A stretch of 63,881 bases of DNA, filler included, from Phoronis australis (taxonomy: Eukaryota; Animalia; Phoronida): the NCBI GenBank assembly GCA_002633005.1. It is 5 parts of 5 records of this genome, joined end to end, with 100 filler letters (N's around TTAATTAATTAA, not from the genome) between each part and the next. Parts side by side here need not be neighbours in the genome. Positions count along the whole stretch, not along the records: positions 1 to 21,471 come from NMRA01000707.1; 4 more parts are not named here. One strand, 5' to 3'. The notes under the pieces are model-generated. The model was given only the letters and a program-made list of their open reading frames with translations. It was not told the DNA's origin and ran no database searches. The position numbers and the translations under genes are program-made. Positions 1 through 63,881 of the stretch are shown one piece after another (the first letter of the stretch is position 1; every line of letters begins with the position of its first letter).

Positions 1-2479
1 CATGTCACACCAAAAAACCGGCTTAAACGGCGTTAAGAGGTTTTTTTCTTCTATAACTCGGACCATAGGCCTTTAAGCCATGTTTAAGAATAATCTGCAT
101 TTCACAAAGGTCGCTTAACTTTTAGACGAGGGGTTTAGTAAGGTCAAGTTTAGACCTGGTCCACGTCAGTCAAATTTAAAATTGGACTTGTTCAGACCCT
201 GGTTTAACTGTTTAATAAGTCACACTTGCATGATATAGGTACAACTGAATGATGCTGCAATGTTAATTTACGAGGCAGTTTTTGAGCGAATATGGACTAT
301 TTTCAATATTCAGAAACGAACTCCAGGGCTCAATTGAATAACATTTTTTCATATCACTTGAAATGTAATAGCAATTTATGTAATATTTTAGCAAAAACTT
401 TTATCGTATATTATGGATTTTTAAGTAATAATTTTTGTAGCTGAAATATACGGGATAAGATAAGGATTAAGTAAAAAATAATACTCAATACATCAACAAA
501 GTGGAGTAGAAAAAAAAGAACATATCAATCAATATATTTGTTTATTTTAACTTTGTAAAACATCAATTCAAAAGTCATTACGACACATTTGAAGAATTAT
601 ATGAAAACAACGTTCCATGTTTGTTATACATTATGCAATACATTTCAATATATAAAATAATGCAACAATCCCAGCCATGAAACCTAGCACTTCTACAGTA
701 CTGACGTTCTGGAATAATCTTAATGTAAATGACAATAATTTTGATTTTGCCAACTTACCAATAGTTGTTCAGGATAATGCATAAGTTTGGAATGAACGTA
801 CAACACAATGGTAATTCCCAAAATTTTCGAAGAAATAACATTTTTATAGTTTCACAGAAATCACGCTAGCCTTTGATTTTCAAGTTTGAAATTTAAAACC
901 CTGCTTGTGTGTTCACAGGGAATAATGCATCAGTAAATTAATTTTGTTGTCACGTAGTTATACACTGCAACACAGAAGTTATGTTTCAAAGTGAGCTCTG
1001 CCAGGCAAAGTGATGACTAAAATTCGAAACACAATCTTATCGGCTGTGGAGCATAGCAAGTGAATATATGGGAAACAAGCTGTTTGGGTGCAGCAGAATG
1101 CATCAAATAATAAGGTTCATTTGCGAATATAATGTTTCCATGAATGGACTGTCTACAAGTTAGCCAAATGATCCACGTATAGGATAGTATAATCTTCAGT
1201 AATATAACCTGAGGTAGGCGTATGGCTAGGATAATGCAGAGTAGTGCCTGGACATTGATGCAAACTCATCAACTCATAGTGTTTACTCTAAACTAACGTT
1301 TCACACTTTTGTTGAGGAGTAAAATGTTCGTCATCGAAGAGGCAACTACACAGTCGCATATTTTCTAGCCCCTGTAATAATTTCTCTGCTACTTCAGATC
1401 AGTATACACATATTCTCCACCTAAAGCGCACATCAAAATCAATGAATGGCAGATAAAGTTTTGGCTTCGATCAACTCGCAGTCCCGATTGTTTGAGGTTT
1501 AGTGATATATCTGACTCTTTGCAAGGCTTGGATTTGATGGTACAATGTTCTTAGCCTGGAAGTTAAAGGTGCGATCTATCAACTTCACTGTTAGAATATT
1601 TGAGAAACGTTTGTCATTTAATCTTAACTTAATTATGCTAGGTTTACGTACAGTTTCTTTTTTGTCATTTTCCACTGATTTTTTTTCCTAATTATTTCTT
1701 ATTTTGCTGAGTATTTCCATCACTTTGACTGAATCTCGAGCCCACTCTCCTCTCCACCAGCGTCACTCCCAACTTACGATATTTTCATAAACTACCCACT
1801 ACTATAAGATGACGAATTTCTAAGTCAAATTATTAACATTTACAAAGTTGTATCTGTCTAATGAAGTCCTGCATGACGTAGGTATTTAAAGACTTCACAG
1901 ACCACGTTTCTATGTCTGCCAAAGTCTTCGAGTTTCTGACTTAAATGATAGTCTTGTTCTGTATGTCGGTATCAGGTTAAATGGACTGAACGCCTATCAA
2001 CTGAAAACAAAGTAGTTAAATTTCAGAGTTAAATAAGAGCATCTTAATTTAAAATTTGGAGAGTGTTCCACTGCTGATTTTTTTGAACCTACTTGCTCCG
2101 GAAATATCTTGACATCGTCAATGGTGTGTTGGGTCACACTTGACCGTAATAACAATGTGCGTAACCACATTTACAGCATTCTTAACGCCACTCTGACAGT
2201 TATCTATCTCATGACAGCTGGCAGAATGTATAACGTATTGCACCGTTATTGATCCATAACCTTTCAGTATGGAGCTCAGGCAACAGTGTAAGATTGAGGC
2301 AGTCACATATGGGCGTAAGAAAGTTTGCTTACGGTGTGTGGGGTAGGTGGAGGCGAACTAGACGTGAGTGCGACATCCCTCTGTCCACGTTAGTTTCGCC
2401 TCCGCCACAGGCCGGTTCATCACAGATCGTCCGATTCCCTTTGTACCTCGGTCGACACCCATTACGTCCCTAGACAAGA

Positions 2480-2860
2480 GATGTGACTTATGAAAGACAC
2501 AAGCAGGCAAATAGTTTTGCGTTGACTGAGTCCAAGTTTGAGACAAGTCTGTATTTAGGTATTAGATCCTAGGAATTGAAAATAATTTATCTTGTTGTTA
2601 TTGTCGTTTCATAGAAAATATAAGTTCATCATTTTAAACGTTAGTGTTATAACCAATTAAGTTAACTCCACAAACACGGGGACATTTCCTACGACAGAGA
2701 TTGCCATGGATTCATTCCCTAGAATAACTAAATGGAAAAAATCTGCAATGTTCTGCGAAATTGCTTTAACGACGTTTCAGTTCCGATCTACCCCTTCTAC
2801 TCTACGTAAAAATTATTTCCTACCTCCTGGTGTTTATGGACAAAAGCTGCAAGGTCTTAG
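2480..2860 (+). repeat. Diverged direct repeat, copy 1 (partner ~10085-10500)
   Basis: Shared blocks such as gagattgccatggattcattc, gcgaaattgcttta, atggacaaaa..tgcaaggtctt. Confidence 0.8.
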
Positions 2861-3181
2861 ACAATGAGCCAGATCCCTAGTAGAAGCAGCTATTGGCCGT
2901 TTGCATGAAACCTATGTTGCCTAATTCTCAGAGACGCAGGCAGAAGCATGATTCTTTAACAGTATGTAGACATCTACGGTAGAGGGTGTACAGCAGACTG
3001 CATATCTGAATGTGTTTCAGTTTCTACCTGATAATACGGAAAGGCATTTTTTCTATTGATTATGGTAATGTTAGCAAAAGTTTAATGACACTTTGTTTTA
3101 ATTTCCTATACTTGTTTCTCCTTTTATATACCTGTTTCCCCGTAACATGATCTGATGCTTAATTACAGAAAACTAGAAGTC

Positions 3182-3263
3182 ATGAAGTGCATCACCGTAT
3201 TCATTCTGTTGATGCTGGCTGTGGGATGCCTCCAGGCGGTGCCGGAAGATGGCGAAAACAACA
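3182..3263 (+). CDS. Defensin-like gene, coding exon 1 (signal peptide + acidic segment)
   Basis: gtcATG start; MKCITVFILLMLAVGCLQA-VPEDGENN; donor gtgag at 3264; possible upstream acceptor ttacag at 3168. Confidence 0.75.
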
Positions 3264-6200
3264 GTGAGAACAATAACTGTCATTGCTCTGGGCGGATTTC
3301 CGCAAAAAAATTTCAAGTTAAAATGAAGTGATCATGGCCAGTCCTTGTAATGCCTGGCGATATCTTGCGAGGTTTTGCGTTTTCGCTAGTTCCATGCCTC
3401 CGCAGAACAGGAGCCTGATCAAACTTGCTAAAACTTCAAGTTTAAAACTGCATTCTGTCCTACGGCTTTGATAACCTAAAAATTGAATTGGGACTTTCAC
3501 TCAAATCAAATCGGTGTCAGAATATTTGTGACCGCGATGGACATCTACTTTTCGTCTAAGAACAAAAATATCGAAGCCTTCAACTACTCAAAAACCTGTT
3601 CAGAGTTTATCGACCTTTGACAACCTCTCAATTCAGAATCAAAAGTGATGATTATATCCACTATCTGAGACTTGAGTCCACAATTCAAGATCAGAAGAGC
3701 GCGGTCATGTTTTAAAGCTCCTTATCACAGGTAAGTGTTGATAGAGGCGTGTGATAAAGGAGTTATCAAGCGACAAGATTTCATACAAAAGAACTAGACT
3801 GTAATATCCATACCAACTCTTGGACAGATACCCAGCACCAGCCCACGGGTTGAATAATACGGTCATTGCCTGTTTTAACTTTAATTGGTCTAGGTGGACT
3901 GATTAAGATTGATGGTACATTAGCTACTAAAGGCCAATGAACCCAGAGGTATTTTGGAGTCAAAACATCCTACTACGCTGTGCTGATGTTTTAAACAAAT
4001 CCAAAACGAAATGCTGAATATAGGAAAAACAAAATATAAGCTCAAAAGGCATGTCAATTGACTCTGACTTTTTTCAATACTTCGATAAAACTGGACAAGT
4101 AATGAAAAATTATAACGAAAAACAAATAAAAAGTACATACACTGGGAGTATGGATAACAAAATTTCTACGCCAACACCGAAAAAAATCCAATGTTAAACT
4201 GTTCCATTCTTTGCAATTTTAAATGAAAATAAACAGTTTTTTTTTCCAGAGATATTTATTAACTCAACCAACCAGTACATAGTTGTGTGACAATATGACA
4301 TCTAGTTTAGTGTACATCAACAGTTAATAATTAGAATAAGTTATAGATTGTGAATATCTATTAATTCAAAGAAAACTAAAAAAGAAAGAATTAAACAATT
4401 TTATCACTGCCTCATTCATCACCGACAGACTAGGTGATTTGAAAACACATTTGAATTCGGGCTTTGCCCTCCCTTGAATGTCACGAATCTCTTGATAATA
4501 ACTCACAGTCACCATCGTCTGTGGCATAATGCATATAATCATGATACTATAACATGAACATATAATTAATAAATTACAATTTGGAAACAAATTGTTTAAT
4601 AATCAATGGTAGGCTACATTGCCACAACTTCACATGGCCAAACTTGAAAATGATGACCAATCATAAGCAAGCTCCAAATTAAGATACATTAATGATGTGG
4701 TTTCGTAAGCCTCCCGAAAATAGGAAGTGGACCCTGGGTTAAATTCAAGACTTAATTGTTCTGATGAGTAACAAGTATGAAATAAATCGAATCCCAAATT
4801 TACATAAGTGTTTTTTCGTGGTGTTAAAGTCCAAGCATTGATCACCCAAAATACATGTAGATCGGTTTCATCCACGTACACCACAAATCCAAAACGTAAA
4901 CAGGGAAGTTCCAAAGCAGTGATCTCCCTAGGTAACAAGGACACGTTTAATCGTGACCTTTCATTCCATGAGGATATGGCTACTTAACGCGTAGCTGGAT
5001 CAGTCAGCGCTAAGCCTAGTGACATTGCCATACGGAACTGCCACTCATTAACGGCAACAGACATTTTCACGAAAGATGTCGCTCTTGTCGGTTGGCGACA
5101 AGTCTTTCACTTATGGCACATCTCATTTACAAAATACCCCGAAAAACGGGTGATAAGGTTAAATCTCGCGAGATCATATCGGTTCGTAGCCGCACCAAAT
5201 AAACGCTTCGTCATTGTTGTAATTTGAATAGGTTTTTAGCAGCTAGGCCGGACTAAGTTCTTAAAAATGGTAATTGTAATCTTTGTAGATGACAAAATCC
5301 GTATTTGTCGACTCGTTTATGTGTCAAAAAAGACTTATCTCCCTTGTCATGCATACTCGGGGAAATCCCTGTAAATGGAATCCCCGGGTAGAATCGCGAC
5401 GAATGCGAACGATATTGGAGTACCTGTAGCATTAATTGAGGCAATTTTAAAACGAAACACATCATTGAAACGGTTTACTTATCACTAAGTGAACATAAAT
5501 GTTCACTGTGCGATTAAAATAAAACTAGCAGAAGCACGGTTGACAGGTCAACTAATTGCGCTATTGACGTTCCCACACTGACCTGCATTTTGTTTGTTTA
5601 TGAGCCCTGTACTTGACCAAACATTAGTAGATCTTTGCCGTGCACTAATAACAATACAAGAACAGCAACAATTTTTTGGGAGACATCAGTGATGATATTA
5701 CTGATGATGAAGAAACTAGTGGTGACGTTTTGTAGTACTGTTCCAGTGGCGGATCAAGGACCAGAAGGGGGGTCCAACATGTAACCTCTGGGAATTGGGA
5801 AGAGCGCGGTTGTATATGTACAGGCGTACCGAAACTGACCCGGAGTATGAAACTTCTGTTCGGGAAATCTATCGACTAAAAAATCAAACAAATAAAAAAC
5901 GGGAACGAGAGCCCTCCACGACATGGGGTCTGAGTCCCCCCACTTCTCCAGTACTGGTCCTTGTTACATTTCTTCACGCGTTTCTTTTTCCTTGCTGCAT
6001 CCCCTGCCCACCTAAATCAGCCTATGTTTTCCAATTAGTGATGAAATTAAAGGAAGTTATTAAGTATTGTATGCTCACCCTAAGGCTCTGACATCAACAA
6101 GTGATGGTGTAAAATGCTTGCAAAACTAGGAATTAGCTTCCAACGTGGCAATGGTGGTAATCAACGAAGGTCGCATTGTGTTAGAATGGTGAGTTTAATG

Positions 6201-9200
6201 CAGACAAAATACTTTCAATAACATCTAGAATTTCTAAATCTGAGCCTGGAAGTTTTACGGAAATCTGGGAAATCTGCCAAAAATAATCAAAAACATCAAT
6301 TTATTCGATGCAGATGCACTAAAAAAATGCCTCCCAAGAGACACGACAACTTGGATTTAACAAGGAATCCAGCAGCCCTTTTAGGTCACCCTGAAGTACA
6401 AAAATTGGGACAGAATCGGAAATCCAAATCATTAAAATAAGATTTTCATGGGTGATTTTACTGTCAAAATTGTCCTTTAATTTTTTTTATTTTTAATAGC
6501 GTATCTCCACCAGTGATAGTGCTATCAAAGCAACAAATGTGCAGAGAACATCATGTAGGCAAGCATTCTTAACCTTAACTATATATATGAAATCCATAAT
6601 CTATAACATTTTAAATGCTTCTGTAAAAGCAATCATGTATTATACATTGACATTAGATGCTAAAGACACAATTGTAACGTTTCATTATCTCGGTATACCA
6701 TTTATTTTTTCCAAAACATATCTTAACAATAACATCTTATCACATGACACAAGTTCCTTTGGTATATACATGTATCAGTCTAGCAAATAAAAACATTATT
6801 CTTTGATCAAAACCCCTTAAGCATATTAAGCACTAAAATAGTTCTGTGACTAACTCACTATGTAACTGATTTTAACATCACACACACACATAACACACAN
6901 AACACACACACACACACACCCTCACACACACACGCACACACAAACACGCACACACACAGACACAAACACCATTTCTTGTAAAAAATATTCATACACGTAG
7001 CTTATAAATAAGAAATTCCCTCAAGATTTTTAAATCGAAAGCATTACGTCATGACTATATAACCAAAACGGGTACTGCCCCTATTATCTGCCTCAGAGTC
7101 AATAACTGAAATTGACTATTGATAGCTGTTGTCACTTACGATTTCTGCCGTTCGTCATTATTCTAGACCGGCAATCTAGAGACCAGTGGTTCGATCCCCA
7201 GTTGGGATCCTTATTTTACTCTGATTATTCGAAATGTTTCATTACTGGCCAACCTCAGAGTCTATATATTTACTATGTCATTTTTAAACCTGGTGTAATA
7301 TACCGCACCACCACTAAAGATCAAAAACTGAACAATAAGTTGGCATCACTTTTGCAACTTTTTCTTAAAGCAGATCCTCTTATAAACAAGAACAGTCATC
7401 CATCAGTTTTACAGTTAACTACATACTTAATTTCAAAAATCATTCACGCAAAAATTCTCTAGTTTGGGAGAGTGAATAATTATTTTGTTCGAAGTCGAAG
7501 CTAGTCCCAATTTTAAGAACTTCACACAAGTGTTTGTCAGAAATTCAAGGGGAATGGTAACAATTTATTAAATGTTTGTCATGAGAGTCGCTTTTTATGA
7601 ACTTATAGGAGTATTCTTGCAACCTGTTATGCTACAACATAGCGTTAGGAATTTGGAAAGTACGAAAAGATAAAAATCACTCATGCCTCAAGTTTCAGGA
7701 TGAAAAAAATAAATTTCTGCCATGATTTCTGTCTTCTGTCTCAATCTGGAGAGATTTTAATGTAATATATCACCGATCTATTTGCTATCATCAACTATGT
7801 CACCTTTGCTGAAATATATGTTAAAACAATTGTAAGCTATAAATGTGATCCATCTGAAAAATGTTCAACCATACACTATTGTCAGCATGATGATTAATAC
7901 ACGCAGCAGGCAATAGCCTCTGTACGGCACAGAGTTGAGGCTTTTTGGCAAACACCTACAAATATCCCATACGTTATCGCTACAGTGAAGTCATTCTTAG
8001 TCATACCAATAAGTAGTGAATGACACATGGTGACAGAAGTGGTAGCCCATGTGGACGATTTCCCACTTCTTTCACAATTTTCCAAAGAAGCGACTTGTCA
8101 TCCAGGTCCCTCATGGGAAGTCTAAGCCCACTTTTTTCTGAAGTCTTGCAAAGATCATCCAAATATGTACTGATTTTAAACAAGTTTCCGATCAAGTTGC
8201 TCATTTGAGTATTTAGACATGTTTGACAGGAAAGGCTTTGGTTGTTGATAATACTCAAATACTGAATACCCATGTTCATCTAACTCGGACTCAAAATTTA
8301 ACATGGTCTACTAAGTCGGACTGAAAATTTAATAATCTCTTTGCTCCTGTTGGCTTCTAAGAGACAGATGGCAAATCAATTAGAAAATGTTTTTGTCGAT
8401 CTTGAGACTGAGCAATGAGAATGCTGACATCCATTCTTGCTTATTTTTGCAGCTGTGTGAGTTTTGAATAAAACGGAATGCATGAGCTGCACATAAACAC
8501 AGGTCTTGTGTCCAACAAATCATTGTTGCATTGAATGTAAACGAGTTAAAGAATCCAAGTACTTCTGCTTAATGCAACATTTTTAACTTTGTGTGCGTGA
8601 GAGTCAGAGTATAACAGTTTGCCACGTAATATGCATGTCTTTGACTTTGCCTTTTTAAGTGGAGTATTACAGTCACCATCTGAAATTAAATATACGTTAA
8701 TAGTAAAGGCTTTCAATTTTTACTAACATGACTGATGTGCATCCTAAAATTATATGCGTTCAAGTGAGTTGACTTACGGCTGTAAAATTTTAATCATGCG
8801 GGTCACTTTTAGTACTGCAGATGGGAATTATGCTTAATTAACATTTTGCAGAAATTCTGTAGTTACAGAATTAAAACATGCGACTCTGCTCGCAGAAAAT
8901 GGTCCCCGGCATGTATAACAAGTTTTCAAGTAATTAGGTGTGATCAGACTGAACTCTGAAATCGAAGTCCAAGCGGCCACAGTCACGGTGATGTGTCGAA
9001 ATCAAAAGGTCACCAATTTATGTTCAAATCAGACCCCTTTTAACTCATCACCGTGCAGACGTACATGGCTATTCCAGGTTAGATTCCCGGTTCGGAGATT
9101 GATCTGAGTCGGCATTTACAACTGTTGTTCAGTAACATTTACATGGATTCAAAAAAGCAATAGGCCTACTGCCTAACCCAGAAATTGCGAGCCACCATGT

Positions 9201-9948
9201 TTACAAAAGCGCCGTCTACCGACCGAAATGATAGAAATGAGCTACTTTCGTGCAGGCTAATGTACTCCATATGAGTAAGTATATACACGCTGTGTGGGCT
9301 TAAGTAGTAAATGGGCAACAGAGGAAATTTTGGAAGTTGTCATTGAAATCCTCAACAATGTGGTAGTCAACTTGTATGCCTTCACGAACTGCACTGTTGG
9401 TCTAATCAGTGGCGGATTTAAGGAAGCCAAGGGGTCCATGACCCACCTAACATTTTCCAAGATTGCATTGGCAGTTCGAGAGTGCAAGTGTTTGACGGGA
9501 AAATCCTGTATAATACTCTGTCCTGCCCCCTCCCCTAATTCAGAGTCCTGTATCCGTCGCTGCTCATTGATAATCATCTGTTCTATTGATACATATCTGA
9601 CCTGTTCCACGTGTCTCATTATTTCCTTGACGGAACACACCCTCCTCCAACAACGCTATGCAACAACTTGGGTTTCGGTCACATTTTATATTTTGGTCGT
9701 GAAATTCCAACGCTGCACCCCACCGAACCTCATCCACTGGTTGAAACTGCATACGATTACTATTAGAATGGTAATGATGATCTAAGACAGCATTTTACAA
9801 GTGACTAATGTCCTCTATTTCAGGTTTGACTGATGACGCTTGTGAAAATGCGAGTTGCAACGCGGGGTGCGAAAATAATTTACACCTAAGTGGAGAGTGT
9901 TTTCCCTTGGCTGGCGAAAATAGCGTATGCGTATGTAACTATGTTTAG
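3182..9948 (+). CDS. Secreted 68-aa six-cysteine CS-alpha-beta (defensin-like) peptide, 2 coding exons: 3182-3263 and 9824-9948
   Basis: Spliced translation MKCITVFILLMLAVGCLQAVPEDGENN/SLTDDACENASCNAGCENNLHLSGECFPLAGENSVCVCNYV*. Hydrophobic signal peptide. Phase-1 GT-AG intron (A|gtgag ... gactaat-tcctctatttcag|GT). Cys spacing C-x4-C-x3-C-x9-C-x9-C-x-C with GxC. Confidence 0.8.
5744..5956. mobile_element. MITE of the CAGTGGCGGAT family (degenerate right end)
   Basis: Starts cagtggcggatc with a G-run; ends with a C-run and tccagtactg. Confidence 0.45.
6878..6969. repeat. Imperfect (CA)n microsatellite
   Basis: Directly visible. Confidence 0.95.
9407..9562. mobile_element. MITE of the CAGTGGCGGAT family
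   Basis: TIR cagtggcggat...atccgtcgctg; flanks ctaat/ctcat could be a degenerate 5-bp TSD. Confidence 0.6.
9824..9948 (+). CDS. Defensin-like gene, coding exon 2 (Cys-rich domain)
   Basis: Branch point ctaat, pyrimidine tract and cag at 9821-9823. Encodes six Cys. The TAG stop is followed directly by a gtaag donor. Confidence 0.8.
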
Positions 9949-10084
9949 GTAAGGCCCTACTTTTTGGGACTAATTCTCCATTTATTTTCATTTAACTAAA
10001 GGATCAATGTTTAGTTAATTAAGAGGGATTTTCGTCAATCAAAAGGAGCTCATCAAGAAGATGAGATGATTGAGAGAGATTACA

Positions 10085-10500
10085 CATATAACTTATAAAC
10101 GTCACAAGTATGCGAACAATTGAGAATTGAGTGATAAAGTTCTTAGTCTAAGTCTGTGAGAAGTATGCATTTAGAGATTAGATATTCTGGGTACAGGATT
10201 TGAAAATAATTTAAATTGTAAATCTTGTCGTTTTTTAAAATAGATGTTCATTTTAAACTTTATTGTTATGACCAATTAACTTGACCCTATATACACGTGG
10301 ACATTTTTGACGACGGAGATTGCCATGGATTCATTCAGGTGAATAACACAACAGAAAAATTCTGGAATGTTCCGCGAAATTGCTTTACCGACGTTTTAAA
10401 GCCCCTTTACCATTTCTACTATGGACTGATGACTAGCTGGTTCCCGCGAAAATTTCTTTGCTGCCACCCTGTGTTCATGGACAAAAACTGCAAGGTCTTG
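10085..10500 (+). repeat. Diverged direct repeat, copy 2 (partner ~2480-2860)
   Basis: Same blocks in the same order as 2480-2860. Confidence 0.8.
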
Positions 10501-12412
10501 GTTAATTTTAGTAATTGTATTTATGTGAAGTTGACAAAGGACGACGATGACTTTCCAATGAATCTGTGCCCCCCAGTTGTGATTTCATTTTTTTTTTTCA
10601 TTTACTTCTAATCTCCTTGACGGATGTTTATTGGATTTGGTAAATAGCTTTCTATTAAAGAAACAATGACATGTTCCTGGGATGGACTCGACGTATTTTG
10701 CGTTTTTTTAAGTGTTGTGTGGAATTGCATCATGCACTAAGCCTAGCATACTTTCGAAAAACTGTGGTTTTGAGTCCCCCGCATGAACGGAATTTACATA
10801 TTGTGAAATTTTAAGCTGGTAAATCGCAACAACACCCAATTGTTTAAATACTGGTTTGGAAACCAGGTAACTTGGTTATCACTGAAAGTATTATGTTTTC
10901 AAACCTAAATATCCGTACCTTTTATTTTTCTGAAATTGCAAACTCCATTGGAGCACTGCCACCATGCTCGGCCGCTTTTGTGTAGTACAAGAAGCATTGT
11001 GTGACCTTTGTATGCCCAATAACACGACACTTATGCTCGTATTCACGGTCCTCTTTTAACTTGAAGATCTTGATTAGTTTTAGTATGAACTTTGCTAATA
11101 GCTTGAATGGACTTTTTTCAAGCGCACATACAGGGTTTTGTCCAGGAGTGCTAAAAATGAACCAGCATGCACTGCAGGCAATGCGTGGGTTCTTAGTCCT
11201 TTACGGTGTTCAAAAACTGACCAAGCAAGGGGGAATGGGCACCCTTAACAACAATAAAACCTGCTTCTCTGAAGTATGAGATGGTGTATTATTAACTCAT
11301 CAGTACATTGAAATTGACTTTTTTTAGCTCTGTAATCCTATTATAGATTTTTTTTTTATTTTTGCACCAGCAAAACTGAAAATCCGCGAAGAAAAAATCT
11401 CTCATACGGCTTCCCATGATCTCCTTCGTCAATGATTTAGCAAAAAGAATGTAATTTGTTCTATTTTGCGTCTTGGTCCATAGATAATTGCACAATCGAG
11501 TTGCGCCTCCTAGAGTCTTTTAATCTAACTGGCAGTGACAAATTGGCAGGAAAGTGTGTGAGTTATGTAAAAAACTGACTGTACAAAAACTGTGAAAGAG
11601 ACAAGATTTTTTTATTATTGTGCTGGGCTGAACAAAGACAGCAGTAACAGATGGAAGTGAACTCATGTTCTAAAAGAATCCGATACAGATTTGGGAGAGC
11701 GATAACAATGCGTAAAGATGGCCTTAATAAAAAGAAGTGAAAATAATATTTTTGTAGGCTAAAATGAGAGGACAAAAAACTCAATAAATCCATCCGAACT
11801 ATTTTTTCTTGCATGTTATTCTTTCTTCTGCTATATAGTTATTTTTTCAATAACGTAAAGCGATGATGTGTTGTTGCTGACAAAAATCACCTTGTTCCCA
11901 AGAATTTTATTTGTCATATTTCAGAAAAAGTACAAAGTGGTGGTAAAAAAATGGTTAAAATAACTCAGAGACTCTTAAAAGACTCAGGCTCAGGTTTCTT
12001 TTGACAAGATCAGCTGATGCGCTAAGTTTCAAATGAATTGGTGATTTTGCATATGTAGCCCACCATCTGTTTTTTATATGGAATTGCTCTTAAACGATCT
12101 GAGTTGAGTCCCTTTTTGGGACTGATTCATGCCACTGGGCACAGGCGGTTTGCAAATTCGAGGATAATACATGTACTTAGTAGTCAGTTCCAAAATTGTG
12201 ATTGAGAATTTTTTACTCTGGAACATGACCACTCTTTTGCAGGAAATCTATTCTTCGAACTAAAACTAAATGCATAATTCTGACTCGTACTTTGAAAATT
12301 CTTCACACTACCTCTGTGTCAGTGTGTACTCAACACAAGGGTGCCTTTTCATTTTGTGTTCTTGTATGTCACTACTGCAATTGCTAATTTCTATTTTATA
12401 TTTCCCTTTCAG

Positions 12413-12500
12413 GCTTTTGAAAGGTCAAGTCACTTTAAAGACTTTTACACAAATGTACTGAAAACTAAGTCAAAATAAAGATCTGTCAAAGCGACTTTCA
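12413..12500 (+). other. Candidate 3'-UTR terminal exon of the defensin-like gene, with polyA signal
   Basis: Acceptor ctaat...ttttatatttccctttcag (ends 12412); AATAAA at 12474-12479; T-rich tract downstream. First strong acceptor/polyA pair I noticed after the 9949 donor. Confidence 0.45.
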
Positions 12501-13542
12501 ATTGTCTCTTTATTGCTGAATTTCTCTCTCCCATAAATACAGTGTATCTATGACTGCGTGTTGGAATTTCGATCAATTTCAAAACAAGGTCAGCAGTCAA
12601 CAGCTCTACAATCGAGCATTAACTACTCACGATGTGCCGAGTGTCTTACTACAATGTAGCTATAATTGTCCACAAAAGTGGTGCATATGTAGAAACATTG
12701 TTGTCCGAGTACAACAAATTTCATGGACGATTCGGGAGCGAGTCACGTGCCATTTTACGCAGAAGTCCATTGTCTGGCCAGCACTAAACCAATCTGTCAA
12801 ATAAATAATGTGGTTTATTGTTTTTTTTTACTATGCCCGGACCTTATTATGAAGCTGACATTAATCCCACAGGTATACATTCAGGGCCGTAATAATGTTT
12901 CCATTTCCCAATTGTCAAGTTAAGCTTTAGTCCACCAATTATTAGTACATGATACCCTGGAAATAATTTATCCAAATTTTCTCAATAAAGTACACTGATG
13001 ACTAAAAAGGTACTTTAGATAATTTATTTTATGCAAGTTTGGAAGGAAAATGATGTTATTACAATCATCATGTCAGCAGTGTTTTCTTTCACAGAGTCAC
13101 GTGTATGTTTAGTGAGGGTGCTTAACTGGATTTCCAAAACTGCCCTTATAAGAAATACTCACAGGCATAAGCAGAATACAAAAGACTGTTTGCTCATTGT
13201 ATAACTTTTCACGGTATTAAACACTTCTCTGCATCCGCCCCAGGTACACCATGATGATAATCAATCAATTGTGTCACACCCCACCCAGTGAGCATGGACA
13301 CACACCAAGTTGACTACAGTGATCTCATCCTCAGATATACTTATTTGAGGCTGACAATAACAAACCATATTAATTTTGATTTGTAGTTGAACATTACGTA
13401 GACATAACGGGGAATGTCATTTCATCAACATACTTGTTGGTGTCAGCATAGTTGCAAATTGGTAGTTGTTCTCATCGATTATTCATGAGTTTTTAAGACA
13501 GCATAATTTTGAAATTTCGTATGGCATATCATTAGTGATATA

Positions 13543-16500
13543 CAGCACACATCACGAAGTTTTGTCCTACCGGTCGGCTAGGAGTCGACCGGTCGTCTAA
13601 TTTTTAGTCGACTGGCAGCCGCCGCAGTGACGACTCATAAGGCGACCCCCCATCAGCCGACCTGCGAAATACACGGTCTTGTATGCCATAAACGCTCGGA
13701 CTTGGAAGGCTCTATCTTCGAAATCATATGGTTTCGATTTCCACGAACTTAGACAAAGACATCAAACACGGAATTACCACTGTTGAGGCTACAACCAAGT
13801 CTAGCTTTGTGCATTCCGTTTTCATGCATGGGTGACATTAAGAACTGTCCTAGTTATAGGTATCAGTTGGTGGTTCACGTTGTTTAAAAGAATATATATT
13901 TCCTGAAAACAAAATATTGACGAATAAAACAATATTGAACGGGAAGATGTGAATACGCAGTGGACAGATAATTGTTTCTACGCGGTACTTGCGCGTGAGT
14001 CCGTTTGGTAAAGCGATTACAAAGTCGAAAAAAAAATGAAAGAAAATACACCATGGTGCACGTTTTGAGAAGCAAAGCGTATAACGAGGTTTATGGCGCA
14101 TGACCTGGCCACTTTAGGCTGTACGTGACGCTGACTGACATCTGGCAATTGTGGCACCAAAATAAAAACATCATGCTGGTATGATTCCCCTTCTCCCCAA
14201 GTTCTGCACCTTTCAATGCGTTGACAAATGAGATTTGGTTCAGTTCCAGTAATAAACTCTCCTGTGCTCAGATGGGTATAGACTTACAATTTTTGAAACG
14301 GTGCTCAATCTTAAAAACTCCTAGCACCAGAGCGTCCTTTATCAGAAATGCCAATCACATGTAGCGTTGTAAGGGAAAGACGTTTGCGTTTCCGTAATGT
14401 GTGTCCACAAAGTGCTTTGAGCAGAGAGTACAAATTTGTTGATTTCGCTTTTCTCCCCGGAATACGGCCAACACGGTGTTTTGAAAAATTTCACTTTGGG
14501 GATCATTTTCTAAAATTGATATTTTTAGTTGGAGCATTCAGTAAGGGCCCACGTCTTGCATTAATTGTGCACGTGGGCAGAAAACGTGTATGCGTAAAGA
14601 AACTTTCGGAGTAGTGAGTTATCACGGCCCTTCATTAATCAACCGAGGCCAAGTACAAAGAATGTCTTCAAAATTTAGATATCAAAGTTTACGGCTTTCC
14701 TATTACAGTTCCACGGTCTAAATTATACGTTTATTGTAATATCGGTTGAATTATATGTAATAACACTGAATAGCACGTACGCGTACTATAAGCCATTTAC
14801 ATTTAAATCTGGTCACAATTCTTTTCCTGCTTTGAAAACAAAAAACAATTTTCATAATTTTCGAAAAGAACGTGAAATAAAACATTATTACTATAGAACA
14901 GATTATATATTTGAAAACGGCACGTTCGTTCATTGACCAACAAATGAAAGAACACGATGAAACAACTGCCACAGAACTACGTACAAGGGATGATAAGAGA
15001 GCATTTAAAGCTTCATGTCTCCAAATACAGTATTAGGCAAGCACATTACATCATACCTCGTCTCAATAAAATTTGTTGTCAATCATGGTAGAAAAATATT
15101 TGTATCATTGCCAAAAGGAGTTAACAAAAGCGGTCAGTGTCTGTAACTGTTGTGTCTATATTGTTGATGAATAAACGGCGGTCGAAATCAATTTTCATAA
15201 CATTGATTTATACCAAAGGTTTAAAGTCGCGCCCCCTTTGCATTTTGACTTGCGCTGATATCCACCGGAATCGATACAATAAACTTATACAAGTTGTATT
15301 TTAACCTGTGTCCAGAGTGTTCTTTTTTTGAATAACTGGGTTAATCATTTTTACGCTCTACATGAAAACACAGACTACCTGGGAACGTTTCTTCAGGATT
15401 ACATGTACATGTACCGAGTTACTCCGAAGATTTTATTTTCAGAGTTGTACCCTATTGAGTAGATGCGAAACGCAAAGTATGGTATTCTTATTCCAAAAGG
15501 CTCAGAAAGTTCTAGCCTTGGGGCGAAGCTAAATTAAATATAATACGACTGTGCTGATCTGGGGAAAAACTGACCAAATACAATCTTAGTCCTTGTGTAA
15601 TCTAAATTATTTACCGGCGTTGCAACAATTCATTTCTACCGTTTTTCTGCTGCTAAAATTGCGGTGATATCGTTTGTGCCGGCTTTCGGCGCAATGAAGT
15701 ATTGCATCACTTATTAGCCAGTTTCTTTTCCCAAGATTCTTCAATTAAATGTTCTCCCTCGAAGTTGCGCAAACGTCAGCGATATGATCAGATTTGGTTT
15801 CACTTCATTATAAGTTTTTAGAATTTTGATATCATTAAACCCAATTTTAGAACAATTTCTTTCGGCGATGTTGTCATCACCTCCTGGTAGACCTCGAAAA
15901 AAACTCTGAAATTGGTGAGTGTCACAAATGTAATCGTTTCAAAACGACGACTTACCTTTCTTTGTTACAAAAGGTGGAGTCTTACAGAATAAAACGAGAG
16001 CGCTCGGAGGAGCGACACTTGGCGAAATTACGCGAGAACAGGACGACGGGGAGGACGACGACAACGATGATGACCATGAAGGCGGAGATTATGAACAACA
16101 CGATAACATTCATGTGACTAGCCAACAAAACAGTAGGAAAGAGCATGCAGTCTTGTTCACGCAACCGGTAAACTGGCAACAGTGCGAGAGCGCTCGGAGA
16201 AGCGACACTTGGCGAAATTACGCGAAAACAGGTCGACGGCGAGGACGTCGACGACGACGATGATGACGATGAAGGCGAAGGTTATGAACAACACGATAAC
16301 ATTCACGTGACTAGCGTTTAAAACACTACGGAACTGTACAGATTTCTGATTGGTTAATATACATGGCAAGGAAATCCCGGCACGCAAAACTATTTGCAGA
16401 AAACGCCAAATATGACATTTTTTCTCCCCGAAATAACCACTTCCCTCCAAGTGCTAGAAAAATCTGACTACAGATTCAGAATGCTCGTCCTCTCTCGATT

Positions 16501-19500
16501 TTAACTACCGTATGTGGTCATAGTAAGCCCCTTACCAGCTACTTTTTTGGCAAATTTAATCTGTCTGACAGCCACCAGAAATGACACCCGGTTTCTCAGA
16601 CGGCAGGCAATAGTGGTTGATAGCAAATGACAGCCACCAGTTTGCATCAAAAGTAGGTAAAAACTTGGCTTTTCTCGTTCAAAAACACAAGTAAATCAGT
16701 TTCCTGGCAATTGTTGTCAACAATTTACTCAAACCACCGGCCAAACCTGACACACGCCCTCAACATAAATTCTAGGCCCTAGAAAATGCTCCTTGGCGCG
16801 GCCTCTGGCCTAACTCTTCAGTGCTACATACAGTCTTGAGCGACACTAGGCAAATTTAACGACGATGATGATTGTGATGACGAAAGTGGCGATGATGAAC
16901 AACATCATAACATTCACATGACGCACTTAGATGTCATAAATCAGAAAGAAATAGGCTACACTCTTGTTCAATAGAAGCTTAACCAACATCAAAGCAGCAA
17001 GATCGCTCAACAAAGAAACAGAGCTATCAGAAAATCTCCAATAATTCAAAAAGTAGACGTCCTAGCCAAAAATGAAAGATATCATCTGAAAGCGCGTTTA
17101 AAACTCTATCTAAATTGATTGAATTTTTTCCGAAGTCGAGGTGCGCATGCGCGAGTGCCAATATTTACACCATCTTTAAACGGAAGTAAGCAATTCCCGG
17201 TTTAGGTATAGAACACATACATGTACGGCCCATTAATTGTGCTGATTTGCAGCTATGTAAATAAAAATTGCAGCCTCCAGAAACCTTTTAATCTTAAATT
17301 GAAAACAAAATGACCGCCACAGCCGCCATCTTAGATCCGATTATGACGAAAAACAATAGGCTTCTAGTACTTCCAGAACTGCGTGTTATGTGTTAACTTC
17401 GTGATAATCTGAGGAAAATTCGACCTGTATAGTGCGAACACCGAAAAAAAAACTTGACGGAAGACCAAAATACTTGGCGAAATATATTTCACCAAGTGAA
17501 AAAGGAAAAAAATTGACGTCAGAGCAACATACTTGGCGAAATTTTTTTCGCGAAGTAAAGACAAACTTGATGGAAAGGCAACATACTTGGCGAAATAAAA
17601 TTTATTTCGCAAAGTAATGAAAGCTCTCCGAGGAGCGAAACTTGGCGAAATTAACCAAAAAATAACTTTAAAGATGACAAGAAATAACGACGACAGACAT
17701 TAAGACGAAGATGACAGCTATGATGACAATGGTGGCGATGGAGGACAATGCAAGTTATAATACCATTCAGATGACGAACCTAGAGGTCAGAAATCACTAA
17801 TATATAGGCTACAGTCTTGAGCGACAGTTGGCGAAACAAAATGGCCGCCACGTCCGCCATTTTGAATCCGATCATGACAAAAAACAGTAGGCCTCCAGGA
17901 CTTTCCGATCTACCCGTCGTGTGCGAATTTGGTGAGAATCAGAAGAAACTTGCAACCTGTAAATTGCAAACAAAAAAAAAACTTGACGACAGAGCAACAT
18001 ACTTGTCGCAACTCGAAGAATTCCGCCAAGTAAAAAACATTGTTGCAGAGCAACATACTTGGCGAAATAAATTTTGCCAAGTAATGAAAGCGCTCCGAGG
18101 AGCGAAACTTGGCGAAATGAACCAAGAAAACCACGTTAGAGATGACCAGAAAGACGACCACAAAGATGATCACGAAGATGCCAGCTATGACGACGATGGG
18201 GACGATTATGGACAATGCAAGTTCTGATATCATTCATATGACGATTATAGAGGTCAGAAGTCACTAAGAAATAGGCTACAGTGTTGTGCGACATTAACTG
18301 AAGTAAAGACGACGTCAGAGATGATGACGAAGATGACGAATATGATGATGGTGGTGGTGATGATGAACTTTATCATAATATTCATATGACGAACTTAGAT
18401 GCCATAAATCAATAAGAAATCGGCTACAGTCTAGTTCAATAGAAGATAAACCAACATCAATGCAGCGAGAGTGCTCAACTAAGGCACAGCGTTATCACAA
18501 AATCTCAAATAACACGAAAAGAAAACGTCCTAGCAAAACATGGAAAACATCTTCTGAAAGACCGTTCAAAACTCTAATTTGATAGCTTCACATAATTCCG
18601 TCAACTTTTCAAAAAAACTGAAATTTTGCGTTCTTTTAAATAAATTCGAATTCAAATAACTCGAAAACGGTCAGTCTGAGAAAAAAAGTCATTTGAAAGG
18701 GTATAATTCAACGAATATACATGCAACAACTCCCGTCATTCTCTTTTCCCGTTCAAAATGGCATTCGAGCACGACTGAAAATGGGTCAACATGGGCCAGA
18801 TCCGCCATCTTGAAAGCGACACCGGTTTTTCAGCTCCGAATAATAGCGTGTCAAAACACTAATACCTGAAAAACGTCGAAGCAATTGGTCCTATAATGCG
18901 CCCTCTACAGGAGAAACCGTTTTTCCCCAAATCGAGGTGTGCATGTGCAAGTGCCAATATTTATTTTGCCAAGTAAAAAACAAGTATAAAAACAAACTTT
19001 ATAAAAAAGCTACATACTTGTCGGAATTCGAAGTAATGACATAAGATATTTTTAGCTTAATCGGCTGTAACGGGCAAGGTTAGTGTCAATTGACTCCATG
19101 ATTATGCATGCCAACCCGCCTGTATTGAGCTCATGGTGACGGAAGTTTCACAACTAGGTGACTTGCGTAACTGTCCGGGCTGTGTGCAATTTCGAGGTCT
19201 GTCAGAACTCAATACACAGTGCCACCTTGCTGTATTTTGACGAAAGCCTTCGTACACCTAATTGGCTAGAGAGTAATTTTCTAACTTCGAAGGGATTTTA
19301 ACACCAAAAATGACAACCAATTCAGAATGATGATGAGTCATGGCTGATACTACGTGTATAACCAATCACTTTACTCCGTTTCCATGTGCCATGATCTTAA
19401 TATCTGCGCCATGTGCTAACCATTGTTTATGTTGCTCCTAAAATAAACTTTTGTTCTATTTGATGTACCAACATATTTAATTTAAAAAATTGTACAAAAT

Positions 19501-20185
19501 AAACAACAATAGTTTGTGTGAATGCGCAAGATAGAGCGTGATCAAGTGATGATAAAGTCCAATAACGGATGACTGCAAATGAGTTAAGCATTCCCCGGCA
19601 TGAAAACACTTGGGTCGTAAAATATCCATCGTTTTATTCTGATATTTTATGCAAATATTTTGTAACATTTCAAATTTCTTGGTTGTTTGTACTTTTTATG
19701 CATAATTTTGTAAGAAGTCTCATATCTAGAGTTCGAAATTATGTTTCCGAAATATGGTTTTACGTTTGATTTTCCCATGCCGTCAACAATTCAACATAAA
19801 TTTACGTTGGTTTAACTTCATGCAATCCGTAATGTATTTGTAGGTTGCTTCGACTTCACCACCTTTCAATAGTTAAACAAAAGTTCATAAACGGACATCA
19901 AAACCCGCGGAGTTGCCACTGGTGAAAGAACAGCAAACAGTTAAATGTTTGCTTGGCCAAACTTCACTTCCTCAATGGTAATTGCCGAGCAAGGACCCGA
20001 ATAATCCGAATTGGTCGTCTATGCTAGGCGACCAATTTGCCTACTCCATTGGCACTGCAGAAGCGACTCAGCAGACGGCTCATATCTCACCGTTGTTCGT
20101 TGGCTGCTGGTCCCCAGCTAGACGGTTGTCGACCGGTCTTCGACCAATTTCCGACCTGTCGGACAAAAATTCGTGATGTGTGCTG
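13543..20185. mobile_element. ~6.6-kb TIR DNA element with TA flanks and nested repeats; no intact transposase seen
   Basis: Left TA|cagcacacatcacgaagttttgtcc and right ggacaaaaattcgtgatgtgtgctg|TA match at 24 of 25 positions as inverted repeats; subterminal gtcgac/ccggtc motifs at both ends. Confidence 0.7.
15995..19030 (+). repeat. Complex degenerate tandem repeat/satellite (cttggcgaaa core, GAY-rich tracts)
   Basis: ~190-bp unit twice at 15995-16315; agagcaacatacttggcgaaa recurs at 17470-18120; 16860-17110 is duplicated at 18310-18575. Confidence 0.8.
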
Positions 20186-20479
20186 TAGCAAATGTGTTTT
20201 ATTAAAGGTTTAAGTTTTGTTACCTATAAAACTTATGTGATTACTGATCAGAGAAAACAACAAAAGTGACTTGAAAGATGAAAGTCGAATTTCTGACATT
20301 ATTTATGCAGAAATACCTAAACTTATGGGATAAAAGTGTTCAAATCAGCTACACATGAGTGGTAAAACCAAGGAGAAGACAAAACAGGGTAGGAAACGTG
20401 TGCCTACTAAGGACACTGAGGAACTAGGGAAATCATCTGATTTAAAATCACTGAAGCAGCCCCCCATGTAAGTCATTTA

Positions 20480-21000
20480 CACCAAGGAAAAATAGGTCAA
20501 CGACAAAGTGTCAAAGCTTTCACTGAAAGATGTACTCAAGGAAGCCTTGATGGGCGGTGAAATCTAATCTATGTTCAGAGGTCTACTGAAAGATCTGGTA
20601 GCACTCGAACCCAAATACCATCGTTCTTGCTACAAATGATTCACAAGACCACTGACAAAACAGAAGTCTGACGATAGTAAAAGCAGTGAAATGTTCGCAG
20701 ATGTATTTCAACAGTTTTGCTTTGAGTTTGTAGAGCAACAAAGAATCTGGCATGTGGAAATATTGCATCTGACTGTTAAAGTCACTCCTCGAGGAAACTT
20801 TGTCCAAAAGAGGTTGTAATGTATGTGTCTGAACTGGAATTGTGAAATCGAAATTACAGAGAATTTACACCATTCTACAACCCCTTAGTCGAAAGCGGAA
20901 TCAGAGTGATTTGTTGTTAAACAAATATTTGTTCTTGTGTAAATGCTGGAATAAAATATACTGAAACGTGAAACTGACAAAACTGCAGGAATGTCAAAGT
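20480..21000 (+). pseudogene. Internally deleted Academ-like transposase remnant
   Basis: DLVALEPKYHRSCYK at ~20592-20636 and a decayed Cys-rich finger CC*TNICSCVNAGIKYTET*N*QNCRN at ~20912-20992; both motifs recalled from AcademX transposases. Confidence 0.5.
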
Positions 21001-21180
21001 GAGTCAGATGATGAGTAACGGTGTGATGGACGTGTATCCCAGCTGGAGGAACTTGGAAAGACATCTTCTCAAAAAACAGAAACCAGACTAGTAACTGGCA
21101 CAGTGAGCCTGGTGTTTGTGAAACATTTTTCTACTTTCATATTTATGTCTCTCGTAATGGCTTTTTGTCTTGTTAAGTAC

Positions 21181-21471
21181 TAGTCCACGAGAGCACCAGC
21201 CATGAGCGGCAAGGTGGGGGTCAGCCGATTTTCACCAAATTTGGCACATAGGTAGTCCTATGGGATCTATAAACAGCGGTAAAATATTTTCTCAAAATAT
21301 TGCGTTTTTCTAAAGTTATAGGCTCAAACACATTTTACGGTTTCGCAGCCATGTTTTCACGGTATAAAAACTGTCCAAGTTTAACTGTTCATATTTTTCC
21401 TTGAATGAAAGCTGTTGATTTATTATTCACTTGGCATTGTTTAGTGGTGCCTGTAGATTGTTACACAGATG
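21181..21471 (+). mobile_element. Left end of a probable Academ-like TIR element, cut by the contig end
   Basis: Begins TAGTCC... and contains ccgattttcaccaaatttggcaca, a typical subterminal motif; no partner end visible. Confidence 0.35.
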
Positions 21472-21571
21472 NNNNNNNNNNNNNNNNNNNNNNNNNNNNN
21501 NNNNNNNNNNNNNNNTTAATTAATTAANNNNNNNNNNNNNNNNNNNNNNNNNNNNNNNNNNNNNNNNNNNN
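21472..21571. other. Artificial contig spacer N44-TTAATTAATTAA-N44
   Basis: Identical 100-bp structure at four places; the 12-mer gives stops in all six frames. Confidence 0.95.
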
Positions 21572-22913
21572 ACCCCCGTATTAGCAGGCAAATAGTATCC
21601 TGAAGCAGTGTGTATAATATTCACAAAATCAATTCATATATTGCACCATGATTCAACAGGGAAAGCATGCTACAACTTGAGAATATTTTACTCTTTTCAA
21701 AGTACTTTCATAGTGCACATTTTGTCTGTCCAACAGTCATTAGCAAATGTCAGCCTTATGTTGGGACATTTTGTTTCAAACCACGACTAACAATATTAGG
21801 TGATGAGAGCCTCTGAGAGCAGTTTGAAGATTGATACAAACCTGGTGGTTACAAATCTACAACATTGTACAAACAGTTACTTGTTTAGAAATTAGTGGAA
21901 TATCAGAAAGACATATTTTGGACTTACAAATAGTCAGTGTTCCTTAACTACTTATTCAGCACAAAGCAAAGCAATTGTAGTCAAAACACATTTGGTCACA
22001 GGACAGAACTTAACAGCAAACCTTCATTAATTTGAAATACAACGTTATTTCGTTTTCCAAGTCTGTCAAACAGCTTTCAAAACTAAGACAAACTAAGATA
22101 TTATTGGCCGTCGCAGTTGCGTGCTCGATTGGAAAGTATTAACTTAGTAGTAACACCCAGCAAAATCATCAAATTAATTATTAATAATTACTGCTCATAT
22201 CCTTCATATCTTGAAGTGCCAATGATCTTGGCGTGTTGACTTATTCTGACAAAGAAAACTGACCAGCATTGTTAAAAAGATATAGGCATGTTTGATAAGC
22301 GAGTTTAGTGAATAGTATAGAGAAAGCAATAATATCTAAAAATAAAACACTAAGTTGTTACTTAGCAACCACTAGTTTCTGACAACAAAAATTAAGAAAA
22401 CTGACATTGCATACAAACACAATAACAATCATAAGATTACGTAGGACCTTATTCACAAGTCTGATGCGTATTTAGACAAATACACAAAAACTGCAGACTT
22501 TAAAGAAAGTAATAAAAAAAATAAAAATGATCAAAATGTGATCTCAAAATGATGTTACACTTTTCTAAAACATTTTGTTTTCATTGCTCAACTGGGATTG
22601 AAAAGCCCACGTCACCTCGGCCCTCAGTTATCGATAGTACAGGTAGTAACATTCTGTTTCCTTATCCTCATCTAGTGATGGGAACAGTTGAGGTTTTGAA
22701 GGATATTAGGAAATTTGGCAAATAACCTTTGTCACACCCCCCCACCCCCCTCCCAAACTAAAGCTCCTAGTTCCACCACCGAAGCATGATATACTAACAA
22801 GCACGAAACATTGTCAAAACGACAAACAGATAACAAAACCTTCAACTATTCATCTGGGGCAATGCATATAAAGCAATAGCTCCACGGATAGAATTGAACC
22901 AAAACTTCGACTC

Positions 22914-24130
22914 CTAGGACTATAAGTTGGTGACAAGTGATACCATACTCCTTGCACTTGATAGACATTTCACTCATTTTGAATCACAATATTATTTTAG
23001 ACTAAAAGATATCTGAAAGTTTCATACAAATCCGATAAGCTCTTTGTAAGATACGATGTTCTGAAGTTAGCCAAGTTTGGAGTTTTTTTTTAGGGTCCCG
23101 CATAACCTTAATATGGCTTGCGCTCAGTGAGGCTAGTATGGCCACACATCTAAGCCTGTGTTTTCCAAGTAAGCGTAAAGCAACTTTAGAATAAGCCTAC
23201 ACAAGCCAAATGGTGACCACTGAAAAAATGACGAATTACGAAAGTAAACAGTAATTCCCACAATGCTTGCTACTTCCGGTACCTCATTTAGGAACACACT
23301 AGTAGCATGTCACAAATTGTTAGCGTTACTGAACACACCCTTGGTTAGACATTTAATAAAACAGGACGCAAGTCAAGGTAAACAGGGTAACTCACGGCAT
23401 AGAGGCGAGACCAGGTGTAAGAGAGTTGCGCTTGTTAGATGGACGCGTCTTGTCTGCCAATTCAAACCATGGGTCGCGAACCTCGCCCAGTCTGGCTTTC
23501 AAAAAACTTTGGAAAANCTAGGACTATAAGTTGGTGACAAGTGATACCAGACTCCTTGTACTTGATAGACATTTCATTCATTTTGAGTCACAATATTATT
23601 TTAGACTAACAGATATCTGAAAGTTTCATACAAATCCGATAAGCTCTTTGTAAGATACGATGTTCTGAAGTTAGCCAAGTTTGGAGTTTTTTTTTAGGGT
23701 CCCGCATAACCTTAGTATGGCTTGCGCTCAGTGAGGCTAGTATCTTGTGAGTATGGCCACACATCTAAGCCTGTGTTTTCCAAGTAAGCGTAAAGCAACT
23801 TTAGAAAAAGCCTACACAAGCCAAATGGTGACCACTGAAAAAATGACGAATTACGAAAGTAAACAGTAATTCCCACAATGCTTGCTACTTCCGGTACCTC
23901 ATTTAGGAACACACTAGTAGCATGTCACAAATTGTTAGCGTTACTGAACACACCCTTGGTTAGACATTTAATAAAACAGGACGCAAGTCAAGGTAAACAG
24001 GGTAACTCACGGCATAGAGGCGAGACCAGGTGTAAGAGAGTTGCGCTTGTTAGATGGACGCGTCTTGTCTGCCAATTCAAACCATGGGTCGCGAACCTCG
24101 CCCAGTCTGGCTTTCAAAAAACTTTGGAAA
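22914..24130. repeat. ~600-bp near-identical tandem duplication joined at a single N (23517), probably haplotype overlap
   Basis: 22914-23516 vs 23518-24130 differ by a few SNPs and one short indel. Confidence 0.8.
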
Positions 24131-24147
24131 ATCTCTGTCTGTATTAC
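24011..24147 (-). CDS. DENND3: DENND3-like exon 12 (partial duplicate at 23396-23516)
   Basis: VIQTEIFQSFLKARLGEVRDPWFELADK...|gtgag. Confidence 0.88.
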
Positions 24148-27100
24148 CTGAAACAGACAATTACTGCAATGGAGACTACAAGCCCGGGCCAGGTTTACAT
24201 CCAAAAAACTTTAAGGAAAATCCAAAGACTTCTTTTCATACATTTTAGATATCACAACGATGACCTTCTACTTTTTATAATAAATTGAAATAATTATTTA
24301 AGAGCCCCTTTTCAATTTCCAAAATTCCAATTATTTGGATAAAAGATAATAAAATTCATGAAGGGCTGTTACACAACAAGTACACATAAATTTTTATAAA
24401 CAAAATTAAAAAATATGTCTACTACAGTGTGTATAAGATTTACTGCATTCATCTAATTCTAGTATTTCTTCAGTTGGTCTGAGTGGTATGTGGTTCTGGT
24501 TTCTTTGTAAATACAACATGTCGTGATAAGTATGATGAAACTGCATCGTGCATTTTATCAGCATTAATTTTTAATTTTCTAATAAAACAGAAAAATTATA
24601 AATAAGGCAGAGCCGTGGTTTATATAACACTAGACGGTCATGCAGTCCTCCGTTTTGTTACCAGTTGCAGGACACTGTATGACAATGTGAGAATACAAAT
24701 AAATTCAGTTTGTCAACTACTGAGATGCCAAAAATGGACTCAAAAACAGTAACATGTCCACTAGGTGGCACAGAATATGCCAAATCTTTCTGACAGGAGA
24801 AATCCTATCCTTAATAGAAACCTATTCGCCAAATTTCACAAGAACCCAACAAGGAACTCTGAGCATACAGACTGAGGCAAACGTAAAAAAATTTCCACTA
24901 GGGGGCAGAGTGATAGTAGGATCGGACCGAATCTCATCATGTGTGACCTGCTTCATAGGAATACTTCTGCCAAATCTCATTAAGATCCTGCAAGGGGTTA
25001 GTAGATACAGCAGTGGATGGCAGATGCTGAGACAGAGATGAGGGCAATATGCACCTACACAACGTATATGCGGGTGCATCAAAACTTTGGATCACTCATT
25101 ACGTCAGGGTCACTCATGACGTTGGGGTCACTCATTACGTTGGGGTCACTCATTACCTCTTTGTAAAACGGCAAATCTTCTGGATTCTGGCTTTCCAGAA
25201 ATTTTTGTTGATTAAACAAGTTTATCTCAGGCTTGATGTGATCCAGCACACAACTAAAATATTAAAGAATTATAATAAACACTAAACAACATTATCAATG
25301 CCATTATCAATATCATAACCATACACACAGTAAATTCAATTGATGGGAACTTGGTGCCTAGTTACTTTCTTGCATTTCACTGAAAAAATAAATTACTTCA
25401 TACACAAACTAGCATAACGACTAGGACAGCATAATTGGTTTAAGGAACTTGTGGTTTATATATTTTATTGTATAAGAAGTGAACACCACAATTTTTGCAG
25501 GGACATATATACACAAGACTTAACAACAGTATGCTGACAGCATATTGGTGACATCTGCAAGAGGGCCCTTTGACAATAATCTACTTTCTAACCTCTAAAA
25601 CCTAGAGAGCATTATGTTTGTTCATAGATAGTGATGACTTTACCAACAAAGTGAATTACCCGAACAAGTTAACCATCATTTCTAAGAATGCTGACGAAAT
25701 CTGATGGTTACATCTCTTCTGAAAGGCATTAACTCTTTGTCTGTGTTCATCAATATTGGATGCTGTAGGCCTGAAATGACATTATGCTACAAATTCACCC
25801 ACTGACCTGCTTTAAATAGATTAGTATTTATCACACCAATGACATAAAAACTTGCATTTTAAAAATGACAAAGTGATATCCCTTGGCTTACAATAACAAA
25901 CTACTCTTGGCTTCACCAGCTTTACACCACTGACAGTTTCCTGTCACTACATCCCATTGTTCTCCCCAAGGTTCTTGAACGTGGTGGGACAACATGCTCA
26001 AATTTTACCACCACATTCCAATTTTGAGCTACCATGCTCATTTTTTAACAATTGCCATATCAGTCGTGACAATACAGTGTTTTTAGTTGATCTCAACTTG
26101 TAAAACGTTGAGTCACTAACTGTCACATTCTCCAGAATCCGCTGCAGTCTGAATAATGACATTGTTATCAAAAATTTACCCACTACAATCTAAATGCGCA
26201 CAAAAATAACCCAAAACACAGGACACAGTGCTCTCCTCTTCAGTATTAAGCTGAGCATAGCGATTGACAGCTGAACATTGTGATTGACAGCATTCCACAG
26301 TACTCAAATATATTGCTGGTGAGAACACTGTGACCACAGACTATGACCCTTGTTAAAGGGACCACATTGCATGATAATTTCACATTAGCTTAAATATGAC
26401 CAAGAACCTTGGAGACACTTGGTTGTTTATAATACTATCACAAAGCAATGCTAGAGAGTGAACCCACTGAAGAGTAATTTGGCAACCAATGTGCAAAGTC
26501 AAGTTATGATTATTTGGAAAAGATGAACAGAAGCATAATTTTGCAATTTACAGAATGACCAAGTTAAAGAGCATGTGCCTAATATATATTCATTGATTTG
26601 GAATACCACCAGGACAAAGATTCACCTCATTATCAATTGTTGCTTACCGTCCCACGCTGAATGCTTCATAACTGAGAATGATGCTGTTGAAAGTCTGCTT
26701 AAACAGGTTGACAATATCCACAGGCAGATTGGGTTGTAACACCGTGTCATCCATGACCACTTCTCTGTTGTCGAAGTCAACAATCACCAGGCCCTCCACC
26801 TATACCCAAAAATATTTTATGTAATCACACAAAACTGACAAGACCAAAAGAGCAGAAGTGAACAATGATGCCATGCTCAAAAGATGAGTCACACTTTTAG
26901 TATGAAGTTCATTCAGAACTGCATAAACATTATCACTAACAATATTTGTCTTCCATGTTCTCATCCTCATAAATACGTCTTTCTACTGGTTAGTACTACT
27001 GAGAATAGCAAATTTTAACACTTATTAAGTCATTACAAGTTTTTCTCGTTCAGTGAGCTTCCAGACAACAGGGGGTGCTGAAAATCAGAGATCTCTGCCC

Positions 27101-30100
27101 ATTATTAGGTGGTCCAGGTACCAAAGGTCATATTACAACATACATGCCAGTTATCCGCTTCACTTCCTAAAAGTTACTTAAAACCGATAATTCGATGAAG
27201 CGAAGCCATGAATGGTATAAGTTGATTGATGTTAGGCAATTATCAAACACAAAGTCTATCCCACCTCCTTGATACATGGCAGCGCGTCCGAGTGGAATCC
27301 CATGAGGAACGTGCCAGGTGCACCAGTGTAATCCACTTTGCTGGTCGGCATCACAGGAGCATAGCTCATCTGCCACTTGAATGGGGAGATGAAGCTAAGG
27401 AAACTCTGCAACAGAAAGAACAAGCGCAAGGAGTTCTATTGGTGGCTTTTAGGACAGCTATAGCAGTAGCCAGTCTTCCTCTGTCAGGAGAAGTGGTTGG
27501 TGAGAATGGAACTGTGTCGCTTGTGAGAAAAGAACTGTGGACATCTTGGACTACACAACTGTTGTGAATAGTAGACTCACCTGGCACTTTCAAATCACGG
27601 TTAGTTCACTGTGAACTAATTACTTTTAAGTAACCAACCGAGTTTAAAAACTCGTAATGCGGCTAAAAATCTGCGATCTGTCCAAGGAGTGAACTTTCGA
27701 TTTAAACCACTTACCACAATGACATTAGTCTCAACTTGTTCTTTCCGATGAAAAGAGATTTTATGGTTTGCAAAGAACTGACAGTTGGTTATTCCTCAAG
27801 ACCATGCTGGACACATAAAGTGACACACCATGACAAGCCAACTTGTAGTGTCTCGTCTCAGACAACAATGAAATGCTAATTCATTCCAAGCCCTGAAATC
27901 ACTCCCAGTTTGACTAAGGAACAGTTTGAGACCAATTTCATAATGGTATGTGGTCCAAATCAAAAGTTGATTTTTCTGATGGAATACAGAGTTATATTCA
28001 TTTTTCGGCTGGCGTAACTCTTTGACACTTAGTGAGACATAATCAGTGTGTCAGTACATTGCTAGTTCCACTGTCTCACCTCACAGACCAAAGTAAGAAG
28101 ACCAACGTTAGACGAGACCATGACAATCTTCTGCTGAAGGATGAAACTGCGGAACACTTTAAGTATATTGTCCAACGAAAGGCGGAGAAAGACTTGATTC
28201 AATGGAATATCAATGATTCGCGCATCCTGGCCTTTGGGTGGATGAAGAATGATGTCACGGCCTTCTACATTGGTTGCCTGTAATTAAATGACAACAAAGG
28301 GTATATATTATACAAACAGTGTATTTTGACAGCAAGTTTTCATTAAGACATGTTCTGTTAAACATAACATTTCATTTGCACTGTGCAGTCTTAATTGACA
28401 GTCTCTCCAATAGGTCAGTGGCAGTCAGATCTTGCATCAGGTGTCAGTTACAACAACAATTATTCCAAGCTCATGGTAGTAAAACAAGAGCAGCACAAAG
28501 TGTTGAAATTTGCCGACTAATTTTCTTATTCTCAATTTACTTACTAAAGACAGGTAGCCTGTGCAGGGTACGGGAGTAGTTGATAGCTGCAGGGCAAACT
28601 TCTCTAGAAAGTCCAGCATACAGTCAGGGTCTTGCTTGATATGCGACACCATCCTGGCAAAATAAAAATAAACAATAATTAAGACAAGGTAGCCAGCACC
28701 ATCTGTTGGTGACTACTTCAGAAACCTGAAGAGCAAGATGACACTGGGGTAGCTACTGCATCTTTTCGTCATTATTGTTCTACTTTGCAAGGCAGGCAAA
28801 CTTCCAGCATATATAATATTTTAACAGATTTAGGAACAATAAATGATCAGCAGTTTAACACCAACTTGACAGTGCCAAAAATGAAAATCAACTAAATTTT
28901 GAAAAATAAGAAGCTCTTTTAAAAGCAATGTCTTTCTTCCAGTGAGAATATTCGGAACGAAGTATAAGAAGATGCACCACAGCTTATTGAAACTGGTGAC
29001 TTTCAAAGTTTGAAAGACGCATACTGAGAACTTGATGCAAGAAAATATCAATCAGTACATTCTGTCAACAGTAATTGCAAGAAATATCAGAACAGCCGAG
29101 ACAACACATTACGTTGTACACATTAAAAAGATGTACCATGAATTGCACTGCTCCATTACAGTAAAGTATGGGTACTTGGATATCAACACTGTGCACTGAG
29201 GTACATAACACCGCTGTTGGTTCATAACGAGTTCTTGACCATCGTCCACCTTTAAATAAAGCTCCTCATCCTCCTCCTGGAATTCAAATTACGTTTACAA
29301 GATCTTATGTTTATACTGCTGACTTAACAAGTTATACGCACATCTTCTGGGGTCTCCTCTGTACCCACAATCAAAGTCAAAATTATTTTTGACATTTTTC
29401 ATTCTATTTCCATGTGAGCTCAAAATATGTACATAATATTCTGTGCTGGAGTGCATTATAGTTTACGTGGATGACTGACTAATCTAGTATGCACTCATCT
29501 GCATTAGCCATTAATAACTAACGGAAAAGTCATTACAATTTTGTGATTGATTTCGACTACCAAGACAACTCTTAGTGTTCCTGTAAAATAAAAATTTTTG
29601 CTTATCTCAAAGAGTCATTTTTCAGTATTAATTACAGTTTTACTTGAATGCCTTCATCAACAACAGAAAAGGGACATAATTAAACGACAACAGGCCTGCT
29701 TCTTCTATTGAGCAAACAGTCATTGTGTCTGCCTGAACACAGTCTGTGACAGTCATTGTGTCTGCCTGAACACAGTCTGTGACAGTCAGTGTATCTGCTT
29801 GAACAGTCTGTGACAGTCAATGTATCTGTCTGAACACAGTCTGTGACAGTCAATGTATCTGTCTGAACACAGTCTGTGACAGTCAGTGTCTCTGCCTGAA
29901 CACAGTCTGTGACAGTCAATGTATCTGTCTGAACACAGTCTGTGACAGTCAGTGTCTCTGCCTGAACACAGTCTGTGACAGTCATTGTATCTGTCTGAAC
30001 ACAGTCTGTGACAGTCAGTGTCTCTGCCTGAACACAGTCTGTGACAGTCAATGTATCTGTCTGAACACAGTCTGTGACAGTCANNNNNNNNNNNNNNNNN

Positions 30101-33100
30101 NNNNNNNNNNNNNNNNNNNNNNNNNNCAATTTACTTACTAAAGACAGGTAGCCTGTGCAGGGTACGGGAGTAGTTGATAGCTGCAGGGCAAACTTCTCTA
30201 GAAAGTCCAGCATACAGTCAGGGTCTTGCTTGATATGCGACACCATCCTGGCAAAATAAAAATAGACAACAATAATTAAGACAAGGTAGCCAGCACCATC
30301 TGTTGGTGACTACTTCAGAAACCTGAAGAGCAAGATGACACTGGGGTAGCTACTGCATCTTTTCGTCATTATTGTTCTACTTTGCAAGGCAGGCAAAATT
30401 CCAGCATATATAATATTTTAACAGATTTAGGAACAATAAATGATCAGCAGTTTAACACCAACTTGACAGTGCCAAAAATGAAAATCAACTAAATTTTGAA
30501 AAACAAGAAGCTCTTTTAAAAGCAATGTCTTTCTTCCAGTGAGAATATTCGAAACGAAGTATAAGAAGCTGTACCACAGCTTATTGAAACTGGTGACTTT
30601 GAAAGACGCATACTGAGAACTTGATGCAAGAAAATATCAATTAGTACATTCTGTCAACAGTAATTGCAAGCAATATCAAAACAGCCGAGACAACACATTA
30701 CGTTGTACACATTAAAAGATGTACCATGAATTACACTGCTCCATTACAGTAAAGTATGGGTACTTGGATATCAACACTGTGCACTGTGGTACATAACACC
30801 GCTGTTGGTTCATAACGAGTTCTTGACCATCGTCCACCTTTAAATAAAGCTCCTCATCCTCATCCTGGAATTCAAGTTACGTTTACAAGATCTTATGTTT
30901 ATACTGCTGACTTAACAAGTTATACGCACATCTTTAATAAGAAAAAACTTCTGGGGTCTCCTTTGTACCCACAATCAAAGTCAAATTTATTTTTGACATT
31001 TTTCATTCTATTTCCATGTGAGCTCAAGATATGTACATAATATTCTGTGCTGGAGTGCATTATAGTTTACGTGGATGACTGACTAATCTAGTATGCACTC
31101 ATCTGCATCAGCCATTAATAACTAACGGAAAAGTCATTACAATTTTGTGATTGATTTCGACTACCAAGATAACTCCTAGTGTTCCTGTAAATTTTTGCTT
31201 ATCTCAAAGAGTCATTTTTCAGTATTAATTACAGTTTTACTTGCCTTCATCAACAACAGAAAAAGGGACATAATTAAACGACAACAGGCCTGCATCTTCT
31301 ATTGAGCAAACAGTCATTGTGTCTGCCTGAACACAGTCTGTGACAGTCATTGTGTCTGCCTGAACACAGTCTTTGACAGTCAGTGTATCTGCTTGAACAG
31401 TCTGTGACAGTCAATGTATCTGCCTGAACACAGCCTGTGACAGTCATTGTGTCCGCTTGAACTCAGCCTGTGACAGTCATTGTGTCAGCTCACTGGAGAT
31501 CAATGCAGACCCAAGAGGCCGGCTTTTTGTTGAGCTGTATATATTCCTTTCTGTGGTTGCTGCAGAGTTCAGTAAGATTAGGGGACCACTGATAGGTGCT
31601 TATCTCATCAAAAGGTTCTCAGTGTCATTGCATTTAACCAGTTAGATTTTTAAGATACTTATTCTCTTGGATTACAGTTATTTGCTGCAAAACTGAAAAC
31701 CCAGAATACCTCCTCCATGAACAAGGGTAACAAAAATTGTAAACACCGTATATCCCTTGCATGACGTTTATAAAAAGCTGTAAACACAATATTCTCCCTC
31801 CATGATATAGGGTAAATAAAACTTAAGCATGGTACACCCCTCAGTGATGTAGGGTAAATAAAACTTAAACATGGTACACCCCTCAGTGATGTAGGGTAAA
31901 TAAAACTTAAACATGGTACACCCCTCAATGCCGTAGCCAGTAAATAAAACTGTTAACACTACCTTCTCCATGATGTAGGGTAAATAAAACGAGTGACAAG
32001 ATGCATATGTCCTGTTGCCATAGAGATCAGTAAATACCAAGCTGTGGGTGGTGTCTTCACAGCATTTCTCACGAATAAATGCACCCTCTGAAATTGAACC
32101 GAGAATCAAAAATACAACTCAAAACAATAAGAAACAATCAAAAATAAAGAGCTAAAATCATGTCAGAAGTGAGATACTCACAAGCATTAGAATACTTTAG
32201 TTCTAAGACAAAAAATATATGGAATTTATACACAACCATTACATTTATGTATTTAATGAAACTCAATTAAATAAGAAATAATAATTTGTAGTATTCTATA
32301 CAACTTCTTAAAGCAGCAGAGTGATGTACAATTGTTAATGGACACTCACTCAAACTCACAGGCATGTGTGAGTCAGTTATAAGCTCACAATACTGACAAG
32401 AAATAGATACAAGTGAATTATTACATATTAAACAAATTATCAACAGAGCAAAAACAACTTTTACAAAATTGGTATGGCCGAGATATCAAAAAAATAATAG
32501 TCAAGTACTAGTAAACACAAATACCATAAGGTATCTGATGTAATTATTCCGCGAATGCTTGGTTATCAACATGCATATTTGGGCTTTTACATTTGAGGGG
32601 GCAAATGACAGCTTTGTCCAAATTTCTTCTTAATTTGTCCGATTTCTTTCCTAACGTGCTCAATACAAAAAAGCACAAATTTCATTAAGTTGGAGAATAC
32701 CAGAATGGCCATTTTACATACTCAGTAAGTGTAGAGATAGGTCAACAGTAATATAAACAAGGCAGACTGTAAATCCTGATAAAGCCCAGAATCAAATCTT
32801 GGTGGCATGAGTGGCCAGTGGACACCATGAACACTACAGTCTAGCTATGAAAAAATTGAAGGGAAGAGATTGGTAGTGTTTAAAAGAAAAAAAAGGTGAT
32901 TCAGAATCTTTTGCCAACCTGTGACCTAATTAGATCCACTTAGACAACAGTCCAAAATTCAATCAAAAAGGATAATTATTCTGGTTCTAGTCGCTATCAA
33001 ACCTACTGCTGGAATGACAAGAACTATAACGATTATTAATAAATAATGAAGATGACATTTAATGAAGAATTGCTACTCCCAACTCAGTCACCACAAGGTA

Positions 33101-35652
33101 TATGTGCACACCCAGTGCTATTCTCCATTTACCAGTTATCAGTGTATGCTTGGTTTAAGTAATGGAATTAGCAGATTCTGGGATGGCCTGATAACATTTA
33201 GATAATACGCGGTGATGGTCAGGAAACGATCCAGTTGACATTGTCAAATCTAACAAAGGACTGACTGAAATTAGACGTTGGTTTCACTGTATGCCACTCA
33301 CGGCTCACTGCACTCAAGAGGGATAGCAATGGTCATGAGTCATCTGTGGCGAGATGAACTTTGACCCTGGTGACATCCCAGTAGTGAAACTTCAGTACAC
33401 GCCAAAAATAATCAGAAAAAATGACCCAGAATTCCATGTCAAGACGGTTGAACGCAAAAGGAATTCCCAATCACAATGACACAGGGTACAAGAGGCTAGA
33501 TCGAACTGTAATAAGGAAATGGTATTTTGTCCGATTACTTGACATGTACAGTGGCAATGACTACTTTTTTGCAGACATTGCACAGAGGTTCTGCCCACTC
33601 ATGATCTCATTATAGTATCAACATACCTGGGAAGCAGAAATGTGGAAGGTTGTTAATCGTCTCAGTCAAGACGGGGAGCTCAGGTGGTTTTGACGAGATT
33701 GAGCGATAGTTGATCGTTTTGCGTAGTATATTTGAACCCAGGGCATGGAAGGACTTGCCCCTGGACACACGTTTCTTATCACTAGGATACGAAGTGTGAT
33801 GTAACTTCCTGCTGGGAGACACCTGCAATAATAGATCAATTAACTTCCTTAAACTTCACAACTACTTTAATTTCCGACCAATAACAGACAAAATGTGACA
33901 GACTGACAAACTGGTAAAAACACGTGGAAGTTCATTCTACGGTAAAACTTGCATGAGTAGGATCCAACCAGACTGAGAGATTTTTTCCAAGTCGATTTTG
34001 TAAAGGACTAGAACAATCTTACTACAAAACTTTGGTCAGGTTAAGCAACAATCTGACTTATTCAAGCTTTAGTGTATTATCTCAGGAACTAGCAGTTGCG
34101 TTTAGAGACTGCATTTTTGCTCTAGTGAGATTTAATCATTATTCAAAAATAATTGTGTGGAGCGCAAGACCAAATTTCTGAGCTAAGTCTTAAGTCTCTT
34201 TTCATGAAACAGAACCCTGATTGAGGATGGAGATAATTTTCTAACATGGCATGGAGAGGCTTGAAGCATAGATTGTGTGGTTGAGTTACCTGGTTATTTC
34301 ATAATTTGTATGAAAGCTACTCGTCACAAGAAAAATCAAGTAAAACAGAAAGAAATGTTGTCAAAACCAAACCTCAGAGACTCGATACTTTGGATCAGAT
34401 AGGCCGCGTCTGTAGCCCTTATTGTCTTGTTTGAGGGCGGGAGGGTAATTGCTGTCAAAGTTAGGGAAGGCTTGTGGTAAACTGGCTGCCAATGAGGATA
34501 TGGCGGCCAGAACTTGCGTCTCACACTGTCTGAAGATGGAGCTGCTTGAACCATTGTCAACCTAATGAAAATAAGATGGATGATAGGTAAGGAATAGTCT
34601 TTTCAGAATGTGGAAACAAAATCTCCTTCAGCGAAAGACTAAAACTTGATACAATACTGCCACTAGCAGGCAAGTTATACAGGCAGTCTACAAATTTGAG
34701 GGTGTTTTTTGAACCCAAGGTGCACACAGCGGAACAAAGTTAAGAGTATACGTGCATCTCTCAGAAACAAAATTTTCACATGGCTCATTATGTTAAGCCC
34801 AGTTAATAACAAAAGAAAAATTATCCCTGGCTACCATCTTTTGATAGATAAATAATAGTTAAGGGGAACTTGTACACTTGACCAGAAGATGAGCTAACAT
34901 CCATCCACAAAACAGCTAAAAGAGTATTAACACTGACTGGGCAGTTTGTTGACAAAAGTCACATTACAACTTCCCTTGCTTTAATCAGAATCAATGGTAT
35001 AATTAAAAATTCCTAAGTTAAGTGGAAAATATGGCTGGATAACATGAATTTTCTTTTGTCACAGTAATTTCTTAACCAGGAATATTTCTGACCAGGTTTG
35101 AAACTGTGCCCTCTAGATGCACCTGATGATAAAAAGTGTGCCTTTTTCGAAAGGTAGTGCCCAGCAGGCTTAGTGTAATTAATTGGTAACATATGAAACA
35201 GAAAACTCAAGGGCAATCAAAACAAGAACAATCATGTTTTACTCGACTGGCTGTAAGTTGACTAGAATCTTTAATTGTTGCATTTTAAAAGACGCGTCTG
35301 GGGGGCGCACTGCTGTATTTTACTTTATTTTTTATGCGCAAATGGCGTAAAAGCGCAGTCCAGGAACATCCCTGCTTAACAAAAGCAAAACAACAGGAAA
35401 GTACTAGTTCAAGGTTTCCTTACAGTATATTCTGCAGCTTTCATTCGGTGAAACTTTAAGGATATGTGGTAGTGTACTATTTTGAAAATTGGAAAAATCA
35501 TTTGACCAATTACAGTCATTATTCTCGATTCAAAGTGAAGTTTAATTTCTATGACTTGTGTTAGACAGTACCTGGAGGTGAGGTCCAGTGTCTTTATCAA
35601 GACCTACAGCAGCAAGAACATCAATGAAACTGTTATACAGTCGTGTTGTCAT
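24011..35652 (-). CDS. DENND3: DENN domain Rab GEF (DENND3-like), N-terminal uDENN-cDENN-dDENN part, 3' incomplete
   Basis: 12 phase-consistent GT-AG exons: 35652-35572, 34561-34373, 33822-33627, 32087-31963, 29276-29137, 28653-28545, 28277-28080, 27405-27265, 26799-26648, 25770-25660, 25253-25157, 24147-24011. Motifs LPHFCFPEG, HSLVFTDLYGNRTY, ISKYPYF, PFKWQMSYAPV, APGTFLMG, FQSFLKARL match remembered DENND3 sequence. Confidence 0.9.
25092..25156. repeat. 18-bp minisatellite (gtcactcattacgttggg) abutting the exon 11 donor
   Basis: About 3.5 copies visible. Confidence 0.85.
25157..25253 (-). CDS. DENND3: DENND3-like exon 11
   Basis: CVLDHIKPEINLFNQQKFLESQNPEDLPFYKE. Confidence 0.88.
25660..25770 (-). 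CDS. DENND3: DENND3-like exon 10
   Basis: PTASNIDEHRQRVNAFQKRCNHQISSAFLEMMVNLFG (start of dDENN). Confidence 0.85.
26648..26799 (-). CDS. DENND3: DENND3-like exon 9
   Basis: VEGLVIVDFDNREV...PNLPVDIVNLFKQ...|gtaagc. Confidence 0.88.
27265..27405 (-). CDS. DENND3: DENND3-like exon 8
   Basis: SFLSFISPFKWQMSYAPVMPTSKVDYTGAPGTFLMGFHSDALPCIKE. Confidence 0.9.
28080..28277 (-). CDS. DENND3: DENND3-like exon 7
   Basis: ...IDIPLNQVFLRLSLDNILKVFRSFILQQKIVMVSSNVGLLTLVCE|gtgag. Confidence 0.9.
28545..28653 (-). CDS. DENND3: DENND3-like exon 6
   Basis: ...FALQLSTTPVPCTGYLSL|gtaagt; phase 2 to 0. Confidence 0.85.
29137..29276 (-). CDS. DENND3: DENND3-like exon 5
   Basis: EEDEELYLKV...CYVPQCTVLISKYPYFTVMEQCNS; phase 0 to 2. 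Confidence 0.85.
29717..30083. repeat. 33-bp minisatellite (ctgaacacagtctgtgacagtcaatgtatctgt); shorter copy at ~31310-31485
   Basis: About 11 tandem units running into the N gap at 30084-30126. Confidence 0.95.
30139..30247 (-). CDS. DENND3: DENND3-like exon 6 (duplicate copy)
   Basis: MVSHIKQDPDCMLDFLEKFALQLSTTPVPCTGYLSL; same translation as 28545-28653. Confidence 0.8.
30725..30864 (-). CDS. DENND3: DENND3-like exon 5 (duplicate copy)
   Basis: DEDEELYLKV...CYVPQCTVLISKYPYFTVMEQCNS; near-identical to 29137-29276. Confidence 0.8.
31700..31990. repeat. 42-bp tandem repeat related to the 3' end of DENND3 exon 4
   Basis: tgatgtagggtaaataaaac occurs in the exon and recurs in the adjacent intron with 42-bp period. 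Confidence 0.85.
31963..32087 (-). CDS. DENND3: DENND3-like exon 4
   Basis: EGAFIREKCCEDTTHSLVFTDLYGNRTYASCHSFYLPYIMEK. Confidence 0.9.
33627..33822 (-). CDS. DENND3: DENND3-like exon 3
   Basis: VSPSRK...INNLPHFCFP|gtatgt. Confidence 0.88.
34373..34561 (-). CDS. DENND3: DENND3-like exon 2
   Basis: VDNGSSSSIFRQCETQVLAAISS...YRVSE; open, phase 0-0. Confidence 0.7.
35572..35652 (-). CDS. DENND3: DENND3-like first coding exon
   Basis: MTTRLYNSFIDVLAAVGLDKDTGPHLQ|gtact; resembles the uDENN N-terminal strand; phase 0. Confidence 0.7.
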
Positions 35653-35814
35653 GGAAACTGTTTTACAGCTGTGTTGTCATGTATTGTTTTGATAAGGGAA
35701 ATGATCACTGAAATAAAAAGCAAACAAGTGAGTCACAACTTAGCTATGATTAAAATCAAGTCATTTCCAGGGTTTTTGACTCAACTTTGGGGCCAAATAT
35801 TAACCTAATTCCTC

Positions 35815-37390
35815 TGAAAAGCATTTAAAATGTGTATCACACATTACAAGTTCCCCATCACCAGGGAAGAGTTCAGTAATGCTAGGACCTCGCTAAAAAG
35901 CAAGACTTTGCGAGATTACGTTAAATATTGTTGTGTATTTTAAATGATAACACGTAATTTTGGCTAGACTGTTCCAGTTGCGAGACAGCTACTGTACTCT
36001 ATCCATGACAGAATATTCCCCTCCAAATATTTTTTAAAATCTTTTCAATCTGCACAGATTCCTGTTACAATTATTAATTACTAGTAGAAGCTATGGGAGG
36101 TCTTGAGTTTACGACTTTGTGGGGAAAACTTAACATTTACTTTACAGAATAAAACAGTAGCACAACAGCATGACCCAGACAGATGTTATAAACAGTAGCA
36201 CAACAGCATGACCCAGACAGGTGTTGCACAAACTGACTGTGACTCCAATGGCTTCAATTTGCCAATGGAGTAAATAAAGAATATAACAACAATAAATAAA
36301 TGACTTTTGGCTTCCACTACATCGGTTGTGTACAAATCTACAAAATCAAATCAACATATCTTATGGTAATTGAAACCTTCATCAGATAAACTTTTTGCAT
36401 TGTTAACAATTTGTGATGAGCAGCCTCGCCCCACGGTGTCAATAATGAGCAAGTGGTTAGGATATATGCAGGTATGGTAGTGTGCGGTTAGGATATATGC
36501 AGGTATGGTAGTGTGTGGTTAGGATATATGCAGGTATGGTAGTGTGCGGTTAGGATATATGCAGGTATGGTAGTGTGTGGTTAGGATATATNGAAAAGCA
36601 TTTAAAATGTGTATCACACATTACAAGTTCCCCATCACCAGGGAAGAGTTCAGTAATGCTAGGACCTCACTAAAAAGCAAGACTGCGAGATTACGTTAAA
36701 TATTGTTGTGTATTTTAAATGATAACACGTAATTTTGGCTAGACTGTTCCAGTTGCGAGACAGCTACTGTACTCTATCTATGACAGAATATTCCCCTCCA
36801 AATATTTTTTAAAAATCTTTTCACTCTGCACAGATTCCTGTTACAATTATTAATTACCAGTAGAAGCTATGGGAGGTCTTGAATTTCCGACTTTGTGGGG
36901 AAAACTTAACATTTACTTTACAGAATAAAACAGTGGCACAACAGCATGACCCAGACAGATGTTATAAACAGTAGCACAACAGCATGACCCAGACAGGTGT
37001 AGCACAAACTGACTGTGGCTCCAATGGCTTCAATTAGCCAATAGAGTAAATAAAGAATATAACAACAATAAGTAAATGACTTTTGGCTTTCACTACATCG
37101 GCTGCGTACAAATCTACAAAATCAAATCAACATATCTTATGGTAACTGAAACCTTCAGCAGCTAAACTTTTTGCATTGTTAACAATTTGTGATGAGCAGC
37201 CTCGCCCCACGGTGTCAATAATGAGGAAGTGGTTAGGATACATGCAGGTATGGTAGTGAGTGGTTAGGATACATGCAGGTATGGTAGTGTGTGGTTAGGA
37301 TATATGCAGGTATGGTAGTGTGTGGTTAGGATACATGCAGGTATGGTAGTGTGTGGTTAGGATACATGCAGGTATGGTAGTGTGTGGTTT
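35815..37390. repeat. ~780-bp duplication joined at N 36592, each copy ending in a 31-bp minisatellite (ggttaggatatatgcaggtatggtagtgtgt)
   Basis: 35815-36591 vs 36593-37390 are near-identical; arrays at ~36455-36591 and ~37230-37388. Confidence 0.88.
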
Positions 37391-38173
37391 TTTGGACCAA
37401 ATTCAGCAAAACACGTGAGCCATTGTTTGCAAACCGCAACACTGATAAGATTTAGCCCATCTGCAAGTTTTCCTGGTCGGGCAAATCACAATCAAGGTCC
37501 ATATTCGGTGGCCACTTTTGGTGAAAAATGAAGGTTGTCATGTAAGTGTGAAAGCTGGGTTATTTTAAAGTAGCATCATTCCAGGTTTGTTATCTAAAAT
37601 ATTTTTGCACAAGAACCACCAAGTAAAAATTTTATGGCCCAATGCATCGCAGTTGTATAAAAGGGTACGTACACTAAAACTTGTGGTCACAGCCCACTTC
37701 TATCATGCTGCAAAAATACATAAAGTAGTTGCTAATTTAATAAGTTCTTGATCAAACTGAAGAAGTATCACATGCTTAAGTAAGAAAATTTATTACCTTG
37801 CTGATCAAGTTGTTCTGGATGATGGTACATTGCAGATATTTTAACAAAGTATATTGAGAACTTCTTCTCTTGCAATATGATTCTTACAAAAAGAAAATGA
37901 CATTTAAGTAACTACTTTTTTTCAAAATCTTTAATGGTGCTATTTGCCTAGTTTTCAACACATTCACCAGCTGGTCAAAATAGTTAAAGCAACCCAGTAA
38001 GCTCAGTGTTCAACTTGTAAACAGTAAAAATGGTACTGGTTGGGGTGTACCTAAACTACGCCCAATCAATAAACATCAAATTTTGACTAAGTTACAAATG
38101 TATGGGATGATCTCGAGTTTTGTGCTGCCTCTACTTGTTGGTTTGTTGCAAGTTGTCTTGAGAGATAGAGAAN

Positions 38174-38336
38174 AAGACACCCTCAATTCGGACTTTGTAA
38201 GTTCGATTTTCCAGATATGATTTTAAAAGTAAGAGGAGAGTGCCTGAGATACCGTAAGATTGTAATTTATGTAGAAGCAGGTCATGGGGAACGACATCAA
38301 AAGCTGACGCAATGTCTAAAAATACGGAGGAGTTCA
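38174..38336 (-). mobile_element. Non-LTR retrotransposon RT fragment (CR1/L2-group-like)
   Basis: VFLDIASAFDVVPHDLLLHKLQSYGISGTLLLLLKSYLENRTYKVRIEG, matching the FLD..KAFD.V.H RT motif. Confidence 0.85.
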
Positions 38337-39896
38337 TATTGGGTGGTTTGATGTTAAGGGTGGTGTATGCTTCATCTCGTGTCATACTGTCTAGGCATTC
38401 AGTGCTCACAGTGACCGAATAGAAATGCTTTTGGTAGGTCTCGTTGTCAGTGTCGTCAATAGCATCGATGTTTTTGAGAGACTTCTTCTGCCGGTACGAG
38501 TCGTGGACATGGTCAGACCGAGTTTTCGATTTGCTGCGTCGTCCTCGGGAAGAATGACGTCGCTGTTGCTGCCGTTGTTGTTGTTGTGCTTTGCGTTTTT
38601 TTCTACAGCAAGCTGCCCAGTGCCCCTTGAATCCACATGACTCACACGTGTCGAAGTAGACTGGACATTGTCTGGGTTTGTGGTCCAGACCGCAGTTTCT
38701 GCAGGATCGGTTTCGGCTTTCCCTGGTCACGACATGAACTTTTTCAGTGGCAAGGCCCATCTGCTGCAATTGATTGCTGCCAGCGCTCATGGCTTCGTAC
38801 TTCCGACCCTCAACTAGTACGTCGGATAGTTTGGCACCCTTAGGTTTTCCATACAACTCTGTGCGGAAGGCATCGTATGGGGTACTGGCTATGATGAGTT
38901 ACAGCACACGTTCACCAAGTTCTTCATCCGAAAAATCACATTTCAGGGCCAATGTGCGTGCACGGGTTACAAAGTCATCAAGGTTTTCATTGGGTTTTTG
39001 CCTATACTGCATCAGTTGTAGGCGGTGTATACGGAAATTAACTGATACCCAGAGCTGACTCTAAAAAATTTCCAAAGTTCAGCAGGTTTACCGTTTTGTC
39101 AGCATCGGTTAACCCACTGGCATTCAGTCGTTTTAAACCTTCATCCCGATACCACGGAGGATTTTACGTGCCTGCTTACCTGCGTCCACTATTTCCTCGT
39201 CTTCTATGTAAAGTGTCATTTTCTGTTTAAATAACGCAAGGTTCTCACTGAGATCGTCGCCGTCCCAGGCCATCTTCGGTATGGAGGCCGCCATATTTGT
39301 TTTGATCCGGGGTCAAATGTCACTGACAGGCACAGAGGTCGCAGATGGTCACTAGCACTGATATAATTATAGGTCGTCTGAATATGTGGGAGTGGCAAAT
39401 TTCAGGCACAGTCTGCGAGGGACAATGGCGATGAGGTGTCGGTCCGCGTGACAATGAATTCCTTTTTAGTCCTATCCTCGGACAGGAATAGAACGTGGGC
39501 AGTATAACGATCACTGAATACCGATTGTCCGTTCAGAACAGTCGTTTCTTGCACTTACGAATTTGCGTCTGCAGGTTGACGGACAGGTACGTACTATAGG
39601 GTTTGCAGACAAGGGCGCGTCGCGGCTTCACGTTGTCCGGCTCCCGGTAGAAGCACGAAAAATAGTTTCTGCATTTCTCCAAAGTCCATTTAGTTGCACA
39701 ACATCGGTCCTGGTAATCACAGGTAGTACTGTGTTTTTACCATTGCCACCATGAAGTATTATCTGGCCGGTTAGAGGCGATAATGAAGACTCCAGGTTTA
39801 GAACAGTAGGTTTATATTTGAAGACTAAGTACCGAGAGAACTACTTCATTCACAGCAAAATATGACTACGCTACATAGTAATACGATACTACAACA
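38337..39896 (-). mobile_element. Gypsy-type LTR retrotransposon 5' remnant: LTR (~39752-39896), PBS, frameshifted gag with zinc knuckles
   Basis: On the minus strand TGTTGTAG...TACTTCA is followed at once by TGGTGGCAATGG (PBS-like, tRNA-Leu-like). Gag shows CRNCGLDHKPRQCP and CESCGFKGHWAACC. Truncated at about the protease start. Confidence 0.8.
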
Positions 39897-41159
39897 TACA
39901 TGGCGCAACAAATTATCGGAACTGGTTTCATTTCGTCACTAAAAGTTTTTAGTATTTTAATACCAGCAAACCGAATTTCATAACAAATCGGTGGTGCTGC
40001 GAAGTTGAGTCATCACTCTTCCGAAAGATGTCGCAAAATTTTAGGAAATGGCGCGTGTTCATGTCACGAGCGCGACAAACTTTTGTTTCAACAGGCAAAC
40101 AAATGATGTTCATTAGATTGTTTTTCACTCAAGCGGCTGCAACCTGCAAGGTGAGTGCACAGGCGCTTGGGTTTATCGCAAATGACGTCACAATATACAT
40201 ATAAGAAAACATCAAGTTTGGACACTCAAAATCTGTTTGCTCAGAATTTTCTACTCAAATGTGCATGGAACTCCACGAAACTAGCATCAGACAACTCTTA
40301 GAATACCTTCTTTCATTTGATCTCTTCAAATTGCCTTCGAGTGGTGATTTGGCGACAAAAATGCCAAAAGAATGCCAAAATCACAAATTCAAGGACCTGA
40401 TTCCGTGATGTCATGGCAGACGGTCTTCGCACATCCNTAGTAAAATAATTAAGGTTAGTTAAATTGTTAAATTCAAGTGTCAGATAAGAAAAACTCATCA
40501 TCTACAGCATAAGGTAAATCATTATTTTGCTAAGTTTTGCACTTATACCATGTTTTTGTACTTGTTAAATTTGGGATCTCGCTATTCCTGTTGTTTAAGG
40601 CTCCAAATGTGTTCTTTTGTAAAATAGTACGTTTAATTGACTATAGGAGTCAGTCACTATTTGCTGACTATATCTGTATTTTCTGTGTTCCTAGGGCATA
40701 TGTTACCACTCTAGGTATTTAGCATCTTTTGTTGTGTTGTATTTTGTTGTTTAGTACTAAGAAGGCATTGCCCACAAGCTATTTTATTCTGTAGTTATCG
40801 TAATACTTACATTCAGTATTTGCATTATTAAGGTTAATGTCCCTTGTGAACATTTTGGAAATCTTTATTTCATATCGACAGCAGTTTCATATATCTACGA
40901 ATAGTAAGACTAAAGTAAATCGAAACTCTCGGACAAAGCAGCCACCCTGGTGGGATGATGAATTGGCTTCGGCCGAGCAAATATATAGTCTTTAAAACTG
41001 TTTCGTAAAAACTCTTCTGTCTTTTACCTTAACATTTATAAAGTATAAAAGAAAGCTTTCCGTGATCTGTTTAAACAGAAAGAGAAAGCATAATGAAGCC
41101 CGGTTTATTGAAGCCATTAAACGTTCCAAAAATAACCAAATAAAGCTGCCTCTGTAATT

Positions 41160-41948
41160 TGTAAATTAAAGCGAAGATCTCGTGATCTGCCCCCGGCAAT
41201 AGTCTTTCACTTGTTCGATAAAATAGTTAACCCCTCTCTGTGTTACGGCGCTGAGACATGGGGCTTAAGGAATATGAACAAACTGGAAAATGTACATATC
41301 AAATTTTTTAAACGCATTTTAGGAGTAGGCAGTTGTTCAAACTCGGCGATTATGGGAGAATGTGGTCGATTCCCATTGTCTACTAAATATTTTGTTTCTT
41401 GTATAAAATACTGGTTCAAAATACTGGAGTAAAAAGCTGCTTTTTCAGTCAGACCTGAATGGAGGATCTACCTATAATTGGGCAAGTTTTGTAAGGGAAC
41501 TTCTGTCTGTGTATGGTTTTTCAGATGTATGGATTAATCAGGGTGTGGTAAATCGAGCGTATTTCTTGACTCACGGTTTTTCTCAACGTGTCAACGACTG
41601 TTATTTGCAAGGTTGGCAATCTGATATCGAATGTAACGCAAAACTGCCTTACTATGTGAGGTACAAAACAATGTATCATCTTGAGAATTATCTAGAAATG
41701 GTTGGTATCCCACGTGTTTTATCCAGTCTCTGGCTCGATTGCGATGTTCAAATCATTCGTTACTAGTGGAAAGAGGTGGCCACACTGACACAAATATATA
41801 TCCCTATGAAAACAGCTTGTGTGAGTTATGTAATTCGGGTTGTGTATAGGACAAATACCATGTTGTGTTAGTTTGTAGTGCGTACCAAGACCTTCGGGTT
41901 ATGCCCTTTTAAGTGATCGTTTATGTCATCCTCCCACGACATCTAAAT
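41160..41948 (+). mobile_element. Decayed LINE ORF2 C-terminal region (continues at 45811-45975)
   Basis: LFDKIVNPSLCYGAETWG...LENVHIKFFKRILGV...AIMGECGRFPL...CIKYWFKIL, with stops and frameshifts. Confidence 0.8.
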
Positions 41949-42799
41949 GGGGCTATTCGGAGAATAGCGGATTTGCAGCGCAGACGAACTACGCATTGCG
42001 CATGTGCGAGTTACTTCCTTCGCGAAGGCTCATGGGATAGCTTGTGGTCAGGCATGTCTTGAGCAGGCTGGATAGTGTGTGCATTTGGAGTGATTTGCAA
42101 ACTAAAAACCATGTTTCATTTTTTGCTTTATAATACCAAGCAAGTCCTCTCTCTCGTTTGTAAACACAGCGTAGCTANNNNNNNNNNNNNNNNNNNNNNN
42201 NNNNNNNNNNNNNNNNNNNNNNNNNNNNNNNNNNNNNNNNNNNNNNNNNNNNNNNNNNNNNNNNNNNNNNNNNNNNNNNNNNNNNNNNNNNNNNNNNNNN
42301 NNNNNNNNNNNNNNNNNNNNNNNNNNNNNNNNNNNNNNNNNNNNNNNNNNNNNNNNNNNNNNNNNNNNNNNNNNNNNNNNNNNNNNNNNNNNNNNNNNNN
42401 NNNNNNNNNNNNNNNNNNNNNNNNNNNNNNNNNNNNNNNNNNNNNNNNNNNNNNNNNNNNNNNNNNNNNNNNNNNNNNNNNNNNNNNNNNNNNNNNNNNN
42501 NNNNNNNNNNNNNNNNNNNNNNNNNNNNNNNNNNNNNNNNNNNNNNNNNNNNNNNNNNNNNNNNNNNNNNNNNNNNNNNNNNNNNNNNNNNNNNNNNNNN
42601 NNNNNNNNNNNNNNNNNNNNNNNNNNNNNNNNNNNNNNNNNNNNNNNNNNNNNNNNNNNNNNNNNNNNNNNNNNNNNNNNNNNNNNNNNNNNNNNNNNNN
42701 NNNNNNNNNNNNNNNNNNNNNNNNNNNNNNNNNNNNNNNNNNNNNNNNNNNNNNNNNNNNNNNNNNTACATGGCCAACCGAGGGGCTACGTGTTGCCTA

Positions 42800-42997
42800 C
42801 TATAGATGGCCCCGCGTTCGTTTGAATGCGCTAAATTTCCCCTTACTCCCAGGTCTCCTAATGTTGTTTATTCATTTTTCACGAAGTTCTTGGTTTACAG
42901 GGAACACATACAAACTCAGATTTTTATCTCTCTTGTTGTTTTTGAAGCAGCCAGGAACACAACAAGTGTATCCGCTGTAAGTTTTCTTCGCGCTCAT
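42800..42997 (-). pseudogene. THAP zinc-finger domain remnant
   Basis: [47 protein letters not shown]; the conserved THAP Trp position is TGA. Confidence 0.8.
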
Positions 42998-43221
42998 ACC
43001 GCGTATTATGCTTGTTACTATGGCCGCTTTCGGAATCCTGACCACAGCACCCACAATGCACCATTTTAACCTAATTTCAATATGGCGTCGCTGCAAATCC
43101 GCTATTCTCCTCACGGTGTAGCTGCTGTACTAGTGGTGATTGAATTGCGCATGCGTCGCTGTCTGCAAGTAAACAGATGGTAAAAAGACGGAATTGTTGT
43201 CAAAACACGTCGTCGCGCTAA

Positions 43222-43415
43222 GCCTTATTATTGCTATTTTCCCTGGTGCAAGTCTTTGACAGGTGGTCACAAATTTCCAAAAGACCCCAGGGTATTACAT
43301 TTGTGGAGAATAGCAGTCAAAACGGTCAACCAACTGACAAAAAGTGGGGATGCGGAAGCCCCGTCAGTGAGTGCTCTATGCATTTCCATTGGGAGACTAC
43401 ATATAACATTACTTG
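43222..43415 (+). pseudogene. Second THAP domain remnant, divergent orientation
   Basis: YCYFPWCKSLTGGHKFPKDPRVLHLWRIAVK, then after a frameshift KKWG...ECSMHF; gtaag donor at ~43416. Confidence 0.65.
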
Positions 43416-44859
43416 GTAAGTTTTTAGCAATCCGTTTCTATCGACATCGTTCGGTGATGTTATCCCCACCAGTTACCCCACTAAATAATGGGTTTATTGA
43501 GTGAAGCTAAGTGTTTTAGGAAACTCACCTGGGACTCGGATGCCTACTTGGCTAGCAGCACATATTCATATTGTCCTGGGTGGGAGTGCGCCCAATATAA
43601 GAGGTGTAAGGTACGTGACGCTCAGAAGTCAAGGATGACTTTTTCACAGGAGTTTCTCTTCTAAACTATGCCGTGTCCAATAAAATTCTCTAGATAAGTG
43701 AGTTTCCTTATTTTATAGCTTACCCCACCCCCAGGACTACCAGATTAGTTACCGAATTAACATGAATAAGCCTTAATTCAGTAAATGTCGTAACATTGCA
43801 TTGGAATAAAAATTGACACCTAGAATGAATTTTACTTGTTGAGATCAGAAGCACATTTTAAGTGTCATGAAAAGTACACATTGTTAAATCACTTTTAGCC
43901 TGTTTCACATATTTTAATTCAGATATTAGATAAGACTTGAGTACATATACCGGTAAACATGAAGATGAAACGTCAAGTTTGTTCTGCCTTACAAAAGTAG
44001 TTTTGTCTTGTGTTTTCTTTTACAATTTGCTAATATTTCTCTGACTGTTCTGTTACACGTGAGAGGAAACTGAAACCAACTGCCCGAACGTCTATTTTAC
44101 CTTTGGACAAAGTGAAAAGCAATCCTTCAGCAATAACCTGAGAGAATTGAACGTAATTCAGAAATTAAGCACTTGATAAGCCTGATTATGGACACCGTCA
44201 CAATGTTGTTTCTTTGTATGTATGTGCTTTTTAGTTTGCCATTTTGTTTTTAAATACACTGATAATTGTTTATTCTCGAATCTTGTACACAACAGATACT
44301 TATCCAGCTAGCTACAATTGAAAACATACTTTTCTTGCATGTGGTACTTTTGTTCATAGACAAGTTAACACAAACCTTAAAATTGTTCAAAGACCTTCTT
44401 AAGAAAGCTCTAAAAATAATTACACACACAAACAAATCAAATGCAAAGAAAGGGAATACTTCATTTTGATCGCTGCACATTTCTATAGGTCAACGGGAAA
44501 ATGACAGTTCGCAAGTGTACTCGGCAATCATTTCAGCTTTATAAAGAATAAGCACAACTGCACTATGGGGCTTTAAAACTGAAGAAACATTGTGGTTTCA
44601 ATAATTAGTGACAAACTTGCCTGTTGATTAAAATTTATTCGATCATCAAAGTGTAACATTAACGGGCTTTGTACTGACAATAAGACAATCGATGCAGTCA
44701 CTGAATGTCATTTCCCAAAAATGTGTACCAAACTGAAAAGTTTTTTACCTTTAATATAAAGCCTTTCTTCTTAAAGGAAAAGTTAATGTCACTCAGTGAG
44801 AAAGGACAGGCATTTATACCAGAAGCTTTTGGTTTTCATTCCACTGGGATCTAGTTTCA

Positions 44860-45356
44860 ATGGCCTATAGAAGCACTTGAAAAAAGGTCGAAACGTGGCT
44901 TTCTTTCATGTAACCTCATTCAGCCTCAATAACATCCACAATTAGACCCTTGAAGGTAAACACAACAGCATATCACTTGAATCGTTTTGAGCCCAAAATT
45001 GGACCCTGAACTAGACCAGAGTGTCACTGGGTTTTTCTTTAGCTTCAGTCCCTCGTGTTTCTTTCAGGAAATGAAATAAACTATTGTCCACATATGACTC
45101 ATTGCCTATGAGAGGGCATCCTCGCCAACAAGGCTTACTTGTGAAGCAGTCAGATACAGTTCCTCTGAATACACAGACAGTCCTCTGGCACATTGTCTTA
45201 TGGTAACTTAGTACTGCGATTCACATTTCTCCAGGGCCACTGACTTGTACATTGCGTTATGCAGCACTGCTGGTGTGTGGAAGTGCTGTGGGAAGAGAAC
45301 GGAGTAACAAAGCTTGTCTATGATACAGCTTGAAGTGGCCTTAAAATGTCACTGAA
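44860..45356 (-). pseudogene. YqaJ-like (lambda exonuclease family) remnant of the ISL2EU element
   Basis: HFHTPAVLHNAMYKSVALEKCESQY*VTIRQCARGLSVYSEELYLTAS and VQGPILGSKRFK*YAVVFTFKGLIVDVIE resemble YqaJ motifs. Confidence 0.6.
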
Positions 45357-45989
45357 CCTGGAACAAATATTGAAATATGAATAATTAAGTACTCCAGATT
45401 GGGTCAAAATTGCTATCCCTGTTTTTCAAAAATATATGGTGACTGCTCTACAGTTTCACATAAAGTTAAATAATAAATCAGAAACCAAGGGTGTATATAA
45501 TAAGTTTTGCATAAAACTGTCTTTATTTTTTAAATTAGTTCGTAGTCATAACAATTCTTTAAACGCATCTCTTGTCTGCAAAATAAACAAGTTTTTTTAG
45601 ACAACTTCAAACCTTTGTTACCCATTTTCAAGCCTTTTTAATTTTGATACTTTCAGCAATTTAAAACTCCGATTACAGATTCATGGGTCTGTCAAGCATA
45701 CTTCTAGTCTAAGGCTGAGGGAACCGTTTCTCAGACTTTCAATATTTTTCTAATAGAAGATATGAAGACGCGCGCCCTCTAGTTATTGTAGATTTTCCGA
45801 ATAGCCCCATTTGATTCTCTCATGAGAACTCCGGATAGCCTACTTATTAAATTCGTCCATCACGCTCTCAAGCGTCGTAATGCGTTATCCAGTTTGAAAC
45901 GAGGCACCTAACAATGTTCTGTCTTGTAAATGATATACTTGGGGCCTATGGCCATGTGTATATGTCTCAATAAATCAAGAATTTATACC

Positions 45990-46170
45990 ACAATATTAGC
46001 CTCGAATGGATGATACTACCGTGTATTAACCCATAAAGTTATTTCACTAGTGAGATAACATTTTGACGGGAAACCGAAACTGGATTCGAACCCGGGCCTC
46101 AAGAGTTTCGAGTCGCCGACTTTACCATACCACTCAGCGACTGACGTCATCGAGCGTGAAAATAGAATAA
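45990..46170 (-). mobile_element. tRNA-like/palindrome interspersed repeat, copy 1
   Basis: A box (tggtatggtaa), B box (ggttcgaatcc), palindrome at 46038-46059, TGACGTCA at 46142-46149. Confidence 0.8.
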
Positions 46171-46849
46171 TGAGCACGCGCAACAATCGCATGTTCATCA
46201 AAGGGCATTGCATCGACATTTATACGCCATGAAAAATAAGACACATAATTTCCATAAAAACGATATTTTAATTCAGTGAAATTTTTCTCTCGTGTTCTCT
46301 CACTTGTAAATCACCGATCTCCAATTTGAATGCTGGTATCGTGTCGTCGGGATCCTTTGACTTGAGCATTATAGTCGGTTACTAGTGGTAACCTACTTTA
46401 GCAGACGATATTTTCCCGGTCGAAGCTTCGCGTGATAAAATGTGTAGTAAGCTATAATAGTTGCTAAACCTTGATTTATAGATTCACTCTATTTCTATTT
46501 TGTTTAAATTTTCAATTGGTTTTGAGTGTATGCATTATTTGACAAAAATAGCTCGATTTTTCTTAAAAGGTCACGACCTCCGACCCCGGGCCTCTGACAT
46601 AGAAAGTAGTTACAAAGCCGAGGCGAGTCGATAAAGATAGATCGATTCATTGCAATGTTTCTCTTTCAGTATGCGGTATAAATAGATTATTACATGTTCT
46701 CAGTCGATCGTTATCCCCCTTATCTAGAGCCCTCGTGAATTTTGGAGAATTATCACCCTCGGGGCTAAACGCCCCTCGGGCCATGTAATAATCTATTCAT
46801 ATCGTTCAAATNATCCTTGTTGACATCAATATTTTGAAATCACAACACT

Positions 46850-47185
46850 CAGTGGTGGATTTAGGGGGGCGGGGGAAGACGGGCATACCCCCCCTAAAAT
46901 TCTCCCAGATTTCATTTGGAAGTTCGGGGTCCGAATTGCTGACTAGCATATGCATGCACCCAGGGGGGTTCTTGGAGCGAATGCACAATGAATAGGACTT
47001 GAAATTTGGAGCGAATGCACAATGAATAGGACTTGAAAAAACCCCGTTTGTCTTTTTTCTTTTTTAGTAATAAGGTCCACAAACCCAAAAATTCGACACC
47101 CTCTACATCCCTACATTTTATGAGGCGAAATTCTGATTATTCCTGTGCCCTTCCCCCCTAAGTCAAAATCCTGGATCCGCCCCTG
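46850..47185. mobile_element. MITE of the CAGTGGCGGAT family
   Basis: cagtggtggat...atccgcccctg; ACACT on both flanks (possible 5-bp TSD). Confidence 0.7.
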
Positions 47186-47359
47186 ACACTCGTGCTCTAC
47201 AAACTGGGGCAACTGTCTTCCACTGCTTGTATCAGTGTTTGAAGTAAACATGTCGGAATCTTACATGGATGTCAACCAACTAGTTAGGTGTACACGTTAA
47301 TACTGTCGACACCCTGTGGTCAAGTTGTAAAACTATTCCTAGAAATAGTTGATTAATTG

Positions 47360-47540
47360 GCTGCCCCACCTGGTGGTCAAATACTAAAGCTATCCAAACG
47401 GATAGATAGCTGGTTAGTTGGTTGACATCCAACATCCAATAGCTGCCCCACCTGGTGGTCAAATATTAAAGCTATCCAAAGGGACAGATAGCTGGTTAGT
47501 TGGTTGACATCCAACATCCAATCGCTGCCCCACCTGGTTG
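47360..47540. repeat. ~82-bp tandem repeat, a little over 2 copies
   Basis: gctgccccacctggt recurs at ~47360, 47442 and 47524. Confidence 0.85.
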
Positions 47541-48270
47541 GAGACAAACGGTCACCTTGTCTGCAACTACGCGAAATATTGAACCAGGAAGATGGGTGAC
47601 CATTTACGACAACACAGGATTTAATATTACTGTAAAAGACTTTCAACCACCTTCTGATAGACCAACCAAATTTAAGGAAACATAAACTTTTTTGAAAAAA
47701 ATTTCATGACAATGAATCAAGTGCTTTCTTAAAATCAATCAGTAAAAGCAATCCAGGTTTGTTAGCTGCCTGGGCATAAAACATTAAATCATGTAGCACG
47801 CGAATATTTTCGTTCATATTTCTTTCAGAAACGAAACCTGTCTGGTCCTTACTGATTAGTTTTCCCAAAACGGATTTCAACCGTTCAGCCACAGCCGAAG
47901 AAGCCAATTTATATGTTACATTGAGTAAGGATATGGGTCTCCAGGTTTTCAAATAATGTTTACTTTTATCTGCTCCCTTAGGGATGCAGGTAATCACTCC
48001 CTCTCTCTGTGTTGATGATAACTGACCAACTGCAAAACCAGTATTAAGTGAGCGAACAACGAAATGGGGATTGTCCAATGTCAGCCCAAAAAAATTGCAA
48101 AAATTCCACTGAAAAACCATCAGAGCCTGGGCTCTTGTTTTTCATTTTCATTTTCACAAACCTTATCAAGAAGAGTTTCTAAAGCAGTATTGTTAGGATG
48201 TCTATATTTGTATAGATTTTCATAAAAAGTTTTGGTTTCTTGAATAACCTCTTCTTCACCTTTGGTTTTA
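47538..48270 (-). mobile_element. L1/Tx1-type LINE reverse transcriptase fragment, decayed
   Basis: REGVITCIPKG...WRPISLLNVTYKL...DQTGFV...LLIDFKKALDSLS and SCRQGDRLSP. Confidence 0.9.
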
Positions 48271-49167
48271 GTATTGTCAGATTTCCACGAAAAAACAACC
48301 AAGTAATGTTTTCGATTTTTAAAAACCGATGAACTAATAAGCTAAAAACTACAAAAATTGGGTAAGATTGAAGCTAAACGACCGTGCGTATTGATGTATT
48401 CTTTGGATTTACAAACACTAATCAAAATTGAGAATATCGCATGGATTATTCTTTTAATATTCTTTCAATCTCGTTTATCCAGATTTTTAACTCGGACACA
48501 GTTGTAATTAAATTGTGCCCTCTCATTTTTTATGACTTGACAAAAAGCTACAATAGCTATGTATTCAGAGCAACCGAAATTGTCCAGAGATACCAAATCT
48601 TCAAGTTGGTTATCACCATAATTTGCAATTTAAGGTATACTTTATGGCTTGAGTTTTTATAAATACTAAATTTAAACTGATAACACGTCGTGTAGTTTCC
48701 CAGTAAACATGCAGGTTCTGCGCCAATACTGGCCCTGAACTGTCTTCTGTATTGGCCCAATGCTGTAGGCCAGTACTCGCCCAATAACATTTTGCACACC
48801 TGCTGGACCTACAGTTTTCAAAGGTATCATTCTGTTTTCATTTTCTGAAGGTGTCTCAACTTAAAAAGTGGAAACTATTAAAAACAATTCCTAATGTAGC
48901 GTTGTGGAGAATGGTTCATTAAGCAACTTGTTATCTGAAATCTTCATTTGAATCAGACCTGTAATTTTTGAGATACGATGTTCCAAAGTTTGCCAAATTT
49001 GGCCATTTTTCGAGGTTCGCAAATAACCTTAAAAGATGGATTGAGAGTCACCAAAACTTACAGAAAAACCGCACCCAACTTCTGCTGAAGAGTATTCATT
49101 ACGGTTACTAATTGCAGATATTTTATTATAATATGAGTAAATGAAGAGGTATGCTGTAATATTCATT

Positions 49168-49267
49168 NNNNNNNNNNNNNNNNNNNNNNNNNNNNNNNNN
49201 NNNNNNNNNNNTTAATTAATTAANNNNNNNNNNNNNNNNNNNNNNNNNNNNNNNNNNNNNNNNNNNN
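49168..49267. other. Artificial contig spacer N44-TTAATTAATTAA-N44
   Basis: Same structure as 21472-21571. Confidence 0.95.
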
Positions 49268-49647
49268 CTTCTTCAGCAGTCTAAAGTGGGAAATACAGGC
49301 TTTCCTACAATTATCAAACAATCATCTTAACGCGTGACCCCAAAAATTGAATTTGTTCGTATTTCTTCTCAGAATTGATTTTCCACCTCAACTTTATGCA
49401 CACAATAACAATAAGTACCTAAAGAATCAAAAAGAGGCTGCAGTCTGCTCATCAAACAAACTAAAGAATGGATCTGCCAGCCCCCATGCATGAGGACCCT
49501 CGCTCATACTGTGGCCGTAAAGACGAGACTGACAAGCTTCCCTCTTTACTCCACTGACTCTGTGCGTACAGCAAATTTATCAGCTTCACACTATTGATCA
49601 GGACGTAGACATTCCACCATGAAGTGAAGAACTGCTTCATTCCACCA

Positions 49648-52274
49648 TCAGCATTCTATCTTGACATCCTTCAGGGACATACCCCCCTTCCTAGACGGCT
49701 TCCTTTTGTACTTATAGTCCTCCTTGGTATCGAGGCTGGGAGAGATCAGGTAGGTTTTCATGGGTACATCTTTACCTTTTATCTTGATCTCTCCCCGGTA
49801 CGCACACTTGATGCCCGCTGCTATCAGAATTATTGCACTTTGTTCAGCCACCTAAAACAACAGATTAATTAACTAAAGGTATATGGGTACATCCAGCATG
49901 GCTGAGAACAATCCAGTGGATGGACTCAGAAATGGTATTTCACTCGTTAAATATATTTATGTGAGCATATGGACTCGCCTTACTCCTTTTCCCCCTCATC
50001 TTGGTCTATTCCATTGTTCCCTTGTGCAGGACTACACGACGTTTTTCCAGCCTTCGCATTGGTCTGTTGTTATCACGTGCCTCGAGTTTGGTCAGCTCTT
50101 GGCTCTTATAGGCTTATGATTGTCACGTGTCTTTAGGGGTGTTTTACTTTGTTATTGTAACCTCTCTTTCAATTCACTTTGTTCCGGCCACATTGTCGTA
50201 CGTCAAAAACTCATTCAATTTTCCCACCCTCTTCCTCCCAGTTTTCGTCATTCTTTCGTACTTCCACGTGGCCGGCGCTTTTTATTGCCCATCTTACCAG
50301 AGATTACCTATTATACTTATTTACCCGTATTCATTTTATTGTAATTGTACTAGTCATAATAAATGACCTTATATCGCCTACATCTGTCTCCTTTCATCTC
50401 TGGTAACGAGCTTGCGACGCACGTATCATTTATCTATTATCCGGGACATATGTCGATCATAAATACCTCTATAGTCACATAACGCTAAATCGTCGTGAGA
50501 CCATCTGGAGTTGGTATATGGTGCAACTCCGGACGGTCTGGGCTCAACAGAAAACCATAGTTCTACTATGAGTCTACACCAATGTGATAAACGAGAGTAG
50601 TTGTACTTGCCGCGTCAGCTGCAGGGATCGTTATCTCTTTTATTACCAATAACATGTGACTGGGCAAAGCCTTTTCAAATTAGTGTAGATAATCCAATGG
50701 AGCACGAGACCCCTGAGGTCCCTGTCAAGTCCTCACTACAGTTCCACGTTATGCACATGTCAACTGTAGGTGGCGCTGAATGTTTTGTACAGCAAAAACT
50801 CTTTCACCACTGAGCAGCAACATTTATTTCCGATATACTACCACTCCATAGTTACGCACCCGCACTGTGGATGAGTATCCCGATTGGCACTGATCGTCTA
50901 GTCGGAATATAGCCATGTAGTTATCAGTTTGACAGCCATAGCAAGGGGAGAAATTTGGCAAACCAATGTTTACATAGTTCAGGTCTTTCATTGTCTGCGT
51001 TCGTCTCATAAGCTCACGTAATCCATCAATTATGTTATACAAAGCGCGCCTGGCACTAACTGATATTCAAAAAGTAGTATTTCCAAACGACATTTAACAA
51101 ATGTTGTGAAGAAGTGTTTTTTGCGAAATACTATCATCAAAAAACTTTGAACGGAGAAAAACAGATGACTTTCATAGAAATTAGACTTAACTTTCACAGG
51201 GCTTGGAATGACCAATGACAAAAAAGAGAAAAGTTTTCCAGGTGACGTATCATTCCACAAATAAATAGGCTTGTGTCATAGAAATATTTTTGGGTTGTAA
51301 AATTTAACCGAAGTAAATGTTTTTGTATGAATAAAGTCAAAATAATGATGACGAGACGAAAAAAGAGGATAATGGAAATCAAATAAGAAATGGAAACCAA
51401 AAAGAGGAAACGATGTACCCTGAAAACAGTCCAGTTGATGACCCTGATATTTACCTGAATTTTTCCTCTCACGCCAAAGCTGTCCATTCGACTTGCCACA
51501 TTCACTGTGTCGCCCCAGATGTCATACTGGGGCTTTTGTGCTCCAATTACACCAGCTATCACAGGTCCATGGTTTATGCCTGAAAACAAACCAGCACCAC
51601 AACAATGATACACATTTCAAGTACCTGAACATTTGAACTGCAGATTTTTATATACAACCCGCCAGACAATCAATTCTAATTCTAATTAGCCAAGATTTGC
51701 TCCAAGATGAATCAGCCCACACGCCGCCAGAGCCCAAATATGGTGAACACCCAAATCCATGTACTACCACGGCGACAATCCACCAAGCTGGTAATGTTCC
51801 CACCCATATGGTTCAACGCTCAGGCTAGACTGATTTCTAAGCATGAGAAGAACTGTTTATAACTGCTTCAGACCTGCTCATCAAATTGCTTGTCACAGTG
51901 CATTAGTTTCCTTCTTCAAAGTATTATGGCTGTCGCCGAAATCCAAGCAATTCATTGCAACCAATTTCATTCAAACACAGGACAAGAACATCAAGACTTG
52001 GAAGAGCCTGTGAATAAAGTTGCTTTTGACACAAGAACATGGTGTTTAGAGAATTTTAAAATTTCAAACTAAAAAGTGTGATAGCCTTATCACAGACACA
52101 TCACATGCATGTCCACATCACTTCCACAAGAGTTTCAGTTTCATCGCGCCTTCACCTACCTATCCTGAGGCTGAACTCATTGAATGAGTCTCTATTGATG
52201 TTCTCCAGTGAGCCCATCATGGCCAGGGCAAAGTCCGCCAGCAACAAGACATAATATTCACTTTTGGAGCTGTC
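49648..52274 (-). CDS. ADCY2: Transmembrane-type adenylyl cyclase (ADCY2/4/7-like), last three exons of the C2 catalytic domain: 52274-52160, 51579-51455, 49851-49648
   Basis: Phase-consistent splice: ...[78 protein letters not shown]...[19 protein letters not shown]...*. The [10 protein letters not shown] motif is typical of the AC2 group; the symbol means 'ADCY2-like'. Confidence 0.9.
49960..50479 (+). mobile_element. Possible solo LTR in the last adenylyl cyclase intron
   Basis: Bounded by TGTGA...TCACA with internal AATAAA (~50358); no clear TSD. Confidence 0.3.
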
Positions 52275-52923
52275 CTGGAGATGGAGAAAAAGTGTACTAG
52301 TTTATATGCTGACTTACCCCCACACATTTCAAGTGTTTATGGACACACACACACACAATGATCGACTTTCACTGAGGTCAATAGGTTGGTTTTCAAACCC
52401 TAAAAATGCGATAATGACAAAGGTAGATGGTTCCAATCACTAATTCATAAAGGAGGCTATGTTTGAGCATTTGATTGAATGTTGATCACTCGTTTTGATA
52501 GTCAGCTACTAGCTTTGTAAAACAAATGTGATTTCAGAATTCAGATGAAATTAAACGACATAAAGACTTTCGAGTTTGGTGATGTGCTGGTGGTGCAGTG
52601 GTTAAGACGAGGCTTGCGAAATGAAAGAAACCGGGTAATTGCAAAGAGAAATTGTGAGACGAAATGTGAAACGGCATTACCTTGTAGTGGTCAATATTGT
52701 GATTTAATGACTCCAAATACTAGTTTATAACTCCATAATCTGTAGAAATTATATAACATCGTGATTTGGTTTTGACATCACATCTTTCATCACTCTAACA
52801 TTTTGAAGGGTTGTCAAGAAATTTGACACCTTTTAGTCAAAGAAGGAACAACATACACTAATTTTCAGACAAACTCAAAGACCTCGGCACCACCTCGTGG
52901 CATAGTTATATTGTTTTTTTCCG

Positions 52924-53023
52924 NNNNNNNNNNNNNNNNNNNNNNNNNNNNNNNNNNNNNNNNNNNNTTAATTAATTAANNNNNNNNNNNNNNNNNNNNN
53001 NNNNNNNNNNNNNNNNNNNNNNN
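52924..53023. other. Artificial contig spacer N44-TTAATTAATTAA-N44
   Basis: Same structure as 21472-21571. Confidence 0.95.
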
Positions 53024-53099
53024 TTCGTATAAAAGTGTTTGCGTAAAGATCCGTTTCATGAAGTTTTTAACAAAAATGAAGCGGAAATAGTGCCTTTAA

Positions 53100-53282
53100 G
53101 TATATTATTTTCAGGCTCGGTGACGTCAGCCGCTGAGTGGCGCAGTGGTAAAGTCTACGACTCAAAACTGTTGCGGCCCGGGTTCGAAACCGTCCTCGGT
53201 TCCCGCCAAAATGTTATCTCACTAGTGAGATAACTAAATGGGTTATTACACGGTTGTATTGGCCATTCGAGGTTAATATTGT
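53100..53282 (+). mobile_element. tRNA-like/palindrome interspersed repeat, copy 2
   Basis: TGACGTCA at 53121-53128, A box tggcgcagtgg, B box ggttcgaaacc, perfect palindrome gttatctcactagtgagataac at 53213-53234. Confidence 0.85.
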
Positions 53283-53287
53283 ATAAG

Positions 53288-53364
53288 TGTATGTATATAT
53301 GCATGTATGTATGGCAGTAGGTATGCATGTTTGTACGTATGTATGTATGTATGTATATATATAT
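53288..53364. repeat. Imperfect (TATG)n/(TA)n microsatellite
   Basis: Directly visible. Confidence 0.85.
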
Positions 53365-56300
53365 CTTTTTTACATATCTTTTTCTTTACGTGGGAGTGTC
53401 ACAATCAATATCAATTGCCTCTAATTCTTGTTTTTTGTGAAATCGCGAAATCATTTATATTAAGGAAGGTGACATGATGAAGGAACCAGGGTTACTCGTT
53501 GATAGAATCAAATGCCACTCTTGTCCATTTTTAAAAGGATATTGTCTTTCACAATAAAACTACTTGGGCAGTATGCCTATCGTATTAAAGGGCCGCCGCA
53601 GACGGGGTGCTTTTCGTGGAGGGAGGTCCGGGCAATTGCCCCTTTGCACCCTATAAATCTGACCATGGCCAAATGTCCACTATTCATGTAGAAAAATCAA
53701 ATTGGTCATGAAAACCGCAGACGAAGCGCATGAAAATCAAGAAATGCGACTCAAACAATTACATACGTGAGGCTCTAATAAAAGTCAATGCGAAACAGCT
53801 CTATCCGACTCCAGCAATGTGCATTACTATTTTTCTAACATGAAAAACAATGTTCTAAGAAATTCATGTTTTGGTAAATGTTGACGTAGGTTGATGAAAT
53901 TTCAGTCAGTTCAAAATCATTTGCCCGTCCACGGGGGCAGAGGTACAGCAACTAGATACTCTGGTAATAGGTAATAATATTTTGTTCATGAAAGGATACC
54001 CAAGTTTGTCGCGGTTGCCTCTACGGGGTATGCCTCAAAGCAACTAAGTTCTATGGCGAGGTAGCTGAAAACTGCTGACGATCAGGTTGAAAGTGGCTGA
54101 AGTTGCGGCAAGAGGGAGTAATCTGACCTTGGTATCACGGGGCGAAGGCTAAGCAAAATACAATTACTTTGTATCCGAGTGTTGTAGGCGAGTGTTGTAG
54201 ACAAACGTGTTGAAACTAATCACGGTGAAATGTTTTCATAGACAAATGGAAAGCAAAGAAAAATTTCCAATTAAATCTAACGCTTCGAGTTAAGCTACGA
54301 ATCGCGTCTGAGTTCGAAGATTAGATCCTGAACCCTGTTGACCATTCCATGCATACGTAATAATTAACTGAAAAATTTGAGTGACTACGTCACAGCAGAA
54401 CCTCGTGTATGATGTCTATGTGAGGTCACAAAAGACATTACCGAAAATGTACACGAACTTTCATGAAGATCCACAGAAAAACGGAAAACAAAATTTAGAA
54501 TTGATACGAACATCGCATGTGAAAGGTACGTAGAAAAACAAGTGTTCCCTCAACCTCTTCACCTGCAATCAAAACCACGCATAGCGCAACATCACAACTT
54601 CGTCATTTCTTTCTCAGTGCAATAGCGTTATCGCGTACACTTTTGTCTGAGTATGCTATTCGTTCCTAATGTCATTGCAAGGCTTCCAGAAGATTATGTC
54701 TCGGACAACAGCGGGAATTTTACAAGTGCTTCAGCCGAGTCCACGACTCCCTCATTGAAGCCATGCCATTAGGCTTAACGAACTTTGACTTACCGTTACG
54801 TTCTTTACCTGTTCGAGTTCAAATTCATATAGAATGCCTGAACTTCCCCTGACGACCATAATGTTTCGTCGACTGAAACTAACCCGCCGCGACGAGGACC
54901 TTGCTAAAATCTAGCTACAATCACTTGTTCTCAATTAAAATACACGGCAATATCTCACGTAATGTCGCCAAGTCTAGCTTTTTAGCGAGGTCCTAACGTT
55001 ACTGAACTGTACCCATGTCAGATGTACTTAAAAGAGCAGGCCATCAAAAACGACGTATTTTGCATGACTTTGGCTTGTTTACTTCCATTTCATGATTGCA
55101 CTTAAAGTTCTTTTTCTTGGAACTAAACGGACAGACAAAAGTGCTAAAATTAACCTGTGACATCAGCGGATCATAAACGTGTGTGGTGTGGTTCACACTT
55201 GGCATAAACCGAGAAAGTTTATTATTGTCTGGACTAATCGTTTTACACCAATAAAACATAAAACTATGACGCAGACTGATTTTAGATACATTAAATATAC
55301 TCAAGAGTTGTCTTATTTGACAATTTGCGCGAAGGCGTGTGTTGAAGGTGATCTCGAAACTGATCGGCGTTTAACCACCTGCGGGCTATGCGAAAACGTT
55401 GATCATCAATCTTACACGCGTATGCTGAAGTTTGATTGGAGCCCATTATGTATGGTAATCAGTCCTTTCAACGTTATCACGAGCCTCAAAAGATGCTGCT
55501 TGAAAAGGGTGCCATTCTTATGCCCGCCGGTTGGGAATGTTCTAAATCCCGTCAATGCTGTTTCCCTTAAACGAGGTAGCTGCATCCGCACCAGAAGTTC
55601 TTGGTGCCGTGGTGATGACATTGGCAGCGCTACTCTCACCACATGAGGGCCCTGGGAAGGGACTATGAAAAGGGGTTGACGGAGACAGTTTGGAGAAACC
55701 ATTTCTCGCCGCGATCTTACTGCTACGGTTTTTTACCATCTTTTTTGTCTCGCCAGCGATTTGTCTCGATTTCACGGACGTTCTTTTCATCCCTGTTTTA
55801 ACAACAAGGTCAATTAACGTTCGTGAAATCCAGGATTAAAGCTAATGAACAGAGCAGCTTTCCAAAGGCATATCAGTTTAGAAGTGCGCATGCAAACCTT
55901 GTGAAAAGTCGAGAAATAGCCTCTGACTAGTTGAAGGCATTTATTGTCAACAAACTTATGTGGTCAGCTCTTGGTAGCGTTTGGCAATTGATCGGTACCA
56001 AAGCACTTTTTACGTCTTGAAGTCTCATTGGTTTTATTTCGTCAAAATTAGACTCAGGATACTAGCAAAGTAAAGGGGGTCCATTTCAGTCCCCCAAAAT
56101 TGGAAGGCAAGGGACCCAACAAAAAGAATGCAACCGGGCATTGGCCAAATGTTCACACGGCCTGTTGTCAAATGACCGACGAAGAAAGATACCGTCCAAT
56201 TTGAGCTACTTTTTATATGTTTGGATGCAATTGGAACATATTTGGTATTTTGATGCAGTTCTGTGATTTCCTAGAGCCTGCACCTGTACGAAACAGTAAA

Positions 56301-56710
56301 TTATGATCCAGTTCAAAATCTTCGCTATAATGACACATGCCATCTACAGCGTCCTTCTATGTATTCCAGAATCTGCTACAGCTTCTGCGACGGTCGCACA
56401 AAAGGCAAGTCATGTTTTTCATTTAATCGATGCAGATATTTGCATATATTAGCTCCCTTTATTTAGAGTAACACCTTGCTCGTTTCAACCTTAGGAAAAT
56501 GCCGAAAGTGTTTTGATGTTTCCTTGAGACTAAAAGTGGTGCTTATTCGACTGCATCGGGACGTTGGAGGGGCACTCTCACGAGGCTCAAAATCTTATAT
56601 TCTACTGTATGTAAAAAGATAATGAATGTTTGTGTGTTATGACCAGAAATTGCCGACTTAAGGTGAAAGAAAATCTGTTTATCTGCTTATCTGTAAATGA
56701 CACAGAACAG

Positions 56711-57960
56711 TTATTCAAACAGCGTAACGACACGTATTGGCGGCAAAACAGTGTGATCACCAGGAGAACTATTACACTACCACAGATAGTAGTTGATGAG
56801 CCGCCAACAACGCCAGATCTCATCCAAGCAGTCTCTATAACAAGCAGCCAAAAACAAGCCAATGGTAATCGCCTCATGCCGGTCGCCCTCCCGAAGTTGT
56901 ATCCCCAACAGGACGACGTAGACGCGTGCCGTATCATAAGGCAGGCACTGTAAGTCATTTTGGTATTTGGCTCAGAAGCGTCTGGGCAAGTGACTTGTCT
57001 GGGGTCAAATTAGGCGTCTGATGACAAGTGCAGAAATGCCTTTTTGTCGTAAAACGCAAAGGGAAACTCTATAATTTTTAGGACTATTGATGGTTCAGCT
57101 GTTAGAGATTGTGTTTGAGCAGTCTCGCGACATTCTTAATAAACCACTATCATAGACTCGGGAACACTTATACTGAAAGCTTGACTCGAAGGTGGTTCCA
57201 ACAAGGGATTCAAAATTATATCGTAATATGCTACGCGATTAATCAAGTCTCCAGTCGAGTATCGAGTAAAGACTGGTGTTCCGATTCGCGATATGTTCAG
57301 CTTGCAGGTAAGTGTCATGGTAGGGTCCACTAACTTGCCGCTTAGAACTGCTGAACCGCGTCAAATAACCCTTCCTTTAAGCGCTTACTTCCTTCTGTTC
57401 TTGTTACACTAGAGAAAAAGAAGTCAGCCCACTTCTCAAGACACCGAAAGCGAAGGGAAAAGAAACGGTGAAGAATCTCCTGAAGTACAGCAGATTGATT
57501 ATCAGATCTCTACATCCGGGCAAGTCTTGGTACGCGGAGTAACTTTTACTGATCACGCAGTATGCGGATAAATAAGCCAACTGCAAGTAACACACATGTC
57601 CACTGCTCAGTTAGAATTGGACTTCTAAGCATCAATTTACATAGTTTGGTTAAAAGAATAACAACCTATTGTCCAACTGTAGCTAAAACCAATAGTTTGA
57701 ACCTGAAAATATGACAACCATGAGCGGCACATATACATGGCATTGACACAGATCGACTGCCAACTTTTAGGGAAAACAACTGGACATACTTGCTGCTCCT
57801 CAAGGAAAGATTGCAACAATGCCAACAAGTTTACCTCCTGGAACAGGAGACTTACAAGCACTTGCACGACGTCTGCCAATTGACAAGAAGCCCCGTGAAA
57901 CGCGTATCTGTTTCTGCGTTTGAACTACTTGAATATATCAGTCGCATGAAGATTGTGAGA
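56711..57960 (+). CDS. Two candidate exons (~56711-56949 and 57771-57960) of an unidentified gene, possibly HEAT/ARM-like
   Basis: Donors CT|gtaagt and AGA|gtgagt, acceptor cttttag|G; the phase-2 join gives ...DACRIIRQAL/ENNWTYLLLLKERLQQCQQ...HLHDVCQLTRSPVKRVSVSAFELLEYISRMKIVR. Confidence 0.45.
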
Positions 57961-58976
57961 GTGAGTGTCTTTCTTTTCCTTAACGTATGGTACGCGTTCT
58001 AAAAACGTTTTTGTTCGACCGATATCAAAAGTGAAATATAGCTCGTGTGTGCTCGAGGAGGGGCACATAATGTAAATTTTCCCCAAAAGTAGGTGTGAGT
58101 TTGGGAAACAATTCTCCGCTCTAGCAGTCCACTTCCTATGCTACCAATTTCATCTCCACCTCAGTCACCGATTTCCCGGTCGCCAGCAATTTTCTCGCCA
58201 CCCCCACTCACTGCCTTTTCAACCCTCCGACAGCTACCGAATTCTACCTTCGGTCGCCACCAATTTCACCTAACTCACTGAGTTTGCCATCAAACTCCTA
58301 ACTTGAGTGGTTTATTTATTGTATATTTCGCCGACGATGTGCCCTCCCTACTACCCTTCCTGTGTTTTATTTGCCATTGGATGCGACGCTGCCAGAATTT
58401 TGTTTGACACGAACTTTCTATAAATTTTGTTTGAATCTGGGGGATAAATTGTCCACCTGACCCACTGGCCAATACACTCATGGCAAACACTGATGCAGAG
58501 TTCACACATAAAACCATTGCAAAGTTCAAAGAAGTTGCAGATGCACTGGTGTAGACCCTATCTCTTTTTTTCTCGTGTTGCTTAGTGAATTAAGGTCAAT
58601 CTTCAGTTGGTTAATTCTGTTTTCAACAATAAGCCACTTGAGAGGCTGAAAATCCATATAACTGATGTAAGTACGAGAGTGTAAACCGAGTATTCATCCA
58701 GTGAGTTTGTTTTGACGAACCTGAAGCTTACTGAGGACACTATACAAGTCTTTCTAGTGGAAAGCCGGTATTAAGAAGCATAGCTAACTTATAAAATGAT
58801 TAAGAAATTACTTAACAATGCTGCCTTTATTATTGTAGCTACTACCTTTTTCGTTTAACTCTGAATCGGTTGATAGATTTGTCCCTTTGCCGAGTTTAAG
58901 GTGAATTTCAACGGTCCAACTTGTAGTTAGACACTGTTTGAAAATGGTAATCACACTATAAATATCCGGCACATAA

Positions 58977-59312
58977 CAGTGGCGGATCTACGGGGGGGTT
59001 CAGGGGGTTTAAACCCCCCCTCGGGCCAGGACCCAAAAATTAAAAAAACAAAAAACAAAACAAAAACGTCTCCAGCAAAACAAAAACGCCGGCACCGCCA
59101 GCGTGTGTAAACCCCAAGTAAACCAACCTGGAAAAAATGAGGGGGGGGGGGTTCACTCTGAAAATATATTTTTTGAATTGTGAATTGCTGTTATGAAAAT
59201 CAACGCGTTTCGAGTCTTCGTGGCTCATCGACAAAACCCCGGAGATCAATTGTGCGCGCGCTTCCGACGACACTTCTGAAGTAGCCAAGCATTTTAGATG
59301 GATCCACCGCTG
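58977..59312. mobile_element. MITE of the CAGTGGCGGAT family
   Basis: cagtggcggatc...gatccaccgctg with internal G/C runs. Confidence 0.6.
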
Positions 59313-59950
59313 AAAGAGCAGCTCTATAGCTGATTTCTTTAGATAACTAGCTTCTTTACTCTAAGATATGTTTTGATTTGATTAGGGAAATACTGTGGTG
59401 CCCCAACCCTGATATTCAGGCGAATTGACGTGCAACGTTTTTACCTCATCTGTCATGCCGTGTCATCGTATTACACCCCACACGTTTGAAACTCGAATTT
59501 GAGTGGTGTACAGTAAAGTTGTCTTGCGCAATATCATACGGTGTACATGTACATGTAATACTTTTGAAAAAAACTTGTTTTCCGAAGAATTGCTATTGTG
59601 GCGGGCGCCGTGGTCTGGTCGCGAGTCTGTTTGAAGATGCACTCTAACAAGTTTTGTCTATACAAGGAATGACCAAGGGGGCACTCACATTGACAAAGTG
59701 ACCGCATTCGCGAACAGTTTACAGTACCAGAAATTGCGGGGAGCCTGTATTTTCACAACAAAGTCTTGCGGGACTCGTGCGATGTTCAATGGGCCTCCTA
59801 AGGAGCCCTAGTGCCGACCTCAACACCTACCGTCTTTCTACCTGCAATAAGCACCACTGCCGTTTTCTATACTGGGAATTTCCGCAGAAAGGCCCAACCG
59901 ACGAAACGCCCATGCTCATGGGCATTTATTTGATGTTTGTACTTCGGGTT

Positions 59951-60050
59951 NNNNNNNNNNNNNNNNNNNNNNNNNNNNNNNNNNNNNNNNNNNNTTAATT
60001 AATTAANNNNNNNNNNNNNNNNNNNNNNNNNNNNNNNNNNNNNNNNNNNN
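59951..60050. other. Artificial contig spacer N44-TTAATTAATTAA-N44
   Basis: Same structure as 21472-21571. Confidence 0.95.
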
Positions 60051-62261
60051 TGCACCATTTGTAAGTGCAATGACTATGGACCAATACTGAGGAACTTCCT
60101 TCTTACTCAGTAAACGTACTGCTGTACTTACCAACATTTCTGTGTTGCATGCCTACCTCTCAGCCCTGAATAGGCGGACAAAACATTGAACCTGCTTCAC
60201 GTAAGGCACATTAGTCATTTTCCGGATAAGTTATGGTGGTATGCGTACATGTGGTGACAGTTAATACAGAAAAGGTGCCAGTCTTATGTGAAACTCAACA
60301 GTTGCTTCACTATCCGAAACTTTCCCAATAATTCCCTTAATTTAAGACAATTCTTGTTTTTTTTCTTAAACCATCTTAAAGTAATCAGTTTTTTTGAAAA
60401 ATTCCAGGTAAAATCAGGTAAAATGAACCAACTTCAATCAGAAATCTGGTCAATTGTTGGCGTGGATTGAGTAACTTGAATAACACACTTATAAAAAGAA
60501 AAAAATATATTATAGAAGCAAACATCAAAACAGTAAATACAGCATTCAAAAGTTCACAAAGGGCAATTACAGAGACTCTGGTTGGCCACACAAATTTTGT
60601 TGTCGTTATTCAGAACAAATGAACACATACAAATACTAAAAACAAACTTGCGAAGAAATGTTACTTGATTCAACATTTCCAGTCCTCAGGTGAACCTGGT
60701 TTTTGTAGAGAAGTGTACAGTGGATGACTTTGCGTTGAAATTGTGTTCACCAACCTCGGAACCAGTACCTGTAAGAACTACTCGAACAGTTACAAGGCTC
60801 ACAAACACTTCTTCAGAGGAGCTCGTTTCAAAGGGTTGAAACATTGAGTCAAACAACACTTCATCGCAGGGTATCATTGCAAACCAAAAAAATACAGCAA
60901 CATGCAAAATTTTATAAATCTAAGCAAATCTATCTATATAGTAAGTCCTTCAAAACACAATGGACAGTGTTATGTTCCGTATGTAACTACACGGCGTAGA
61001 TGAAGCTAACCATAATACCGATGACAACGCGCAGGACGATGACCAAAGCCACGACATTGCCGCCAATTCTTTCAACAATTAACATCGACTGTGTTGTCGG
61101 AAAACCGTCAACAACATCGACGATAACGATAAAACCACATTCAACACTAGCTGAATGACATTCGAAGCACTGTTAAACCGCAAATATTGACAAAGTACCC
61201 GCCATGAAACTAACACCAACGCCACTGACACCCATCGCACGGCAAGACGACATGACAATAAATGGTAAGCCGTAGCGACAAACCCGAATAACATATTTCA
61301 AGTACCCCTGGACATGACATATCTGCAAATTTCAGGAGAATCTGAAATTTGAAGAGTCAAGCACAAATTTGCGACATTCTATTGAGGTCAATCGACAAGA
61401 AAGTGAGGAATGATCAGTCAACAAATGAACAGTCGCCAGAAGATCTCAAATAACTCGAAACCGTTAATAAGTTGCTGCGAGTCATTTGCAATAATTAAAC
61501 TCAAATATCCTAAAATCCGAGAGAAAGCGCTGCAGAATATTCCTTTTAGAATTTTATACCGGCCAATACTTGCAATGCTTGTTCAATCCAGAAGGCACCT
61601 GCAGGTTAAATGGAATACACAAATGGTGCCAACTTGAATACAAATTTCACGTGAACGTCAACAATTTTGTGTAGTCTTCATAAAAATGCAGTATAGCACG
61701 TGTAAACGAAATGTCGTTGCTGTTAGAGAAATGTGTTTTGGGCAAGAAGGAAAAAATTCTCGAAGCTTTAATAATAAAAACTGAAACTCCTGACATTCAG
61801 TAAATTCCCATGATACTGGGTTCCATCGTACCTTGTCGTTATATAAATAATGTCCATATTTTGTAACACCTATGTATTTTATTAAATTTTACAACGTTTT
61901 ATAATTCATTAATTTCCATGACAATTCCTTCTGTAATTGCGCTCTTATATATGCTACCTCATATTAGTGTTTAATGTCAGTGTTCTTGTTTCATGTATCA
62001 TACACGATAGCGTTTATGATTTTAAATTTATTTGCCCTGGATGACTGAAGTCTAGTCGAAGCACAGCATTACTCATATATTTGTGTTCGTGATGCCACTT
62101 ACACTTGGCAATCTACAATTTCAATAGGCCATCTGAAGAAAGATATTTATGTAGACAATGCGAAAGTTTGTTGAACAAGCTATCTAAGGCCAAGAACACC
62201 TTAGTTTTCAATGAAACATATATAAAAGTAAAAAAGATGGTCTGCTACCTAAATACACAGA

Positions 62262-62307
62262 TGTGTGTGTGTGTGTGTGTGTGCGTGTGCGTGTGCGTGT
62301 GCGTGTG
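62262..62307. repeat. (TG)n/(GTGTGC)n microsatellite
   Basis: Directly visible. Confidence 0.95.
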
Positions 62308-63699
62308 ACCAAATTGCGGCGATCGTGTTAGATTAGGTATATGATGAATGGGGGGTTACGTTTCTTCTTGTAATTTGTTGATAAAAATGTGTCATCTGCT
62401 CGTATTTTTGACGAAGTTGAAGATATATTTGACAGTGGTGGCTCATGGCATTTTGATGTCATGTGCAAGTCACATCTCGGCCTTGCAGTGAGTTAGGGAC
62501 TACGGGACTAGTAGTTGATTTGTCATTAACCTGCAAGAATGATTGATGTTATTAAAATTATTTTTCATTAAAATAGAAAACCAGGCTGGTAATTGAAGCT
62601 AGTAGGCCTACTTTTTGACCATTTGGTTCTTCAGGTTTCAAATACCAATCTGGACCAAGTTGGGTTTTAAAATTAAACAACCTAGTTCGTTCGTTCACAG
62701 CATAACCTGAAAAAATAACTCATCTCGGTTTAGAGCTTATTTTCAGTTAACGGAGCAGAACAAGCATAGTTATCATGTTCATTCAGGGGCCTCGTTCATC
62801 CGAGGGGAAAGGTGCCTGTGTCTTCGCCTAGTGAGGAATAAATTCTACCTCCCGATTACCATCAATGGCAGCGCCCCCGTCCTGTTGCAAGCTCTCGTAG
62901 GCTCGGTCTCAAGTAGCATTTTGTCACTTGTGTAGTTACAAGTGATTTCAACCGCGAGTGGAAATTTTCACTCACATTAGGGTTATTTTTAGGCCTCGTG
63001 AGGGGATTATCCCGTGATGTTTCAATATTTTTGAAAGCGAAATGGGTCCGATAATCGGCCCCAAAATTGAGGGATTGAAGGCCCTGTCCTGTTTGGAACA
63101 AATGCGTCATGTTTCAACCGGTAGTCATGAAACCACAGCCTGGCTGGACGAAGATTCACCGGTCTTTGCTATGATATCGGCATCCGAAATGCGACAAAAT
63201 GTGTTCAGACTTTCGAAAACATTTATAAATTTTAACCGGAAATATTTTTCTTCGTCGCGGCGTATGGCAACGACCCAACGCTTCCGAATCTCAACGTCCT
63301 TGGGGATTGTAAAACAGACAGTTGAATGTCCGTATTTTTTCTATGGCCGTTCGAACAACGCGGAACACAACTATTGCGATTAGTCATTTATCGGAATTAT
63401 GGTAGTGAGCGCGATTCTTGTCCGCGTGAATTAGGCATATGAAGTGAAAATTGGTCAAGTAGAGATTTTGTCAACAAAAACCAAAGCGTTGAGCTATTCA
63501 TTGTTAAGACGTTCCCAGCATGGTTTATCAGCTAATTATTTAACAAGATGATGTCCAGCTTTTTTCGACTTAAAATACTTCACGTGCACGTGGACATGAT
63601 CTGGGCCCGGTCTCCAATCTTTTTACTCGAAAATTAGGTTTGGCATTTTCTACTCTACTTTTGGGCGAACTCAAGATAAGTGTCTATTATACCACGACA

Positions 63700-63881
63700 T
63701 TAGCGTCAAATGGCAGATACAACCGTGTAATAACCCATAAAGTTATCTCACTAGTGAGATAACGATTTGGCGGGAAACCGAGGACGGGGTCGAACCCGGG
63801 ACCCAAATATTGCTGGTCGTCGACTTTACCACTACACCACGCAGCGACTGACGTCATCAAGAGTGAAAATAGAATACTTAA
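63700..63881 (-). mobile_element. tRNA-like/palindrome interspersed repeat, copy 3 (runs off the window end)
   Basis: Palindrome at 63742-63763, B box ggttcgacccc, A box tggtgtagtgg, TGACGTCA at 63849-63856. Confidence 0.85.

What the first reader, a model, noticed from the sequence alone, without database searches (positions are those of the whole stretch)
3182..9948. Hidden gene for a strongly anionic CS-alpha-beta (defensin/scorpion-toxin fold) secreted peptide
Seen: two small exons, both missed by the ORF track and 6.56 kb apart, splice in phase 1 into MKCITVFILLMLAVGCLQA|VPEDGENNSLTDDACENASCNAGCENNLHLSGECFPLAGENSVCVCNYV*. The Cys pattern is C-x4-CxxxC-x7-GxC-x9-CxC. After the predicted signal cleavage there are nine Asp/Glu, no Lys/Arg, no dibasic processing site and two N-glycosylation sequons (NNS, NAS). 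Established: CxxxC + GxC + CxC is the cysteine-stabilised alpha/beta signature of invertebrate defensins and scorpion toxins; these genes often have a phase-1 intron near the leader/mature boundary; classical defensins are cationic. Inference: an unannotated peptide that uses the defensin scaffold for something other than cationic membrane attack, such as an ion-channel/receptor ligand, enzyme inhibitor, metal-dependent antimicrobial or signal.
Basis: partly seen in the sequence, partly recalled or inferred. Interest (0 to 1): 0.85.

Follow-up and report, generated by a model that had tools for sequence, protein, structure and literature searches.

The report
Acidic defensin-fold peptide gene, transcribed
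This small invertebrate gene is transcribed and has no match in the protein collections searched; its two coding exons likely join to give a secreted, unusually acidic peptide predicted to have the defensin fold, probably an immune peptide, and acidic defensins are rare but already known.

Summary
In detail: start, splice sites, six-cysteine spacing, nine acids, no Lys/Arg and two sequons are as stated. The cysteine pattern occurs in 0 of 200 resampled windows. No read joint 3263/9824 was listed, so that junction is inferred. AlphaFold gives helix plus hairpin; the best fold matches are CS-alpha-beta peptides (individually weak), and no true sequence relative was found. Reads also reveal paralogs sharing the leader exon, which continue into an acidic pro-piece ending in an R-x-R-R furin motif. 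This copy lacks that motif, and 5 of its 9 acids sit in what looks like an uncleaved pro-piece remnant; the core itself is -4. A neighbouring gene points to a spiralian host. Best reading: a divergent, anionic member of a lineage-specific host-defence peptide family that would act through a specific target or cation bridging, not cationic membrane attack. Function is untested, and anionic defensins are already published. New member of a known kind; moderate interest.

The parts
3150..3168 (+). Branch-like site and AG acceptor ahead of the leader exon; implies an upstream 5' UTR exon that was not located
   Evidence: Sequence; 16 paralog reads in run X3 leave the window at 3166 into other sequence; no convincing match of that sequence in the window
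3169..3263 (+). Leader exon: 13 nt of UTR, then 27 codons and one base
   Evidence: sense-strand reads in X1-X3 and a contig in X4, partly from paralogs
3182..3238 (+). Predicted 19-residue signal peptide (Lys at 2, hydrophobic core, Ala at -1); SignalP not available
   Evidence: Hydropathy up to 3.4 over 9 residues; weak Pfam hits to leaders of secreted peptides, all under cut-off
3264..9823 (+). Inferred phase-1 GT-AG intron, 6560 nt, full of transcribed repeats
   Evidence: junction not listed as a read joint
9824..9948 (+). Cysteine exon ending exactly at the stop codon
   Evidence: Sense-strand read depth 8 in X1 and 4 in X2, 0 in X3 and X4
9841..9936 (+). Six-cysteine core, predicted helix plus two strands (CS-alpha-beta)
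9949..12412 (+). Second intron (TAG|GTAAGG ... TTTCAG), 2464 nt
   Evidence: 3 reads in X1 leave at 9949 into sequence that matches 12414-12443 exactly
9967..10019 (+). Stretch with look-alikes in other sense-strand transcripts, probably the 3' UTRs of paralogs (inferred)
   Evidence: 7, 10 and 32 reads in X1, X2, X3 and 2 contigs in X4, at under 90% identity, with unrelated flanks
12413..12500 (+). Non-coding 3' exon with AATAAA at 12474; end approximate
2526..2858 (+). First copy of a 72% direct repeat that flanks the two coding exons
   Evidence: E 7e-52; only these two copies in the window
10142..10499 (+). Second copy of that repeat

Best explanation
This is a transcribed gene of at least three exons whose two coding exons likely splice to give a secreted, acidic peptide predicted to adopt the defensin (CS-alpha-beta) fold, and it probably serves in host defence. 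Shown: open reading frame, transcription of the cysteine exon, the splice to the 3' UTR exon, and paralogous transcripts with the same leader followed by an acidic pro-piece and an R-x-R-R motif. Inferred: the leader is cut after residue 19; three disulfides form (C1-C4, C2-C5, C3-C6); with no furin site, the acidic remnant of the pro-piece stays on, giving a 49-residue peptide of about -9 (core -4), possibly N-glycosylated. It would not bind microbial membranes by charge; I commit to binding of a microbial surface or secreted target through the hairpin, with divalent cations bridging the acids, alone or in synergy with other family members. Odds by step: gene real and transcribed 0.95, junction as drawn 0.85, fold 0.9, immune role 0.55, cation-bridged or target-specific mode 0.3.
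For: Reads and splicing; the 4 codons that differ in RNA keep the frame and all cysteines. Leader-exon reads without the paralog variant at 3194 occur in X1 and X2 (10 of 18) but not X3 (0 of 18), and only X1 and X2 have reads on the cysteine exon. 4 unspliced paralog reads in X2 share the acceptor region 9786-9823 and continue into an acidic stretch with E-D-A, matching D-D-A just before C1 here (translated by eye), which ties this acceptor to the leader family. Model H8-18, E22-28, E32-38 with CxxxC in the helix, GxC and CxC in the strands, mean pLDDT 74. Pfam SLR1-BP 29.6 bits over cut-off 22.7. Leader + anionic pro-piece + basic site is the usual defensin precursor (PMC4996505, PMC5506212, PMC3390580 passages); anionic defensins can be antibacterial (PMC3234185); anionic AMPs can use metal bridges (PMC7596191 passage); oyster defensins act on lipid II without lysis and in synergy (PMC3390580 section 22).
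Against: No joint 3263/9824 and no loose end at 9824 in 3 or more reads was listed (138 loose ends were cut). The X4 paralog lacks the 3208 variant, so some 'non-variant' leader reads may be paralogs too. Reads differ from the window at 5 sites in the exon and could come from a close paralog, not an allele. Fold matches are individually weak: 0 of 244 at E<=0.001, best Z 3.7, Atlas 0.79. No hit to the arthropod/mollusc defensin Pfam family; the His of the CxxHC consensus is absent. The paralogs' mature peptides were not seen. Six-cysteine spacing cannot tell toxin from antimicrobial (PMC5116183 section 6), and defensin-derived X-tox lost activity (PMC2728511 abstract). No induction, tissue or activity data.
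Confidence: 0.5

Rival explanations
1. A decaying or freely drifting duplicate: still transcribed at low level, but it has lost the furin site and basic residues and does little.
For: Low depth (8 and 4) in 2 of 4 runs, none in the other two; 3 of 4 differing codons change the residue; paralogs have an R-x-R-R site that this copy lacks; flanking 72% direct repeat suggests duplication history.
Against: All six cysteines, both Gly, the frame, the leader and two GT-AG introns are intact in the window, and the RNA form keeps frame and cysteines; one change adds a Lys and another an acid, leaving the core at -4; excess amino-acid change is also typical of immune peptides (PMC3390580 passage).
Confidence: 0.2
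2. A non-immune secreted ligand on the defensin scaffold: enzyme inhibitor, receptor ligand (as plant SP11, LURE, brazzein) or channel-active toxin.
For: Best sequence and fold matches are brazzein and plant defensin-like proteins, with scorpion toxins close behind; short n-loop of 4; no cationic face.
Against: All matches are weak and driven by cysteines; KCxN is absent (GEC-F here; motif from PMC5116183) and there is no Lys/Arg in the window's form; only two aromatic residues; paralog precursor layout is that of antimicrobial peptides.
Confidence: 0.2
3. The two exons do not belong together: the leader exon splices elsewhere or reads on into the intron, and the cysteine exon has another first exon.
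For: No listed joint; paralog reads all leave the leader at 3256 (phase 0), 7 nt before the donor proposed here; the X2 paralog also starts its exon in phase 0 behind the shared acceptor; the leader exon can read on to a 49-codon frame.
Against: Phase 0 and 2 at 9824 stop at once, only phase 1 is open; 3264 is the only GT donor with a consensus-like context in phase 1 after the leader; no other leader-like exon or paralog in the window; other acceptor-like sites in the intron give no convincing frame (its filter did not list 9824 either); expression of both exons co-varies over three runs.
Confidence: 0.1

Closest known systems
Six-cysteine CS-alpha-beta (cis-) defensins of arthropods, molluscs and fungi, short n-loop type
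   Same: Six cysteines in the CxxxC / GxC / CxC array, about 40 residues on one exon behind a phase-1 intron, signal peptide, predicted helix plus hairpin
   Different: No basic residue, no His in CxxHC, no dibasic site, extra 3' UTR exon, no sequence relative found, Defensin_2 not hit
Anionic defensins: SpliDef, silkworm BmDefA (pI 4.12), Amblyomma defensin-2 (pI 4.44), as cited in PMC3234185
   Same: Net negative CS-alpha-beta peptide; mode of action open
   Different: Those are arthropod peptides; SpliDef has a separate 27-residue propeptide; this one is more acidic (computed pI 3.3 whole, 3.8 core) and from a probable spiralian
Brazzein and plant defensin-like proteins (Pfam SLR1-BP, gamma-thionin)
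   Same: Best sequence (E 0.016) and fold matches, same core spacing around GxC
   Different: They have a fourth disulfide and are plant proteins; the likeness is most simply convergence on a small cysteine scaffold
Short scorpion K+-channel toxins
   Same: Same cysteine array and short n-loop
   Different: No KCxN motif, no basic residues, no evidence of venom
Big defensin precursors of molluscs and lophophorates
   Same: Paralog leaders resemble their layout (signal, short anionic pro-piece; furin-type motif)
   Different: Big defensins are trans-defensins with a hydrophobic domain; this exon has the cis array; leader sequences could not be compared

Membership tests
CS-alpha-beta superfamily | CxxxC plus CxC (cysteine-stabilised helix) and two further cysteines | tested here: met
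   Spacing 4-3-9-9-1; criteria from PMC5116183 passages
CS-alpha-beta superfamily | Gamma-core GxC in a beta-hairpin | tested here: met
   G-E-C lies in predicted strand 22-28
CS-alpha-beta superfamily | Helix followed by two antiparallel strands | tested here: met
   Predicted only; 22 of the top 23 VIA rows and 46 of 50 Foldseek rows shown are CS-alpha-beta peptides by title (fold of each recalled), all weak
CS-alpha-beta superfamily | Disulfides C1-C4, C2-C5, C3-C6 | not testable with these tools
   The tool returns no coordinates; pairing inferred from cysteine positions
Classical invertebrate defensin | Signal peptide | tested here: met
   Hydropathy and -1/-3 residues; depends on the inferred junction; SignalP not run
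Classical invertebrate defensin | Mature peptide on one exon behind a phase-1 intron | tested here: inconclusive
   Sequence fits (criterion PMC6435467) but the junction was not listed in reads
Classical invertebrate defensin | Consensus CX4-15CX2HCX6-9GXCX4-9CXC | tested here: not met
   Spacing fits, His is replaced by Gly
Classical invertebrate defensin | Cationic mature peptide released at a dibasic site | tested here: not met
   Charge -9, core -4, no Lys/Arg in the window's form, one Lys in the RNA form
Classical invertebrate defensin | Antimicrobial activity, immune expression | not testable with these tools
   Tissues of the runs are not given; no assay
Scorpion-type K+-channel toxin | KCxN motif with short n-loop | tested here: not met
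   n-loop 4, but G-E-C-F (motif from PMC5116183)
Big defensin / beta-defensin | Trans cysteine array and hydrophobic N-terminal domain | tested here: not met
   Cis array, no such domain

The most novel reading that the evidence does not exclude
A recent module swap caught in the act: the leader exon, acceptor and 3' flank belong to a family of furin-processed peptides with a different mature domain (for example big-defensin-like), and this copy has captured a CS-alpha-beta module in their place, gained a new 3' UTR exon and become an uncleaved polyanionic peptide, in a lophophorate-like lineage with no described cis-defensins. Paralog reads match the leader, acceptor and 3' flank but none lay on the cysteine core at 82% likeness.
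Probability: 0.2. Interest if true: 0.65.

Novelty: new member of a known kind. Interest (0 to 1): 0.38.

Why it matters
It adds an apparently uncatalogued peptide family from a poorly studied invertebrate lineage, and offers a natural pair for a standing question, how anionic defensins work: close paralogs with a cleavable pro-piece against one copy that keeps its acids. If the paralogs turn out to carry another fold, it would be a direct example of the exon-shuffling model of defensin evolution. Otherwise it is one more small defensin-like gene missed by annotation.

Tried and rejected
No whole genome is held, so genomic paralogs could not be counted. No RNA holder was listed by the index; the four runs came by species label. 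Word-based protein searches found no candidate for the cysteine exon (22-70 aa) or a 61-residue frame holding the leader (33-107 aa); longer lengths were not searched for either. The HMMER search of 1.84 billion representatives gave 3 hits, all long tandem-repeat proteins whose scores come from summed repeats; rejected. NCBIfam: 0 of 2 proteins hit. Rfam on 1-14000: none. No local paralog by tblastn. The 5' UTR exon was not found. The big-defensin supplement holds mature peptides; three leader or pro-piece motifs had 0 hits in its 3 files, which says nothing on leaders. The Atlas search of the neighbour's exon gave no lineage. Earlier findings: none on this genome or sequence; the word search listed unrelated beta-defensin-type notes. 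No complex was predicted, as no partner is known. Paper searches listed no paper on cis-defensins of brachiopods or phoronids, but only open-licence papers are searched, and the 2018 brachiopod immune-gene survey cited in PMC7203481 was not read and may cover such peptides.

Full report
Observation. The window is AT-rich, intron-bearing animal DNA; no whole genome is held. Cysteine spacing is 4-3-9-9-1; there are 9 acids after the predicted leader and no Lys or Arg. A strict CS-alpha-beta pattern matches once in the window and in 0 of 200 resampled windows. At the acceptor only phase 1 is open, and 3264 is the only consensus-like phase-1 GT after the leader.

Transcription. Four runs with the same species label were listed, none as an indexed holder; about a fifth of each raw run was read. 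On 9760-10250 the cysteine exon is covered on the sense strand at depth 8 in X1 and 4 in X2, and not in X3 or X4. Three X1 reads leave at the stop codon into letters that match 12414-12443 exactly, behind a pyrimidine tract and AG, with AATAAA at 12474. The gene therefore has a third, non-coding exon. All covering reads differ from the window at 5 sites in 4 codons: Ala to Pro, Asn to Lys, Ala to Glu and one silent change, with frame and cysteines kept. Without DNA of the same animals this may be an allele or a close paralog.

The key junction is not shown. One search listed no joint from 3263 to 9824 (138 loose ends and 282 differences were cut from view), and one search listed no loose end at 9824 in 3 or more reads; one X1 read reaches into the intron to about 9782. 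Indirect support: leader reads lacking the paralog variant at 3194 are 6 of 12 in X1, 4 of 6 in X2 and 0 of 18 in X3, matching where the cysteine exon is expressed (Fisher p 3e-4, descriptive only, since mates are not independent). Against: a paralog contig in X4 lacks the variant at 3208, so such reads need not all be ours.

A family. In X3, 20 reads match the leader and leave at 3256, after codon 25, into an acidic stretch ending R-S-R-R; an X4 contig leaves at the same place into a related stretch ending R-Y-R-R (translated by eye). In X2, 4 unspliced reads share the acceptor region 9786-9823 and continue into another acidic stretch with E-D-A-L. Our exon has D-D-A directly before the first cysteine. 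I infer that the 14 residues between leader and first cysteine are a remnant of the family's acidic pro-piece without its furin motif. They hold 5 of the 9 acids: computed charge is -9 for the 49-residue form (pI 3.3) and -4 for the 35-residue core, also in the RNA form. A stretch at 9967-10019 also has look-alikes in sense-strand transcripts (7, 10 and 32 reads), probably paralog 3' UTRs. No paralog read lay on the cysteine core at 82% likeness, so the paralogs' mature peptides are unknown. The paralogs appear to break in phase 0, 7 bases before our donor; this is unexplained and keeps the rival and novel readings alive. A 72% direct repeat of about 340 bases flanks the two coding exons.

Fold. 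Single-sequence AlphaFold gives helix 8-18 and strands 22-28 and 32-38, mean pLDDT 74, pTM 0.44, with the cysteine motifs in their canonical elements. Foldseek gave 244 matches at E<=10 and 0 at E<=0.001, led by brazzein, plant defensins and scorpion peptides; VIA-align gave 43 of 48161 chains at Z>=2, best 3.7, the top rows being defensins and short toxins. Each is weak; the agreement in kind is the evidence. Pfam SLR1-BP passes its cut-off; 9 solved sequences match at E<=10, best 0.016; the Atlas lead is gamma-thionin at 0.79. No true sequence relative was found.

Lineage. A neighbouring adenylyl cyclase 2-like gene scores best by summed tblastn against a brachiopod protein, then molluscs, among 120 proteins (no invertebrate deuterostome was named in that list). 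A spiralian host is likely; nothing finer is claimed.

Mechanism. Shown: reading frame, transcription, second splice, paralogs with pro-piece and basic site. Inferred: first splice, secretion, three disulfides, retained acidic tail, possible glycosylation. I commit to a host-defence peptide that binds a specific microbial target, with divalent cations bridging its acids, perhaps in synergy with paralogs (overall 0.5; the mode itself 0.3). Rivals: a drifting duplicate (0.2), a non-immune ligand or inhibitor (0.2), wrong exon pairing (0.1).

Literature, and what I saw. PMC3234185 (abstract, passages): anionic insect and tick defensins with antibacterial activity, mechanism open. PMC5506212 and PMC4996505 (passages): precursor layout, rare anionic cases. 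PMC5116183 (passages, section 6): criteria for the superfamily, KCxN, spacing cannot separate toxin from defensin. PMC6435467 and PMC5308243 (passages): phase-1 intron, its generality, exon shuffling. PMC3390580 (passages, section 22): oyster defensins, copy number, lipid II, synergy. PMC7203481 (passages, supplement searched for four terms): big defensins in brachiopods and phoronids. PMC7168163 (passages), PMC7596191 (passages), PMC2728511 (abstract). That SLR1-BP and the listed structures share the CS-alpha-beta fold, and that R-x-R-R is a furin motif, is partly recalled.

Verdict. [quoted passage not shown] New member of a known kind, interest 0.38; 0.65 if the paralogs prove to carry a different fold (probability 0.2).

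Noticed in passing
window 49735-52274, minus strand: Last three exons of an adenylyl cyclase type 2-like gene (Pfam PF00211); used only as a lineage marker.
   Followed up: partly
window about 25700-32100, minus strand: Exons of a DENN-domain gene (weak uDENN hit); one exon and its flank appear twice across an assembly gap (28533-29900 and 30127-31500, 98-99% alike), probably a haplotype duplication in the assembly.
   Followed up: no
window 22914-23517 and 23518-24130: Near-identical 600-base tandem copy across a single N, probably an assembly artefact.
   Followed up: no
window 7163-7237 and 53130-53210, 45983-46127, 63687-63831: tRNA-like short repeats; the copy at 7163 draws many reads from elsewhere in the transcriptome.
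   Followed up: no
window 15975-18600: Family of degenerate repeats with Asp-rich reading frames (D8 and D12-D16); nature unknown.
   Followed up: no
window 38131-38898, 41136-41766, 47377-48141: Fragments resembling gag and reverse-transcriptase regions of retroelements, judged by eye.
   Followed up: no
window 56615-56953 and 57724-58002, plus strand: Two protein-like open frames with no Pfam hit.
   Followed up: partly
window 9110-9132: Short repeat-borne stretch that faintly resembles the end of a paralog's 5' exon (score 26, below the best chance-level hit of 28).
   Followed up: partly
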